NCBI GenBank assembly: GCA_977030845.1 | Contig: OZ365118.1 | Location: forward strand, 3,782,001 to 3,846,000 | Length of the DNA stretch: 64,000 nt | From: Fimbriosthenelais zetlandica | Lineage: Eukaryota | Direction: 5' to 3' | Shown here: positions 1-64,000 of the stretch, piece by piece | Layout: each line of letters starts with the position of its first letter | Position numbering within the stretch: position 1 is the first letter of the stretch | Program-made: the position numbers and the translations under genes | The notes under the pieces: generated by a model | The model's database searches: none | Seen by the model: only the letters and a program-made list of their open reading frames with translations | Told to the model about the DNA's origin: nothing

Positions 1-312
1 TTAGATAAAAAAATGCCACCGATAAATTTACTAGAAATATTTCATATCTTATTACGCAATACCATAATTCACAAAAAAAACATTGTAAATCGTAGTACAT
101 GTACCTCTGATCCTCACTCTACTTTTTTTTAAATTCATTTTATTTACCCTGGATTTCTAGATAGACATAACTATCCTAGACCAATAAAAGTCAGTTTTGT
201 TCACTGATATTCTACATGTAGTCAAAAGTTCTAAGGGAAGCAGCTCGCATTGTGGGTTGACTAACAGTTCCTGTTAAAGATTTAATTGTTAGAATATGGT
301 ATTAACTTACAG

Positions 313-3300
313 AGAGAGGACATGCCGCTCAGCTCGAGCAGTCTGGACGCCATCATGGATTATCTGGACACCAACAGAGACGGGGAGATCGACCTGCTGT
401 AAGTAGTATCTGAAAAATTAAACACAAAACATGAATATCTCAGATTCAAAAATCTTATATCTACAATAAATAGAAATATTTATTTTTAAGGAAAGTAACA
501 TACATTTTAAATTGATATTACCATATCATTGATCTCAAATTAAAATGGAAATATTAAATATATATTTTGTATCAAGTTAATGGATTATACTGTCTATATT
601 AATACTAACATCATTTCATTGACATTGGAATTATAACCTCAAACCATACCCTAATAAATAATATAATATATAATTTCTTTAAATAGTAGTAGGCATACAG
701 GCCCAGAAACCAGCTTTCTCACTCTGTTTGAGAAACAGTAGTAAGTGAAACACTCAGACTTGGCACACAGAGTGTTTATTACATGTAGCTTTAATGCTGT
801 GAAGTGCTCGCCAGCTGCTCAACATGCCCTCTCTCATTGACTGAGCCACTCAGTGCTTCCATACACACTATTTTAATCACGCTTATTGCATTGCCATTAC
901 TAATGTAAATGTAAGCATTTGTGCCTTCAAGGCCCACAATATGTGTTAGAAATAGAAGGGACTGGGGTTGATGGGGAGGAGCCTATAGCAGTAGACTCCC
1001 CCACCTTCAAGACCCAAAATATGTGTTAGAAATAGAAGGGGTGGGTTTGATGGGGAGGAGTCTATAGCAGTAGACTCCCCCACCTTCAAGGCCCAAAATA
1101 TGTGTTAGAAATAGAAGGGGTGGGGTTGATGGGGAGGATTCTATTAGCAGTAGACTCCCCCACCTTCAAGTCCCAAAATATGTGTTAGAAATAGAAGGGG
1201 TGGGGTTGATGGGGAGGAGTCTATTAGCAGTAGACTCCCCCACCTTCAAGTCCCAAAATATGTGTTAGAAATAGAAGGGGTGGGGTTGATGGGGAGGAGT
1301 CTATAGCAGTAGACTCCCCCACCTTCAAGGCCCAAAATATGTGTTAGAAATAGAAGGGATGGGGTTGATGGGGAGGAGTCTATAGCAGTAGACTCCCCCA
1401 CCTTCAATGCCCAAAATATGTGTTAGAAATAGAAGGGGTTTGGGTTGATGGGGAGGAGTCTATTAGCAGTAGACTCCCCCACCTTCAAGGCCCAAAATAT
1501 GTGTTAGAAGTTGAAGAGGTGGGGTAGTGTATTGTAGTGGAGCGGGTTTAAAAATAACTTTTTGAAAGTTTATACATTTAAAAAAATTATATACCTTTGA
1601 TATTCATACATTTTTTATACAGTTCTTAACCTGGGCCCGCTCTAAGAAAATGACTGATACTCGCTAAATTTGCGAAATAAAAATCACACCACGCAGCACC
1701 ACGCGAATAACAAAGTTGAAGGAAAATCCAAAACAGTAATGTCTCCTTCAAATTGACATCTGCTAACGCCAACTGCAAATTGCTGGTTGAACTGGGGTTA
1801 AGGAGGGAGAGAGTATTGACCCCCCTCCCCTTACCAGACCACAATATAGGAGGGGGTGGTTTGGGCTGGGGTTATGGAGAGGGACACTATTGCCATAAAT
1901 TCAATAATTTCATAAATTCAATAAATGCAATAATAAATACAGTAAATTCAGCAATATTAATAGAATCCCTCTCCCCTTACCACCCCGAAATATTCTAGGA
2001 TTGGGTGGTTGGGCTGGGATCGCTCTTCCCGATCGCACTGTCGCAATTTTCGAATAAAAATACGCCAACTTCAAAATTCTAAGATAATATAGGAGGGGAT
2101 GAGTTGAGCTGGGGTTATGAAGGGGGAGACTATTGACATAAATTCATACATTCAGTACATTCATAAATTCAACAATAAATTCAGTAAATTCAGCAATAAT
2201 AATAGACTCCCCCTCCCCTTACCAGCTCACAATATAGAAGGGGGAGGGTTGGGCCAGGGTTGAGGTAGTGGGTTGGCCTCGCTCTACTCGATCGCAGTGT
2301 CGCAATTTGCGAATAAAAGTACGCAGCACCACACGAATAAAAAAGTTGAAGGAAAATCCAAAAAATGTAATGCGAATTGCTGGTTGGGCTTACCAGCCAA
2401 CAGAATAGGAGGGGTTGGGTTGAGCTGGGGTTATGGAGAGGGACAATATTGCCATAAATTCAATAATTTCATAAATTCAATAAATACAGGAAATTCAGCA
2501 ATAATAATATCATCACTCTCCCTTATACTCAACATATATACAATGCTATATACACATAACGTCAAATACTATATACATATAACTTCAATACAATCAATAT
2601 ACGAAAAACAATAATCAGTGAATACAATTTAAGTTCAATTACATTTTATGGTAACAAAGGAATAGAAGGTAAAGTAAGACTGGAAAAAAAGACTGGAAGT
2701 TAATTTCAAGGGGGAGACTATTAACATAAATTCATACATTCAGTACATTCATAAATTCAACAATAAATACAGGAAATTCAGCAATAATAATAGACTGCCC
2801 CTCCCCTTACAAGACAACAATATAGGAGGGGGTGGTTTGGGCTGGGGTTATGGAGAGGGACACTATTGCTATAAATTCAGTAAATTCAATCAATTCAGTA
2901 ATAAATACAAGAAATTCAGCAATAATAATAGAATCCCTCTCCCCTTACCAGCCCACAATATTATAGGATGGGTTGGGTTAGGTTGGGTTGGGTTGGGTTG
3001 GGCTCGCTCTTCTCGATCGCACTGTCGCAATTTTCGAGAAAAAAATACTCCAACTGCAAGTTGCTAAGAGAAATTTAACACTTTTTGCTACACAAAATCT
3101 GTAGCAAAATTGAGCGCAGAGTGGGTTTAACTGGGGATAAGGAAGGGGAGAATATTGCCATAGACTCCCCCCTCCCCTTACTAGCCCACAATATAGGAGG
3201 GGGTATAGGCTGAGCTGGGGTTACAGAGGGGGAGACTATTGCCATAAATTCATAAATTCAGTAAATTCATAAATTCAATAATAAATTCAGTAAATTCAGC

Positions 3301-5181
3301 AATAATAATAGACTCTCCCTCCACATACCAGCCCACAATATAGGAAGGGAATGTTTGGGACGGGGTTGAGGTAGTGGCTGGGCCCGCTCTACCCCATCAC
3401 ACTGTGGCAATTTGCGATAACAAATACTCTTACTCGCTAAGTTTGCGAAATAAAAATTACGCCACACGACCGCAAAATCACACAAATAACAGAGTTGAAG
3501 AAAAATCCAAATCAGCAATGTCTGTTTCCAATTGACATCGGTTATCGCTAACTGCAAATTGCTCCGAGAAATTTGCTGTCTTTAGTACTTTTTTTTTATA
3601 TAGAATTTGTGCTAGAGTGACCCCAGGTTATATTTATATTGTTCTGGTTTTCAGCATGTAGATGTTTAGACCTGAATGTAGATATTGGGTTTTAAAATTA
3701 CTTTTTATATTGTTATATATATATGCATGGGGAATCTCTGGCCTTCTGAGACCAGGATACCTCTAAATGACTGATGAGCTAGTCATACTGTGATCCCCGG
3801 TGATCCGTGATTGTCATGCCATACTCCTGCCATATATTTTTTGATACTCCTGCGATATATTTTTTTTATATGACATGTGTGTGTTTTGTGTTTTACAATA
3901 ACCTTTTGAGGTATACTGTTATCTGTTAATATTCCCCTAATTATTTTATATTTAAAAATATGTGTTAGAATTTGAAGGTACTGGGGTTGATGGGGAGGAG
4001 CCTATAGCGCCATATAGACTCCTCCACCTTCAACTCCCAAAATATGTGTTAGAAATAGAAGGGATGGGGTTGATGGGGAGGATTCTATAGCAGTAGACTC
4101 CCCCACCTTCAAGTCCCAAAATATGTGTTAGAAATAGAAGGGGTGGGGTTGGTGGGGAGGAGCCTATAGCGCCATATAGACTCCCCCACCTTCAAGGCCC
4201 AAAATATGTGTTAATATGGGATTTGGATTGGGGTTGATGGGGAGGAGTCTATAGCAGTAGACTCCCCCACCTTCAAGACCCAAAATTGAACCTTGTGGGC
4301 TTCAGATTATTACCCAGAACAAACATTATATGTCATACTTATTATCCTGCCAAGATACACCTAGAACCGTTCATAATATAGGCTAAAAGTAACCCCAATG
4401 TAGGCCCTAAATGTCTGGACATTTTGTGTAGTCAACACCCCTGCTGATCCAGGCCCAAAGAGAAAATAATTTAAATAGCCCACATTTTTACTACTCCAAC
4501 ACATGGTCGTACTTGTGAGTTTCCATAGTTTGTATGTCAAGAAAGAGAACTTATCTTTAGTATAAGATGATCGTCAAATCCATGGTAATCCTAGAGTCCT
4601 TCGTAATCCTCGAGTTACCCGTGATCCACCAATTAAGGATTACGTATTTTGATGACAGAATCTCAGGTCTTGAGATAACAGATCTGGAAGAAAAGTTTCC
4701 ATATTAGTACAAAATATTGAGAGGTTTTAACAAGGTTTCTATTAATGTCCATACCAAGAACTTTCCATACTGACTAATACTCTACAATTTCTTGACTTAT
4801 TATTATAAAAATTCCTTTCTTTTTCACAGTGAATTATTGGATGGAGAAAGGAGATTCAAGCGTCAGACATTAGCAGAAAAACACCGGTGGCAATCACAGG
4901 AGAGGCTTGCCATAGAGCAGGCCCAGGAGGGCGGGGTGGCGGGAGACCCTGGAGGCCAGGCGGCTAGGTTCTCCCGCAGCTTCCGCCCCGACCTCGTAGA
5001 CCTCCATGCGACAAGCAAGGATAACCTCGAGTCAAAGCACTATAAACCCCCCGTTAATAAAAACTCAGAGGATATTCTAAAATTGCCAAAAATCGATAAT
5101 AATATACCCCTCACATCAAGGACTGAGAGTGACAATTTAACAAAGGGGTCCAAAGAGGATATGCCCCACACAGCACGCTGA
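313..5181 (+). CDS. 3' end of an EF-hand calcium-binding protein gene (last two coding exons; 5' part lies left of the window); possibly EFCAB12-like
   Basis: Exon 313-398 (ttacag/gtaagt) encodes REDMPLSSSSLDAIMDYLDTNRDGEIDL, with a canonical EF-hand loop DTNRDGEID. It joins in phase 2 to exon 4830-5181 (ttttcacag; LELLDGERRFKRQ...HTAR*). AATAAA at 5352-5357. Family identity beyond EF-hand is uncertain. Confidence 0.75.
924..1525. repeat. 79-80 bp minisatellite, about 7.5 copies, each with an internal hairpin and G-tracts
   Basis: Unit aaggcccaaaatatgtgttagaaatagaaggggtggggttgatggggaggagtctatagcagtagactcccccaccttc; period measured at 1013 to 1092. GGAGTCTA/TAGACTCC inverted repeat in each unit. 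Confidence 0.95.
1626..3575. repeat. Composite higher-order repeat in the EF-hand gene intron
   Basis: Module A (gggcccgctct...ctcgctaa.tttgcgaaataaaaat...gcaaattgct) lies at about 1635-1785, partly at 2290-2385, and at 3380-3560. It is interleaved with about 8 copies of module B (ccccctccccttaccagcccacaatataggaggggg...gggctggggttatggagaggg) and (ataaattc)n tracts. Confidence 0.85.
3956..4285. repeat. Second array (about 4 copies) of the 79-bp hairpin minisatellite
   Basis: Same unit and orientation as 924-1525, with 'gcctatagcgccatatagact' variants. Confidence 0.92.
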
Positions 5182-6039
5182 AATATCATGCAGATTAGGC
5201 CTATATTGTAAGGACATATATTTTTGAAGCATAATGCCTACCTTAGTAGATTCCAGGTTAGGCCAATGGTTTTCCCCTCAGGCTCAGGTTAAAGCTTGTA
5301 TGTAGAAAGGTCCTAACTGTCCGCCGCCTGCAAATTAAAGATGTAGATAATAATAAACTACGAATTAAGAAAATACATGTAAAAGTGTGTTAAACAGTTG
5401 AGTATAAATTCACATTTGGGGCAATACACACAGGGATTCAGCTGAGGGAACCATATATGGCTTTCTAATGCCTGTCACTGTTGACACTTGGGAGTCAAAC
5501 TTTACATGGCAGCCTATAGTCCTAAAATGTTTAGCCGTAAATATAGTGGATCATAGAAGTAAGCCCTCTCATACACGTTTAACTATGACCGGACAAGAAG
5601 GACAAGTATATTTTTAACCTAAATGTCGATATGGATTAAATATCCTAATTCTAGGGGATTAAGCCACAGCCCTTCCCCAAGGCAACGAGGCACCTTGTCA
5701 TTGCGGCTTGTCATCAAATTTAACTCGGGTTAAAAAAATAGTCAATTTCTCGACCGACCATTTCCACTAAACACGGACACTTGACAATAAATACCCGCTT
5801 TTTATGGTAGACAGATGAAACAAGAACATACTTCATGTGTTTCCGCTGGCATATAATCCCTCAATTACGTGGATTCACCGAATATATCATGAGCAATTGT
5901 CAACACGAGGACATTACCAAAATGTCACCCAGGTCAAGACACAGAGAGAAGTGACCCAATCAACAAGTTCACATACCGGCCTCAATAAGTCAAAAAACAC
6001 GCCTAAAACTATCACAAACTCGTCAGAAAAGTTCCAACT

Positions 6040-6480
6040 TACTTGAATTCAACGTATTTCCGTGATTTGTATCGTCTATGCGGTTATTTAGTGGTAAATA
6101 GTCCATTCAGAGCAGCTGCAGGTGATTTCGAATTCGCCCCGACTCTGACGTGGTGGATCACGTGATTAGCATCCGGGCACTCTTTGATCATATGATCAAT
6201 TATTATCGGGGGGAGGGAGGGTGGGAGCGGCGTGCGCGGATCGGGATGGGGAGCAGTTACTTAGGAGTCAATTCTCCTCTCCCATTCAAAAACGTCGCTT
6301 AAATAGTAAACTTGTTGGTCCATGTGGCTGGAGCACTAAAATCGTACGCAACTCTAATCCGCTTGACCTCCCTCTCCCGCCCACCCCGAAAGTTCTGGAT
6401 CGCCCCTGGGGCGCGTGCTCTTTTATTGAAGGGGGTGACCAGGGGTCACGTGCGGGTGGTCCTTTGAATCAATATTAGGC
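6040..6480. promoter_or_regulatory. CpG-rich promoter-like island between two convergent 3' ends
   Basis: Locally high CpG density. CACGTG E-boxes (atcacgtgat at about 6157, gtcacgtg at about 6445), TGACGT at about 6146, GC-rich tract. Confidence 0.5.
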
Positions 6481-6770
6481 TATTATTAGGTTTTCTATGG
6501 TAGCCAAGTATAGATCATATGATTCTGTATTGAGTTAATGAATAGCCATTAATAACTGATTTGATACAATCACAGTAAAATCACTACCGGTAGGCCTACT
6601 AGAATCAGGCAGCTGAATATATTTTTGTCCATGAAGTCCCATTCTTAAACATTGGCATTGCGATTTATCTAGCACTTCAGGCTATATAATACATTCCAAA
6701 TGTTCATTAGTTATCCAAACAGCATATATGTCCACAATAATCGTGAATAGCTTTATTGTGCGAGTTGCTG

Positions 6771-6830
6771 AAAAAGTATGCTTGGACCAGGAATCGAACC
6801 CGTGCCTCACGCTATGTTTGCGTGGCCGAC
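6771..6830 (-). mobile_element. tRNA-derived SINE-like remnant (B-box)
   Basis: Minus strand reads gggttcgattcctggtccaagcatacttttt, a Pol III B-box GGTTCGATTCC followed by a T-run. No complete cloverleaf. Confidence 0.5.
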
Positions 6831-6839
6831 ATTATAGCA

Positions 6840-7070
6840 TTGGATTTCGCTCCACGGCTCGTGTTGGCCACCTAGCGAGTAAACCGAAGAACTAGCGGCC
6901 CAGATCTGGTAATCTAGGTCACCAGTTCGGGTCGTTCTAGAAGCGTTGGATTTCACTCCACGGCTCGTATCTGCCACCTAGCGAGGAAGTCGAGGAACTA
7001 GCGACCTAGTTGTGGTAATCTAGGTCACCAGTTCCGGTTTGGGTTGTCTGTTACGGTCGTTCTGGAAGCG
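6840..7070. repeat. Diverged tandem duplication of a ~106-125 bp GC-rich unit
   Basis: 6840-6945 and 6946-7070 share ttggatttc.ctccacggctcgt...gccacctagcgag...ggtaatctaggtcaccagttc...gtcgttct.gaagcg. Confidence 0.85.
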
Positions 7071-7381
7071 TCTCGCTTCGAATGTTGAAATGATGAATAT
7101 AGCTTTATAAAGTTATAATAATCCACCAAAATGGAACTGCCAGGGTAGAATACGATGCTTATTATATCCATGCCAAGAAATAGGGCTGCCATGGTTGCAA
7201 TACTGTAAACGGGGAGACAGACGGAGGCTACCAGCACACCGGCTTCCCTGGCTCAGGTCTGACAAAGAGGCGAGGTGACGTGAATAAAACGAGAGCTTCC
7301 TACGCGAGAGTTCAACTCGTCACACTGTCTGAACTAAATATAATATATACTAAAATAGATATCCGTCTTTACCGAGCCATG

Positions 7382-7705
7382 GGAAGACTCAAAACGATTG
7401 ATACTTCATTGCTCGTCTGTAGACAAAATCATTTGGTGTTCCGAGACCTGAATTTAGTTCCACCATCTGCCGAAGGTGGCAGCAGCTGAGAGGCATCATT
7501 TAATCAAAGATGTAGTGGCTTATAATACTCATTTTTCACACTGTCAGACCCAAATAGAATATATGGTAAAATTATTTAACTAAATGTCCATCTTTACAAA
7601 GCCTTTGGAAGACACAAACGATTGATACTCGTGTTTCCTTGTGTAGACGTAATTATTTGAGACCTGATTATAGTTCCTCCTGTCACCGAAGGTGGAGCAG
7701 CTGAG
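7382..7705. repeat. Two spaced copies of a ~100-110 bp motif with conserved blocks
   Basis: 7382-7490 and 7607-7705 share GGAAGAC..AAACGATTGATACT, TGTAGAC, GAGACCTGA, TAGTTCC and CCGAAGGTGG..GCAGCTGAG. Confidence 0.8.
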
Positions 7706-10700
7706 GGTTATTTTATTATTTGAGATTGGGTGGCTAATATTATTCAATTCTTGACTTATTCATATTGAATTTATAGAGGTATACGGAATATATAAGAGGA
7801 GATAGATCCTTGTTTTTGTATTTCCTTTATTCTGTCATAAAATAATTTATAGGTACCGTACAAAACATCTGCTCAGATTCAGTTTACTGCATCACTGTAC
7901 GAATATATATACAACCTTCACGAGTGCGTTTAAAAGGGGGAAACAAGTCAAAATTTACATTAAAAAAATTTAGTTCACAAAGCGTTAATAGTCTACAATA
8001 GCACTATTTATTTGTTAACATCTAAGACGGGGTTCGGGAAGGCAATCACTCAAAGTATTTTTTAAAAATTGAATGTTTAAGCAGATATATTTATTGAAGC
8101 TATCATGAAAGATGAGGAATAAAACTGGAAAATTATTACTTCTGACCTGATAAATGTTTTTCTTATACCGGTAATGACTTCTCAATTCACAGATCAAATT
8201 CACCTTAGAACGACTGGATTATAAAGATTTCATATCGAGACATACAATTTAAGCCTGATATTAAAATAAATAGTCACGTACTAAATGATTTTTCTATCTA
8301 CGAGTGACAAAAACATGTATTGTAAGACACAGTCTTTTCACACTGAACTTGAGCTAAGTTTCAAGAGACCTGGTTCAACCTAGGATTTTTTGTTCTGGAT
8401 AGTGCACAAATGTCTCATTTTCAACCAAAATAATTTAAAATAACTGTCATTTATAATAGGCCAGTTCTTCAACAGAATAATTTGCACAATTGTTTAGTTA
8501 ATTTGTCCAGTGATTGGACCAGGTCTCTAGAAACGCACCTTAAAGGCAAATTGGTGTGCAAGTTTTGCATCCATGAATACATAATATATGGACAAGCTCT
8601 TCACCGCTCCTGAACACTTCTATCGTTATTAGACGAGTGACTTATACATACAAACACTGACTGATCTCGTTTCACTTTTACCCAAGTTCAATAACATGTT
8701 CATTTTACAAGATATTCAGCTCTCCATGCAAACAAATGTCATTGTAACAATTCTATTTTCCCCTCTGTATAATATATGGAAGAATGAATACAATACACAA
8801 TTTGATGAATCGGTAATAAACATGGATAAAAAATGTATCTTCACTAACGCACTTGGTCCAATACTGGAGGATTGAAAGTCGATTCATTTTGACATTATTT
8901 GTAGTGGATATGAACCATTGGGACGTTATGTCGGCTAGATACTGCCATAATACAGTCACAGATCTTTTATTTCTATTTCTCAAAAAGCACAGAATTTAAA
9001 CAAATATCATACGCAATTCATTTCTTAAAGTAACCCCTTCCTACATTTAAACATCCATTATCCCTTCTTGTATGTCCACAGTTCCAGCAGATTTCAAGTG
9101 CTGCACGATGGTAACTCCCTTAAACAATAATATATTCTGCAAGTTTTGAGGTTACTAGGAAATCTTTCTCCAAAATGTTCAAGCCTCAGCTTTCTTGGAG
9201 TCTATCAAGTAGTGTGATAATAAAATATCTACTCATGATAAAAATGTTAAGTTCTATTAAACAAGCAGGACATTCTTGACTACCATATTATCATGACCAA
9301 AGCAATGTATTTCTCTAGATCTAACTTTGAGATTAAATAAGAATAAATTAAAGAATGTATGAAGTGCCTGAAGAAGCTTTCACAGATTGCAAACCCAAAG
9401 ATATAAACTGAAATCAAAAATTAAGAAAGAAAAATATTTCAATTTGAATGACAAATCAGGATTGTTTTACCAATGATTTAATTCTCTTGATTCTGCAAGA
9501 TTATTCTGCAAGACTTTCACGCATTCTTCTAACCATCTCCTTACCCTACTCTTACAGATTCATGATATGTTATTTCCATAGCGTTTAGAAAAACTGCGAT
9601 GAAAATGAATGATAAAGGAATGAAAGAAACGAGTACAAAATAATTTTACATGAGGCCAAAGATTGTTGTCAAATATAAACAAGAAATAATTCAACTTTAC
9701 AGAATGCAAAAGATGTTAGTACTGAATGTAATGCAACATCAGAAATACTTGAACACCGCATATTCAATAAAGTTCATATTATTTATACAGATTTTCAAAC
9801 CCCTTTTTGCTATTTATCTTATAGGATCGGACAGAATAAATAAGTAATAAAGAGTCTATATTTGATGAGATAAGAATAATGAATATACATTTACATACAT
9901 CTACTTTACATCTTCATTTGTTTCCTACAGTTTTCAGATAATACCGTATATCAAGTATCAAACACACCCACAAACACACACATATCAGAGTTAAATGCAC
10001 GTCTAGTATCTTGCAAATCAGCTGTGTAGGTAGGTCTCCAATGAATACCGGGCTATATATGAACTGGACAGCTTCAAGTCGTCTACTTGTATGTGTCATC
10101 TTACACATACACAAGCTCTGGGCATATAAATCTTGGATATATCTACCTAAACTAAATTTCCTAATGTATATGTATGTCTTATATCACAATATAAGAAAGA
10201 TGCCCGGGTCATATTGGGTTTTGTTCTAGGTTTGTTAGTACAGCAGGTTAGGCCCATGTAATGTATCTTGGGTCTAACGCCCACATAAAGCAGGTTTATA
10301 ATATAGAGCCACCAGATGAGTTGACACTACTGTAAGCAGTCCTGACCGCCTATATTGTACACTTGTACACGCCACCAGCCCGGGGCCAGCTATTGCCCGA
10401 CACCAAAGCTTGCATGGCTTTAATAATTCACCATAGAAAAAATAGAAAACTTTACTTTTTAATACATGCCTCTAAACCTCGATTTATCATCGATTTGAAA
10501 GCTGCTTGGGTGTTTTTAAAAGCCATCAGATGTTGGATACTTTATCATGGAGAATAGCCCACATTAGCTCAAGTCAAACATTGCGTTAAGGCCATGCGAC
10601 TTCATCAATACATACTGTACAAGTTGGTTCTACTACTGAAGAGGTAAGCGGTAAATAAATATAATATAGAATACACAGTTTATATTTATACCATTATCAA

Positions 10701-11340
10701 ACAACCAACTCATATGTATCATTTCAAAACCGAGTGTGCCAACGTTTCTTACACAATATTATGGGACTGTTGGCCACTCATAGAGACGGTGCAATATCAT
10801 AAACACAAACATTTCTGGTGCAGCGAAAATTTCCTGACAGATAAATATCATACCTCGGAACTAAATATCAAAGAAACCCACATATTTTACAGGCTTTCAG
10901 CTTATGTAATTATTCATTATGTAATATACTCACTCTGATATCATACATATTGTAGGTCCCTTGTTTTGCAATACAGATATACCAACCCAGGACTAAAATT
11001 TGTCTAATTTTAGTAAAGATTTCTGATTATAAGTTTAGGGTAATGTTCAGGATGAGGGGTAGGAAGTAGGATGACACCAGAAGCCGAGAGAAAACGATTC
11101 CCCTGGCAGAGCTGAACTATAGAGCTCAGCAGTAGCTTATCTTGTAAGTAAATTACAATCTAAAATCATCCTATGTGGCAGATAATGGGAGAGATCTTGG
11201 GAGCTGAGGGGGAAGAGTTTGAGTGAAGTTTCTCCCCATTTCAGCTTTGAGAGAAATGTGAAGAAAATGAGTTTTGCATGATGACCAGCGGTGGTTGAGA
11301 TGGGGGGGAGGTAGTCACATAGTCGACCGGTCATGAAGCT

Positions 11341-11409
11341 ATAGTCATTCAGGGGGTTTATAGTCATTGACCTGGGTGCTGTAGTCATTGACCTGGGCGC
11401 TGTAGTCAG
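11341..11409. repeat. Short ~21-bp tandem repeat in the ZDHHC 3' UTR
   Basis: (gtagtcattgacctggg.gct) in about 3 copies. Confidence 0.7.
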
Positions 11410-11463
11410 GGATCTGTTCCCCTGCTAGTCTCAATCCACCCCAGTATGTGGAGACTGCTATAT

Positions 11464-14400
11464 TCAGGTAGGTTCAGCCTGAAGTCCAGCGTTTTCAAAC
11501 CCTGAAAATAAAACATTCAAATTATAAATTCAGAAAGAAAACATTTAATCCAGCAAACTCATTGTCAAAGATAACTGATTCAATTTCCCATCGAATTTTA
11601 TAGATTTTCTTTTAAAAAGATTCAGAATAAACAGACTGATGGGCAATTCTTTGAAAATAGTAAATTTCCGAACTAAAGTCTAAAGTAACTCATGATATTT
11701 CCTCCATATGGACAGATAATGAGCAGATTAGTACTAGTCTTACCCTACAATATACTGATGGACATCCAAGGGACGATTGAGGGGGCTCTAAGGAATATTT
11801 CATCTAATAATTAATTCTCTACCACAATAATTAAGTTGATATCTACTACTAACCCCACTTTTATCCCTTTCCACATTACTAGACATTTACTTCTACTCTT
11901 ATCCAACGTTTAACAGAATAAAACAGCAGGTTAATTATACATTTATAATTGCCACATTTTAAGGCAATTTAAATGAGGAAATCAAACGAACAAAGGCAAA
12001 GAATGAACCTCAGGATAAAAGGAACCAAGAAGAAGATGAAAGCACTGAGTACAGCCAACATGGTAGTAACAATCATGCAGGAAGCGTGGACACTGTGCTA
12101 TTGTGTATATTTTCAGTCTATGTTCTGTGCATATATCTAGTGTAATAATGCATGTACATGATATAGTATCATTCATACAATGTTCAGTATCATTCCAAAG
12201 CTAGGCCACGCATCTGGGCTTGACTTTTTAAAAGACAAACTAAAGAATTAAAATTAAAGAAGCCAGATTGCTGGGAGTCATGCTGGGTGGGGGAAAGCAG
12301 GGACACCATTGTATCTTTGTACATATTTATGTCAATGTGGGATAAAAGGGGAAATCTACCACGAGGCATTCTCCCAACCAAAGAACAGAAACACACAACC
12401 GAACTAAAGATCGCAATGTTGAATGATCCCATGTGTGCAACCAATATGCCAAATCATGACGCAGATTAACATTGCTTGTGTTGGATTTGGGTGTTGTCCC
12501 ATCATGATTGAGTGCATTTTTCTGACATTTCTGGCTATTTATGACTGTATGTTGTGTTGGACAAACTAAAGATTAACAAGCACCTTGTTTTACTCATCAT
12601 AGTATTGTGTTGGGGAGATGGTCCCGTCAGTGTACGCCTGGAGATCATAATCCCCTGTAGAAAAAGGTCAGTGGAAAAAAAACTGTCAAAACTCAGAGAA
12701 ACTCACCACGACAAATAGAGAACAGAAATCACCAAATCATGAGCATAGACTATAGGTGAGGGTGGGGTGAGAGAGGAGGAGCAGCCTGCGACAAGATCAA
12801 AACCATGGGAGATGCAAGACTACATCTCTCCAAGAAAAAATCATTTCCTGATCAATGATCAATGAAATGAAAGTACCTATTCCTATCAGAAAGTCCCAAT
12901 AACCCCACAGATTAGCGGCTAATTGGAATTCAAATCATAACCTAAGAATCTTATATAGTTGAATGGATTAAATATATAGACCATCGTCCCAGAGTGGTAT
13001 ACCCATATTATTGGAGGTAGAAAGTATATGGACAGACTAGGAAAAACTGACACCCTGAAAGCTATCTAGGATAGAATAAAGAACCAGATATTTGAGGATA
13101 GGTTATAGTTTAACAGCAGCAGGGTATGAAGCAGGCCCCTCCATTCACCATTCTATATTAGTCTCTCAAATTGATCAACTCACCACCCTTATTTACTGTA
13201 TCGCTGTAAAAGTTTACAATTTATAAATTACAGTAATATTCTTATTGTTAGTCGTATCCCCTCCGTTAATCTTTAACATCTTATGAAAGGATTTTAAGTA
13301 ATGCAGAAGGACTAAGGAATATGGACATACAAGATGTATTCTTAATATGAACATTTCTTAATTTGTAATTAATGACAGTATCCACTATTTAATGTTAGTG
13401 TTCGTCAATACGTTCCATAAACGCTGGATTGAAATAAAGCCCCTCCAGGGAGGGAGCGAGGGTCAGTTGTCTTAGCTTTGTAAAAAAAAAAAAAAAAAAG
13501 CTGGTCTGAAGGAAATAAATTAAGTGAGAAGAAAAATAGAGGGAGTTAAAAAGACATACCAGGGTTCCCATAGAAATCAGAAAATCCATAACTTTTCATA
13601 GTTTTCCCGTAATTTTTGCAAAATGATTCCATAACTTTTAAACTTTTCCCGAGTTTTTCAAGGATTTTCGTGAACCAAGGGAATCCTGGCTAGTGATAGG
13701 GTGAGTATGTATGATGATTAGGCTTACCTGGACCATCCACGTCTCCTTCCTCCGCCCACCGCTGTCTCTGACCTAACAAACTATCATAGTCCTCGTCCAC
13801 CGTCCTGATAGGGTAGGTTACTCCATCTCCAAAACTACAAAACAAAATACCAACAATTATACAAACTATACATTCAATTAAATTACTACTTCTGGATCAA
13901 TCCGAAATGAATGTTCTTATTCAGGGAGACGCAAAATTGCTCATCAAATTATAAATTTTCATGGCGATAATTTCAAGTAATTTTCTAGTAAATACCCAAA
14001 ACGGCAAAGTATACAAATAAGTATTTTATATTTCAGATAATGCCCAGAATGGATTTTTTCATTGGGGTTAATATTTCTGGTTCTATAAAACTAGCATCAT
14101 TGTAGTTCCTAATTCTTAGTCATTTTATCAAACAGAACTTAAGGAGCCGGTCAACTACTGCAAAAAAAAGAGGATTAATAATACTGTAATTTACTGAAAA
14201 TACTACGACTTGGCTGGTGAAAAACAGAGTAAATGCTAATAAATGACAGGAGATTCTAGCGCTAGATTCTCGCTCAATAATTTGCTTAGGAAGCCCATAT
14301 ATATCCAGGGGTACCACAGGGTAAAAATATTCTTGAAAAATTGGACAATTTTTGGACAAAACACTATGACAACGACCTCTAGTTATAATCCTAATATGAC

Positions 14401-17400
14401 AACGTGAATAAATGAATTTAAATACGGCTGAATAAATATGACGACTGACGAAAATAATCTGTCAAAATAAAGTTAAACATGTATGCCGTTGTACGCGAAG
14501 AAGTGCAAGTCTAGTAAAGGAGAAAATTGTGCTTCTTCAGTGAAAATGTTTTGGGCCCTTAGTTGTTTTATATTTTCTTGTGAATTATTTGAAAAATTCT
14601 TCTTCGTTAAGCTTTTTTTGAGGGGAGGGAATGTATTTTTTACTCTTGAAAAAAGAGGCTGAAAGGCTGCAGGCAGTTCTTGAGATTGGCAATAGACTAA
14701 ACCTTAGCATCTAAGCTTCGCTGTTAGTAATATACAATCCTTCATTCCTATTCTTACTTACATATACTCCTATAACATTCTTTTTATAACAAATGACATT
14801 TGAAATATAACTGCTACCTAAATTAAACTCAAGTGTAATGTATGATACGTGCGATAACAGAAAAGATGAGAAAAGCACGCACAAGACAAGTTATTAACAT
14901 AGACCAGCACTCCACTCAATATCCGCCGATATTACATCGTCACTTGACGGCTCTAAGGTTAGTGGTGAAATAAAGGGCGGGGATGAGGCGGAGAGAGAGG
15001 CACACACCACAGCAGAACTAGCAAGGTTGAGAAAAGTGAAAGGAGAGAGAGGGATCTAACCCTATATGACTATAAGTCAAGCTTGTGGGCGTCTCCGTGC
15101 TAGGAGGCAAGATGTCCGAACTAATAGGCAAACTCTCAACTGGACTGAAAACAAAGAGAAGGGATGATTAGATGGGCGGAAGAGAGGGGGCGTGGCCCAG
15201 GCCAGGTACAACAGGCTCCCACCTACTGTATGGTATTACCTAGTACTTTAGTCTTTACGTTAAACCATGACTGGTGATGAGTGCTATAATAAATTAACGG
15301 TAGTGTATCTCTAAAGTGCTACTATAATGTACTCCACCCCACACGTGATTGACAAAGGAAATAAAAGGAAGAAAGGGTGAGAGAAAGATGAATATTGTAG
15401 TTACATATGACAGTCAATTTTGGTATAATATCGTTTTCAAATATCCAATATGCTAAATGAGTCTTGAACCATCATGTAATATAATATTAAAAGTTTCGAC
15501 ACGAAGTTAATGGAAATATATGTATGAATTTGGGAGCTTCATATTTGGATATATTTTTTGAGACTCTGCAAAAAAATACATGGAACATTCGAGGAAACCT
15601 AATTCATATTCAAAGCGTATGAAACATAGGGCCTAGAATCCATTTTTCTCTGGCCGCATTTATACAAGTGACTTAAGTCAATTTATAGAACCTTAATAAA
15701 TATATGAATTTCTCAGAGGAGGGAGCAGATATTTACAGAGGTTTTTAAGATTACACAAACTGAGAATGAACGTGATAAGCATTTAGAAGTGCAGTCATGT
15801 AGAGAGATGAATGTGAGAGAGAAATGGTGCATTCTCCGTGCACGCACTCAAACATTGAAAGCTTCGGTTAAAACAGGAGAAGGTAAGGTCCTCATTCAAA
15901 GCTCTGGTCATTCAAAAAAAGATTAAAATCCATGTTTATATAGTCCAATCTATCCCCAGAAAAGTTAGTTTATTGGAATTTGAAGTAGAGAGATGTCTTC
16001 CAAGAAATAACATAAGAAAGATATAGGTACTGTATTAGAGATTGAAATGAGTGAAATGAGATTGAAATTAGTGAATGAAATGAGATATCTTAAACCCAGA
16101 AGCTGAATGAGGCCCTAGTTATTTCATGATAGTTGTTAGATGACATACACACCAAGTTAAAGGAACATAAGATATTCAAATAAAAGTCATGGAAAATCAA
16201 TTTTGCCAATATCCTTGAGTGTGTGTACGAGTTAGAATATAAGAATAAAATTCCATGATTGTGAATAAGAAATAAAAATGAGTGTTATTAGAAATCACAC
16301 CATGCTTTCTCAGTCAGAATTTAAACTCTCCCAAAGTCATCATCAGATGGGGCAAGGTCAAAAGGTCAAAAGTTGAAGGTCAAAGTGAGAGAAGACTGTT
16401 GTACCTTGGCGCTGTATTTTCCATAGAGGAGTAGGTGGCTGAGGGCTGGGCCACTCGTGTGGGGTAAGTCACCCCGTCTCCAACACTGAAAGCCGCAAAA
16501 ATAGCATTAATAAGTCAGGGCACAAAAGGAGGGGTACAACCGTAACGCGACCAAAGACGGGTACACAAGGAGGTGGGGTACAACCATAACGCGACCAAAA
16601 AACGCGGAGAGAGAGAATGAGAGAGAGAGGCCAAAAACATGGTGTTAACAATCTACCGCGGTCAGCCTGAAGCTCGCAAACCCACACTTAAAGTATGTAT
16701 TTATATTGTAATAAACTGTTCTGCAGTCACACTTGTTGTATCATAAACCTGTCCTTATTACGTTTCCTTACCACTTATCTTTAAGGGTAGAGCAATAGAA
16801 GGGCATAGAAGGAATTCCGGAGGAGGGTTTGGAAACATGAAAGGAGTAGCTGAGTATGTTGTAATAGTGGGACAATAAACCACAAAATACTGCTAGACCA
16901 ACAACACAAAAGGCTGAAAACAATCAAATTACATCTACTTCAAATTGACATTGGCTCCCATAGAAAAAATAACAAAATAAAACATAGGGGAAAGAAGGGT
17001 GGATGATTGAAGGCTGAAGCATGATCTGGTACTATCAGAGGTTTTCTCAGTAAGAAGCTGGGATCAGAGTGAGATACTCACCTTGTAAAGACCGGAAGGA
17101 ACCACATCTTGGTGTCATCACCAAAGATTTCTATGAAGTTGCCTTGGCGACCTAAACTGAAGCCATCTTTGTCAGGGCCGCTTCTGAATATGGGCGCTCT
17201 AAAGGATTCTGAAATAAAGAGCAATAAATGTCTAGATATTTCATAAAATATATAGAAAGCTGTATTAAAAATGATTAGCCAAGCATGAACAATTATCATC
17301 TTAACATATGGATTATATTATGAAGCTTTTAAATATTTAGTGACTCACCTCAGACTGCAGACTGACTTGAACGAAATAACCACTTACCTTCAACGTAACC

Positions 17401-20400
17401 AAGCTTTTCCAAAACTCACCCAAAAAATAATCAACTCTAAAATTATGTTCCCCAAAAGAAAAAAGAAATCCTCAGTAACTTGGGCTTTAAAAGAGCTTCG
17501 GAGACAAGCTTGGGTTACCTTTTCCTATCAGTCTATCCTTCCCGCAATTCCTTCTAAGTTTAATGAAACCAGCAAAATCTAGAAGGAATTTACCAAGATA
17601 AACCTTAGCAGTTACTCCTGTCAGGGCCATATGTTCCATCCTCCCATTTCAGGCTTCCATTTGCTAAGGAACTCTCTGACAGATAAGGAGTGTGAAGTTT
17701 GACTGATATAAACCTTTTAGGAGTTACATACCCAGTGTGCTCCTATTCCTAGAGATGAGCCACATGTGGTAGCCCCAGAGAGAAATGACGCTGATAGCAA
17801 ACATGACAGCGGCGAAGAATAAAAACAGTATGTGCAGTTTGTTCAGGCCGCTACCGGTGGGCAGATCCTAGAAACAATGTAAAACCATGACAGGGAGGGG
17901 GTGGTTAGTTCTAACTGATCACCTAACTCTGACCAACGCCGGACCTACAGGGAACTAGACACACCTTGACCCTGTAATGGTCAGTCAATGTCCATTAACT
18001 CCATGGACATTAAGACTGGGGTTAGTATTAGGGACAAAACGCATCCACTCACATAATCTGAATACACACTCATTCTCCCATGAACCGACGGAGCCTGACA
18101 TCAGTATTTCAGATTCAAAAGCAGAATACTGAGGGGGTGGGGGTGGGTGGTTGAAAATCGAGGAGCCCTATGTTCCATGCCTTTTAGAGGTAGAAGGGAG
18201 TATAAATATGCCAAACAAGACAGAAAATAGAGGCAAGGAAAAGTTAAAAGTGATTATATATTACAGCACTTGGAAAAGATTTGAGAAAAATTGTGGCAGG
18301 CTGGGGGTGTTCAAAGAATGCGTGCACTGTGTGGGGCGATCTAACCTAACAAACCGGCTAGAGAAAAGAGAAAGAAACTGAGACAAAATAATCTACTTCA
18401 CCTTCAATGCAGACCCCATCCACTATATCAAATGCCCAAGTCATGGATGGTTTCAATTTGACAGAGCAGACAAATAGTGTAATCACTTACCATTCAAGTA
18501 TCAGAAGAATAAATTCGTGAACAGGCAGTTCTGACTTACTTCTAATAAAAGACATGACATCTGCTAGCCCCCATTTATAGCATGCGTGTAGGTAAAGTGC
18601 CCAGTTAAAAAATGAAATGATATTGTGGGTAAATAGTAATAGAAAAAAGATCAAAGATCAAGCATTTATATAGTAAAAGGTGTATATTATAATAAAGGTA
18701 GAATAATTAAAAGCAGCTGAGGTCTAGCAGAAGCCATGACATTCTAACAAACCCTGAGATGTCCACAGTCAAGACTCGGTCTGGGTGAGGGCCGCATTCC
18801 ACTAAACAGAGCATCAATCAGATGGATACCAGATCCCTCCATTCTATTTATAACCCAAGGCAAATTTCAACTTCATTGGCAGTAATGGGACCTTTACATG
18901 CCTTTCTCTCGGGCCTATACACACCTATACATTAGCAATATTCGAGGCAGAAGGACAAGTGGAAAATTTAGAGTCTGCTTGGGGAATCGAACCAGGGACT
19001 TGGGGGTTGAGCCAAAGGGACATTTCAGCACGATTAGAAGAGGAGGATTAGTGAAATATCTGATGAAGTATCTGTTTAGTGGAGCATGGCCTTTAGAGGG
19101 TGGGGGGAGAGTAGTGGATCAGGCCCCTCTGTGGACGTACCTAAGGTAGAGCGGTTGACTGAGACGAGGTAGCAATGGTAGCCGAAGAGAGAGATGAGAC
19201 TAATGGCGAACATGACCGCAGCAAAAAACAAGAAGAGCACGTGAAATTTGCCCATCCCTTGATCTGAATCTCCCTGAAATAGAGATGTAACTGGCTGACA
19301 AGGTGCGCAGCCGGTCTGAGGCTGCTTCAAATTATAATCAAATCAAACAAATATTAAAATTAGACTCCATGCGATGACGGGCATCTTTCTATGATCATCT
19401 AGCATGAAATGAAAGCTCTGCCAACAAAATGGCAGAGCACCGAAGTAGAGGTATTTTTCTAAGGGGCATATATATTGATTACATAAATTCTATAATCAAA
19501 ATGGTAGGAAAAGCATATTGTACTACCCTATAGTCCCTTTTTCAACAGGAGACTTAGGATGAAGCACAGACGATAAAAGATGACGATAGGAAATACTAAA
19601 ACATCAATGAATCATGCATTGTACCATACATTTTTCCATGGGGAACCAAGAAGAAAATAAGAAATTAAGGGGAGATGGGCGCGGGGTTAAGGCGAGGTCA
19701 ATATTATACAACATGGTTATAACAGACTCCGTAATTCAACATTCACCATAAACATTGAGCATTCATTCACCTAATTCTCACATTCATTAAGCATTAATGT
19801 TGGGGAATCATGTCTAGTTCCTGGTAGGCCAGGCGCGCAGATGAAAGGTTTCACATCAATTATTGCGCAATGTGAGAGAAAAGGTTACATAATATCCTGA
19901 AATTCAGCATCAATTATAAATCAATAAATTTATAAATATGAATCAAACCTTGATAAATGATTTCAGGACTACTCTATGATATAATAAGTTACTGTATCGG
20001 GAATAATTTGTAATATTTTTAACCATATTTCTTCATATTGATACAATACATATTGCATCCAGATTGGAATGAAAACGATGATAAAAACAGCTAGTGCAAT
20101 GACTAATGAATGTGGCTAGTAAACACTCTCGTGCTATAAAGGACCAGATTCTATTAAATCTCCAATCTGCGACACATCATGACAACTTGGTCGCGACAAA
20201 TACATGTGCAGCGCATGTAGCGACAATAAAACGACAAACAAGGAAAACTTCTATGAATTCCTCCTATAAACTTCCCAGCAGTGTTTTGAAGGATACTGTC
20301 CCTTCACCAAAGTCCGGGGTACAAACCAAGGTATTTATAAATATCAAAAAATAATTCAAAAATAATTTTAAGTCATGGGTCAAGTTTGATATAGAACACC

Positions 20401-23400
20401 GACATATTCACGAACTGTAAGCCTAGAGCCGCTACGAGTGGCAGAGAGGAGCTCAAAAACTTTACACTTACGTATTTCCAGGCCCAACTCTAGGAAAATT
20501 TTTGAGCAAAATGAGTTAACATTTTTGGGGGATTGCAGGAAAATATTTCAAAACACTGCAGGGGTGACAGAACAGGCCAAAACCATATTAACCATACATC
20601 GTTAATATCCGATTCACTGATGGATAACCCTTCTCATTTCTTTCATGTTCTCTTCAACATGAATACTTTTAGTTTTGTTTCAGAGAAGACTCTCTATCTA
20701 AAATGCCAGTGAATACATACCTCCAAATGCCTTAGATTTTATATTATAAATTATAAAAACAATATAAAAGTTTGCCCTGAATTCATGTCTTGTATATGCT
20801 CCTTTCCACAAGATATTCAAACAATTTTCAACCAACGCAATCAAGACAACATAGAGAACAAATTTCGTAAAGAAAGAAATATAAGAAACGATATGAAAAC
20901 AGGGCAATGCCCTCAGTCTAGTGGCTAAGTGTGGTCTACACTCAAGTGTAGGTCTAGATATATGCAAAATAATGAATAGAAATGTGACCAGATGTTCTAA
21001 GTGCACTTGACGCTCTAACCTGCTCTGTGGTGGAGGGCTGCTGGTCCTTATGCTGCCAATAAATAATTATGATTCAAAGACTAATATAAAACTATTCCTA
21101 CCCAGAAAATAAAAACTGGAATAAACAGATTAATAAGGCAAACCAAACTCTACATATATCTAATACTGCAGCTTAGCTAATCTGCCGAAAACGCAGGTCA
21201 AGGGGCCCAAATACTTCTTCTTTAAAAAGAATAAATTTTGATCTATTGTTTCTAAGTCAAGAATACAGAAATGAATGGAAAACATACAATATCTAACCAG
21301 GAGTCTGTCAACTTGAACCAAAACAGAATTTGGAACGAAGATATAATATCATGGAACCGGTCTGTGGCCAGGTTTCTTTGGGGACATTGAAATAAACCAG
21401 ATATTAACTAAGCTCACATTGTCTAATTATTCCTGTGAACTTTAATTAATTGAACCTTGGTGTAGTGTAAGACAAGAATTAATCTAAACCCTAGGACATG
21501 GAAAAGACTGAGCTATGAAAATATTGTGGAACGTATAATAAGAAATATATTGGATTAGAATGTAAGAGAATATAAATGTAACTTACCGTCCAGAATTTGA
21601 TGAAATACTGTAACGATGTAGCAGCAACATAAATACAGTAGACGAAGGCGTAACCCAGGAAGAGCACAAAAAACTTGTAGTTTGTGAAACAAACACAGTT
21701 GTTAACCCATGGGCAGTGATGGTCCATTTTTAGCACGCATCTGAAAGTTGAGATTATCCATTGTTAAAACTTGTATTCCAAAATCTGTTATATTTTAAAT
21801 AAAAAAAAATAGCAGGAGATGGAGAAAAGCAACACTTACTGTCCACACACTGAACAATGGTGTGCACGATCTGGCTTTATACATTTGCATTTTTCACAAT
21901 AACGAATTGCTGAAAGATAAGAAAGAAAACTTCAACTTCTATTGCTTATTTCTTAAGATAGTTATTTTAAAGGAGTTCGGATCTAAATTTGAATATTTTA
22001 TATTGGTCTTAGTCCAAAAATAGTCGAAAGTTTTAATGATGCCAATTAGAGGGGAGAGGAGTGGGAGTGGGAGACCGTGGAGAGTGGAGAGTGAAGGGGT
22101 GGGAGAGTGAGTGGGTGTGAGAGTGAGGGGGTGGGGGGGGGGGGGGGGTGAGTGGGTGTGAGAGAAGAAGTGAAGGCTTATTGCAGACTTACACCCGGAG
22201 GCTGTTCTGTTCTGAACCGGCAGATTTCGAGCAGCTCTCGCTAGGATCTCTTTTTGTATCTCCTCATTTTCCTCCCTCTCAAACTGGTCCACGTCACCTC
22301 GTGACAGGTAGAACTGTGAAAATCACAAAAAAAACATCTTATTAACAAAGGTTCATGGTTGATGGACGGGCAGGGAATAAAAGCGAGCAGGTCTTCATTC
22401 AGAACCTGCCACTCGGACATAAAACCAACCAGATATAAACTTATGCTGAGTCTAAGAAATAGGATAATTTGACAATTATATCGAGACATTTATATTTTCC
22501 ATTTTGAATGATTATATGTTTTATTCCTAACTGTTCAGGAACTAATAAATCCATCATATATTATTTTCAAACTATATTCAATCAATCATTGAAGGTATAG
22601 ACGGTACAAAAAAGACCATATTTTCACTGAAAAAGAACTGAAATTAAAAGGCTAATTAGAGGTTATAATTAAACTTTGGGGAGGGGGATATGATGGGAAA
22701 TACCCCTCGTTCTTTCCCTCTCTCAGGGGGAGGGGGCCCAGCCTAATTTCCCCCTATATAACCTACCTCTTTAGGTACGGATCCCGCCTCTGTGAAGATA
22801 GTTTGCCAATAAGCCCAGGCAAACATGACCATGATGGGGTGATAGCCCACCAAGTAGAGCACTGAAAGAACACCCCAAGTCTATCACCTCCTGGTCATTA
22901 TCACTTGTCATCACTGACCACTGGTCAACACTGACCACTGGTCGTCACTGACCAACACTTCATCCTGTGCTCTAACATGCCGACTTGGGGTGCAGCTTCA
23001 TGCGATGATCAATAGTGGACAAGGGAGTCTGTCTGGCTTTCATTCAACATGGGTTTTTCCCCCAACAAATATTTATTTCCACAGTAATCTAAAATTTACC
23101 CTGATTTCCCTGTGAATTTTATTATTTCACAATTAATGTAAAAGAGAGATAATCTCTCCAGAAATATTTACATGGTGGGATTATAATGTATGGATTAGAT
23201 TATCCAGCCAGACAGTTAAATCCCTCGAACACTTACAGTCTGTGAATACATTCATGTACAGGAAGATCCTGCCTTACTTTGGGACTAATTTATAGGATCT
23301 TCCTCCACATTTATCCTTCACAGACCAAACATAATATTTTACAACAGAAAAAACAGAGTAACTCACATTTTTTGGCGCATGGCCAGGATCTGTGAAGATG

Positions 23401-24746
23401 GTCCTCGCATATGACCAAAGGAACATGAAGAGGATTGGATGGTAGAGAATAAGGTACACCACTGTAAGCAGCAGCACATGCAAGAAACCAGGCAAAACAG
23501 AACAATAATAAAGGCGTATATATAGACTGTGCTAAACCAGGGGCAATAAACACTTATAATACAGACTGACTTATAATACAGCGCTTAAATCAAAATAACA
23601 CTACAACTCATCATAAGGACAAATTAATCATCAGAAATAAGGTTATGCATACTGATACACTACTCTAGCACTGGTACATGACTGAATACATAGATTTAAG
23701 GCGGCCAAAGGGGGCAACTACATTACTTCAGGTCTTACAAACTATAATGTAAAGATTTCTGTACAGGGGAAGGGATAATGCTGCCAATAATTCTGATCCA
23801 TATATAAAACAATTTAGCTAAGTACTTCTACACACAAAAGATAAAACAATAACTTGAATGGACAAATGCTACACAGATGATGGATGTGTATGATGTGTAT
23901 TGGAAGTAGAGGGTATTTATCAGACAAATATCAACAATACTATCAACAATACTATCTCCCTTTTGATGATGATTTAACCTTTACTTTATCAGTAACAACT
24001 GATTGACTGCATGTCTTGCAGATTCTTAATGTAATGTCATAAATTTCATGATATAACACATAAAAACCGGCATATTGTTAACATGACTTAAATACAATGT
24101 ATCAATGTTCTAGATCAGATGAAAGATACCTACATTTCTCAGGAATATTGTCTACTGTGACTGAAAAGCAGAAACAAACATACCTATTAGTACACTACAG
24201 CATTTATTGAGATCATACCTAGTCAATATTAATTTAACTGTCACATGAGTCATTCACAGGGTTGACATGTCTGTACCAGACTGGAAAGCCTGTACTGACT
24301 ACAGCCTACACTGGCTACAGTACTGTACGGTACAGGGTCAGGGGTGAGTGAGGGGAGTGACACTCAATTCGTGACACACCCCCTCCCAGAGCTCGATATG
24401 TCACACCCGGATACTTAAAATCAATCTATAAACACCATTTTAACCATACAACCTTAATGGACACATCAGTTTGGTGTATTTAATCCATGGAGATGACAGT
24501 GACAGTGTCACAGACAGTGTCAGTCTCGTTAAATAAAGCCAAGGCTAAGCCTACCTCCAAACCGACACTGTCTTTGCCGACAGACACAAAACAAACGACC
24601 GTTTCTACGATAATAAAGAAGTCCTACTTACATAAACACATCTGAATAACGTAGGCATAGTAAGACCACACAACTACAGCCGTAATAAACACTACAGGCG
24701 CCCATCGTATAATCGCAAAACAGATATTTAGAAGTTTCGGTGCCAT
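11464..24746 (-). CDS. ZDHHC2: DHHC palmitoyltransferase, ZDHHC2/15/20 family (about 355 aa in the reference isoform)
   Basis: Phase-consistent exons (minus): 24632-24746 (MAPKLL...VIQMCL), 24134-24160 (27-nt FTVDNIPEK), 23367-23461 (TDPG), 22193-22313, 21840-21909 ([21 protein letters not shown]), 21587-21740 ([12 protein letters not shown]), 19141-19273 (TM4, RSTLE), 17082-17208 (FRAPIF...WFLP), 16405-16485, 13728-13834, 11464-11501 ([12 protein letters not shown]). Total 1068 nt. Probably co-orthologous to vertebrate ZDHHC2, 15 and 20. Confidence 0.95.
12590..12654 (-). CDS. ZDHHC2: Candidate alternative terminal exon of ZDHHC ([21 protein letters not shown])
   Basis: Strong acceptor cctttttctacag. 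Phase 1 matches the donor of exon 13728-13834, and the frame is open to TAA at 12590-12592. Confidence 0.55.
13560..13688. mobile_element. ~130-bp MITE-like element with CAGGGTTCCC/GGGAATCCTG termini
   Basis: 10-11 bp imperfect terminal inverted repeats beginning CAGGG, as in many hAT elements. No clear target-site duplication. Confidence 0.5.
15061..15144 (-). CDS. ZDHHC2: Candidate 84-nt symmetric cassette exon of ZDHHC ([27 protein letters not shown])
   Basis: Acceptor cccttctctttgttttcag, donor GG|gttaga, phase 2-2, open frame. A second in-frame acceptor at 15120 gives a 60-nt form. Confidence 0.55.
16405..16485 (-). CDS. ZDHHC2: 81-nt symmetric exon ([26 protein letters not shown]), paralogous to exon 13728-13834
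   Basis: tttcag / AG|gtacaa, phase 2-2. It starts with the GDGVTYP motif, as does exon 13728-13834 ([12 protein letters not shown]). Confidence 0.8.
17732..17867 (-). CDS. ZDHHC2: Second, mutually exclusive copy of the ZDHHC TM4 exon
   Basis: Acceptor ttgtttctag, donor CTGG|gtatgt, 136 nt, phase 0-1 like exon 19141-19273. Encodes [45 protein letters not shown](E). Confidence 0.9.
18972..19030 (-). mobile_element. tRNA-derived SINE-like remnant (B-box)
   Basis: Minus strand ccctggttcgattccccaagcagac; B-box at 18983-18993. Confidence 0.45.
22080..22165. repeat. Purine-rich low-complexity tract with a poly-G run
   Basis: (gagtgg)n-like sequence plus about 15 consecutive G. It is C-rich on the ZDHHC pre-mRNA, just after the exon 4 donor. 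Confidence 0.85.
22910..22956. repeat. Short ~17-bp tandem repeat with a palindromic core
   Basis: cactgaccactggtc in 2.5 copies; gacca-c-tggtc is self-complementary. Confidence 0.6.
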
Positions 24747-25288
24747 TCTTCTTCCCTGTTCTCCATAACCAAGTGTGACTGACGTCATCAAAACATGTGC
24801 ACATTCAAGGGTGCGCCCCACAAAGATTTATTTTCTAAATCAAACATCTTTATTTCACCACAGCACACATGAAAGCATTTACATACGAAATAGTAAGCAT
24901 TGGGGACATAAATATGTAAAAATAGTTCAATGTAGTAAAAGGAAAAGAGTTGACCTTTGACCTCCGTCCCCAGCAACACGACACATAAACATAAATGGCG
25001 GACATCGAGTCTCGTTTTGTGCCAAGCATGAAGGTTTTTACGATGCTGTCACGCTAAATATTACGGATCAGACAATCCACTGCCAGAAAGGACTTCTTTT
25101 AGGACTGTTTAATGAGTATGTAACAGCAAATCGCTGATTTGTGGACGTTTATTTTAGTTTTGCTGGCATTTTCTCAGGTAAGCGGGCACCTGCTGCGCGC
25201 ACCTGCTGGACTAGCAAATTAACACCGTGTGGAATCTGCTACGACTTGCCGACTTGTTTTTTGTGCTATCAATGCTAACAGATCGAAA
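24747..25288. promoter_or_regulatory. Divergent promoter and 5' UTR region shared by ZDHHC (-) and VWA3B (+)
   Basis: Start codons face away from each other at 24746 and 25289. TGACGTCA at 24780-24787, YY1-like AAATGGCGG at about 24993, CACCTG twice around GCGCGC at about 25187-25206, and a probable 5' UTR donor caggtaag at about 25177. Confidence 0.7.
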
Positions 25289-28200
25289 ATGTCTGGGGAA
25301 ATCTTATCTTTCGATCCTATCAAAGTCAATGGAAATTCAGATGGTAAGTGTCATTTTGTTTAGAAGATTATATGGGGCCTAGAATTAGAGGAATTTATAA
25401 TTCATTATCCGTAGGCGTGGCCATGGCATAGGCATAGGCCAGCAATATAGCCATAAGGCCTAATTTAGCCTAATAATAATGCATAACCTATGTCTATGTC
25501 ATGGTTATGTCATAGACATGATGTTAATAATTAAATTATAGTTAATTAATTATTACATGATCCCATCATATAATTATATTATTATATTGTATTGCATATC
25601 TAGCTCACTTTTACAATTTTTTAATTTAGGCGATGGCTTTTATCAAAGTCTTAGATAGGCCTACCAGCTCATGTGTTTATAATTTAAATAATATTAACCA
25701 TTTGTTCATATGTTCTTACAGATCCTCGGTTTGACATGTCACCTCCAAGAAGCAAGACACAAGCTTCTGAGCTTGGACTAGAGACTAGTGAGGAAGTCAG
25801 AGTGAACCCTGAACTTTCTGTAACTATGACACCGTCAAAAAGCTGGGATGTGGATGTACGGCTACATCTCTCCAGCCAGAAATGGCTCTCAACATATGGC
25901 CTGAAGAAAAACAGGCTGAATATGTACCATATCATGCCGCAGATAGGGTTCAAACACAGCGAAGGTAATTCATCTGTTAATAAAAAAGGATGGAACAATA
26001 GGCTACCCGGTGAATCACCAGTTATAATGTCTGGGGCTAACCACTAGGGATTCAATTATCTCCAGTGAATCAATAAATTATTAAATTCTAATATTACAGA
26101 ATGTTTTACATGGCTATGCAGCATGTGTTTCATGCTTCCAGATCCCCTCTAAATTTCAGGATAATCCGCTAAGTATGTCGAATTTCAGAGGAGACATTAG
26201 GACACTTTGAATTGAAAGATTACATTAGTTGCTTTAGCATGGCTTTTACCCAATCAACTGGTACTCTCTCTAGGTAAAAGCTAGCCCTACCACCCTCAAT
26301 CTTAATCCCCACACAGTGTCGCTAACCCCAACACTAATCCGCAAACCCCAACTGCCCACTGGTCAGTCAGAAGCAATCAGGCATGACCAAAGCTTAATTC
26401 GCGTGAGGTAAAAGCTACGACCCTGATCTAGATTTGAACCCACGACCAATAAGTCACATGGTTAAAAGCTGGAACCTATACTTCAATACAAAACGCCTAC
26501 CCCCATTCCTCCACATGCGGCAGGAATTTGTTTCAAATTCAATCGGAATATTGACCAACACAAAACATGTTAATCATAATCTTTCAGGGCAATATTGAAC
26601 AAAGGGCTCCTGAATAAAACTTACAAAGGCTACAGTTCTTTGGCTGGGTGTCAGATTAGTCCATTCATCCATTTTTAATTTAACCAATTCATCCATTTTT
26701 AATTTACAAATGCCCCAACAAAGCATTATCAGGAAGGGGTCTACTGGCGCTAGTGTGTTAACTATAGGAACTGTCCTGTATTAGTTTTTGATAATGACAG
26801 AGTTAGTACCAGGGTTGCTATGGTCAGTCATTATTATATATATATTGATATTTTCACGCTGATTGAGCAGTTTAGATGGTTTAGATGATTGCTCATAGCA
26901 ATCTCCACCCCAGGACCATTCACCTGTGTAATCTCAGATCAGGACAGGTGTGATTAAAGAGAAATTATCAGAAATCTAATTAACGGTACTAGTAATTAAT
27001 AAGTGTACATGCTCTCTTCAATAACCCCTCCTATACTTCTACCTGTGCTGCCCATTTTTAGTCCGTATCCATTTAATATTTAAGCACCCTTTCATAAATG
27101 AAATTTTCCTTATACATTTTGTATATCTGTAATGGTACAGAATCCCTAGAGAAAATACTGCGGCATGATTGCCTTAGGAGCTCTTTTCCTACCATTTAAA
27201 GAATCTTCAAATAAATGTTTTTGTCAGGAGCAGGTCTGGTTTGATCCTTTAGAAACACTTTCTCTTCTTAATGAAATATTTACAAGAATCAAACACAATT
27301 ACACCGGAAGAAAAGGTTGTTTTTTCTTCATGGTATTTCTGGTCAGAGCAGCCCACCTTGGTATGCGCCCAGCTCCGTTCCCATACACACAAGGATGGAG
27401 GGGTGCCAATCATTCATCGATTCATTGATTTATTGATTTTTCAATACTCCCCCGTGTTTGATGGTGTCGGTAATGTATGAGAGGGAAAGCCGGATGAAAA
27501 GTGTATGAAACCTTCATATAGAGCGGCACAATATACCCCTATAAGTGACTACTCAATGGGCAGTCTATGGGGCATTATATAGCCTATTCCACTGTATATG
27601 GAAAATTTATGACATGATTTAGAGCTGCATTGAAGAGAATCCATTACCACTATTGTGGTCAGATTTTCCGGTTAATAAACTTTCACTTTCATGTATTGAG
27701 TGGAAAATGGAAATAAATCATATATAAATTATACTGCAATTGTCACTACATTGTATCCCTAATTGGTTCAGGTAGCCTTGGATAAATATCCCGGTTAAAG
27801 TATACCATTTTTGGCCCTATACATTATTATGCCCATCCAATCACTGAACGTCTTAAAATGTATGATAAATATAGCTACATCTTCTTTTGTTTTATTTCAG
27901 ATTTTGACTCCTTTTTACGGAAGCCAGTGGCGTCTAAATATGGAGAAGGATTATTCCAAAAATACCAGAGATCAGATGGGAAAATGTTTAACGTAGGTCT
28001 TCAAAACCTTTTTATCTTTTTTTTGCTGCATATTGGTACCATTAATCAGTGTAGGCTGGAGAATGACCATTTATTAGTGCACTGATGCCGTATGGTTACC
28101 CACTGTTTTGTTTGCATGTTGAGCTGCAGTGATAATGTTTTAGCAAGGCCAGCATGCCAGAATGGATTGTTTTTATTGATTTTCTATCAAAAGAGTTATC

Positions 28201-31200
28201 AATATTGTGAACAGCTGCAGGAAAAAAGACTGATGCTTTGCTTCCCCAACCATACCCGAGTTAGCTTTCATCTAATTGATTGAGAAAGTCTATAAAATCG
28301 AAATTAGCATTGGAAATGTCCATCTTGCTGAGGGAACTAACCTTTCTGAAATAGGAATATACTTCGAAACGATATATGAAAAATAGCTTTCTCAGAGTTT
28401 GATATATTCAGTTGCCAATGTTTTTAAGTATCGATTGCAGTTGTACTGACTTTCACCTGTCAATGGATGAATGAACTCCAGATGTTAAAAATCTATTTGT
28501 AAAAAAAGGATTTGAAGTGATTTATTTTCTTCCTCGTCATGGCAACTTTGAACGTCTAGACTAGCTCTGAAACAAACAGTGAGAAACTTCTTGCCTGCCT
28601 GACTCCTGAATCCTTCATAATTAATAGTTTAAGTTGATTAGTTCACATTCAAATGGTTCCTTGTCTAAGAGGAAAGTACCAGTGAAGTACTACTTAATGG
28701 TGAAGAAATGAGTCATTGTTTTGTGTTGAATTCCTCCATGAAATGGTCATGAATAAATTATTTTCTGCATTACTTTCTGCCAAATCATCCTTAAAATATC
28801 AAGAGAAATGACCCAAAGAGTTTTCATTTTATCCTTTGTAATGAACAAAGGGTAAAACAACTATATTGTACATATATAACTATATATGAAAGATATTTCT
28901 ATCTTCACTTAAATGATACTTTATTTTAGAAGAATGAATCTCATTTTACCATGAAAAGATCTACATTGTATTTTCTTTCAGCATTATTGACTAACTAATC
29001 TAACTATTCTCTCACCTGTACTGATTTTATTACAGGTATCTTGTAGTAAGGAGAAGCTCCGTCAGATAGAGTTACGACTCACACAGGCTCTGAGTCTGTA
29101 TAAGAAGCGGTTAGACTGGTTAACATCAGAGAGTCGGCGGATATTCGGTGTGATAGAGGAGAAGAGTGTGTGTATCGTCATTGATATAGCTGACACCACA
29201 CCCAAACTATTCAACCAGTTCCGCAGCGGCCTGGAGCGAGTTATCAAAGAACAAGTCTCTATGGTGTCCAAGTTTAACATTATCAGGTGGGTGGGCGTTT
29301 AAATTCCATTATTTAACACATAGCACTTGGTGGAGAACCCAAAAGCTTGCATGGATCACAAATGTCAGAGTGGGAATCACTTCAGCCAAGAAAGGACTTG
29401 TGCAATCAAATAGAAAACTCATATCCTTAAAGTTGTTATCATGAGGTACCTTTATATGCTACTGTTTTCTAATAGAAGTATTTCTGATGAAATGCTAAAT
29501 GTGTTATTTTGTGATCAGGGCCTCGGATGACCTGGACGCCTTCTCTAAGCAGTGTATGCCAGTCAGTACAGAGACTATTAGTCAGGCTGTACAGTGGCTG
29601 TGGAAGCTGGAGAGGTCAGCTCCTGTCGGGAACACAGCTACATGTGAGGCTGTCCTCAAAGCCATGACAGACAACCAGGTAAATGTAGTAATATTCAAGA
29701 TTAATTACATTCCTAAAGCTGGGTCCTAATGGCCAGCATCTTGCTATTCAGGTTGTGCACTTCTGTAGCCCTTTTGGAACTTAGATTTTTTAGTAATATT
29801 TTTCTGGCAAACTCTTTTACAGTTAGATGGGATTTACTTGTACACAGAAGGATCATCAAGTGACAAGTCAAGAGAGCTGCTCGCTGGAAAGGTATTGCTC
29901 TTTGTCTAAAATACATATCCCTTGAGCAGTTAATCTGCTCAAACTTAATCAATCGTAATCATGACAAACAAAGTTATTCTGAGGTACATATGAATTGTTA
30001 TCAGGTCGTGAAAAGATCTGTATAGAAAGCAATTGAAGATAATATGTCCTGGTTTTCAGTTATCTGGTGCCCGCATTCCCACACATGTGGTCTCCTTCAA
30101 CTGTACAAAATCAGACACCATCAAGTCACTAAAAAACCTGGCCAAAGTCACAGGTGGAAGGTGGGTGCCTCTTACTCATCCCCTCAATTGTTTCATTCAT
30201 CAAATGAAACAGAAAATCCGTATTCAATTTAAGTCAGAAACCTATGATATATTCTCTTTCCCTTTTTCTAGGTTTCACGCCTACGCGGTAGTGATGGAGC
30301 TGGACTCGTATGAAGCAGATACTAAGACAGAAGGATCAGGCGGACAATCTAACGTCATCCTAAAGAAGAAGACGTACGGGGGTGTGCCATCAGGGGCGGG
30401 CATGAGGGAGGACGTTATATTAATGTTTGAGGAACTAGAAGAGGCCAGGACCGCCCTCTCACAAGTCACGGCTATTATTACATCCATGCCTGAAGCTAGG
30501 CCTGCAGTCGGTGAGTATGGGTGCTCACAATAGCTAATGGATTAAATATTAGTATTATTAATCAGTTATGAAGGCTAGGATTAACTGTTGATTGAGTAAA
30601 CTGCCTACACGATTATTTAGGAAGCAAATGTTAAAGTGAAGTATCTTCTGGCGGGTGAATTCAATATTAAAACAATATTAAATATCCTTATTTTAACTCA
30701 TGCTGCAGAAGGGCAAAGGGAGGACCATAGAACAAGAGGTAAAACTTCACTTTTTCACAACTTTTACAAGCGCAGTCTTTGAATCATTGATCGACTGGGT
30801 TTAAACACTCACATTAATCGCTATATGAATGATATTAACTCATATTAATGTGGTTTTATTCAGAGAGTGCTAATAACGTAAATAACCGGGTGTCAGACCG
30901 TAGTGAGACGTACATGAGTTCACGGGAGTGGCTCAACAAGTACGGTCTGAAGGCCAGGAAGCTGGGCTTCTATGACGTACTGGCTGGAGTAGCCTTTAAA
31001 CACAGAGATGGGGTGGTGGAGCTAAACCATGCTCCCGACGGAGAGTACCAAACAGACGCCGTAAGTTACTCAACTTAAAGCTTCAAATATATTTTCCAAA
31101 ATCTAGTATTTCCAATAAATTCACCACATATAATTGATCCTGATTTAAACTCTAAATACTATGTGCCACAAAAGGTCTGCTGGTAAATTCGCAGATCATT

Positions 31201-31691
31201 TTTGTTTAATTTTGTGTAACTGTACATATTTGAGTTTATATTATGACTATGTTTGACTTTAGTTAAGGAGAGATAAGTTGATCAACGCCCGGTACTGTGA
31301 TAAGTTCCCCCATGTTCGCTGGAAGGATGGACAGGTGGTACATGTACAAGTCACCCCAGAGATGCACAGATCATACGAACAGAAAGTCAACCTTACTCTC
31401 AATGCCATCCAACAAAGGTAGGCTACCAGAACTACTATCACATAGAAAAACTAAATCATATTTTTATGTCTCACAAAATGATTAAAATCATAGAAAAAAT
31501 ATTAAAATTATATTGAGACTATTTGCTTGTATGTATTACAGGATTGACTGGCTGCAGCAGGGCAGTCGAGAGCTGTTTGGTACAGTCATAGAGGAGCAGA
31601 TGTACATTCTCATAGACACCTCATCTTCAATGTCTCCCCACATCCAGTTTGTCAAGGATAAAATATTTGTCCTCATGCAGGTAAGAGACCC

Positions 31692-31728
<37 letters not shown>

Positions 31729-34700
31729 AAAAGGTTCAGACCAAAGACTTCTAAATAGAACAGTCCAAAACCCTGAAATATTCCAATAAATCTTCTCCTT
31801 TCTAATTATTTTAGATGGAAATTATGAAGCCATAGATTATTTAATTTTAAGGTGTATCGAGCTCAACCAGGGCTTTTTCTACCTGATGATATTAATAAAT
31901 TAATGACCTTTTATAATTTGATCTTTCAGGAGCAGCTTCGTCACAAACAGAAGTTTAACCTGGTCGCGTTTGACAGTAATGCTGTACCATGGCAGGGCCG
32001 GGCGGTGGATGTCAATGAGAAGAACCTACACCACGCCTGGCAGTGGTTGAAAGGCCTTAACTGCCGAGGGTCTACTAACACACTAGCTGCCCTCAGACAT
32101 GCCCTCAGTGACCCCCAAACACAGGCCATCTACCTACTGACCGATGGCCGGCCCGACCAGGTCAGTTCACATCTCTTAATATCCATTATTATATAGTGGA
32201 TAAACCATTTATAAGGCTTGACAAGTAAGGTCTATCCATTTTACAACATGCAAGGATTGGCCCCACTTCATTGCAATTAATTATGGTCAAAATAACCCAT
32301 GCGATTTCAAGCAATAGTGAATAGAAACTACAAATCAATGTATCTTTCAATCTAAATATAATAGAAAGTTGAAACATAAATTGAATTAATCTTTTCCAGC
32401 CTCCTCAGTCGATCCTAGCCCAGGTAATGCTCCACCCTAACGTCCCCATCCACACCATCTCATTCAACTGTTCAGACAGGGAAGCTAACCAGTTCCTCTG
32501 TCAGTTAGCTAAGGATACATCAGGCCGCTTTCATTATTACTCTGAGAACGGTATTGATCCTGAGGGACCAGAGCCGTGGGAGGTGAGTAAAGATAGACCC
32601 GTGACAACAAATATATTATTAAACATATTAATATATTATACTCTCATACTCTATATTGATCATGCTCTCTAGTGATCAGTTATACCTATAAACAACTGTC
32701 GCTCTCCTGTTATCATATTGGTGGAGAACCAATACTCGAATATAACCATTTTATTGATGAATTTGTTACGTTTTTCAGAGTGAGGACATACGTTTGTTAC
32801 GGCTGGAGTTGGAGCAGGGTTATCGTAACTTAGAGAAAATCGCAACGCTCAGAGACGAATGTGCTTCCCTCGCCTGGCGAAAAGACGATCTCAAAAGGTT
32901 AGTATTTCAAAGGAAATTTATTCTCCCCAATATGTTCACTATCAAATATTATCATAATCTAGTGAAATATTGACTAATAATAATACTTATTTCAGTTCTC
33001 GGGAGAGTTATAGTATGAGCTCGAGTGAGGAGTTGAATCGAGGAGTAACTCGCTTCTCACCTGCTCCACCTAGTGCTCACAGCCCCCGGGCCTCCACCCT
33101 CTCCTCTCACTCCACCTCCTCCACCAGGGCTAGAGTGGTGGTCCGTCCTCATAGCGTGGGCAGGTCAAAGGCTAAACGACCCATCACTGCAGGTGAGTCC
33201 ATTATCAAAAGCTAACTATTAATAAACTTTGTCAATCTATTGTCATTTTAAATCTAGTGCTGCTAACTAGGATATGAAAGGCCAGCCATGATTCCCACTG
33301 CCTGTGGTGAGAGGCATGTAATGTGTAAATGAATAATTCCTCACATTCGAGAAGGGCAGGAAATTGTTCCAACAGCGCGTTTTCTTCTCCAAATGAGATA
33401 ACTGAAAAACTGTTGACTGAAACAGTTCAGACATGCACTGTACAATTAGAATACTCCCTGAAGAGTTGACTCAACAATACATTCCACCCGAGGGAAATTA
33501 AAAAGTTAACCTGATGATTGGATTATAATTAAAGTTAATCTCTCTACAATATCATATTACCCATCTCCATTAGGATCCATTAATCTCATTAACCAGCGTG
33601 AGAATGCTGACCATCCCTGGAGGCAAAGGGGTAATGGTCACAAAGACCCTGTTGATTTGGAGATAAGGAAAATATATAATGTGGTATGGAAAGGGAATGA
33701 GAGTGTCAATGGATTTGAAATGTTTTATAGAAATATCCGGGTTTAAAAGGTCATTGAAAATGGCATCATTCCAGGCAGTATATTTTGAGCTATTTTACTG
33801 AGCGCATGCTTTACAATGTATCACATTGTGTGGCAGATCCCGGGGCTTTAATACTAAACATGGTGTTACATAACATGGCAATATTTCACGCGTTATATAT
33901 AGCAGCTTAACCAACCAACCCTTGTATTATATTGATTTCTGCTGGCTCTGACAGTAATACTGGTGCTTTGTGAGGCCATGGGCTCTCAGAGACGATTGTA
34001 GGCACTTATAACGGAATTATTACAAAGTAACTAAACTATAGGACCGGTGGGCACAGCTTAATATGTAATTACTGATAAGGAAATGCTGGTATTCTGCCAG
34101 ATATGGAACCAAATATAAATACACAACATACTTACAATTCCTTAAGTATGTTAGAATTATAAGGATTAGGAACTCTTAAAAAAAAAATAGATGCAAAAAA
34201 GCTGAAAGAACTTGGGGTCGGGGGTGGGGGGTATCTTACTCTATTATAATGGTATGCCACCCCCATGCTAAACCCCCACCCCCCCCCCCCCCCCCCACCC
34301 ACCCCCTACTTCCTCTCTCACACCCACGAGCTTTCAGCCACATATTAAAGCCGCACTGTTAAAGCTGTAGCTTGTAGCCTCAGCTTTCATGTGTTTGGGC
34401 TGGTCGGGTTGCTAGGCGACCAGTGACGCGCTCCGGTATAGCTCAGTGAAGTAAAACTGGTGGTCTGAGATAGGTAGAAACATGGGAAGGTAGAAGGCAC
34501 TGGACGAGCTCATAATATAGTCATGGGCAGTGTGAATATTGGAGTACCTAATGTGGGAGCCTATAGGAGGCCTGTCAAACTCATCAAAAGACCATCATCA
34601 GCTGGTAAATTAGTCATTTTTTATCTATTTTTTATACAAATTTTCTTATAATTCGGGAGAAGGAAGTATTTTAGGAGTGCTTGGATATTCTCAGCAGTGA

Positions 34701-37700
34701 AGGGTCGGTGGATTGAACCAGTAATGTTATAATATCAGAGTTAGATAGTTGGCTCCTGCTCTCACCTATATATTGATATGTTCATTTATTACTGATTCAC
34801 ACTCCCTTGACCTAACATTGGTCAATGCAGTTATGGATAATGCAATATCTACGCATACAGTATAGATTGATGGTCATTTCTTCAGCATCTTTATACATTA
34901 TGTATGACATCAAAAGCATCCACATCGTTCATATATTTCCACACATTTTCATGAACTGTTATCTTGCAAAATGGTTTACTAATAGGGAATTGTGTAAATA
35001 TTTGACATTTTATAAATATTTTGCCTTGTCTCAACCTAGAATTTATAGAATGTATGTTAAGCTTTGCGTTCCTCTTGCCCTACAGGTCTCTCCCGGAGTG
35101 TACCCAATGTGGCAGGTACTTATTGCTTTAATCTTAATGATCAAACTAACCTGACCTACCCTACTAATCTCTACACACTAACTCCCTACCTACCCCTCCT
35201 TATCACTGTAATCTTAAGTATCAGTAGCTTCTTCCTTTCTGTATCATTTTAATTATTTTTTGTATCATTTCCCAGGATAAAATAATCTGATCTGCAGGAC
35301 AGAAATTGTCTAACACTTGTCTAAAAATAAGCTGACTTTAAACATTTATTTCCCAACTAAATGTATCCTAAATGGACGGTAGTTCCAAGATTGGAATTAA
35401 GAAATCTCGCTAAAAAAAACTAAACTAGATTCAAATCATTGATGCTCTTAATTTTGCTATAGATCCTAAGAAGAGGAGAATACGGGACTGGTTACAGAGG
35501 CGACCTCTGTGTTCCTCTTTTTCTGTTGAGCGTATAGGTAGGCAAATAACTGCCAATTATAAAACTGCCAACTGCCAACAGCAAACTGTCTACGTCTATG
35601 TAACTGTTTCTGCTTTTTGTTGAGTGAGAATTAGTGCTAACCGTCAACACAAAGCCAAGACAGGCGAACATTAGTTGACATCTAGACATACAGAATCTGT
35701 ACTTTGTCTTGTGATATACTTGTCAATATGGTGTGGGCACATTGGGATATTATCATATAATATTAGCTCATTGGATTGGCACCATTTTATACGTTATAGC
35801 ACTGTCTGATTGGACACTTCCACCCTGGCTGGCGGATTTTCATTACAAATGTTATGTGTCAACGTTGTGAAATAATCTTATCAAATTTGAGACCCGAGGG
35901 ATCAGGTTTATTAGAAAATGAATCCTGAATTCCCATAGGGTTTTTGTGTTCGCCGTTCAAGAACTGGGATTAAACACCAGGGTCTTAGTGCTTTAAAGTT
36001 CCTTAATAATATACAAGTTGCTATTTCGTGTTCATAGATTATAACTCTTGAGAATTGTAGTATAATGTAGGCTAGTATTGTCACAGACTTAATTATATAA
36101 CTAAGCTTAATGCACATAGGAAATCGCCAATGCTTTGAAAATTCAAGATAAAAATATATTAATTTAAACTTTTTGTAAGTTTAAAATAAAGATACAATTC
36201 ACATAAATTATTCCATGAAGAAATTTTCCATAAATATATGAATTTTCTTATCCCTCTTCCGTTTTGCTTTGGTTTTCTGTAATAACATGCTTTAGATACT
36301 AAATATTTGGGGCTGGGTTTTTTTGAAGGGCTCTAAGCCTTCCTCCCGGACTTGGCCAGGCACTCATACCTAATACTGGTCATTAACTTTTCAGCCGCTC
36401 CTCGGCCAGGTGCCAGTGTAGCAGGTATATATTCAAACCTCAGGTGCCTGAGTCTTAAAGCATGAGTCTTTCTGCTTAAGGGTCAGTTCCACTCACCCGA
36501 TATTCTGCCAGATGCCTAGGAGATTCCTCCCTTCTTTTTCCTTCACTTTACCAATGAGATACTCTAATGTAAAGTATTCATTGATAAATTAAAATCGCTT
36601 TTATAAGAAGGGAGAATCCACTGGTCGTCCGATGGAGAATCTGATGAGTGGATCATGGTCTTTAGTGATGGAATATCAGGGGTTAACCTTGCCAGCACAA
36701 GAATGCATGTTATGAATGGTTATGTACATCAATATAAAGCCACACAAGGCTGGTAAAGAGCCGCCTCGGATGGTTTCACAAAGCCTATTATGTTGACAAT
36801 GCACGGCTGGGTATTGAGGTCTCGATATTCTTAATTTTCTGAATATCAATTTTCACGTTTGATTGGAAGAAGATTGATTGAAAAATTGTGGCTCACAACA
36901 GTGTCAAAATCTGTAATCAACATGTCCAATACTGCACGCCAAATGTCTTACGTCTTATACAACAATCCTACTGTTACAACTGTTAACTTTAACTTAACAG
37001 TGTTAGATTCCATTACTATAAAACATTGATTCACTGTGTATGTTCATCACAGAACCATTGAGTCACTAGTTACCGCCTTACCCATAATCAACCCACAATC
37101 ATATCTACTAACCCTTCATACCTTCCACAATAATTTGTTCTAAATTTCTGTCAATTTAATAACTTGATTTTATTTACATGCCTGACATGGCTTTATTCTA
37201 TCTCTCCAATTGTCATAATCAATTTCTGATCTTGATATCAACTACATATTCCCTTATGATTATGACCTTTTAAACCTATCAAAGCTTGCATTGAAACAAT
37301 CTTTATAACTGATCCGATTTGGGGTATTTTTCCTCTTGCCACCTTAGGACATACAAGGACGAGTCTACTGCGAACTTTGAACAGTTCAGGACAGTTTGAA
37401 CAGGAATGGTTACTACCAGAGACCAAGGAGTTATTTGACAGGCAGTCAGCAAGACAAGTACAGGCTGAGAAAGGTACAAAACTCTCTTATTTCCCATACA
37501 ATAAACTGAAGCTAATAGATGTACAATGGCCCTCACATTCCCCCTCATTTCTTAATTTAATCATTTATTCTTTCTCTTACAGATGATGAAAGGAAGCTGA
37601 AGAGACGCAACAAGCAAAAGAAAAAATATCTTGAGTAAGTCTGCAAGATTTAAACCGGATTCATCTTCCAAAAATTCACTCCAATTGCAAATTGACAGTA

Positions 37701-40700
37701 ACTTGAAAAAGACAAAGCTGGAGAACTGTCAATGTAAGCATAAGCTTGTATGGTATAAATATGTGATTGCTGTTCTCTATTTCAGTCCTATGCTCATGTC
37801 ATCAAGGAAATGGTTGTCTCGTAACGGTTTAGCAGCTCTCAAGTTGACCATTCTTGATGCTCTAGCCCCAACCTTCATCCCCCACACCTGTACCTATGTC
37901 CCTATACTCAAACAACATGTCATCTCTAAGGTCTTTGACAATGTAAGTACTCACAATTTTGCCTTTTCTACGGAATTTCCAATCAATACAAAGCTAAAAT
38001 CTGCTTCAGATAGTAGCAATACATATGCTTTATCGTAACCAATGACAGTTCTATATTTGCCATTGTAACACTGTTCTAATGTAAATGATTGGTTATTTCA
38101 GATTATGCCGTTTGCCCACACTAATGTCCGCAAGTCACACCATGTGGGACCAGAGAGAGCTAAAGTGAACATTATTAACCCTGATGCTGTCAACCTAGAT
38201 GCTTACATCAAGAAGGTGGAGAAGGCTGCCATTAGATACGAAACGTAAGTATACCGAAATAAATCATGCATGCCTTAACGTATATAGAACAGTCCTTTAA
38301 CACTCACCATTGCTGCCTTCTCTTGCGTCTTAGGATGGACACGATTCAGTTTTGTAGTCCTACTTTAAGCCAGCTGAAAAGAAAAGGAAACCTTTTTCAT
38401 TAAAAATTTATGTGGAACTGAAAATTAAGACACAATTTTTCATTGCAGCCGCTTAGACAAATTAGTATGGAACGCACTGCCAGCCTCTGCTAAAGAAGGG
38501 TGAGTAAAAGTCCAGATCTTTGTATAGTGTTTTACGATTTGTTTTTGGTGGAAATATGCAATGTATATATGGATCAAATGCAAACATTCTCTTGTACTTT
38601 CAAGCCTGAAAATTTTGTTCACCGATTGAACAATTATATACATTTGTGTTGCAGTCAAGAAGGACCCAAGTCGTTCATGAGGAACCGTACAGAGCTAATT
38701 GACGCTCTGAATGAGTCAGGATGGAAGAATATAAACGAGGATGATATATCGTTACTGGAGACAGAGATAGAACAGGCCTGGGGCTACATAGAACAGGCAC
38801 GAGGCCTGATAGAGGCGTCCAAGAAGAAGGCGGAGACGGACAAGGAGAAGGCAGAGAAGGCTAGTGAGGTAGATGACGATGATGATGACTTTACTTGTTA
38901 ACTTCTCTCTCTCTCTCTCTCTGTAGTCCTACTGTGATCACTTTAATCTCTCATTCAGATTTCTTGGATTTTCACAAAGATTCAGCCTCAATGGGTATTT
39001 TACTTGGAATCTATTTAATATGGAAATTGGAATCAGTTCAAGGGTCTAATGATAATTTTTATGCTTTCAAACATAATTGTTGATGAAATTGGCTGGATTT
39101 TAAAAAAGAATCTCTCTAAATGGTCAAGAAAATCTGAGGGAGAATGTCTATAAATCTCTTTCTATATATGGATGTAGTATATCTGGCATACTGTGATCTG
39201 CTTTCAATGTTTAGTAATTCCTGTTATTATCGCACTATAAACTGTGATTGTTTAAGCGCATATCTGTGATGGTTCTCAATGCTCTAATCTTAAGGCGCAA
39301 ATAGCAGTAGTATATTAGTGCATGAGTAGATCGTGTCTTGTCTCTATACTTGGTAAAGATAGCATTATAAATGGTGGCAAATTTAGTGTTCACAGATAAT
39401 TTGATGGCAATGTGATATAGAATGCATTAGATGATTAAGCTGAGCTTTTTGGCACAGTAACTGACGGACTTTCATAATCGTAGCAAAAGGTATTACTAAA
39501 TTGGAGTCATACAAAAGACTTTTACAGATAGTACATTTTAGCACAGCATTAGAATTATGTGATGAATTAATGGCTGATTGGCCAATATGCCAAGTTCCAA
39601 ACAACGTCAATATAAACAGTATTTATCATAAACTAACACCACGGTTTTCACATTTATCTCTGATGATAAGTCTAGTCTATTTTTGAGAGTCATTTGATAC
39701 AGTTTCCAGATGTCTCTTGACTCAGTTTGCGTTCTACAAATTACATACAGTATTTATCATCCCTCCGTCGTTCATCTTTTAAGCGATTCACATGAGGGCT
39801 TATAGTTTTCTAATCGAGTATTTTATTTACATTTATTATAAGCCAAGATATAGGAATCTATGTTTAGTATTTTCAAGGACAGGCTGATATATTTAACATT
39901 GTAGTCGATGTCTTTGATATTCTTGTGCAATTTGAATGTTTCATGTTATTTTATTTTATTAGATGTGTTATTTTTATCGTAGATCTTTGGGTCAACCCTG
40001 AACACACCATTTATTTACTCACATATCTTATTTATGACGCCTAGTGATGCACATTTTACTATTCAATATTGTCTGTACACTGTACCGAAATAAAATGTGA
40101 AATGGAAATTCACTGCCTCATGTATTCCTTTGGCAATATCTTTCTCAAAGGTGTCTTCAGGGTTCCCAAAACTTAGCTCATCCTTTAACAAGTTAGTCTG
40201 CCTCTAAATGCCTACTAACTTACCAATGTACCTTCAAATCATATTGCCTAGAACTGACCTAAAACTGGGAGCTAAAGGAATCCCTGAAGGCACCCGTTAG
40301 TTCATGATTTTCATGCTTTCATTGTTCTTATTGCTTACAGTAGCTGAAGCTATAGAGAATTTCTTATTCAATATTTTACAATGCTGGTTGTTATATATAG
40401 CTAGTGTTTGAGAACATACAATTATTACGTGAGAAAAGGCAAATATTAAAATTGGTAAAATCTCTACCAATTTGTGAATTCTACAGCTCAGAGGAATCAA
40501 AGCTAGATTCATTTGAGCTGTAAAATTAAAGATCAAGTTAAGAGTATGAGTAATGTAAGAGTGTATGGTATTGTCTGTTATCAAGCCTCGGGTATATGAG
40601 AGGTCATCTAGACCCCCATCTGCTCGCCCCTGCTCACCTTGTCCCAGCTCAGGTAGATTAAATACTGACCAGGTAAGCTAGGTACCATTATACATGTACA

Positions 40701-43700
40701 CATCCCACTACCTGTCTCACCTGACATAACCCATCCCACCCTACCACGACCAGACACGGCATGTATTGTGTACCAGGTCATCAAGATTGTCAATTAAGAG
40801 AAGAGCAATGAATGTATTCATCTATTACTTTACTTTGTATGCCACTGAGGATCGATTCATTACCAGAATGCTACAAATCCCGTTATAATATGACATCCCC
40901 AAGTCAAATACCCAGTTCTGTGGACACTTAACTTTCTATTTGCGATTCGTCCATTCAATGTTTCCACTTCCCTGATTGTTTGTCGAGCAATGAATGCAGG
41001 CCAATCTTTGCGACTTTTCTATGATTCCTACCAATCCTACCAAAATTATATTTTTACTTCCTTCAACTTTTTCCTGCATGATTTTTGAAATATAATACTA
41101 CAGAATAAGAATGCAAGTTTTTGAACTAAATTCCTTCTAGCCTACATCCTTCTAGTATTCTGCTATTCCCAATTGAATAAAGAGGTATAATCGATGAGAA
41201 AAACCATTATCTCATAAATCTAAATACTTTAAAATCTATTTTAAATCCAGCCTCTGTATTCTTTTTCAGAAAAAGAAGAAACTTCAGAAACAGAAGCAAG
41301 CAAAGCGACTCTTCGACCAGCTTCGAGGACAGCGAGTGATTGGAAGAAATTCAGAGGATGGATTCTACTATGCTGGTACGATATCTGCCTCTACAGTAAT
41401 CTAAACATTCTATCACTGCAGATCAGGCAGTCTTATCAGTAATCTCTAAAACTAACTGTCAGAACTGTTGTGAACTATTTTACATTTTCTAGGATCTGTG
41501 CTGCGCTGTACTGATTTAAGACATGCCTTGACTGAGTTCGATGAGCTGGGGATTCAGAAGGTTCCTATCAGGTTCCTAATTCAAACATCTGGTGCCATCA
41601 GCGTTCCCCACTTAATGGTAGGTACCTAGAGCACCTGCACCTCACATATACCTGGTGCACAGAGGGCATTGTCTTGTTAATCTCTCAGAAGGCATTGTCT
41701 CTCCAGAATTATTATAGTTAATTCATTCGTTAACCTCATATTCCATTCATGGATGATTTACACTCATTTAAATCTGTCTTTCAGGCTGGAGACTATGTAC
41801 TGGCCAGGGTAGTGAATCAAGAAACCAACCTGGAATGTTACGTACCAGGTGTAGTACAAATGACACCCAGGGTGGTTCATACAAAGAGCAAATACTACAC
41901 AGTGGTCCTATATACTGGACAAAAGGTGTGTATAACAGTTACAATCAATGCCTTGCTGGTATATTAATGTTCAATACTTTGCATTCCCATTCAAATTGCC
42001 TCATTAATCCTGTGATTCGCTTTAATCAAAAACGCAACCAGGAATGTTGTCGCTTGAAATGACTTCAGTCATCTTTCTTCTTCTACTTCATTTTTTACTA
42101 TTTTTTCTAGGATCACTTCATCAGAAGTTACCTCAATAAGATCAGCAAGCTGCGCTACCTCTTCCTTGTTCGCTACATTCAAGATCTGAACCCAGTAGAG
42201 GAGCCAGAGGACTGTGAGGAAGAGTAAGTGACACTTCTCTATAATATATTATGCTTCATGCATGTTTCAGTTCTTTGGACCACCAATCATCACTGAATCA
42301 CTGATTTTTGTTCAGATTAAATTTAAATTGCAGCACAGTCTGAACTTGCATGTATAGTTCAAGGGAATAATTTTAAAAGGAGATCAAGCTAACTTAATTC
42401 ACCCTTTCTCATTGATTGAATTGGTTCACTGCTGTTATTGCTTTGGGTTCTGTTCTGTTTGAAAATATGTTTTAATGGTTTAAATTCTGGTTGATTTCAA
42501 GTTCAAAAGGGGAAGGAGACCTTGATGTTCATGTAGGAAGAAAACAAATCACTCTCAGTATTCCATACAGGTTAATGGTTTATATTACATTTACAAGCTT
42601 CTTAAATGGAATGCAAGCTTTATGTAGAGTAGATATACTGTAACATATTGTAATCTCATAACCCATAGAGGCATGTGGAATGACATTTTGGACATGAATA
42701 GCTCTAGAACAATTCTAGAAGTAGATAATCGGGGTTGATTTTTGAGTAGCGAATATTTTGGCTAGAGCAAGGGAGGGATCATTTTATTTGAACTTTAGAT
42801 ATTTTCAGTCTTTGGTTCAATTGTCAAGTGTTCATTACGATATATTGTTAATGCTTTTGATAGGCACAGTGGATGCTATTATTAGGATATTGTGGTGTAT
42901 ATATTATATCTTCGATATTATATGTGGTATTTAGGTAATAAGTTTTCTGATGGTTGTTTTGAGAGGTATTGGTGCATTTTGATGTTTTCTATATTCAATC
43001 TTTGACTGCATGATTCATTACGTCTCTCTTTTTTCCTCTTTAATAATGGTCTGACTATAGGGACAGTACAGATGGGGAGGCTGAATATACAAAAGAACCC
43101 CCCTCAGAATATCCTGATAATAATAAGATAGCTGGAGACAAACCCGCGTCGATCATGTATGATTCAGAGAGGAAGTCTCGATCCCGACCAAAACTGACAT
43201 TTAAAATAGAGACCAGATCACGATCACAGTCCCTCTCTGGGTCAGAGTCAAAGTCAAGGTCAAGATCAAGTTCCCTGTCCTTGGACAGAGCTAAGTCACG
43301 GGTTGGAGGGAAGGTGAGGTCAGATTCAGGCTCAGAATCAGACACCAAGTCAGGGAGTCTAGACAGATGTAAATCGAGATTTGCTCCACGACAAGACTCA
43401 AGGTCAGACGCTAACTCAAGGTCACCTTCACTTGACAGGTCAAAGTCAAGGTTAGCTGGGCAATCTAGATCCCACTCCCCGACTGATAGCGCTATCTCTC
43501 ACGGCTCTTCTCCAAGGTCATCCAAAAGTTCAGAGTCGGTCAAAAAGCTGAACCCAATATTGAAGCCTGCGCCACGACTGTCTCGTGTACGATCAGCCCA
43601 CCCTAGAGCAAAACCTAGAAACATTTCTAAACCAGTCCAATCAGAAAGTGGTCTAAAATCAGGAGCGGCCTCCCCATCACGGTCCCTGAGTGAGTCCAGC

Positions 43701-46700
43701 TCAGGATTGTCCTCCTCCAAGTCTCAACTGACTGATACAAAGAAATCAGTAACCAAGAGGTTTGTGCATGCTTCATGCTCCTCCTCTCTCCTCCCTACAC
43801 AGTACCTGCATGTATCCTTCACCCACCTTGAAGAAAGGCAGGCAGGGTCTGCTGAGTCAAACAAAACCCCCCATCATCAACTTGAAGGCCATTAATCAAC
43901 AAAATATAAATGAAAACTCCAGATGACATATCTAAGTGATGTTGCTGAGCAACCTGCCTTCATTTTTTCAGCCAATCTTTCCCACTTCAGATTTATTAGT
44001 ATCTTGAATTATTCTTCCTTGATAGAAGTGCCTCATGGAATAATCACCCCGGTAATATGGACCCAGAAGGGAATAACTAAATGAATATTACACTGGGAAC
44101 CAGGACTGCTCTATCTCTCATGCTAAATTCACTCTGAATTCCCATCAGGCATTTTCTGCATTATAATCTCGACTATTGCTTTTCGTATATCAATTGCCGT
44201 CAGAAAAATGGCACATTTTCCTCTGGTTTTGTCCTAATTTGCAACCACACCTCACAATAGACAGAACCAAAATCCTTGTAGAATGTGGAGTGCTTCAATG
44301 GATTTGAAAAGATAAAAGTGAAATTTTGAATCCACTTTTATCATTTTATTCTCAGGATAGTATAGGACATGAACCAGGCTTCCCACCTGTAGTATTTTAA
44401 CCCTCATCCTTTCCTTTCAGTCAGTTTATCATTCGTGGATGCATGAACTAATCCTTGAGTTACCAAGAGATGTAGTCGCATGATCCCAGTATACTGTACA
44501 CATTTCAACCAAAGCTTTTCAGAAATGTATATAAATTTGACTTTCCAATATACACTTTCTGTGGGAAATATACCTATAGACATACCAGTATATATTGTTG
44601 TATCAACATATTTTAGTAACACATACTAAAATACAACCATGTAACTTCATTTTAATTTAATTCTTTTCAGTTCCGACCAAGAGGCTGCCCGGTCCCTTTC
44701 ACCTCGTGAGTTCATTTAAATATTCTCAATCTTACACTCAACCTAACCAAAATTATCAGAGGTAAAATAGTAATGATATAGTAAGCAATACTTACAGATA
44801 GTACCCCGGCATTTTTCTCCATCTTTCAACCTCGGTTCTTTCCATCTTTAGCCCCCGATGAAGGCCTGGAAAAAGAAAAGCAGAGGTTGGAGAGGTGGCA
44901 GCGACACTTGGAAGAAATGCAGAAAAGTCAAAAGAAGGATCAAAAGGTGAGATTACTTTTTTCCATGCCACCCTTTGATGCATTCTTCCGCAAATTGTTC
45001 AAAGACTTTTATTAGTAATAAATATATTTTGTAATAATTTCCTTTTTTAATTTTTGATTTTTCAGAAGTTGAAGCGTCAGGCTCGGAAGTTAGAGAAGCT
45101 TCGACTGCGACTGAAGAATTCTCACAGTCACAATGACAACGAGCAACGCAAACTCTTAGAACTGATTCTACAAGAAACCAAGGTACATATATAATGACAT
45201 GCATGATAGAGGGAAATAGATTAATGTTATTGCATGCTCTGAGGAAGCTTTGTTATCAGTATGTGAATAATTGTAATGTTTGTTTGCAGCAAAACCGCGA
45301 TGAGGACAGGACTAGTAGCTGGGTGAAGGATCAGAACATTGAGATAGCTCTGGATAAAGAGAAGGGAGACATCCTAGTCTCCAGCGGAGATAAAGGGGTT
45401 CTTATATGTGAGACTTATTACATATATCCATCTTATAAATGCTACAAACCTACTAATCTTCAAAGACAAAATGGGCTTTTAAGTCATTACAAAAACAATG
45501 ATTAAGTACTTTACAGTTATTCTGATATGCAACTCTTTGTCTCTGGGTGAGTCATAGGAAAGTATTTTTAATTATTTTACTTGTTATTTTCAGCCCGGAC
45601 TGAAGCTCAGTCGAGCATTGTATCAGAGATGAGGAGGACACTGTCCAAGCTAGAGGTTGGGGAGGAGGTGTTGGCTCGGTGGTCAGATGAGGGCTGGTAC
45701 TACAGAGGTAGGTCTACATCACTCTCTATCATAGACATATTAATACAGTAAAATACCCATTAATAACCTTTCCTATTACTGATCACCCCTGATTAAGGAA
45801 CAAATTGAAACATTCTCAATATCAAGGTCCTAAAGTGGCGTATACATGAATAGAGGACAATCTTTTCACGAGGTCCATGCACTAATTAGTATAAATGGAT
45901 TGTGTTCATTATAGGTACAGTAAAGCAGCAGATAGAGGATCATAGCTACTATATCCAGGATGGTGTAGGTAACCTAGAAGCCATCCAACGAGAGGACATC
46001 ATTAGTGACCGTGATGATGCCAACGCTGTCATTAAAGTAAGTCTACATACAGAGAAAACCATTAATCACCAAACAAATATATTCATATGCAACTTAGTTT
46101 CAAGGTAGGTGTTCTAGAACACAAAGGGAGTCAGTAAAAAGCCTTGCAAGGCTCGGGAATTGAACCGCCGACCCTTCAATTATCAGTAACCAAAATGAAG
46201 CTGGTTCTCTTATCCCCTGAGTTGGTAAAAAGCCTTGCAAGGCTCGGGAATTGAACCGCCGACCCTTCAATTATCAGTAAACTGAATGAGCTGGTTTTCT
46301 CATCACCTTAGCTACTCCTATATGTTAACCTGTTATTCATTTCCCCTCATTTTTCCTCCAGGTCAAGGACACTGTGGTGGCACTCCACCCTGACTACATG
46401 TTCTCCTACGCCCCTGGCGTAGTGATGGAGACACAGAAGGACTACGCCATGTTAGTACGCTTCTATGACGGTCATGAGTCCCGCGTGTCACGGGAGGAAG
46501 TTTACCGTATACCCTCGGCTAAGTTTGAGCTGGATGTGGCGTTTATAGTGAAATGTGAGCAGGGCTGGGTGAGCCAGGCAGTGGTGGCCCGGAACGACGA
46601 CACAGGCGTCTTCCAACTGGGTAAGATTTTAATGATTTAAACATCTAAAAGTTACAACCATTCTATAGTCTTTCCAGAGACGGAGTATCCACCTAAACTC

Positions 46701-48485
46701 GGGCAGTATGGAGTAAGGGTTGGTTGTACTGCTACTTGTAAGGATGAGAGAAACATGAAAACAGAGCCTAACAGTTGGGCCTATTTGGTCGTTGATTCAT
46801 CACTAAATATTTCAATTCCCTTCTCATATTTTAGTAAACTATGTCTGTTACTTACTATTTGGGGTGATTAAGGTGAGTTAGCAGCTGTCTTCAAGAGAAT
46901 CGTAGAGTAGTTCCCAATGCAGTAAGTGTCTTTACAAAGCAGCAAACAAAGTCCAACTGACTGCAGTGGTTGGCAGTGAATATGGCAGCGATCAGCTGAT
47001 CGGGTGGGAGGGGGAAGTTCCGCATGAATGACTGGGTCACTGGGGTGGGTGGTGGGGGGGGGGGGGTGACCCAGCCCGGCATATTTACGACAATATGACT
47101 TAGAAAAGTTCAAAACTGTTGAGGGTAATTAGGGATTAATGACCGAGCCTGGGTTGGCGAGGCAGGTTAGAGAAAAGCTATGACTGAGGGCCGTCGAAGT
47201 CAATAGCTTTTCTCTAACCTGCCGAGCCAATCCAGGCGAGGTCATTGATCCCGTTAATACCCGACACAGTTTACCAATCAAAAATGGTAAGAAAATACTA
47301 TTTTTGTCTCCCTGCAGAGTTCCTGACTGGACACTGCAGTGGTTGGCAGTCAATATGGCAGCGATCAGCTGATCGGGTGGTGGGGGAAGTTCCGCATGAA
47401 TGACTGGGTCACTGTGGTGGGTGGGGGGGGGGGGGGTGACCAAGCCAGGCATATTTACGACAATATGACTTGGAAAAGTTCAAAACTGTTGAGGGGAATT
47501 GATTTGGATTAACTGTTTTGATTTTGTTGTTTGTAGGTGTGATTCGGGAGAGGATCGGGGATGGACGTCAGTACGTGGTTGAGCGGTCTGACGGTCAGCT
47601 GGCCATCCAGGTGGCTACCTGTATATTCGGGGCGTTTACTAAGAGACAGGAGTTTAATGAAGGTGACCATACACTGGCCATCATGGACAGTAAGTCACTG
47701 GTCTACCTTCCCGGTACTGTCACAGATGTACATGGTGGTAAAATGGTGGTGGAGTTCTGCAATGGCAATGTGTAAGTACCTACTACTTCTAACAATATTC
47801 TTTTACAAGTTCTTCTATAAGTTTTGTACTAATATTCATTCAGGGGGTTACCAAGAAGCAAACGGTTCCATTCCCTGTATCTGTCCCAAGCAATTGCAAA
47901 GCCTTCCAATCTTTTAAAAGTTCTTTTCTTATGTCACAAAGACAACTAGCTATTGGCAATTACAAATACGGAGTGTTCAGGTACATAATATTGGAGGGTT
48001 CAATCCCTGAACTATCCAAAGCATTTTCACAGTATCTGCCTTTAAAAAATGATAACGTTGTTTTGTCTTTGATCTTTCACTTCAGCGTTCACAACATCCA
48101 ACCAGCCCAGTGTTTCTGGCTGAGTAGAGATTACTATAAAAACGCTGTGGAATTCTACAAACAGCGTCAGACAGCCATGGCTGGAGGTGCCACCAGCGGG
48201 ACGGTGTGGACCAAAGATAACGAACGTCTCACCACAAAAACAACATACGAACTGATCGAGGAGAAGGTGGAGAGAGTGGAGATAGGGGATGATAAAGATG
48301 GAGGGTCTGACGGAGGGAGGTCTGATAGTAATGGGAAGAGCAGCTCACGCCGCAGACGCAGCAGTGGAAGCAGTGTGAGTAGCCGCTCCACCGACCCCTC
48401 CCACCACTCCTCTCACAGTGACGACGACCAGCCAGTAAAAACACATCAAAAACAAGACAAAAACGATGACGAATTCTTTGATTGA
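25289..48485 (+). CDS. VWA3B: von Willebrand factor A domain-containing protein 3B-like, long form (about 1950 aa, 35 core exons)
   Basis: Exons: 25289-25343, 25722-25964 (SSQKWLSTYGLKKNRL), 27901-27992, 29036-29286, 29519-29678, 29823-29891, 30060-30160, 30272-30510, 30864-31060, 31263-31417, 31542-31680 (ILIDTSSSM, MIDAS DxSxS), 31930-32160 (YLLTDGRPD), 32400-32582, 32779-32897, 32996-33192, 37348-37473, 37583-37634, 37786-37942, 38102-38244, 38449-38499, 38655-38868, 41270-41375, 41493-41617, 41785-41925, 42111-42223, 43061-43759, 44671-44705, 44852-44946, 45066-45182, 45290-45407, 45594-45707, 45915-46036, 46362-46620, 47537-47771, 48086-48485. All phases chain; total 5853 nt. Shows the recurrent SSxxWLxxYGL motifs of VWA3B and DUF4537/Tudor-like C-terminal repeats. 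Confidence 0.9.
26410..26480 (-). mobile_element. tRNA-derived SINE-like remnant
   Basis: Minus strand ggtcgtgggttcaaatctagatcagggtcg, B-box-like at 26431-26440. Confidence 0.4.
30709..30738 (+). CDS. VWA3B: Candidate 30-nt microexon of VWA3B (EGQREDHRTR)
   Basis: ctgcag / GAG|gtaaaa, phase 1-1, fits between exons 30272-30510 and 30864-31060. Confidence 0.55.
31696..31723. repeat. (TA)n microsatellite
   Basis: About 14 TA units in a VWA3B intron. Confidence 0.95.
35086..36424 (+). CDS. VWA3B: Three candidate symmetric cassette exons of VWA3B: 35086-35115, 35463-35537, 36395-36424
   Basis: 30, 75 and 30 nt, each phase 1-1 and open, with good acceptors (cctcttgccctacag, ttttgctatag, aacttttcag) and GT donors. 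Confidence 0.6.
40150..40294. mobile_element. ~145-bp MITE-like element
   Basis: Left end GGTGTCTTCAGGGTTCCC and right end GGAATCCCTGAAGGCACC form an imperfect ~18-bp TIR. Its CAGGGTTCCC core is shared with 13560-13688. Confidence 0.55.
46134..46280 (-). mobile_element. Tandem pair (period 91 bp) of tRNA-derived SINE-like fragments
   Basis: Two identical ~56-bp copies; the minus strand reads ggcggttcaattcccgagccttgcaaggcttttt (B-box GGTTCAATTCC plus T-run). Confidence 0.6.
46960..47500. repeat. ~170-bp direct repeats flanking a ~120-bp long hairpin
   Basis: About 46962-47130 and 47334-47500 are near-identical (ctgcagtggttggcagt...poly-G...aaactgttgaggg). The hairpin lies at 47132-47252. Confidence 0.85.
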
Positions 48486-49723
48486 TACCCTCTAAATCAA
48501 TATTCAATATATAATAAAATGAAAGGCCATTGCACAACCCACTGTTGCATAGATGACAGTTAGTTATGCAATGGGTCAGTTGTATATGACAAATTATGAT
48601 CTCGAAAATGATGCTTGAAATCACTTATGTATACTTATCACAATTTAAAGGTTAGAAGTCAGTTATGTGCTAGTTTAATTATTTACTGAATTTGTTTAAA
48701 TATTTAATTTATCAAGAGTAAAATGTGATATGGGCACTATCTCTACATTGAGGTATTACGTCATCAGAGATAGAGTGATGCCATCAACAGGCCTGTAACC
48801 TTGCCGTCCATTTATATCAAGCTCAACCTGTGATAATTATGAAATCTCTGCTCCTGTTATTAACTGTAATTTACACAATATAATTATTGTGACGAGCACT
48901 CATACAAACCCTCAATCATTGTATTTCATTGTAATAGAAGCCTGGCCTTACACAGGAACTAGTCCTTTATATTGACCATTTTAATTCCCAATCATTTCTG
49001 TACTCAGCGAATAAATGCATAGAAACATGCACGGAGTAACATGTGCAGCTTTTCACTGTCATTTTCTTATATTTTTTTAAAAATTGTTCCTACCAACTCT
49101 CACGCATTTGCCTCCCCCTCACTCCCTCACGCTACTACCATTAAATCTCACGCCTACAATTGATAAATGAATTGGAATAAAAGAGGAATTTCCCAAATAA
49201 CCTGGCGAACAGGAAAACTATTTTATTTAAATTCCAATCGTAATTTATCATTGATAAACAATCTGGATATCTTCAACCGGGATATTTCTAATAAATGGAA
49301 TGCATAATTGCCTTAAATTTTAAATTTCAAAAGCTATGTAGACCTACACCATTACCCGAAACTGGAGCGTTTGCAATTTTGAGGGAGCAAAGAATCACAC
49401 TCCTGCATTTTTTTAGTGTGATGCACTCAAGCACGCTGTTTTAATCCATGATGTAGCCGAGGCCAAGCCTATGGGAATGTAGGCTTAGTGTAGGCCTACT
49501 ACTAGTAGTATGGTTTGGTGGGTGAGGTTGTCTCCAGGTCTACTATGTTTCGGAATTATTTAATGTTATCGAATAAAATTAAGTATACCTTTGCCCTCCC
49601 CTCCCCCACCCCCTAACAAACAAAAATTAAAACAAATTAAAACTCTCTGATCAAAATGAGTAAGTTTCTGACCAGGTCAAACATGTGCCCCTTGCCAATT
49701 TACTGGACGTTTGGATATTTCAG

Positions 49724-52343
49724 GATCATGCCTCAGATTCACGCTTGTTAGACCTAGAAGCAGAGCTAAATCAAGCCACAGATGAAATAGTCAGAATCAA
49801 GGGGGAGAAAGACGAGGTAAGGTTATCATTCCAATAAAAAAAAGAATAAGAAAAAGAATCATAATATGAGATGCGTAATTATTTGACCCACAAGATGCAT
49901 AATTATATATAAGACCCACATGGTTTGACCTATCACTTCTTTAGAAGCTATTTATCAATGCCAATTCTGTCTTGGGTTTGCAGGAGTTGAAGTCACGGGA
50001 GTTGAAGTTAAAAGTTACCCAGGACCGTTTGGAGCAGTCTGAATCCACCAACAGGTCCCTGCAGAACTATGTAGAATTTCTCAAGAATTCCTACGCTAAT
50101 GTATTTGGTGACAAATCGACCAATTCGGTTGAGATTGAGGATCTTCAGAATCAACTCTACGGATCTCAAGAGGAATCGAAAGATCTGCGCTCTCAAAATG
50201 ACGAACTTCGGAGGTGGGTTCCTTTATCTAGAAATTTATCTAGAAACACTAAGGTTTGGATATGGGTAAAGTAAGGAAAATTAAATCCGGAATCTAATAA
50301 TTTGTTTTGACTCACTATAACCTGACTTACTATAATTTATAGTAATTTAGTGCCATCTTGTTTCAATTTAGTTATTGAAACCTGTGATATTCAACTGGTT
50401 TGGTTATTTACTTGCAGCCATTTTGAAGAGATGGCAAGGGACAAACACGAATTACAAGACATACTTAAATCAAGAGAAGATGAATTACGTCAAAGCAATG
50501 TAGGTACAGTTTAATCATGTATAAAAAGGTTATATTTTCTATAAAATTAATGATGTCTAGCCAAGCAAGATACATTAAAAAACTTATAAATAAATCAATG
50601 AAACAATACTATATCCAATTGAATATTAATTAGACTAGGCACAGCAAAAGTAACGTATATATAGCTTTAAAAAAATATTACTGTCGAATAAAAAAAGAGC
50701 ACTCTTGATGCTGAGATGATAATTTTAAATACTTGTTTCAGTCGCAAAATCTTTGATCCATAGAATTAAATTAATGAATTCATGGTATTTCAGGATCCTA
50801 CCTCAGATTCACGCTTGTTAGACCTAGAAGCAGAGCTAAATCAAGCCAGAGATGAAATAGTCAGAATCAAGGGGGAGAAAGACGAGGTAAGGTTATCATT
50901 CCAATAAAAAGAAGAATAAGAAAAAGAATCATAATATGAGATGCATAATTATTAGACCCACAAGATGCATAATTATATATAAGACCCACATGGTTTGACC
51001 TATCACTTCTTTAGACGCTATTTATCAATGCCAATTCTGTCTTGGGTTTGCAGGAGTTGAAGTCACGGGAGTTGAAGTTAAAAGTTACCCAGGACCGTTT
51101 GGAACAGTCTGAATCCACCAACAGGTCCCAGGAGAACTATGTACAATTTCTCAAGAATTCCTACGCTAATGTATTTGGTGACAAATCGACCAATTCGGTT
51201 GAGATTGAGGACCTTCAGAATCAACTCTACAGATCTCAAGAGGAATCGAAAGATCTGCGCTCTCAAAATGACGAACTTCTGAGGTGGGTTCCTTTATCTA
51301 GAAATTTACAAACACTAAGGTTTGGATATGGGTAAAGTAAGGGAAATTAAATCCGGAATCTAATAATTTGTTTTGACTCACTATAACCTGACTTACTATA
51401 ATTTATAGTAATTTAGTGCCATCTTGTTTCAATTTAGTTATTGAAACCAGTGATATTCAACTGGTTTGGTTATTTACTTGCAGACATTTACAACAGATGG
51501 AAAGGGAAAAACACGAATTACAAGACATACTTGAATCAAGAGAAGATAAATTACGTAAAAGCAATGTAGGTACAGTTTAATCATGTATAAAAAGGTTATA
51601 TTTTCTATAAAATTAATGATGTCTAGCCAAGCAAGATACATTAAAAAACTTATAAATAAATCAATGAAACAATACTATATCCAATTGAATATTAATTAGA
51701 CAAGGCACAGCAAAAGTAAAGTATTTAAAGCTTTAAAAAATGTTACTGTCGAATAAAAAAAAAAGAGCACTCTTGATGCTGAGATGATAATTTTAAATAA
51801 TTGTTTCATTCGCAAAATCTTTGATCCATAGAATTAAATTAATGAATTCATGGTATTTCAGGATCATACCTCAGATTCACGCTTGTTAGACCTAGAAGCC
51901 AAGCTAAATCAAGCCAGAGATGAAATAGTCAGAATCAAAGGGGAGAAAGACGAGGTAAGGTTATCATTCCAATAAAAAAAGAATAAGAAAAAGAATCATA
52001 ATATGAAATGCATAATTATTTGACCCACAAGATGCATGCATAATGATATATAAGACCCACATGGTTTGACCTATCACTCCTTTAGAAGCTCTTTATCAAT
52101 GCCTATTCTGTCTTGGGTTTGCAGGATGAACGGGAGTTGAAGTCACGTTTAAAAGTTACCCAGGACCGTTTGGAGCAGTCTGAATCCACCAACAGGTCCC
52201 AGCAGAACTATGTACAATTTCTCAAGAATTCCTACGCTAATGTATTTGGTGACAAATCAACCAATTCGGTTGAGATTGAGGATCTTCAGAATCAACTCTA
52301 CAGATCTCAAGAAGAATCGAAAGATCTGAGTTCTCAAAATTGA
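49724..52343 (+). CDS. ODF2/cenexin-derived coiled-coil gene fragment made of three tandem ~1.07 kb copies; start codon not identified
   Basis: Exons 49724-49816, 49984-50213, 50418-50499, 50794-50886, 51054-51283, 51484-51565, 51862-51954 and 52125-52343 chain in frame (1122 nt) with intact GT-AG. DRLEQSESTNRS.QNYV.FLKNSYANVFGD closely matches the C-terminal motif of vertebrate ODF2 (DRLEQSESTNRSMQNYVQFLKSSYANVFGD, recalled from memory). May be a young gene or a pseudogene. Confidence 0.7.
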
Positions 52344-53871
52344 CAAAATGACACTTTCTAAGACTGAATTACGAGAAACAGTTGTCACAAGAGAAGAGAC
52401 ATCACATCAAAGCCCGGAGCCTCTTTTCCCACTAACAATAGGCTCGAAGTGATAGATAGGTTCACATATATGGCGGGTTTTAGGAACCTCAAAGCACCAG
52501 GGGATTTCCCTATAGCTTTCTCACATATATGCCTACTTTATCACCAATAAACTCTCTTAATCAAGTACTTGATCTGGTAAAATCTAATGTGTCGATTTTA
52601 ATTTACCCCACTTTCAACTGTCGTAAAGCACGTATGCCGTTTTATTTATAATAAAGCAATATTAAATTTAAATGAAGATGTGTTGACTAGCAAATTGTAA
52701 TACGTTTTAGAAAACTAGTTCTAATGAAGAATTTATGTCTGGGTATGTAATTCAATGAGCCACTAGAATTTGTATGCAGTATGTATGGCATAAAAGTTTA
52801 TTTTCAGCTTCTGTTCTTTGAAAATAAGATCAGTCATGAGTGTGCTCAGAAACTAAAAAATTCCAAATAAATTTTTAAAATTCACAATTCCTTTCAATGA
52901 TAAAACAAATGACTTGAGTTAAAAGTAAAAGGACATGTAGTTTCTTGTAAGATGTCTGGAGGGAGAGAAAGAACAAGAGAACGCCTGAAGTATGCTAGGA
53001 AGGATTAATAAACAAGTTGCCTCGAATTTATTTACATTTTGATAAAACACAGGACAACCTGTTGGTGTGATGGACCATAGTGAGGTCCACTGGGGGTATA
53101 AAACAAACTATACTCTATATACTAAACTCCAATAGTTCACACTGGCGTCTCATCCAGGGTCAATAGCCGGTCAAAGGGTGGTCAGAGAGGGGGGGGGGGG
53201 GGCATGGTCAGCCGCCACGACGTCACAATCAAGACGTTCAAACGTCACACCAATCATACAAAATCCCTGATACAGAAAATAACCTCACTCACGGTCCCAC
53301 AGATGATAGCTGTACATACAGTTACCCTGCTTCAGTTAAAGTCTCTAAAGAACATAAAAAACATTCTCCAAAATACAAACACAATTTACCTCTACATCAT
53401 TTTAATTAGATTTTCAAGGTTATACATTTCCCCTCAGATTGTTTAAGATGATTAAATAGCACGCACGGGAAATAAAACCCTTTCGTTAACATATTTTGAT
53501 CGCGATTCTTTGACTCTGAATTCACATACATTCCGATAAGTTCATGGCAGCTAAAATTTTCATGAGATCATTAACATTCTAGTGAGGGAGATGCGTCATT
53601 GACAGGGAAATCTTAACACGTTATAATAATAAACCTCGATAAAAACAGGTTAAGACGAATATAAGGCAATTAGATAACATATAGATCTCATAAATAAGCA
53701 TTAAGTCATTTTGTGATTAAATCTTGATGCGAGCATCCAGTGCTCTTAATCCAACCTCAAAGGAAAATATTGACAGACAAAAACCTAGAAGTGTTGTTAA
53801 GTGCTTAGATTACAGAATTTGTCTCAGATCTTTGATGCACAATTAGGGGTAATATTAATGACATGGGGGGA

Positions 53872-53887
53872 GACCTAGGGGGCGCTG
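53872..53887 (+). promoter_or_regulatory. CTCF-like binding motif
   Basis: GACCTAGGGGGCGCTG versus consensus CCACYAGGGGGCGCT. Confidence 0.4.
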
Positions 53888-54474
53888 TATATTATACCAC
53901 CTCAACATATCACACGCCTATCATCCTAACAAAGAAAAACATGGATAAAATATCAGGGCTGAACAAAAGTTCAAAGTGCGTTCACCTGGAATGAAAATTG
54001 CTGTGACGTCGTGGCCGGCCAAATTTAGCAAAATATTTTCACTGTTTTTTTTTCTTGGTCATATTTTAGTGCAGACAATCTTGTTATTTTTCTGTCCCTT
54101 TTTTGTTGGTCAGGGATCATATATATATATACCGGGACCCAGCTCAATCTATGGACGCCATTTTGTTGGTGCTCAGCCCAAGGTGGGAATCACCAAGAGG
54201 TCAGACATAACCAAACCAGGCATCGAAACATGATCAAACAAAACTGTGGAACTTATTGTTTCCTTCTGGGCCAGGGAACATTGTCTTTTGACGGAGATAG
54301 CACTGCGCTAGGGATACATTACTGTCACGTGATAGTCACGTGGTAATCTGGATGGATCAGATGCTGACTACAGTATATGGGTGGTAAATAAAACGTGAAA
54401 ATAAACTGAATTTCTCAATTTTTCCTCTGAGTGGTTATTGTACGACTGACTCTTGTAATGATCATCTTTCTCAC

Positions 54475-54588
54475 TCTCTCACTGAGTGACGTCATCAGTT
54501 GACAAGTAACACTCTCTCACTGAGTGACGTCGTCAGTTGAGAAGTAACACTCTCTCACTGAGTGACGTCATCAGTTGAGAAGTAACAG
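54475..54588. repeat. 38-bp tandem repeat, three copies, each containing a CRE palindrome
   Basis: tctctcactgagtgacgtcatcagttga.aagtaacac; TGACGTCA at 54487 and 54563, TGACGTCG at 54525. Confidence 0.92.
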
Positions 54589-55084
54589 TTACTTGTTCAG
54601 TAACACCTTGACTATTTCTTGATGAGAGATGACAAGTATAGGTCTCGAGGGTGGACCCTCAGGGAGGAATGTGATATAAACCCATGCTTGCCGTAGCTAG
54701 ACTGTTTCGGTTACACATTGTTAATAGGCAATCGGACCCAGACCTTTTTTTTGTGACTAATATGTATGTAAACCAGGTATAAGCCCCAGCTACCACACTG
54801 CACCCAAAACCTTACATACCATCCTACAAGGTACCACACGTATCTACTCAGTTATACTATGATAAATCCATGGTCCAGATGCTCTACTCTATATGTCATG
54901 ACAATGAAATGGTCAAAGAAATAACAAAAAAAAATTAGATGCATTTTTGGGGATGAATATTTCCACCCTGGGCCATAGAAAAATGCTGGCAGTGTGCCCT
55001 GGGAGGAAGGATGAGAGGAGAAAAAAAGATGGCGATGAGAAATGAACCGACCAGTCGGGTGTGTGGATAACAGCCTTAATCCTG

Positions 55085-55300
55085 AACTGATAATTAACTG
55101 CAGTCAGTGATAACTGAACTTTCAGCAATTATTGACTGAACTTTCAGTGATAATTGACCGAACTTTCAGTGATAATTGACCGAACTTCCAGTGATAATCA
55201 ACTGAACTTTCAGTGATAATTGACCGAACTTTCAGTGATAATCAACTGAACTTTCAGTGATAATCAACTGAACTTTCAGTGATAATCAACTGCAGTCACT
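55085..55300. repeat. 22-bp minisatellite, about 9 copies
   Basis: Unit ctttcagtgataattgaccgaa / ctttcagtgataatcaactgaa. Confidence 0.92.
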
Positions 55301-57693
55301 GACAATCAACCCCAGTATGGATACTGTACAGTGAGTACAAGCTACCATCATGAGCAACTCACAACAACCATTCATAAACAAAAGACAAACATCAACTGAC
55401 ATGAGCTGCTGACATGGTGAATGTGGTCAGTGAATGATTGTAATGACTGACATCATAACTGACATCATTCAGGTGTAGATGTGAGTATAGGGGATTATAC
55501 CAGGATTAAGGTAGTTATCATGAGGTGAGATCAGTAACACTGACTGGCGGATAACTGTACAAAAGCTGCTGCTGCCTCGTGATATGTTTATAGAGCATCA
55601 CGCGTGGTACCTTCTAGTTAATATGACACATATGAGTTACATTTCTACTCACTTCTCTCTCCTCCAATTAACAACCACTCGCACCAGCCCAACACAGGCT
55701 ACACAGGCGTATAGAATTTTTTTTCAGAACATTTTCCTCATTTTTCTTTTCAGACATCTCCGTTTAAAATTAGTCCTCAGAGTCAAAAAATTGGAAAAGA
55801 TATCACCCAGCACCAAGCACCAATGTCCACGACAGGAATAACTGCCTAAAATATAACTATTATTTGGTGAATGTCTGGAACAGCAGGCACCCTTAACTAG
55901 GAAAATATTGAGCAACTCTCTTCAAAATCTAACATCTTCTGTTCTCAAGAGAGACAAAAAAATGATACCGGCTAAATTCTGGACTTAGCATTGCTCTCCA
56001 GGCAGATAGTCAAGACAATGGTTAAAAATCAGAGTAACCTTTCATAATCAAATCATATTCCTTACAATCATAAAGCAGCTAAGTCAACCAAGTTACCGTA
56101 AAAATGGAGTAGAGAAATCAAACTAGATCCGAGAGAGGATTGCCCCTAACATTTGGTCATAAAACAGCAAAAGTATCTTTGAGATAAAATTCAGAAAAAA
56201 AACAACAAAATTTCCCAATTTTTGCAAGATTGACTTAGAATGAGGGATTGAATGCCTGGAGAGCACAGGGAGACATTACCCCCCGACCGACCCTCCCTCC
56301 CACCCACCTACCCACCCTCCCACCCTGCCCGTGACTGGAGTTCTAAATGGCCATCTGTAAAAGACAACATATACCAAGCTGACAGAGTATGCGCCTGGCT
56401 CCCACCAAGGCTGCATGTACCTACAAAAATAGCCACTCCACTATAATCCACACTCACCCCCACCCCTCCCACCCCCACCATCATCAACCACCCAATTCCC
56501 TCCGCACCAAATGTTAACCCATTCATTTCGAAAAATTTCAGAATTTCCCTAAATTTCATAAAGAAGATGATGGCGAGTTTGACAAGGGTAGAACATGTGG
56601 AGTGGAACCAAAGTTGAAGAGTAGCTAGACGGAGGCTGGTGGCCGTGGAAAGGGCCGGCCAACTCTGTGTCACCCGATGTGTGTAATACCCGGGGGGGAA
56701 GATGGTTATTATCCAATAACCGAGGAACGGCTGCGTCTTGTAATCATGGTTATATAGAATGTGTATAATATAGTATCACTGGTCCAGTAGGCATGGCAAC
56801 GCGTATCACAGCCAATCAACACAGCGTCCGTGCTACAGGCTCGCTACAAGATACTACAACAGATCTGTGTCAGAAACCACCGCCTTTAAATTCCACCCGA
56901 CATATGCTACCATTACAATATAGTCATTATTAATTTGGAAAAATCTGAAATATTTGTATTGGGAATGGCAAGATTTTTTGTGTCCATTTAAATTTAAAAA
57001 TTTAGTTTTATCAAAGTTGAAGTGGGTTGAGAATGGAAGCCGGGGGTAGATTTAGGACGGGGTATATATAGATCTAACACCATCTGAGGGTACTGTAGCT
57101 GAGCCAGGATGACCGTCTTTACATGTACTGTCATGCTCTGCGCTGTCGAGACTTCTGATCATCGCTCCCAGCAAACAAATGTGGACAGAGTGAGAGGAGC
57201 ACCTCACTCCGCCTCTGCTGCCATTCATGCATTGAGGAGCTCAGTCTGTTCAAAAGCTGCAACACAGACATATACTTGTATGTCCATGAAATAATCATTC
57301 CACCATCCATTACCTGGGTTCACTTATTCCCACTTATATACGGAGCTGCCAATGGTCTGAGTACCAAAAAACACTTCATCTTTCCGTAGAATTTCTCTCG
57401 CTTCCTTCCTCCCATCTCAACATGCTTCAAAAGACTGGAAATCTTCAAATCCGCGGCCCTCCCCGAGATCGATGAATAATAGTAGCCACGTCCCCTCCCC
57501 TAGTAAAATAAAGAGAGAGGGGAGGAGAGATCCTCCCTCTCTCTCTCTAGTAGCGACACAGGGTGTGATGTAGGAAGCACAGTTCTCAGTCTCTGTCTAC
57601 ATCTCCTTCATCTTCTCTCTTTCTCTCTTCTCTTATCTGTATACATATATATATATATCATGCTGGACTGTGTGATGTGGTGGCATCTTGTGG

Positions 57694-59724
57694 TCAACTT
57701 GACTGTGTAGTGGTAGGGGTGGATGTACCCGTCTCTCCGTTGTTTGTTGTCGGGTGGGAGTTGTTAGGGCCTGTAGAGAAGCTGTTGGCTTGTTCGTTAT
57801 TATTTGTGCCGTTCTGTACAAAAGACGTGCCCAGGCCGTATAGGTGGCCGCAGTATTTAGCATCGTCAATGTTGTCTTCAAAGAACATCTGAAAAAAATA
57901 CAAAAACTTATTAATATTTTATAAAATAAAGGCATAGAAAGTGGGAGATTAGAAGACCTCTTACCACTGACAGTGGGAGACATGGCAGACCTTTTATAAT
58001 ACAAGTTAGGTAATAATTTTTAATTTAAACTCATAGGAAATGAGTACTACTAACCTCTCTCATTTTGAAGAAGGAAGCCCCTGTGAGGAGGCTGTCACTG
58101 CCTGCTTGATGCTGGGGTCCGATCCGCTCGATCTACACTCGAAAAAAACATAAATTTTAGTCTTTTTTCAGAGAAGATATTTACATGAATTTATAAGTAA
58201 TTTGTTCAGTTTTTTTGTATAAAATATAGAATAAATAAAATCAAATTAATAAAATATATGGACAAGTACATAATGAATACACAAATACAGGAATTGTAGT
58301 ACGAAATGCAGTATTGTAGTGCTAAACTTGCGCGAGTCACACTAGTTGATTTTTGATATAATATAAGTTGCACCCACCTCCAGCTGGTCCGCTACCTCCT
58401 GTAGTCCACCTTTCAGATTCCGGCAGCTTTTCATCAGGTACTTTACATCGTAGATGTTTGGGAAGTAAATCCGCAGCAGCTCAAAAAACTCCTGCTCCTC
58501 GGATGGCAGCGTTGTGTTTGTCAGGATCTTCAGCATGTAACCGAAGTCATAGCCACTGAAACGTAATACAAATATAAAGTAATTTTAAAATAATTGTACA
58601 TTCCAGAAAAATAATGAATATTTATTGTATAAAATATTATGTAATTTAAAACTAATGCCGACTACATTATATTTAATTTAAAATAGAATAAGATAAATTA
58701 ATCAGTAAACTAATATAAAATAACTTTAGTATATGAACTTATTTATTAAAATCTTGTATTAAATGAAGTGAGCTTTACCTGTGGAAGGAGAGCCATTTAA
58801 TGCTCTCTGATAAGACTAGACCGGACGTCATGAAAAGTTCAGCGAAATCAAACACATCCACGCCCTCGTCCTCGTGCTTTTTGAACTGGATGCCAGAGTT
58901 GGTCAACAAGTCAATGGAGTCCTGAGCGTACATGTCTTCACTGCAACAAAAATACACCTATTTTATTTCAAAAATTCACAAAATGAACAAAGAAATCAAC
59001 AGCAAATCATTTGCCAAACTCAAAATCCTACACCAAAGTTATTCACTCTTTCTTAGTTAAATAAAATGTAGCAAAATTTCAAAAACGTTTTCTTCAATTC
59101 CCTCCAGTCATTTTCTTTTAATATTTGAATTGAGAAAATCTATTTAATGTTTGTGACTTACGTGAGATTAAACTTGAAGTTGAACTGCCATGTGGAGCAG
59201 TTAGGAGGAGTGTTCCCATGCTCGTCCATGAACGTGATACCGATTTGAATGATTTTGAGGAGGTCCACATTGCAGCGGAGAAGTTGATATTGATAATCTG
59301 TGGTACTTCGGAATTCCCCGATAGGTCGTGCTACCACGCCCGGGAACTCTGTGTCCTGTAGAAATAAATATTCATCTTAATACAATTATCTATATTTTAA
59401 GATTTACTAGTAGATTATCCACACAAAAAATAAAGAATCTAATATCTATTAAAATGAGCTAGCCTGCTAGTTAAATATTATTTTATCAATGAAAAAGCAA
59501 CGAAATTGAACCATACATGCTATGCCATAATCCATGTAAATTACCTTCCCCATTTGAAGGTAAATATTGTTCATTTATCTATAAATTAAATACCAAGAAG
59601 CAGTACATACCATAGCCACGAAGCAGTACTTCTGGACGACCTGTCTGATTTTCTTAAACTCCTCCTCCAGGTTGTGCTGCCAGACGTCCTGGATGCCATA
59701 TTCTGGCCCTGTTGTTGTTGGCAT
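57694..59724 (-). CDS. CNOT7: CCR4-NOT deadenylase subunit CAF1/POP2 (CNOT7/8 family), 306 aa
   Basis: Exons (minus): 59611-59724, 59162-59355 (DTEFPGVVARPIG), 58779-58940, 58378-58555 (SGYDFGY), 58055-58132 (ERIGPQHQAGSDS), 57694-57888; total 921 nt. DEDDh residues intact. A 5' UTR exon ends at donor 61345. Confidence 0.97.
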
Positions 59725-59744
59725 GCTGCCTTACCACCTATAAA

Positions 59745-60230
59745 TACCAGATATTACTATAAATACCATATTATTACTGTCCATAACTCACAAATTATAC
59801 TATGAAAACCACACAATTATAGTCTATTATTACTGTAAAACCACACTATTTTACTGTAAAACCCACACTAGTATTACTGCAAAACCATAGGCCTACTATT
59901 ATTACTGCAAAACCATACTATCATTACAGTCAATGATAAAATATTATTACTCTCTACAAATTGTCAATACCAAAATATTATTACTCAATCTTCAGCTCTT
60001 TATAAACTGTCACTATTACACTATTATTTCTGTAAATGTCCGACTAATATTACTGTAAATAAAACAGTAATATTACTGTCAATACCAGGATAATTATCAC
60101 TCAATATTACAATATTACAAACCCTCTATCAACTCACAACTGTCAATACTGAAATATTGTTACTCTTTATAAACTGTCAATACCATTATTACCCCCAGAC
60201 ACTACTACTTCTCTCTATGAACATATTGAC
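59745..60230. repeat. Degenerate AT-rich repeat (tattattactg/aaaacc modules) in CNOT7 intron 1
   Basis: Repeated attattact motifs with irregular 20-25 bp spacing. Confidence 0.7.
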
Positions 60231-61344
60231 ATCCAGTCCATAATAATCTAATGAACTCCAGCAAACCTCCCCTCTATATTTAGAACCAGCCCATCATGTT
60301 ATGTGAGAAATGAAGCTTGTTATATAACAAAGCTTGTCTACTTCTCATGGCTATAACATGGGGCGATGGTAGGCTATGAATTTATTACCCGGGTACCGTA
60401 CCTGAATAAGTAGGTTCTCTGCATTGATGGTAGCGCCCCGAATTCAGTTTCTGTGACAATATCCTTTACAGACGGCTAGTGTCAGTGTCATGGGGGAAAT
60501 GGCCCTGTGGGTAAATTAGAAAAGAGAAATTGTCAATATGATCAATGTGGAACTAACGCCGTTACAACTGTCAAATATGGACAACTGTCAGATATGCCGG
60601 CTATGTGGCAATACACGTGCCCTATACATATGGTGAAATCTGAGCCCTTTACTGGCTTTAGAGCAATCAATTAGTATACTTATACCATTTATTATAACAT
60701 ACACCTTTGACATATCTCCATGTTACATCATTTCTAGGCCTAGCCACCTCAAAAGATTAATTCATTAAGTTTTAACGTCCATCAATCATGATCAGATGTG
60801 ACAAACAGGTTGGTAAATTATACTCAAATTCCTGGTCCATAAAAGTCTCATAATTCAAGGTCCAGGGCTGACATTCAATACTTGATTCATAACTAGAAGT
60901 GCCGAATATATATATTAAATCTGCAATGCTTTACTTTTTGACGAACACGAGAAATTTCAGCAATAGTTGCCAATACACAGGTTGGTCATTGCCACTGCCC
61001 AGGGCCTGGCATTGAAACTTGAAAGCCAAGTGTGACAATCATTTCACGTGCCAACTTCAGCAACTGCGCGTCAATTCCTGGCCATTTACAATGCTTCCTC
61101 ACATGAAGGTCACTTTCTATGATTATGTAAACATCTCTAAAGTAGGTTAGGCGAGAATTGTGCTGAAATAAAGCCAACTGTCACAGTCCCACTCGGTCCA
61201 AAAAGTGAGAAGCCATCCCAGCAGAAAGCTGGCCCGGTGGGATGTCACTCTCCTACATTTAACATCCCCGATTTCCCTCCCTACACCACCGAAAACAATG
61301 TAACTCCAGAATATAAAAGATAAGATGGTAAATGTTGGTCTTAC

Positions 61345-61589
61345 CTGTTCGAGGAAGGTCAGTGGACTGTTGGAGGCTTCAGTTTTTCGCTCCTTTTCCA
61401 AAAATAAAGACCTAAATGGCAATCCTCTTTGTACGCTTGTTGGAGTGCGCAGGCGTGGGTAGTATGTGTACTACGTCACACCACACACAAACTGGTGACG
61501 TAATACACACTTCCGCTCTGATATTTACAGCTCTGAGTCAGTTTTACACCAGTTTTCATACAGTTTTGTAGCCTTTTCCATGTCTCAAA
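61345..61589. promoter_or_regulatory. Compact bidirectional promoter and 5' UTRs of CNOT7 (-) and VPS37A (+)
   Basis: CNOT7 5' exon donor at 61344 and VPS37A ATG at 61590. NRF1-like TGCGCAGGCG at 61446-61455, inverted CRE-like TACGTCA at 61472 and TGACGTA at 61496, ETS/GABP CACTTCCG at 61508. Confidence 0.75.
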
Positions 61590-63991
61590 ATGATAAACTG
61601 GTTGTTCAGTCGTCCAAAGAGCAACATTCCAGAACCGACTGCCTTACAAACACAGAGAGCTAAGCAAATTGACCAGCTGAAGGCCTTTAATCAGAAGTAA
61701 GTATCGCTGAACTCAGAGGGTGAGAGTGAGATCGGGACGGGGGGACAGGGGCTGTAGCCCGGGGACAGACAGTGATGACTGTCTTTAGCAAAGTTTCGTT
61801 TTCTATATGTCATTTTAACTGTATGTATAACGTCGCAATGTGGGTTTTGTTGGATATCCATTTTTACACAGCGAACGAACGAGGAAGCAAAACGAACCAT
61901 AGAATTTAATGACATACAGTAGGCGTATTTGGTGTTGTTAGATCAGATCATCTGAATGTAATTCTACTCAGTCATAATGTAAAAATAGTTTCGTCTGTCT
62001 GACCTCATACATTACACAACTCTTATTATTCTCTTGCAGCGTCTCTGAAATACACCGTGATGTAGAATATCGAGTGAACTTCATTGTCAGCGGGTCAAAT
62101 CTATCCCTTTATATGTAAGTTCATTTACTACACCCAAATCAAATACTACCCCCCACCCCCGCCAAAATAAAAATGTATAGATATCAGCTGGAGCTAAAAT
62201 ACTATATAATAATTGTATATTAATGTGGCCTCTAGTCCCCAGTTTTCTTCCTTGCTAATGAACCGTTTCAAATTCGGTTTAATGTCCTCTCTGAAGCTAT
62301 TTTAACCTAAAGCTTCTTTTTTTTTTTTTTCAGAACATTACCACCCCAGTTTCCACAAGAGCGACCCACAGTAAAAGTATCCCCGCCAGTCAGACATCCC
62401 TGGGTGAACGACCTGCAACTAGTCACCGGCTGTACAGGCTTGAACAATGTGAGTGTCAAATTATAGAATGAAATAAAATATACTACTGTATTAGTCCCAA
62501 TGGATCCACAATTAATTATTAACTTTTATATTACAGTTCGTGGTTCACTCGGATTTAGGAAAGGTCATACGATCAATAGTTGAAGAGTTCCAAAGAAACG
62601 CTCCCGTCATGCTGCCCCAACAGTCATTGTATGTATCCTGTATCTAAGATTTATATAACTTTATATTTCTCATCTAGATAGGAAGAGTTACATTTATAAA
62701 ACTTGATATTTTGGATTAATTATAATCCTCACATCTAAAATCCAAACTAATATAGCATTTTACTTGTAATTTGTTTTATACATTTTCATGTATTTTTTCT
62801 TGTAGCACACCTCGTGGCTTGCCCTACCCGGTTAACCCTAGCCACCCCACGCCGCCTACACTGACAGGCTACACGCCATATCCAGGGTTAAGTATGCCTA
62901 AACCTACATACATGGCTGGAGTAGCCATGCCAACCCTGGCGCCTTCAAGCTCCTCCTCCTCCAACATTCCACACCTCCCTACCACTGCATATCAGCCACC
63001 CACACACCAAAGTGTAAGCTCGAGTAATTTACATTTTAATTAATTAATTAATTTATTCAATTAATTTACATTTAATCTTATAATTATCTTTAAATATTTG
63101 ATGTGAATCTAATAATATTTCCCCCTACTTTAAGTCTCTTATCAGTTCGTCGGGATCAAGTTTGATCAGATCAGGGTCCCCCTATGCCAGTCCTGTCGGT
63201 TCATCTTATCAAATGCCTGAGATGCCCCACTCTATTCCCGCCATACAAGATATGAGGTAAGTTTTTTTTTCACTATTAGAATTATAGATATGTATGTTAC
63301 TTTATGGAGACAGAAGTCTAAAGTTACTCTTTTTTGCAGTGTACAAGAGCTACAAAAACTAGCGGACGACGAGGACCGGATACTGGAGATGCTCCGAGAT
63401 TTTCCCCAGATGGAAAAAATAGCTCAAGACAGACAAAGCCTGTTCAAGGAAAACGAACAACTCGCCGAGGACAATGTGGCCAAGAAACCTCTCATGGAAG
63501 AGAATAAACGTTTACTGCTAGAAAAGGTATTTGTATTTCTTATGTTGGATTTGAAATATATCTTAAGATAAAGGTTGATATCAATTAAATATATCCTGCA
63601 CATTTTAACTTTATCCCTATATCTTATCAATATTTTATCTCTTGTAGTATGACACATTGAATGACCTTCGACAGAAGTTTGATGAGAAATGTTCACAACA
63701 AGAAGTTCTGCGTGGAAAGTTTGACCCGTCTGCCTTACAAGCCAACCTCAAAGTGGCGGCCATGGGAGCCGAGGAGGAGGCCGAGAATGTGGCCGAGGGC
63801 TTCCTCGACGGTCAGTCTATATTACATATACTATTTGTTTAAGTTCTTACAAGCCAAGACAATCTGAATGATTGAAAACTTATATGGACAATATCTAAGT
63901 TTAGAAAAGCAGCGTAACTAGCAATTACTAATTTATTTCAGGGTCGATGCCAGTTGATGAATTTCTAAAGAAATACATGGATAAACGGAAG
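61590..63991 (+). CDS. VPS37A: ESCRT-I subunit VPS37A (partial; continues past the right edge)
   Basis: Exons 61590-61696 (MINWLF...LQTQRAKQI), 62040-62114 (DVEYR), 62334-62448 (LPPQFPQERP, UEV-like), 62537-62628 (HSDLGK), 62806-63013 (Pro-rich), 63135-63256, 63340-63526, 63648-63810, 63942-63991 (Mod(r) domain, GFLDGSMPVDEFLKKYMDKRK). Confidence 0.93.
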
Positions 63992-64000
63992 GTAAGATTC

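Follow-up and report, generated by a model that had tools for sequence, protein, structure and literature searches.

A tandem pair of homologous, frame-enforced exons for transmembrane helix 4 in a predicted DHHC palmitoyltransferase gene of Fimbriosthenelais zetlandica

A gene for a ZDHHC2/15/20-type palmitoyltransferase was identified in the window, which is the whole stretch of 64,000 nucleotides analysed here; it runs on the minus strand from about 24.7 kb to about 13.7 kb. The exons were rebuilt from the window sequence with an AG acceptor and a GT donor at each; all of the sites were GT-AG, and no U12-type splice signal was present among them. The rebuilt exons, in the order of transcription, were as follows.

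24632-24746, minus strand: exon 1, with the ATG at 24746 and transmembrane helix 1 (TM1), ending in phase 1.
24134-24160, minus strand: exon 2, a microexon of 27 nt encoding FTVDNIPEK, which matches the xTVxxxxEK stretch of relatives in alignments.
23367-23461, minus strand: exon 3a, 95 nt, TM2, ending ...TDPGHAPKN, first member of a second either/or pair.
22767-22861, minus strand: exon 3b, 95 nt, TM2, ending ...TEAGSVPKE, the other member of the 3a/3b pair.
22193-22313, minus strand: exon 4, cytosolic loop.
21840-21909, minus strand: exon 5, where the Cys-rich domain begins.
21587-21740, minus strand: exon 6, DHHC motif and TM3, with the donor at 21586 common to exons 7a and 7b.
19141-19273, minus strand: exon 7a, 133 nt, TM3-4 loop, TM4 and start of the TTxE motif, the ancestral-like copy by comparison with relatives.
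17732-17867, minus strand: exon 7b, 136 nt, a second version of the TM3-4 loop and of TM4, apparently the derived copy.
17082-17208, minus strand: exon 8, supplying the rest of the Glu in S-T-L-E and the conserved C-terminal region.
16405-16485, minus strand: exon 9a, 81 nt, frame-neutral, homologue of a cassette exon in other phyla.
13728-13834, minus strand: exon 9b, a conserved tail with a 17-residue stretch, the most 3' exon rebuilt.

A 12-residue stretch encoded by exon 6 belongs to the Cys-rich domain with the DHHC motif, and this exon matched the Pfam DHHC profile (PF01529) with an E value of 9e-18 (28.7-bit cut-off). The assembled isoforms were 60-69% identical to ZDHHC2, ZDHHC15 or ZDHHC20-like proteins of annelids, molluscs and arthropods. 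The closest named full-length protein was that of the annelid Paralvinella palmiformis (68% identity), which has a 12-residue tail motif in common with the window protein, while a transcript-derived bivalve-like protein was 69% identical and the proteins of bivalves, a chiton, a ribbon worm and a brachiopod were 61-68% identical. The DHHC Cys-rich domain, the TM4 followed by TTxE and the closest full-length relatives all place the gene among the DHHC S-acyltransferases of the ZDHHC2/15/20 subfamily, with enzyme activity predicted. In ticks, insects, molluscs and ribbon worms the counterpart of exon 9a is a cassette, present in some isoforms and skipped in others.

Exons 7a and 7b are a pair of paralogous exons, which lie adjacent to each other, are homologous, of like length and of the same phase, and carry splice sites of their own; only these two copies exist in the window. 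The original prediction had placed the exons at 17732-17867 and 19141-19273, with their translations and with junctions at 21587, 19273/19141, 17867/17732 and 17208, and every one of these was found correct, on the minus strand. The acceptor and donor were ...tctatttcag and GTACGT for exon 7a, and ...ttgtttctag and GTATGT for exon 7b. It had also been claimed that both exons have phase 0-1 and strong sites, and the phases and AG/GT sites were verified; the constitutive exons have stronger donors (GTAAGT, GTGAGT) than these two.

Both exons have lengths of 1 mod 3, with phase 0 in and phase 1 out, and each joins exon 6 (ending at 21587) and exon 8 (starting at 17208) in frame, the frame staying open through exon 8 with 7a alone or with 7b alone. 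With both included the frame ends at codon 243, far ahead of the later exon junctions, and with both skipped it ends at codon 212, so the earlier statement that both or neither breaks the frame was right. Exclusivity is at least guaranteed by the frame, because both wrong combinations give an early stop, which would expose such mRNA to nonsense-mediated decay.

That the exon pair covers TM4, as had been proposed, was borne out by profile and structure matches. Exons 7a and 7b both matched positions 94-126 of the Pfam DHHC profile, and both aligned to the TM4 region up to TTxE of zebrafish DHHC15 (6BMS, residues 202-245) and human DHHC20 (6BML and related entries), with E values from 7e-13 to 3e-9. 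Both end in ...NRSTL, and the Glu added by exon 8 completes S-T-L-E, in which Ser replaces the first Thr of TTxE as in many relatives. Positions were numbered after DHHC20, using TTxE (240-243), Ser229, Tyr230, Trp233 and Leu213 from the literature as anchors. Eight helix positions differed between 7a and 7b, namely 208 F/L, 210 V/I, 224 L/V, 228 F/W, 232 C/M, 233 Y/W, 235 V/I and 237 V/R, most of them at the cytosolic end beside TTxE (224-237). The predicted loss of a Cys was seen at 232, where the Cys of ...GYHC... in 7a is Met in 7b. The lumenal TM3-4 loop ahead of the helix was also rewritten. The 13-residue central stretch of the helix, equivalent to 211-223 and including Leu213, was identical in both copies.

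In DHHC20 the acyl cavity is lined by all four transmembrane helices, with Ser29, Tyr181, Val185 and Leu213 at its tip (PMC9006032); the TTxE motif is at 240-243, and Ser229, Tyr230 and Trp233 are contacted by a substrate helix in a simulation (PMC10622425). Leu213, which TM4 contributes to the tip of the cavity, is unchanged between 7a and 7b; what differs is the lumenal loop and the cytosolic end, so an altered interface is likelier than an altered chain-length ruler. The exchange of 7a for 7b would thus more likely affect the substrate or the cytosolic membrane interface near TTxE, through substrate approach, the setting of TTxE and the catalytic site, or contacts with partners.

It had been stated that the protein was kept while the codons diverged, as in old and maintained duplicates, and this was borne out. 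Exons 7a and 7b have 29 of 44 residues identical (66%, rising to 78% within the helix), although the DNA differs at 55 of 132 bases, with third codon positions accounting for 30 of these changes, and 20 of the 29 identical residues are carried by different codons. By the NG86 method the synonymous distance was undefined since the sites were saturated, and dN was 0.24-0.35. When an equal number of changes was placed randomly, a mean of 13 identical residues was left, and 29 were reached in 0 of 20,000 simulations. Synonymous saturation together with 29 of 44 residues kept means that 7a and 7b are both old and that both copies are under purifying selection.

The core reading, a tandem, homologous and frame-enforced either/or pair that swaps TM4 and is old and selected, is supported by these results. 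The gene very probably uses one TM4 exon per message, and exon 7b is presumably spliced into mRNA in this species. We consider it quite probable that 7a and 7b are functional mutually exclusive exons which arose by an old tandem exon duplication and are used one per mRNA, giving two forms of the S-acyltransferase. The two forms would differ in the lumenal TM3-4 loop and at the eight TM4 positions.

The original prediction had suggested looking for two copies in molluscs, annelids, arthropods and echinoderms. In Paralvinella two tandem TM4 exons were identified (8555-8687 and 9504-9642 of the locus), which agree in phase and each carry AG/GT sites, and in Owenia fusiformis there were three intact ones (7976-8105, 9337-9469 and 11193-11325). 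A single TM4 exon was found in Pecten (scallop), Lingula (brachiopod) and Lineus (ribbon worm), so that the pair was seen in annelid-type genomes only and not in the scallop, brachiopod and ribbon worm examined.

The Owenia annotation lists four isoforms of the gene. Through exon 8, CAH1776517 is identical to CAH1776516, CAH1776518 and CAH1776519 except for the TM4 exon, which is copy A or copy B; the TM4 exon is thus their sole internal difference, and three of the four records also differ in the last residues, after ...EEGVTEPPI. Copy C occurs in none of the four. One copy per transcript therefore holds in the annotation of Owenia, a relative which here stands in for the window species. The Owenia gene set was built from RNA-seq combined with ab initio models (PMC9977687), and these records are the sole transcript-level support for either/or use of TM4, in a relative. 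They come from the same gene and the same exon position, unlike the window gene in having three tandem copies with the divergent one first. No remark on CAH1776516-CAH1776519 was found in the literature.

Isoform pairs were also compared more widely. None differing in TM4 was present among 227 full-length relatives, as expected from a database that merges entries at 90% identity. The isoform pairs of ticks, insects and molluscs showed no difference in TM4, their variation being in the use of the 9a cassette or in the C-terminus, and cluster listings for ribbon worms, a chiton, a gastropod and cephalopods showed no TM4 variation.

A family of b-like exons (...NLHIVFLFF...SRNRSTL) was observed in database fragments and in a full-length mRNA. 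It was considered as proof of alternative use and rejected, since about 20 worm-like host contigs (of 38 metagenome contigs) carry just one TM4 exon, the b-like one, between exons 6 and 8. The TM4 pair is therefore not universal and the mRNA is no evidence of alternative use; these gene structures show that a b-like TM4 can apparently serve alone.

Control by RNA pairing or by nonsense-mediated decay had been suggested for the choice between 7a and 7b, on the ground that the spacer of 1.27 kb excludes steric control. The spacer measured 1273 nt, which rules out steric exclusion, and the proposal fits the early stops of both wrong combinations and a significant pairing upstream of 7b. An unbiased scan for inverted matches over 17209-21586 returned as its top match two elements that are complementary at 21 of 25 positions.

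19811-19835, minus strand: putative docking element, located within intron 6 at 537-561 nt upstream of exon 7a.
17937-17961, minus strand: putative selector element, lying 69-93 nt upstream of exon 7b and able to pair with 19811-19835.

The extended duplex of these elements was about -49 kcal/mol. Both arms were unique in the window, and a check of the window showed that neither a longer inverted repeat nor an abundant element contains them. When the 200 nt upstream of 7b were scored without gaps against intron 6 and 7a, the pairing score was matched or beaten by 0 of 300 and then by 1 of 1000 dinucleotide shuffles, while the scores of three control zones were at chance. The zones upstream of 7a and downstream of either exon gave no significant partner. 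The elements are intronic and are placed so that one variable exon could be selected. The element at 17937-17961 would pair with that in intron 6, loop out 7a and bring 7b towards the exon 6 donor; without pairing, the nearer exon 7a would be used.

In Paralvinella there is a pairing, perfect over 16 out of 16 bases, of the beginning of copy 1 with a stretch that precedes copy 2 by 127-142 nt (1 of 300 shuffles). Its position is comparable to that of the window pairing, its sequence is unrelated, and its upstream arm sits inside exon copy 1. The same shuffle test gave no significant pairing at the Owenia TM4 locus. The window yielded a single pair and not a set of selectors, one for each variable exon, with a shared docking site, and with the unrelated pairing of Paralvinella and none in Owenia, looping stays a candidate. 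RNA looping is our preferred model for setting the 7a/7b choice, as an unproven candidate switch.

As to origin, the lone TM4 exon of arthropods, molluscs and hemichordates matched 7a better than 7b by 15-18 bits, and no near twin of 7b was found among the relatives compared; by this comparison, 7a is taken as the ancestral-like copy and 7b as the derived one. Both exons might be used while the pairs of the window species, Paralvinella and Owenia come from independent duplications, with their likeness due to packing constraints and the RNA pairing due to chance or a side effect. Exon trees of 30 and 47 rows were built on 44 columns, which fit either scenario, and 7a and 7b as sisters were compatible with them (p-AU 0.47-0.61; 0.47 for the 47-row tree). 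The order of the Owenia copies, with the most divergent first, the pairing elements, whose sequence is not conserved and which are absent in Owenia, and the mrp-1 exon pairs, with independent origins argued in work cited by PMC7434440, would all agree with repeated duplication. Against it, in the 47-row tree Paralvinella copy 2 grouped with the b-like exons (support 94/87), and constraining 7b to this group raised the likelihood by 5.6 units over the free search; moreover, four of the eight helix changes (F208L, V210I, L224V and V237R) are derived states common to 7b and Paralvinella copy 2. Independent duplication is considered possible but somewhat doubtful, and we favour, with reserve, a single old duplication followed by losses.

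Exon 7b could otherwise be an unused relic of the duplication, a pseudo-exon, with 7a alone being spliced. That 7a and not 7b resembles the single exon of other phyla would agree with this, as would an open reading frame listing of the window without 7b and an annotated Paralvinella protein which uses copy 1 only. This is improbable, however, as 7b has, in spite of saturation, preserved its reading frame, both splice sites (AG and GT) and its protein identity with 7a, which none of the simulated neutral copies did; a second TM4 copy is also kept at the equivalent site in Paralvinella and Owenia, and the divergent copy is used in the Owenia annotation. The idea that 7b is mainly a poison exon, spliced together with 7a so that the frame shift turns the gene down through nonsense-mediated decay, would suit the stop at codon 243 and the weaker donors of 7a and 7b, but it is most improbable, since a poison exon needs no protein conservation and the coding content of 7b is strongly selected, with third-position changes dominating and family-wide residues such as ...GYH... 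and NRSTL retained.

The reading of 7a and 7b as mutually exclusive exons has parallels in known systems. Docking-site and selector RNA pairing governs the mutually exclusive clusters of Dscam exon 6, 14-3-3 xi, Mhc and mrp-1. The gene described here resembles these systems in its long intron, in an element upstream of the distal exon that pairs further upstream, and in a proximal exon that could be looped out. It differs from them in having one pair in place of one selector for each exon competing for a common docking site, and in a pairing that is read from sequence and goes without cross-species sequence conservation or compensatory change.

The COQ-2 exons 6a and 6e (PMC7434440) also belong to a polytopic membrane enzyme whose core is remodelled by either/or homologous exons, one copy resembling the pan-eukaryotic sequence and the other being derived, with annelids included (PMC7434440). 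These exons occur in nematodes, flatworms, annelids and molluscs, where both the switch between ubiquinone and rhodoquinone precursors and the splicing were shown experimentally (PMC7434440). The DHHC pair differs from COQ-2 in enzyme family and in taxon spread, and it is known at the level of genomic sequence, whereas the COQ-2 switch is experimental.

Vertebrate ZDHHC2, ZDHHC15 and ZDHHC20 are of the same subfamily, and in them TM4 and other parts are diversified over three genes. The vertebrate paralogues differ throughout and have separate promoters, while the window gene would vary TM4 (and TM2) on a constant catalytic domain; by this analogy, exon choice in the window gene may do something similar to what the vertebrate paralogues do.

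No description of mutually exclusive exons or splice variants of DHHC/zDHHC genes, annelids included, was found in the literature. The 7a/7b pair is not a new principle, mutually exclusive exons being already known, and the DHHC case is apparently undescribed. The question of how DHHC enzymes select their substrates and fatty acids has mostly been tackled through engineered mutants or whole paralogues; natural swaps of a helix (TM4, TM2) on an otherwise identical enzyme would offer a direct route to the contribution of single helices. The gene joins COQ-2 in a short list of membrane enzymes with a core remodelled by exon choice, and it could provide a compact two-exon model of exon choice by RNA looping in animals other than arthropods. 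We regard the finding as credible and of use for work on palmitoylation.

The either/or pair 3a/3b for TM2 was absent from the original prediction. Inclusion of both 3a and 3b gave a stop at codon 134, and inclusion of neither gave one at codon 53. Between 3a and 3b, 17 of 31 residues were identical, which was reached in 0 of 20,000 simulations. No significant RNA pairing was detected at the TM2 cluster by the shuffle test. Since a single TM2 exon was found in five relatives (Paralvinella, Owenia, Pecten, Lingula and Lineus), the pair looks lineage-specific. A wider picture can be drawn, in which two independent either/or clusters (TM2 and TM4) and a cassette exon yield at least four cores with different handling of substrate and acyl-CoA, a long-range RNA loop decides between the TM4 exons, their cluster (with three copies in Owenia) dates from the annelid root, and the whole is a one-gene equivalent of the ZDHHC2/15/20 paralogues; taken together it is rather unlikely, and is put forward as tentative. 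With one exon taken from each pair (3a or 3b, and 7a or 7b), the gene may encode up to four cores and not two.

Besides the either/or pair for TM4, another such pair was observed in the DHHC palmitoyltransferase gene, coding for TM2, and its two members are of the same length, with AG/GT sites and identical phase.

23367-23461, minus strand: exon 3a, TM2, 95 nt
22767-22861, minus strand: exon 3b, TM2, 95 nt

The frame would be shifted when both exons were included, or when neither was. Identity between 3a and 3b was found at 17 of 31 residues, with silent sites saturated, and of the two only 3a carried a D-P-G triplet past the TM2 helix. The TM2 exon was single in the 5 other species examined. 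In Mytilus coruscus, the TM2 segment was partly repeated in two gene models (P0276 and P0282, with ...WAYAKTIFTDV... occurring twice), giving a hint either that the predictor read through a second, tandem copy of the TM2 exon or that the assembly is at fault.

For the alternative TM4 exons 7a and 7b, both donors were off consensus at +4.

19135-19140, minus strand: donor of exon 7a, GTACGT
17726-17731, minus strand: donor of exon 7b, GTATGT

Among the other donors checked upstream, six of eight were GTAAGT or GTGAGT, and the remaining two, those of microexon e2 and exon 3b, were GTAGGT. The donors of the tandem TM4 copies in Paralvinella and Owenia were likewise mostly weak. A third tandem TM4 exon was revealed at the Owenia fusiformis locus, and it was absent from all four Owenia isoforms on record.

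L005 11193-11325: third tandem TM4 exon, intact, Owenia fusiformis

About 20 worm-like host contigs with the DHHC gene were identified among JGI metagenome contigs (L008-L029), each with one TM4 exon of b-like type (...NLHIVFLFF...SRNRSTL), which grouped with the second copy of Paralvinella. Thus the a-type copy may have been lost in the lineage of these putative worm-like contigs.

Two further exons of the gene were noted.

24134-24160, minus strand: microexon e2, 27 nt, between TM1 and TM2
16405-16485, minus strand: exon 9a, 81 nt, frame-neutral

At 27 nt, e2 is readily overlooked, and the protein without it would be nine residues short compared with its relatives. Exon 9a matched a cassette exon for which ticks, insects, gastropods, cephalopods, chiton and ribbon worms have isoforms annotated with and without it. 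The start of 9a (S-x-G-D-G-V-T-Y-P) resembled that of exon 9b (13728-13834).

A large gene was located head-to-head with the DHHC gene.

about 25700-33200, plus strand: divergent neighbour gene with VWA_3 domain

The domain was identified in the ORF at 31852-32193 (E 8.5e-13). In both Lingula and Lineus a VWA/Tudor/DUF4537 gene occupied the same divergent position, so the pair of DHHC gene and VWA-type gene is a conserved neighbourhood.

What the first reader, a model, noticed from the sequence alone, without database searches (positions are those of the whole stretch)
49724..52343. Young chimeric ODF2/cenexin-derived gene: triplicated exon block with every splice site and frame intact
Three ~1.07-kb copies give exons A-B-C-A-B-C-A-B* in one open frame (about 373 aa). 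Exon B fuses the terminal motif of ODF2 (…SYANVFGD, normally close to the stop) to a coiled-coil segment (KSTNSVEIEDLQNQLY.SQEESKDLRSQNDELR) that splices on to exon C. I infer a tandem-duplication breakpoint that joined the parent's last exon to an earlier exon and created a repeatable module. The rest of ODF2 is absent and no in-frame start was found. The block lies 1.2 kb after the VWA3B stop on the same strand, so it may be a new gene, a read-through extension of VWA3B, or a recent pseudogene. ODF2 is a sperm-tail and mother-centriole protein, so a repeated C-terminal binding motif could act as a multivalent scaffold or decoy (speculative).
Basis: partly seen in the sequence, partly recalled or inferred. 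Interest (0 to 1): 0.78.

Follow-up and report, generated by a model that had tools for sequence, protein, structure and literature searches.

The report
Repeated, reshuffled ODF2 tail-exon array
A probably annelid genome carries, on a different chromosome from its normal ODF2 (sperm-tail and centriole) gene, three head-to-tail copies of that gene's last few exons that still read as one open frame and show signs of having been kept by selection, but no RNA data could be found, so it is not shown to be a working gene.

Summary
Window 49715-52413 is a 2.5-unit tandem array with a period of about 1070 bp. Its exons run A-B-C-A-B-C-A-B*, every AG/GT splice site is intact, and the frame is open for 373 codons.

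The source is the full-length ODF2 gene on another contig (C1:33492076-33515835). The unit copies its last five exons (X, C, Y, A, Last) with their introns, so this is a DNA-level copy and not a retrocopy. Exon Y has been deleted. Exon B is the head-to-tail junction: the last exon, cut right after ...SYANVFGD, is joined at or near the acceptor of exon X. The unit is therefore a circular permutation of the ODF2 tail.

"Young" is only half right. The copies differ by 2-4%, but the array differs from the parent by 17-30% in alignable DNA.

Several results point to past coding constraint:
- dN/dS is about 0.1 on the 30-codon ODF2 motif.
- There are no stops.
- The few exon indels all keep the frame.

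Exon C instead changes faster than its introns, with 9 differences in 82 nt, all nonsynonymous.

No start codon, 5' exon or RNA evidence was found. A direct splice from the penultimate VWA3B-like exon would be out of frame. I rate it a well-resolved partial-duplicate exon array of moderate interest whose expression is unproven.

The parts
49715..52413 (+). Whole ODF2-derived tandem array: 2.5 units with a period of about 1070 bp. Homology to the parent starts 9 nt before exon A1 and ends inside the exon C3 remnant.
49724..49816 (+). Exon A1 (93 nt, phase 0-0). It is homologous to the parent's penultimate exon, C1:33515444-33515536.
49984..50213 (+). Exon B1 (230 nt), a composite exon. The first 129 nt match the parent's last exon up to ...SYANVFGD. 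The remaining 101 nt are 28 nt of unassigned junction sequence followed by sequence collinear with parent exon X.
50113..50140 (+). Junction filler of unit 1 (encodes KSTNSVEIE). It comes either from the last ~15 nt of the intron before exon X or from the diverged start of exon X. The assignment is not significant (shuffle p=0.18).
50418..50499 (+). Exon C1 (82 nt, donor GTAGGT). It is homologous to parent exon C1:33514504-33514585.
50630..50650 (+). Remnant of parent exon Y in unit 1: about the last 20 nt plus the old GT donor. The rest of the 114-nt exon is deleted.
50794..50886 (+). Exon A2
51054..51283 (+). Exon B2 (composite exon, as B1)
51484..51565 (+). Exon C2. It differs from C1 at 9 of 82 nt, and all 9 differences are nonsynonymous.
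51697..51716 (+). Remnant of parent exon Y in unit 2
51862..51954 (+). Exon A3
52125..52343 (+). Exon B3. Its head (DERELKSRL) is closer to the parent (SERKFNSRL) than those of B1 and B2. It ends at a TGA (52341-52343) that sits where the sequence CAAAAT(T)GAC appears twice in a row. It has no donor.
52366..52413 (+). Remnant of a third exon C, left after a deletion of the B-C intron and about the first 31 nt of the exon. It is 42/48 identical to the parent but only 35-36/48 identical to C1/C2.
48086..48485 (+). Last exon of the upstream VWA3B-like gene (stop 48483-48485). AATAAA lies at 48513. A GTGAGT lies in phase 0 at 48375.
52546..52655 (+). Two AATAAA signals (52546 and 52650), 200-300 nt after the array's stop codon

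Best explanation
The array is an old, DNA-level partial copy of the 3' end of this species' ODF2 gene. It sits on another chromosome, in the spacer between a VWA3B-like gene and a VPS37-like gene.

The copied segment ran from about the acceptor of exon X to just after the codons for ...SYANVFGD in the last exon. It is present head-to-tail. Each unit-to-unit junction therefore welds the truncated last exon to exon X, making the 230-nt exon B. The coding order A-Last'-X-C is a circular permutation of the parental order X-C-Y-A-Last. Exon Y (114 nt, phase 0-0) was later deleted without breaking the frame.

Both ends of the array fall inside the unit: one just before exon A and one inside exon C. 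A single insertion of a pre-formed concatemer (from a circular or rolling-circle intermediate, or a piece of a larger array) is simpler than an in-place duplication followed by two end deletions. This step is inferred.

The conserved ODF2 motif, the frame and the splice sites have been kept while the introns decayed. I therefore think the block has served, and most likely still serves, as coding exons of a lineage-specific transcript whose 5' exon is not yet found. The product would be a coiled-coil protein with three copies of the ODF2 C-terminal motif, and its exon C part is diverging unusually fast. What it binds is unknown. By analogy with ODF2, whose C-terminal domain is needed for recruitment to basal bodies, it may sit at or compete for ODF2's sites on centrioles or sperm flagella. 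This last point is speculative.
For: Shown:
- Only two places in the 447-Mb genome match exons A and B: the array and C1.
- The C1 gene covers residues 1-829 of a crinoid ODF2-like protein.
- Homology includes the introns: 83% in the best-aligned cores and 70-77% in BLAST blocks.
- The order of the blocks is permuted. The X-C half of the unit also matches other species' ODF2 about 130 residues before the C-terminus, upstream of A and Last.
- All 116 library hits to exon B cover only the motif half. In the full-length (about 600-870 aa) hits the match lies near the C-terminus, and the hits whose names were looked up are called ODF2.

Evidence of constraint:
- The motif core has dN 0.07-0.09 against dS 0.76-0.97. 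This beats a null in which only the parent is constrained (p about 0.02).
- Simulated neutral drift leaves the 135-codon unit free of stops in only 1-6% of runs.
- The aligned intron cores show 16 gap events in 467 nt, while the 405 exon nt show at most 2-3 length changes, all frame-keeping.
- 14-21 amino-acid changes fall on the array's branch against 1 on the parent's, yet the invariant motif residues are kept.

Fast change:
- Between units 1 and 2 there are 17 nonsynonymous and 2 synonymous differences.
- Exons differ at 19/405 sites against 14/651 in introns (p=0.03). Exon C differs at 9/82 sites (p=4e-4).

From the literature: an ODF2 construct lacking its C-terminal domain is not recruited to basal bodies (PMC3824012, read).
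Against: - No RNA evidence: no sequencing run was listed.
- There is no in-frame ATG before A1. The only candidate first exon is a 4-codon ATG...GTGAGG at 49510-49521, which is no better than chance.
- Units 1 and 2 differ in a way that also fits plain neutral drift (expected about 15 nonsynonymous to 4 synonymous; observed 17 to 2).
- Outside the motif, dN/dS against the parent is 0.4 to above 1, which is what a dead copy would show.
- The third unit is damaged by a premature TGA and a deletion.
- Earlier unchecked scan notes report many kb-scale tandem duplications in this genome, so the triplication itself need not be selected.
Confidence: 0.55

Rival explanations
1. The array is a dead relic: a partial ODF2 duplicate that was never a gene, or stopped being one long ago. 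Its frame is open only because a still-intact unit was re-duplicated recently.
For: - No start codon, no promoter or 5' exon, and no RNA evidence.
- Differences between the copies are mostly nonsynonymous (17 to 2).
- Exons are no better conserved than the alignable introns: about 71% against 70-83%.
- The third unit is truncated by a stop and a deletion.
- The three copies are not independent tests of an open frame.
Against: - dN/dS of about 0.1 on the motif core with high dS.
- A 1-6% chance of no stop under drift.
- Far fewer indels in exons than in introns, and all of them in frame.
- All six splice dinucleotides of the unit are kept.
- Exon C differs between copies five times more than the flanking introns, which relaxed constraint alone cannot produce.
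Confidence: 0.3
2. The exons are alternative 3' terminal exons of the upstream VWA3B-like gene. A transcript would splice from that gene into exon A1 and append ODF2-like repeats to VWA3B.
For: - The array is on the same strand, 1.24 kb downstream.
- It has an acceptor but no start of its own.
- A GTGAGT donor lies in phase 0 inside the last VWA3B exon (exon end 48374). It would join A1 in frame and replace the last 36 residues (read).
Against: - The donor of the penultimate VWA3B exon is in phase 2. A direct splice to A1 (phase 0) meets a stop after 9 codons.
- AATAAA lies 28 nt after the VWA3B stop, and five more AATAAA or ATTAAA signals lie before the array.
- A phase-0 GT in a 400-nt exon is expected by chance.
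- No RNA data exist.
Confidence: 0.1
3. The three copies are an assembly artefact: a falsely expanded or haplotype-merged repeat.
For: - No reads could be laid on the region.
- A 2-4% difference between copies is in the range I would expect for heterozygosity in marine invertebrates (from my own general knowledge).
Against: - The unit is only 1.07 kb and the whole array 2.7 kb. Long reads of the kind usual for chromosome-scale assemblies would span it, though the sequencing method was not checked here.
- The copies differ by indels, by a rearranged exon B head shared by two of them, and by a damaged third unit.
- The fused exon B itself requires at least one real head-to-tail junction.
Confidence: 0.04

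Closest known systems
ODF2 / cenexin (outer dense fibre protein 2)
   Same: It carries the family's most conserved stretch, DRLEQSxSTNRSxQNYVxFLKNSYANVFGD, with nearly all invariant residues. The exon-intron structure and the introns are homologous to this species' own ODF2 gene.
   Different: Only about the last 170 of roughly 830 residues are represented. Exon Y and the short tail after the motif are missing. The order of the segments is circularly permuted, and the module is repeated three times, so the motif is internal in units 1 and 2 instead of C-terminal.
Circular permutation by duplication (tandem duplication followed by loss of both ends); from my own knowledge of the model
   Same: A head-to-tail repeat of a coding segment gives a reading frame that starts in the second half of the module and ends in the first half. 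Here A-Last'-X-C replaces X-C-(Y)-A-Last.
   Different: Here it is seen at the level of exons and introns, in a partial gene copy at an unlinked locus, and with more than two units. The model is usually inferred from protein domains.
In-frame tandem amplification of exon blocks, such as LPA kringle IV-2 two-exon repeats or the NBPF Olduvai (DUF1220) exon doublets derived from the centrosomal gene PDE4DIP; from my own knowledge
   Same: A kb-scale unit of several exons with symmetric phases is repeated in tandem with splice sites and frame kept. The copies are kept alike by recent duplication or concerted evolution. In NBPF the source is likewise a centrosomal coiled-coil gene.
   Different: There are only 2.5 units. 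Expression and copy-number variation are unknown. One exon of the unit is itself a fusion created by the duplication junction.
New genes from partial DNA-level duplicates (dispersed segmental duplicates that recruit a new 5' end)
   Same: A 3' fragment of a parent gene, with its introns, lies at a new locus next to an unrelated gene.
   Different: No recruited 5' exon, promoter or fusion partner has been identified, so it cannot yet be called a chimeric gene.

Membership tests
ODF2/cenexin | Conserved C-terminal motif (DRLEQS-STNRS-QNYV-FLK-SYANVFGD) | tested here: met
   All 116 hits of exon B align to this motif. The hits whose names were looked up are called ODF2. The window copies keep 27-28 of the parent's 30 residues in this stretch, including nearly all positions that are about 90% or more conserved across hits.
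ODF2/cenexin | Full-length coiled-coil protein of about 600-870 residues including the N-terminal and central regions | tested here: not met
   tblastn with two full-length ODF2 proteins and blastn with the parent gene find only the terminal exons in the window.
ODF2/cenexin | Motif lies a few residues from the C-terminus (median 16 in 56 hits) | tested here: not met
   In units 1 and 2 the motif is internal and runs on into exon X sequence. In unit 3 it is followed by 30 residues and then the stop.
Processed retrocopy | Introns absent, with a poly(A) remnant | tested here: not met
   All the parent introns that fall within the unit are present and alignable to the parent.
Transposon-captured gene fragment (Helitron- or Pack-type) | Fragment lies inside a multicopy element with element ends | tested here: not met
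   Exons A, B and C occur only in the array and, for A and part of B, in the parent. The flanks hold only ~80-bp MITE-like repeats outside the array.
In-frame tandem exon-block amplification | Unit length in exons divisible by 3, with splice sites kept in every copy and an uninterrupted frame across copies | tested here: met
   93+230+82 = 405 nt. All 8 acceptors and 7 donors are AG/GT. 373 codons are open.
In-frame tandem exon-block amplification | The repeated exons are spliced into an mRNA | not testable with these tools
   No sequencing run was listed for this DNA, so the read-laying step could not be run.
Circular permutation by duplication | Segment order in the derivative is a rotation of the order in the parent, with a head-to-tail joint | tested here: met
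   The parent order on C1 is X 33514158, C 33514504, Y 33514913, A 33515444, Last 33515662. The window order is A, Last'+X, C.

The most novel reading that the evidence does not exclude
The array is the coding body of a selected, lineage-specific gene. Its product would be a circularly permuted, three-fold repeat of the ODF2 C-terminal module, expressed in sperm or ciliated cells, where it binds or competes for ODF2's partners. Repeat-to-repeat diversifying selection acts on exon C. If so, it would be a case of permutation by duplication caught at exon resolution in a reproductive or ciliary protein.
Probability: 0.3. Interest if true: 0.55.

Novelty: new member of a known kind. Interest (0 to 1): 0.38.

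Why it matters
If it is expressed, this would be an unusually clear natural example of how a duplication junction can turn the end of one exon and the start of another into a new, repeatable exon. It would also show how a circularly permuted protein module arises, with parent, breakpoints, lost exon and selection signals all readable from one genome. ODF2 is central to sperm tails, centriole appendages and ciliogenesis, so a repeat protein built from its recruitment domain would be a natural probe for what that conserved motif binds. If it is not expressed, it is an ordinary decaying partial duplicate in a genome that seems rich in small tandem duplications.

Tried and rejected
Nothing can be said about expression, copy number or population variation.
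- Independent assemblies: an exact-protein look-up with the VWA3B-like last-exon ORF failed once for lack of a slot and then found no record.
- A back-translated pattern for the fusion junction found nothing in metagenome contigs.
- Literature: no paper was found on ODF2 partial duplicates.
- Complex prediction of exon B with the parent's last exon gave no verdict (score 0.12). It is not evidence either way.
- Pfam gives nothing specific for exons A, B or C, only weak sub-threshold coiled-coil families.
- Exact junction: I first read the linker KSTNS as the tail of the intron before exon X (CCAATTTCAG). A shuffle test does not support that assignment (p=0.18). The first 28 nt after GGTGAC are left unassigned.
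- I considered whether the deletion in unit 3 is a processed (spliced) X-C joint. It starts at about the old donor of exon X but ends at no AG in exon C, so I treat it as a plain deletion.
- Retrocopy and transposon-capture origins were rejected (see the membership test).
- Three search calls failed on a parameter limit and were repeated.
Full report
**1. What is there**

Window 49715-52413 holds 2.5 head-to-tail units with a period of about 1070 bp. The repeat finder reports three copies at spacing 1070/1068 bp and 96-98% identity. Tandem Repeats Finder did not report it because its longest period is 500.

Reading the sequence gives these exons:
- A, 93 nt: 49724-49816, 50794-50886 and 51862-51954.
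- B, 230 nt: 49984-50213 and 51054-51283.
- C, 82 nt: 50418-50499 and 51484-51565.
- A shortened B3, 52125-52343, that ends at a TGA.

All eight acceptors end in AG and all seven donors start with GT. The exon C donor is GTAGGT. In one search I first set exon C three bases too long; the 82-nt version is the one with a GT donor.

**2. Where it comes from**

A six-frame search of the whole 447-Mb assembly finds exon A and the first half of exon B at only one other place, contig C1 near 33.515 Mb. The window is C37:3782001-3846000.

tblastn with full-length ODF2 proteins from the library shows that C1:33492076-33515835 encodes a complete ODF2, covering residues 1-829 of the crinoid protein. The proteins used were a crinoid 'outer dense fiber protein 2-like' and others.

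The last five exons of the parent gene are:
- X: 33514158-33514258
- C: 33514504-33514585
- Y: 33514913-33515026
- A: 33515444-33515536
- Last: 33515662-33515835

The parent protein ends ...SYANVFGDASVVTSSPMRSTFY*.

blastn and a global alignment show that the window unit is homologous to this stretch including its introns. It is therefore a DNA-level copy and not a retrocopy.

The order is rotated. Exon A and the first 129 nt of exon B match A and Last up to the codons for ...FGD. The rest of exon B matches exon X. Then come the X-C intron, exon C and the remains of the C-Y-A interval.

Exon Y has been deleted. Only about its last 20 nt and the old donor remain, at about 50630-50650 and 51697-51716. 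Because Y is 114 nt long and starts and ends between codons, its loss keeps the frame.

At the protein level the X-C half of the unit also matches other species' ODF2 about 130 residues before the C-terminus, upstream of A and Last.

On the last-exon side the break is right after GGTGAC. On the other side it lies at or within about 20 nt of the exon X acceptor. From nt 29 of the second part onward the sequence is collinear with exon X. The first 28 nt (KSTNSVEIE) cannot be assigned with confidence.

**3. How the array was probably made (inferred)**

The array begins 9 nt before exon A and ends inside a third exon C. Both ends therefore fall inside the unit, and neither a leading exon X nor a complete trailing Last exon is present.

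An in-place tandem duplication of a single inserted copy would need two further deletions to give this. Insertion of a ready-made concatemer needs one event. Such a concatemer could come from a circular or rolling-circle intermediate, or be a piece of a larger array that has since been lost. I favour the concatemer but cannot test it.

The array is not part of a multicopy element. Its flanks hold only ~80-bp MITE-like repeats.

**4. Age**

Units 1 and 2 differ at 14 of 651 intron positions (2.2%). Unit 3 differs from them by about 4%.

Against the parent, identity is 83% in the best-aligned intron cores and 70-77% in BLAST blocks. The introns have lost or gained long stretches, and a SINE sits in the parent's Y-A intron that the units lack.

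After B3 there is a 48-nt remnant of a third exon C (52366-52413). It is 42/48 identical to the parent but only 35-36/48 identical to C1 and C2. The head of B3 is also closer to the parent than the heads of B1 and B2, which share a net-zero rearrangement.

The locus is therefore old. The present likeness of the copies reflects recent re-duplication or concerted evolution, which the damaged right end escaped. 'Young' applies to the copies, not to the locus.

**5. Signs of selection**

(a) *Motif core.* In the 30-codon core of the ODF2 motif, dN is 0.07-0.09 and dS is 0.76-0.97 against the parent. If only the parent were constrained, about two thirds of the differences should be nonsynonymous. 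Observed are 5 of 14 to 6 of 16 (p about 0.02). Outgroup ODF2 sequences place 14-21 amino-acid changes on the array's branch and 1 on the parent's. The array still keeps almost every invariant motif residue.

(b) *Stops.* Random substitution of a 405-nt proxy of the ancestral unit to 15-28% divergence leaves no stop in only 1-6% of runs.

(c) *Indels.* Aligned intron cores show 16 gap events in 467 nt. At that density about 14 would be expected in the 405 exon nt. At most 2-3 are seen, and all keep the frame.

(d) *Outside the motif.* Here the picture is different. Exon A has dN/dS of about 0.4-0.5, which is what a neutral copy would show against a constrained parent. The X-C part has dN/dS above 1.

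(e) *Between units 1 and 2.* There are 17 nonsynonymous and 2 synonymous differences. Exons differ more than introns (19/405 against 14/651, p=0.03). Exon C alone has 9 differences in 82 nt, all nonsynonymous (p=4e-4 against the introns). An earlier first-stage note on the same stretch made the same point, and my counts agree.

The numbers are small, and a mutation cluster or a conversion tract from a lost copy could mimic the pattern in exon C. Taken together, I read the block as having been under coding constraint for much of its history, with fast and possibly adaptive change in the coiled-coil parts.

**6. Gene context**

The upstream + strand gene has a VWA_3 domain at 31852-32193 and four DUF4537 hits between 41.7 and 47.8 kb. 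This fits VWA3B. It stops at 48483-48485.

Its penultimate exon ends in phase 2, whereas exon A1 starts in phase 0. A direct splice would therefore hit a stop after 9 codons.

A GTGAGT in phase 0 inside the last exon (exon end 48374) could in principle join A1 in frame, but such a site is expected by chance. AATAAA lies 28 nt after the VWA3B stop.

Between 48.5 and 49.7 kb the only ATG-to-donor candidate in the right phase is a 4-codon mini-exon at 49510-49521. In units 2 and 3 an ATG lies in frame 12 nt before the exon A acceptor (ORFs at 50782 and 51850). This would matter only if transcription started inside the array.

Downstream, AATAAA signals lie 200-300 nt after the TGA. The next recognisable gene is a VPS37-like Mod(r) exon at 63.3 kb. 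The 5' end of any transcript remains unknown.

**7. Expression**

None could be shown. No public run was listed for this DNA. No predicted protein among 1.84 billion representatives spans the junction, and every hit stops at about residue 50-68 of exon B. A junction pattern found nothing in metagenome contigs.

**8. How it might work**

[quoted passage not shown] The units derive from that region of the protein. A protein with three copies of the motif could therefore go to the same sites or compete for the same partners. This is analogy only. A complex prediction between exon B and the parent's last exon gave no verdict.

**9. Comparison and verdict**

The block is not a member of the ODF2 family in the sense of a full-length orthologue. 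The motif test is met, while the architecture and motif-position tests are not.

It is a partial duplicate that fits two known patterns. One is in-frame tandem amplification of an exon block, as in LPA kringle IV-2 or NBPF Olduvai repeats. The other is circular permutation by duplication. Both comparisons come from my own knowledge. Unchecked scan notes suggest that small tandem duplications are common in this genome, which lowers the surprise.

I rate it a new member of a known kind. It is structurally well resolved and shows real but modest signs of selection, and whether it is a working gene remains open.

My odds are:
- Coding exons of an expressed lineage-specific gene: about 0.55.
- Relic: about 0.3.
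- Alternative 3' exons of the VWA3B-like gene: about 0.1.
- Assembly artefact: about 0.04.

Noticed in passing
window 46134-46308; also C1:33515359-33515406 (L004 about 1174-1221): A tRNA-derived SINE-like element (GGGAATTGAACCGCCGACCCTTC...) is present as 1.9 tandem copies of 91 bp inside an intron of the VWA3B-like gene. A related copy sits in the Y-A intron of the parent ODF2 gene and is absent from the array units.
   Followed up: partly
window 49009-49088, 49099-49260, 49374-49427 and 52449-52530: Short interspersed repeats of about 55-95 bp, MITE-like, flank the array. Each has dozens of copies at 75-91% identity across many contigs. The array itself is not repeated elsewhere.
   Followed up: partly
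window 43155-43895 (+): A long open frame rich in Ser/Arg/Lys low-complexity sequence (SRSRS..., KSRS...) lies between DUF4537 exons of the VWA3B-like gene. It has no Pfam match. It may be a species-specific insert exon.
   Followed up: no
window 63290-63568 (+): An exon with a Mod(r)/VPS37 domain (Pfam PF07200, E=1e-10). It is the next recognisable gene downstream of the array, about 11 kb away on the same strand.
   Followed up: partly
window 54472-54587 and 55112-55316: Two small tandem arrays in the gene-poor spacer: a 38-nt unit repeated 3.1 times and a 22/44-nt unit repeated about 8 times. Their meaning is unknown.
   Followed up: no
window 50782-50784 and 51850-51852: In units 2 and 3, but not in unit 1, an ATG lies in frame 12 nt upstream of the exon A acceptor (MVFQ|D...). 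A transcript starting inside the array could therefore begin translation there.
   Followed up: no
window 49596-49616: A C-rich tract (ccctcccctcccccaccccc) lies about 100 nt upstream of the left edge of the array.
   Followed up: no
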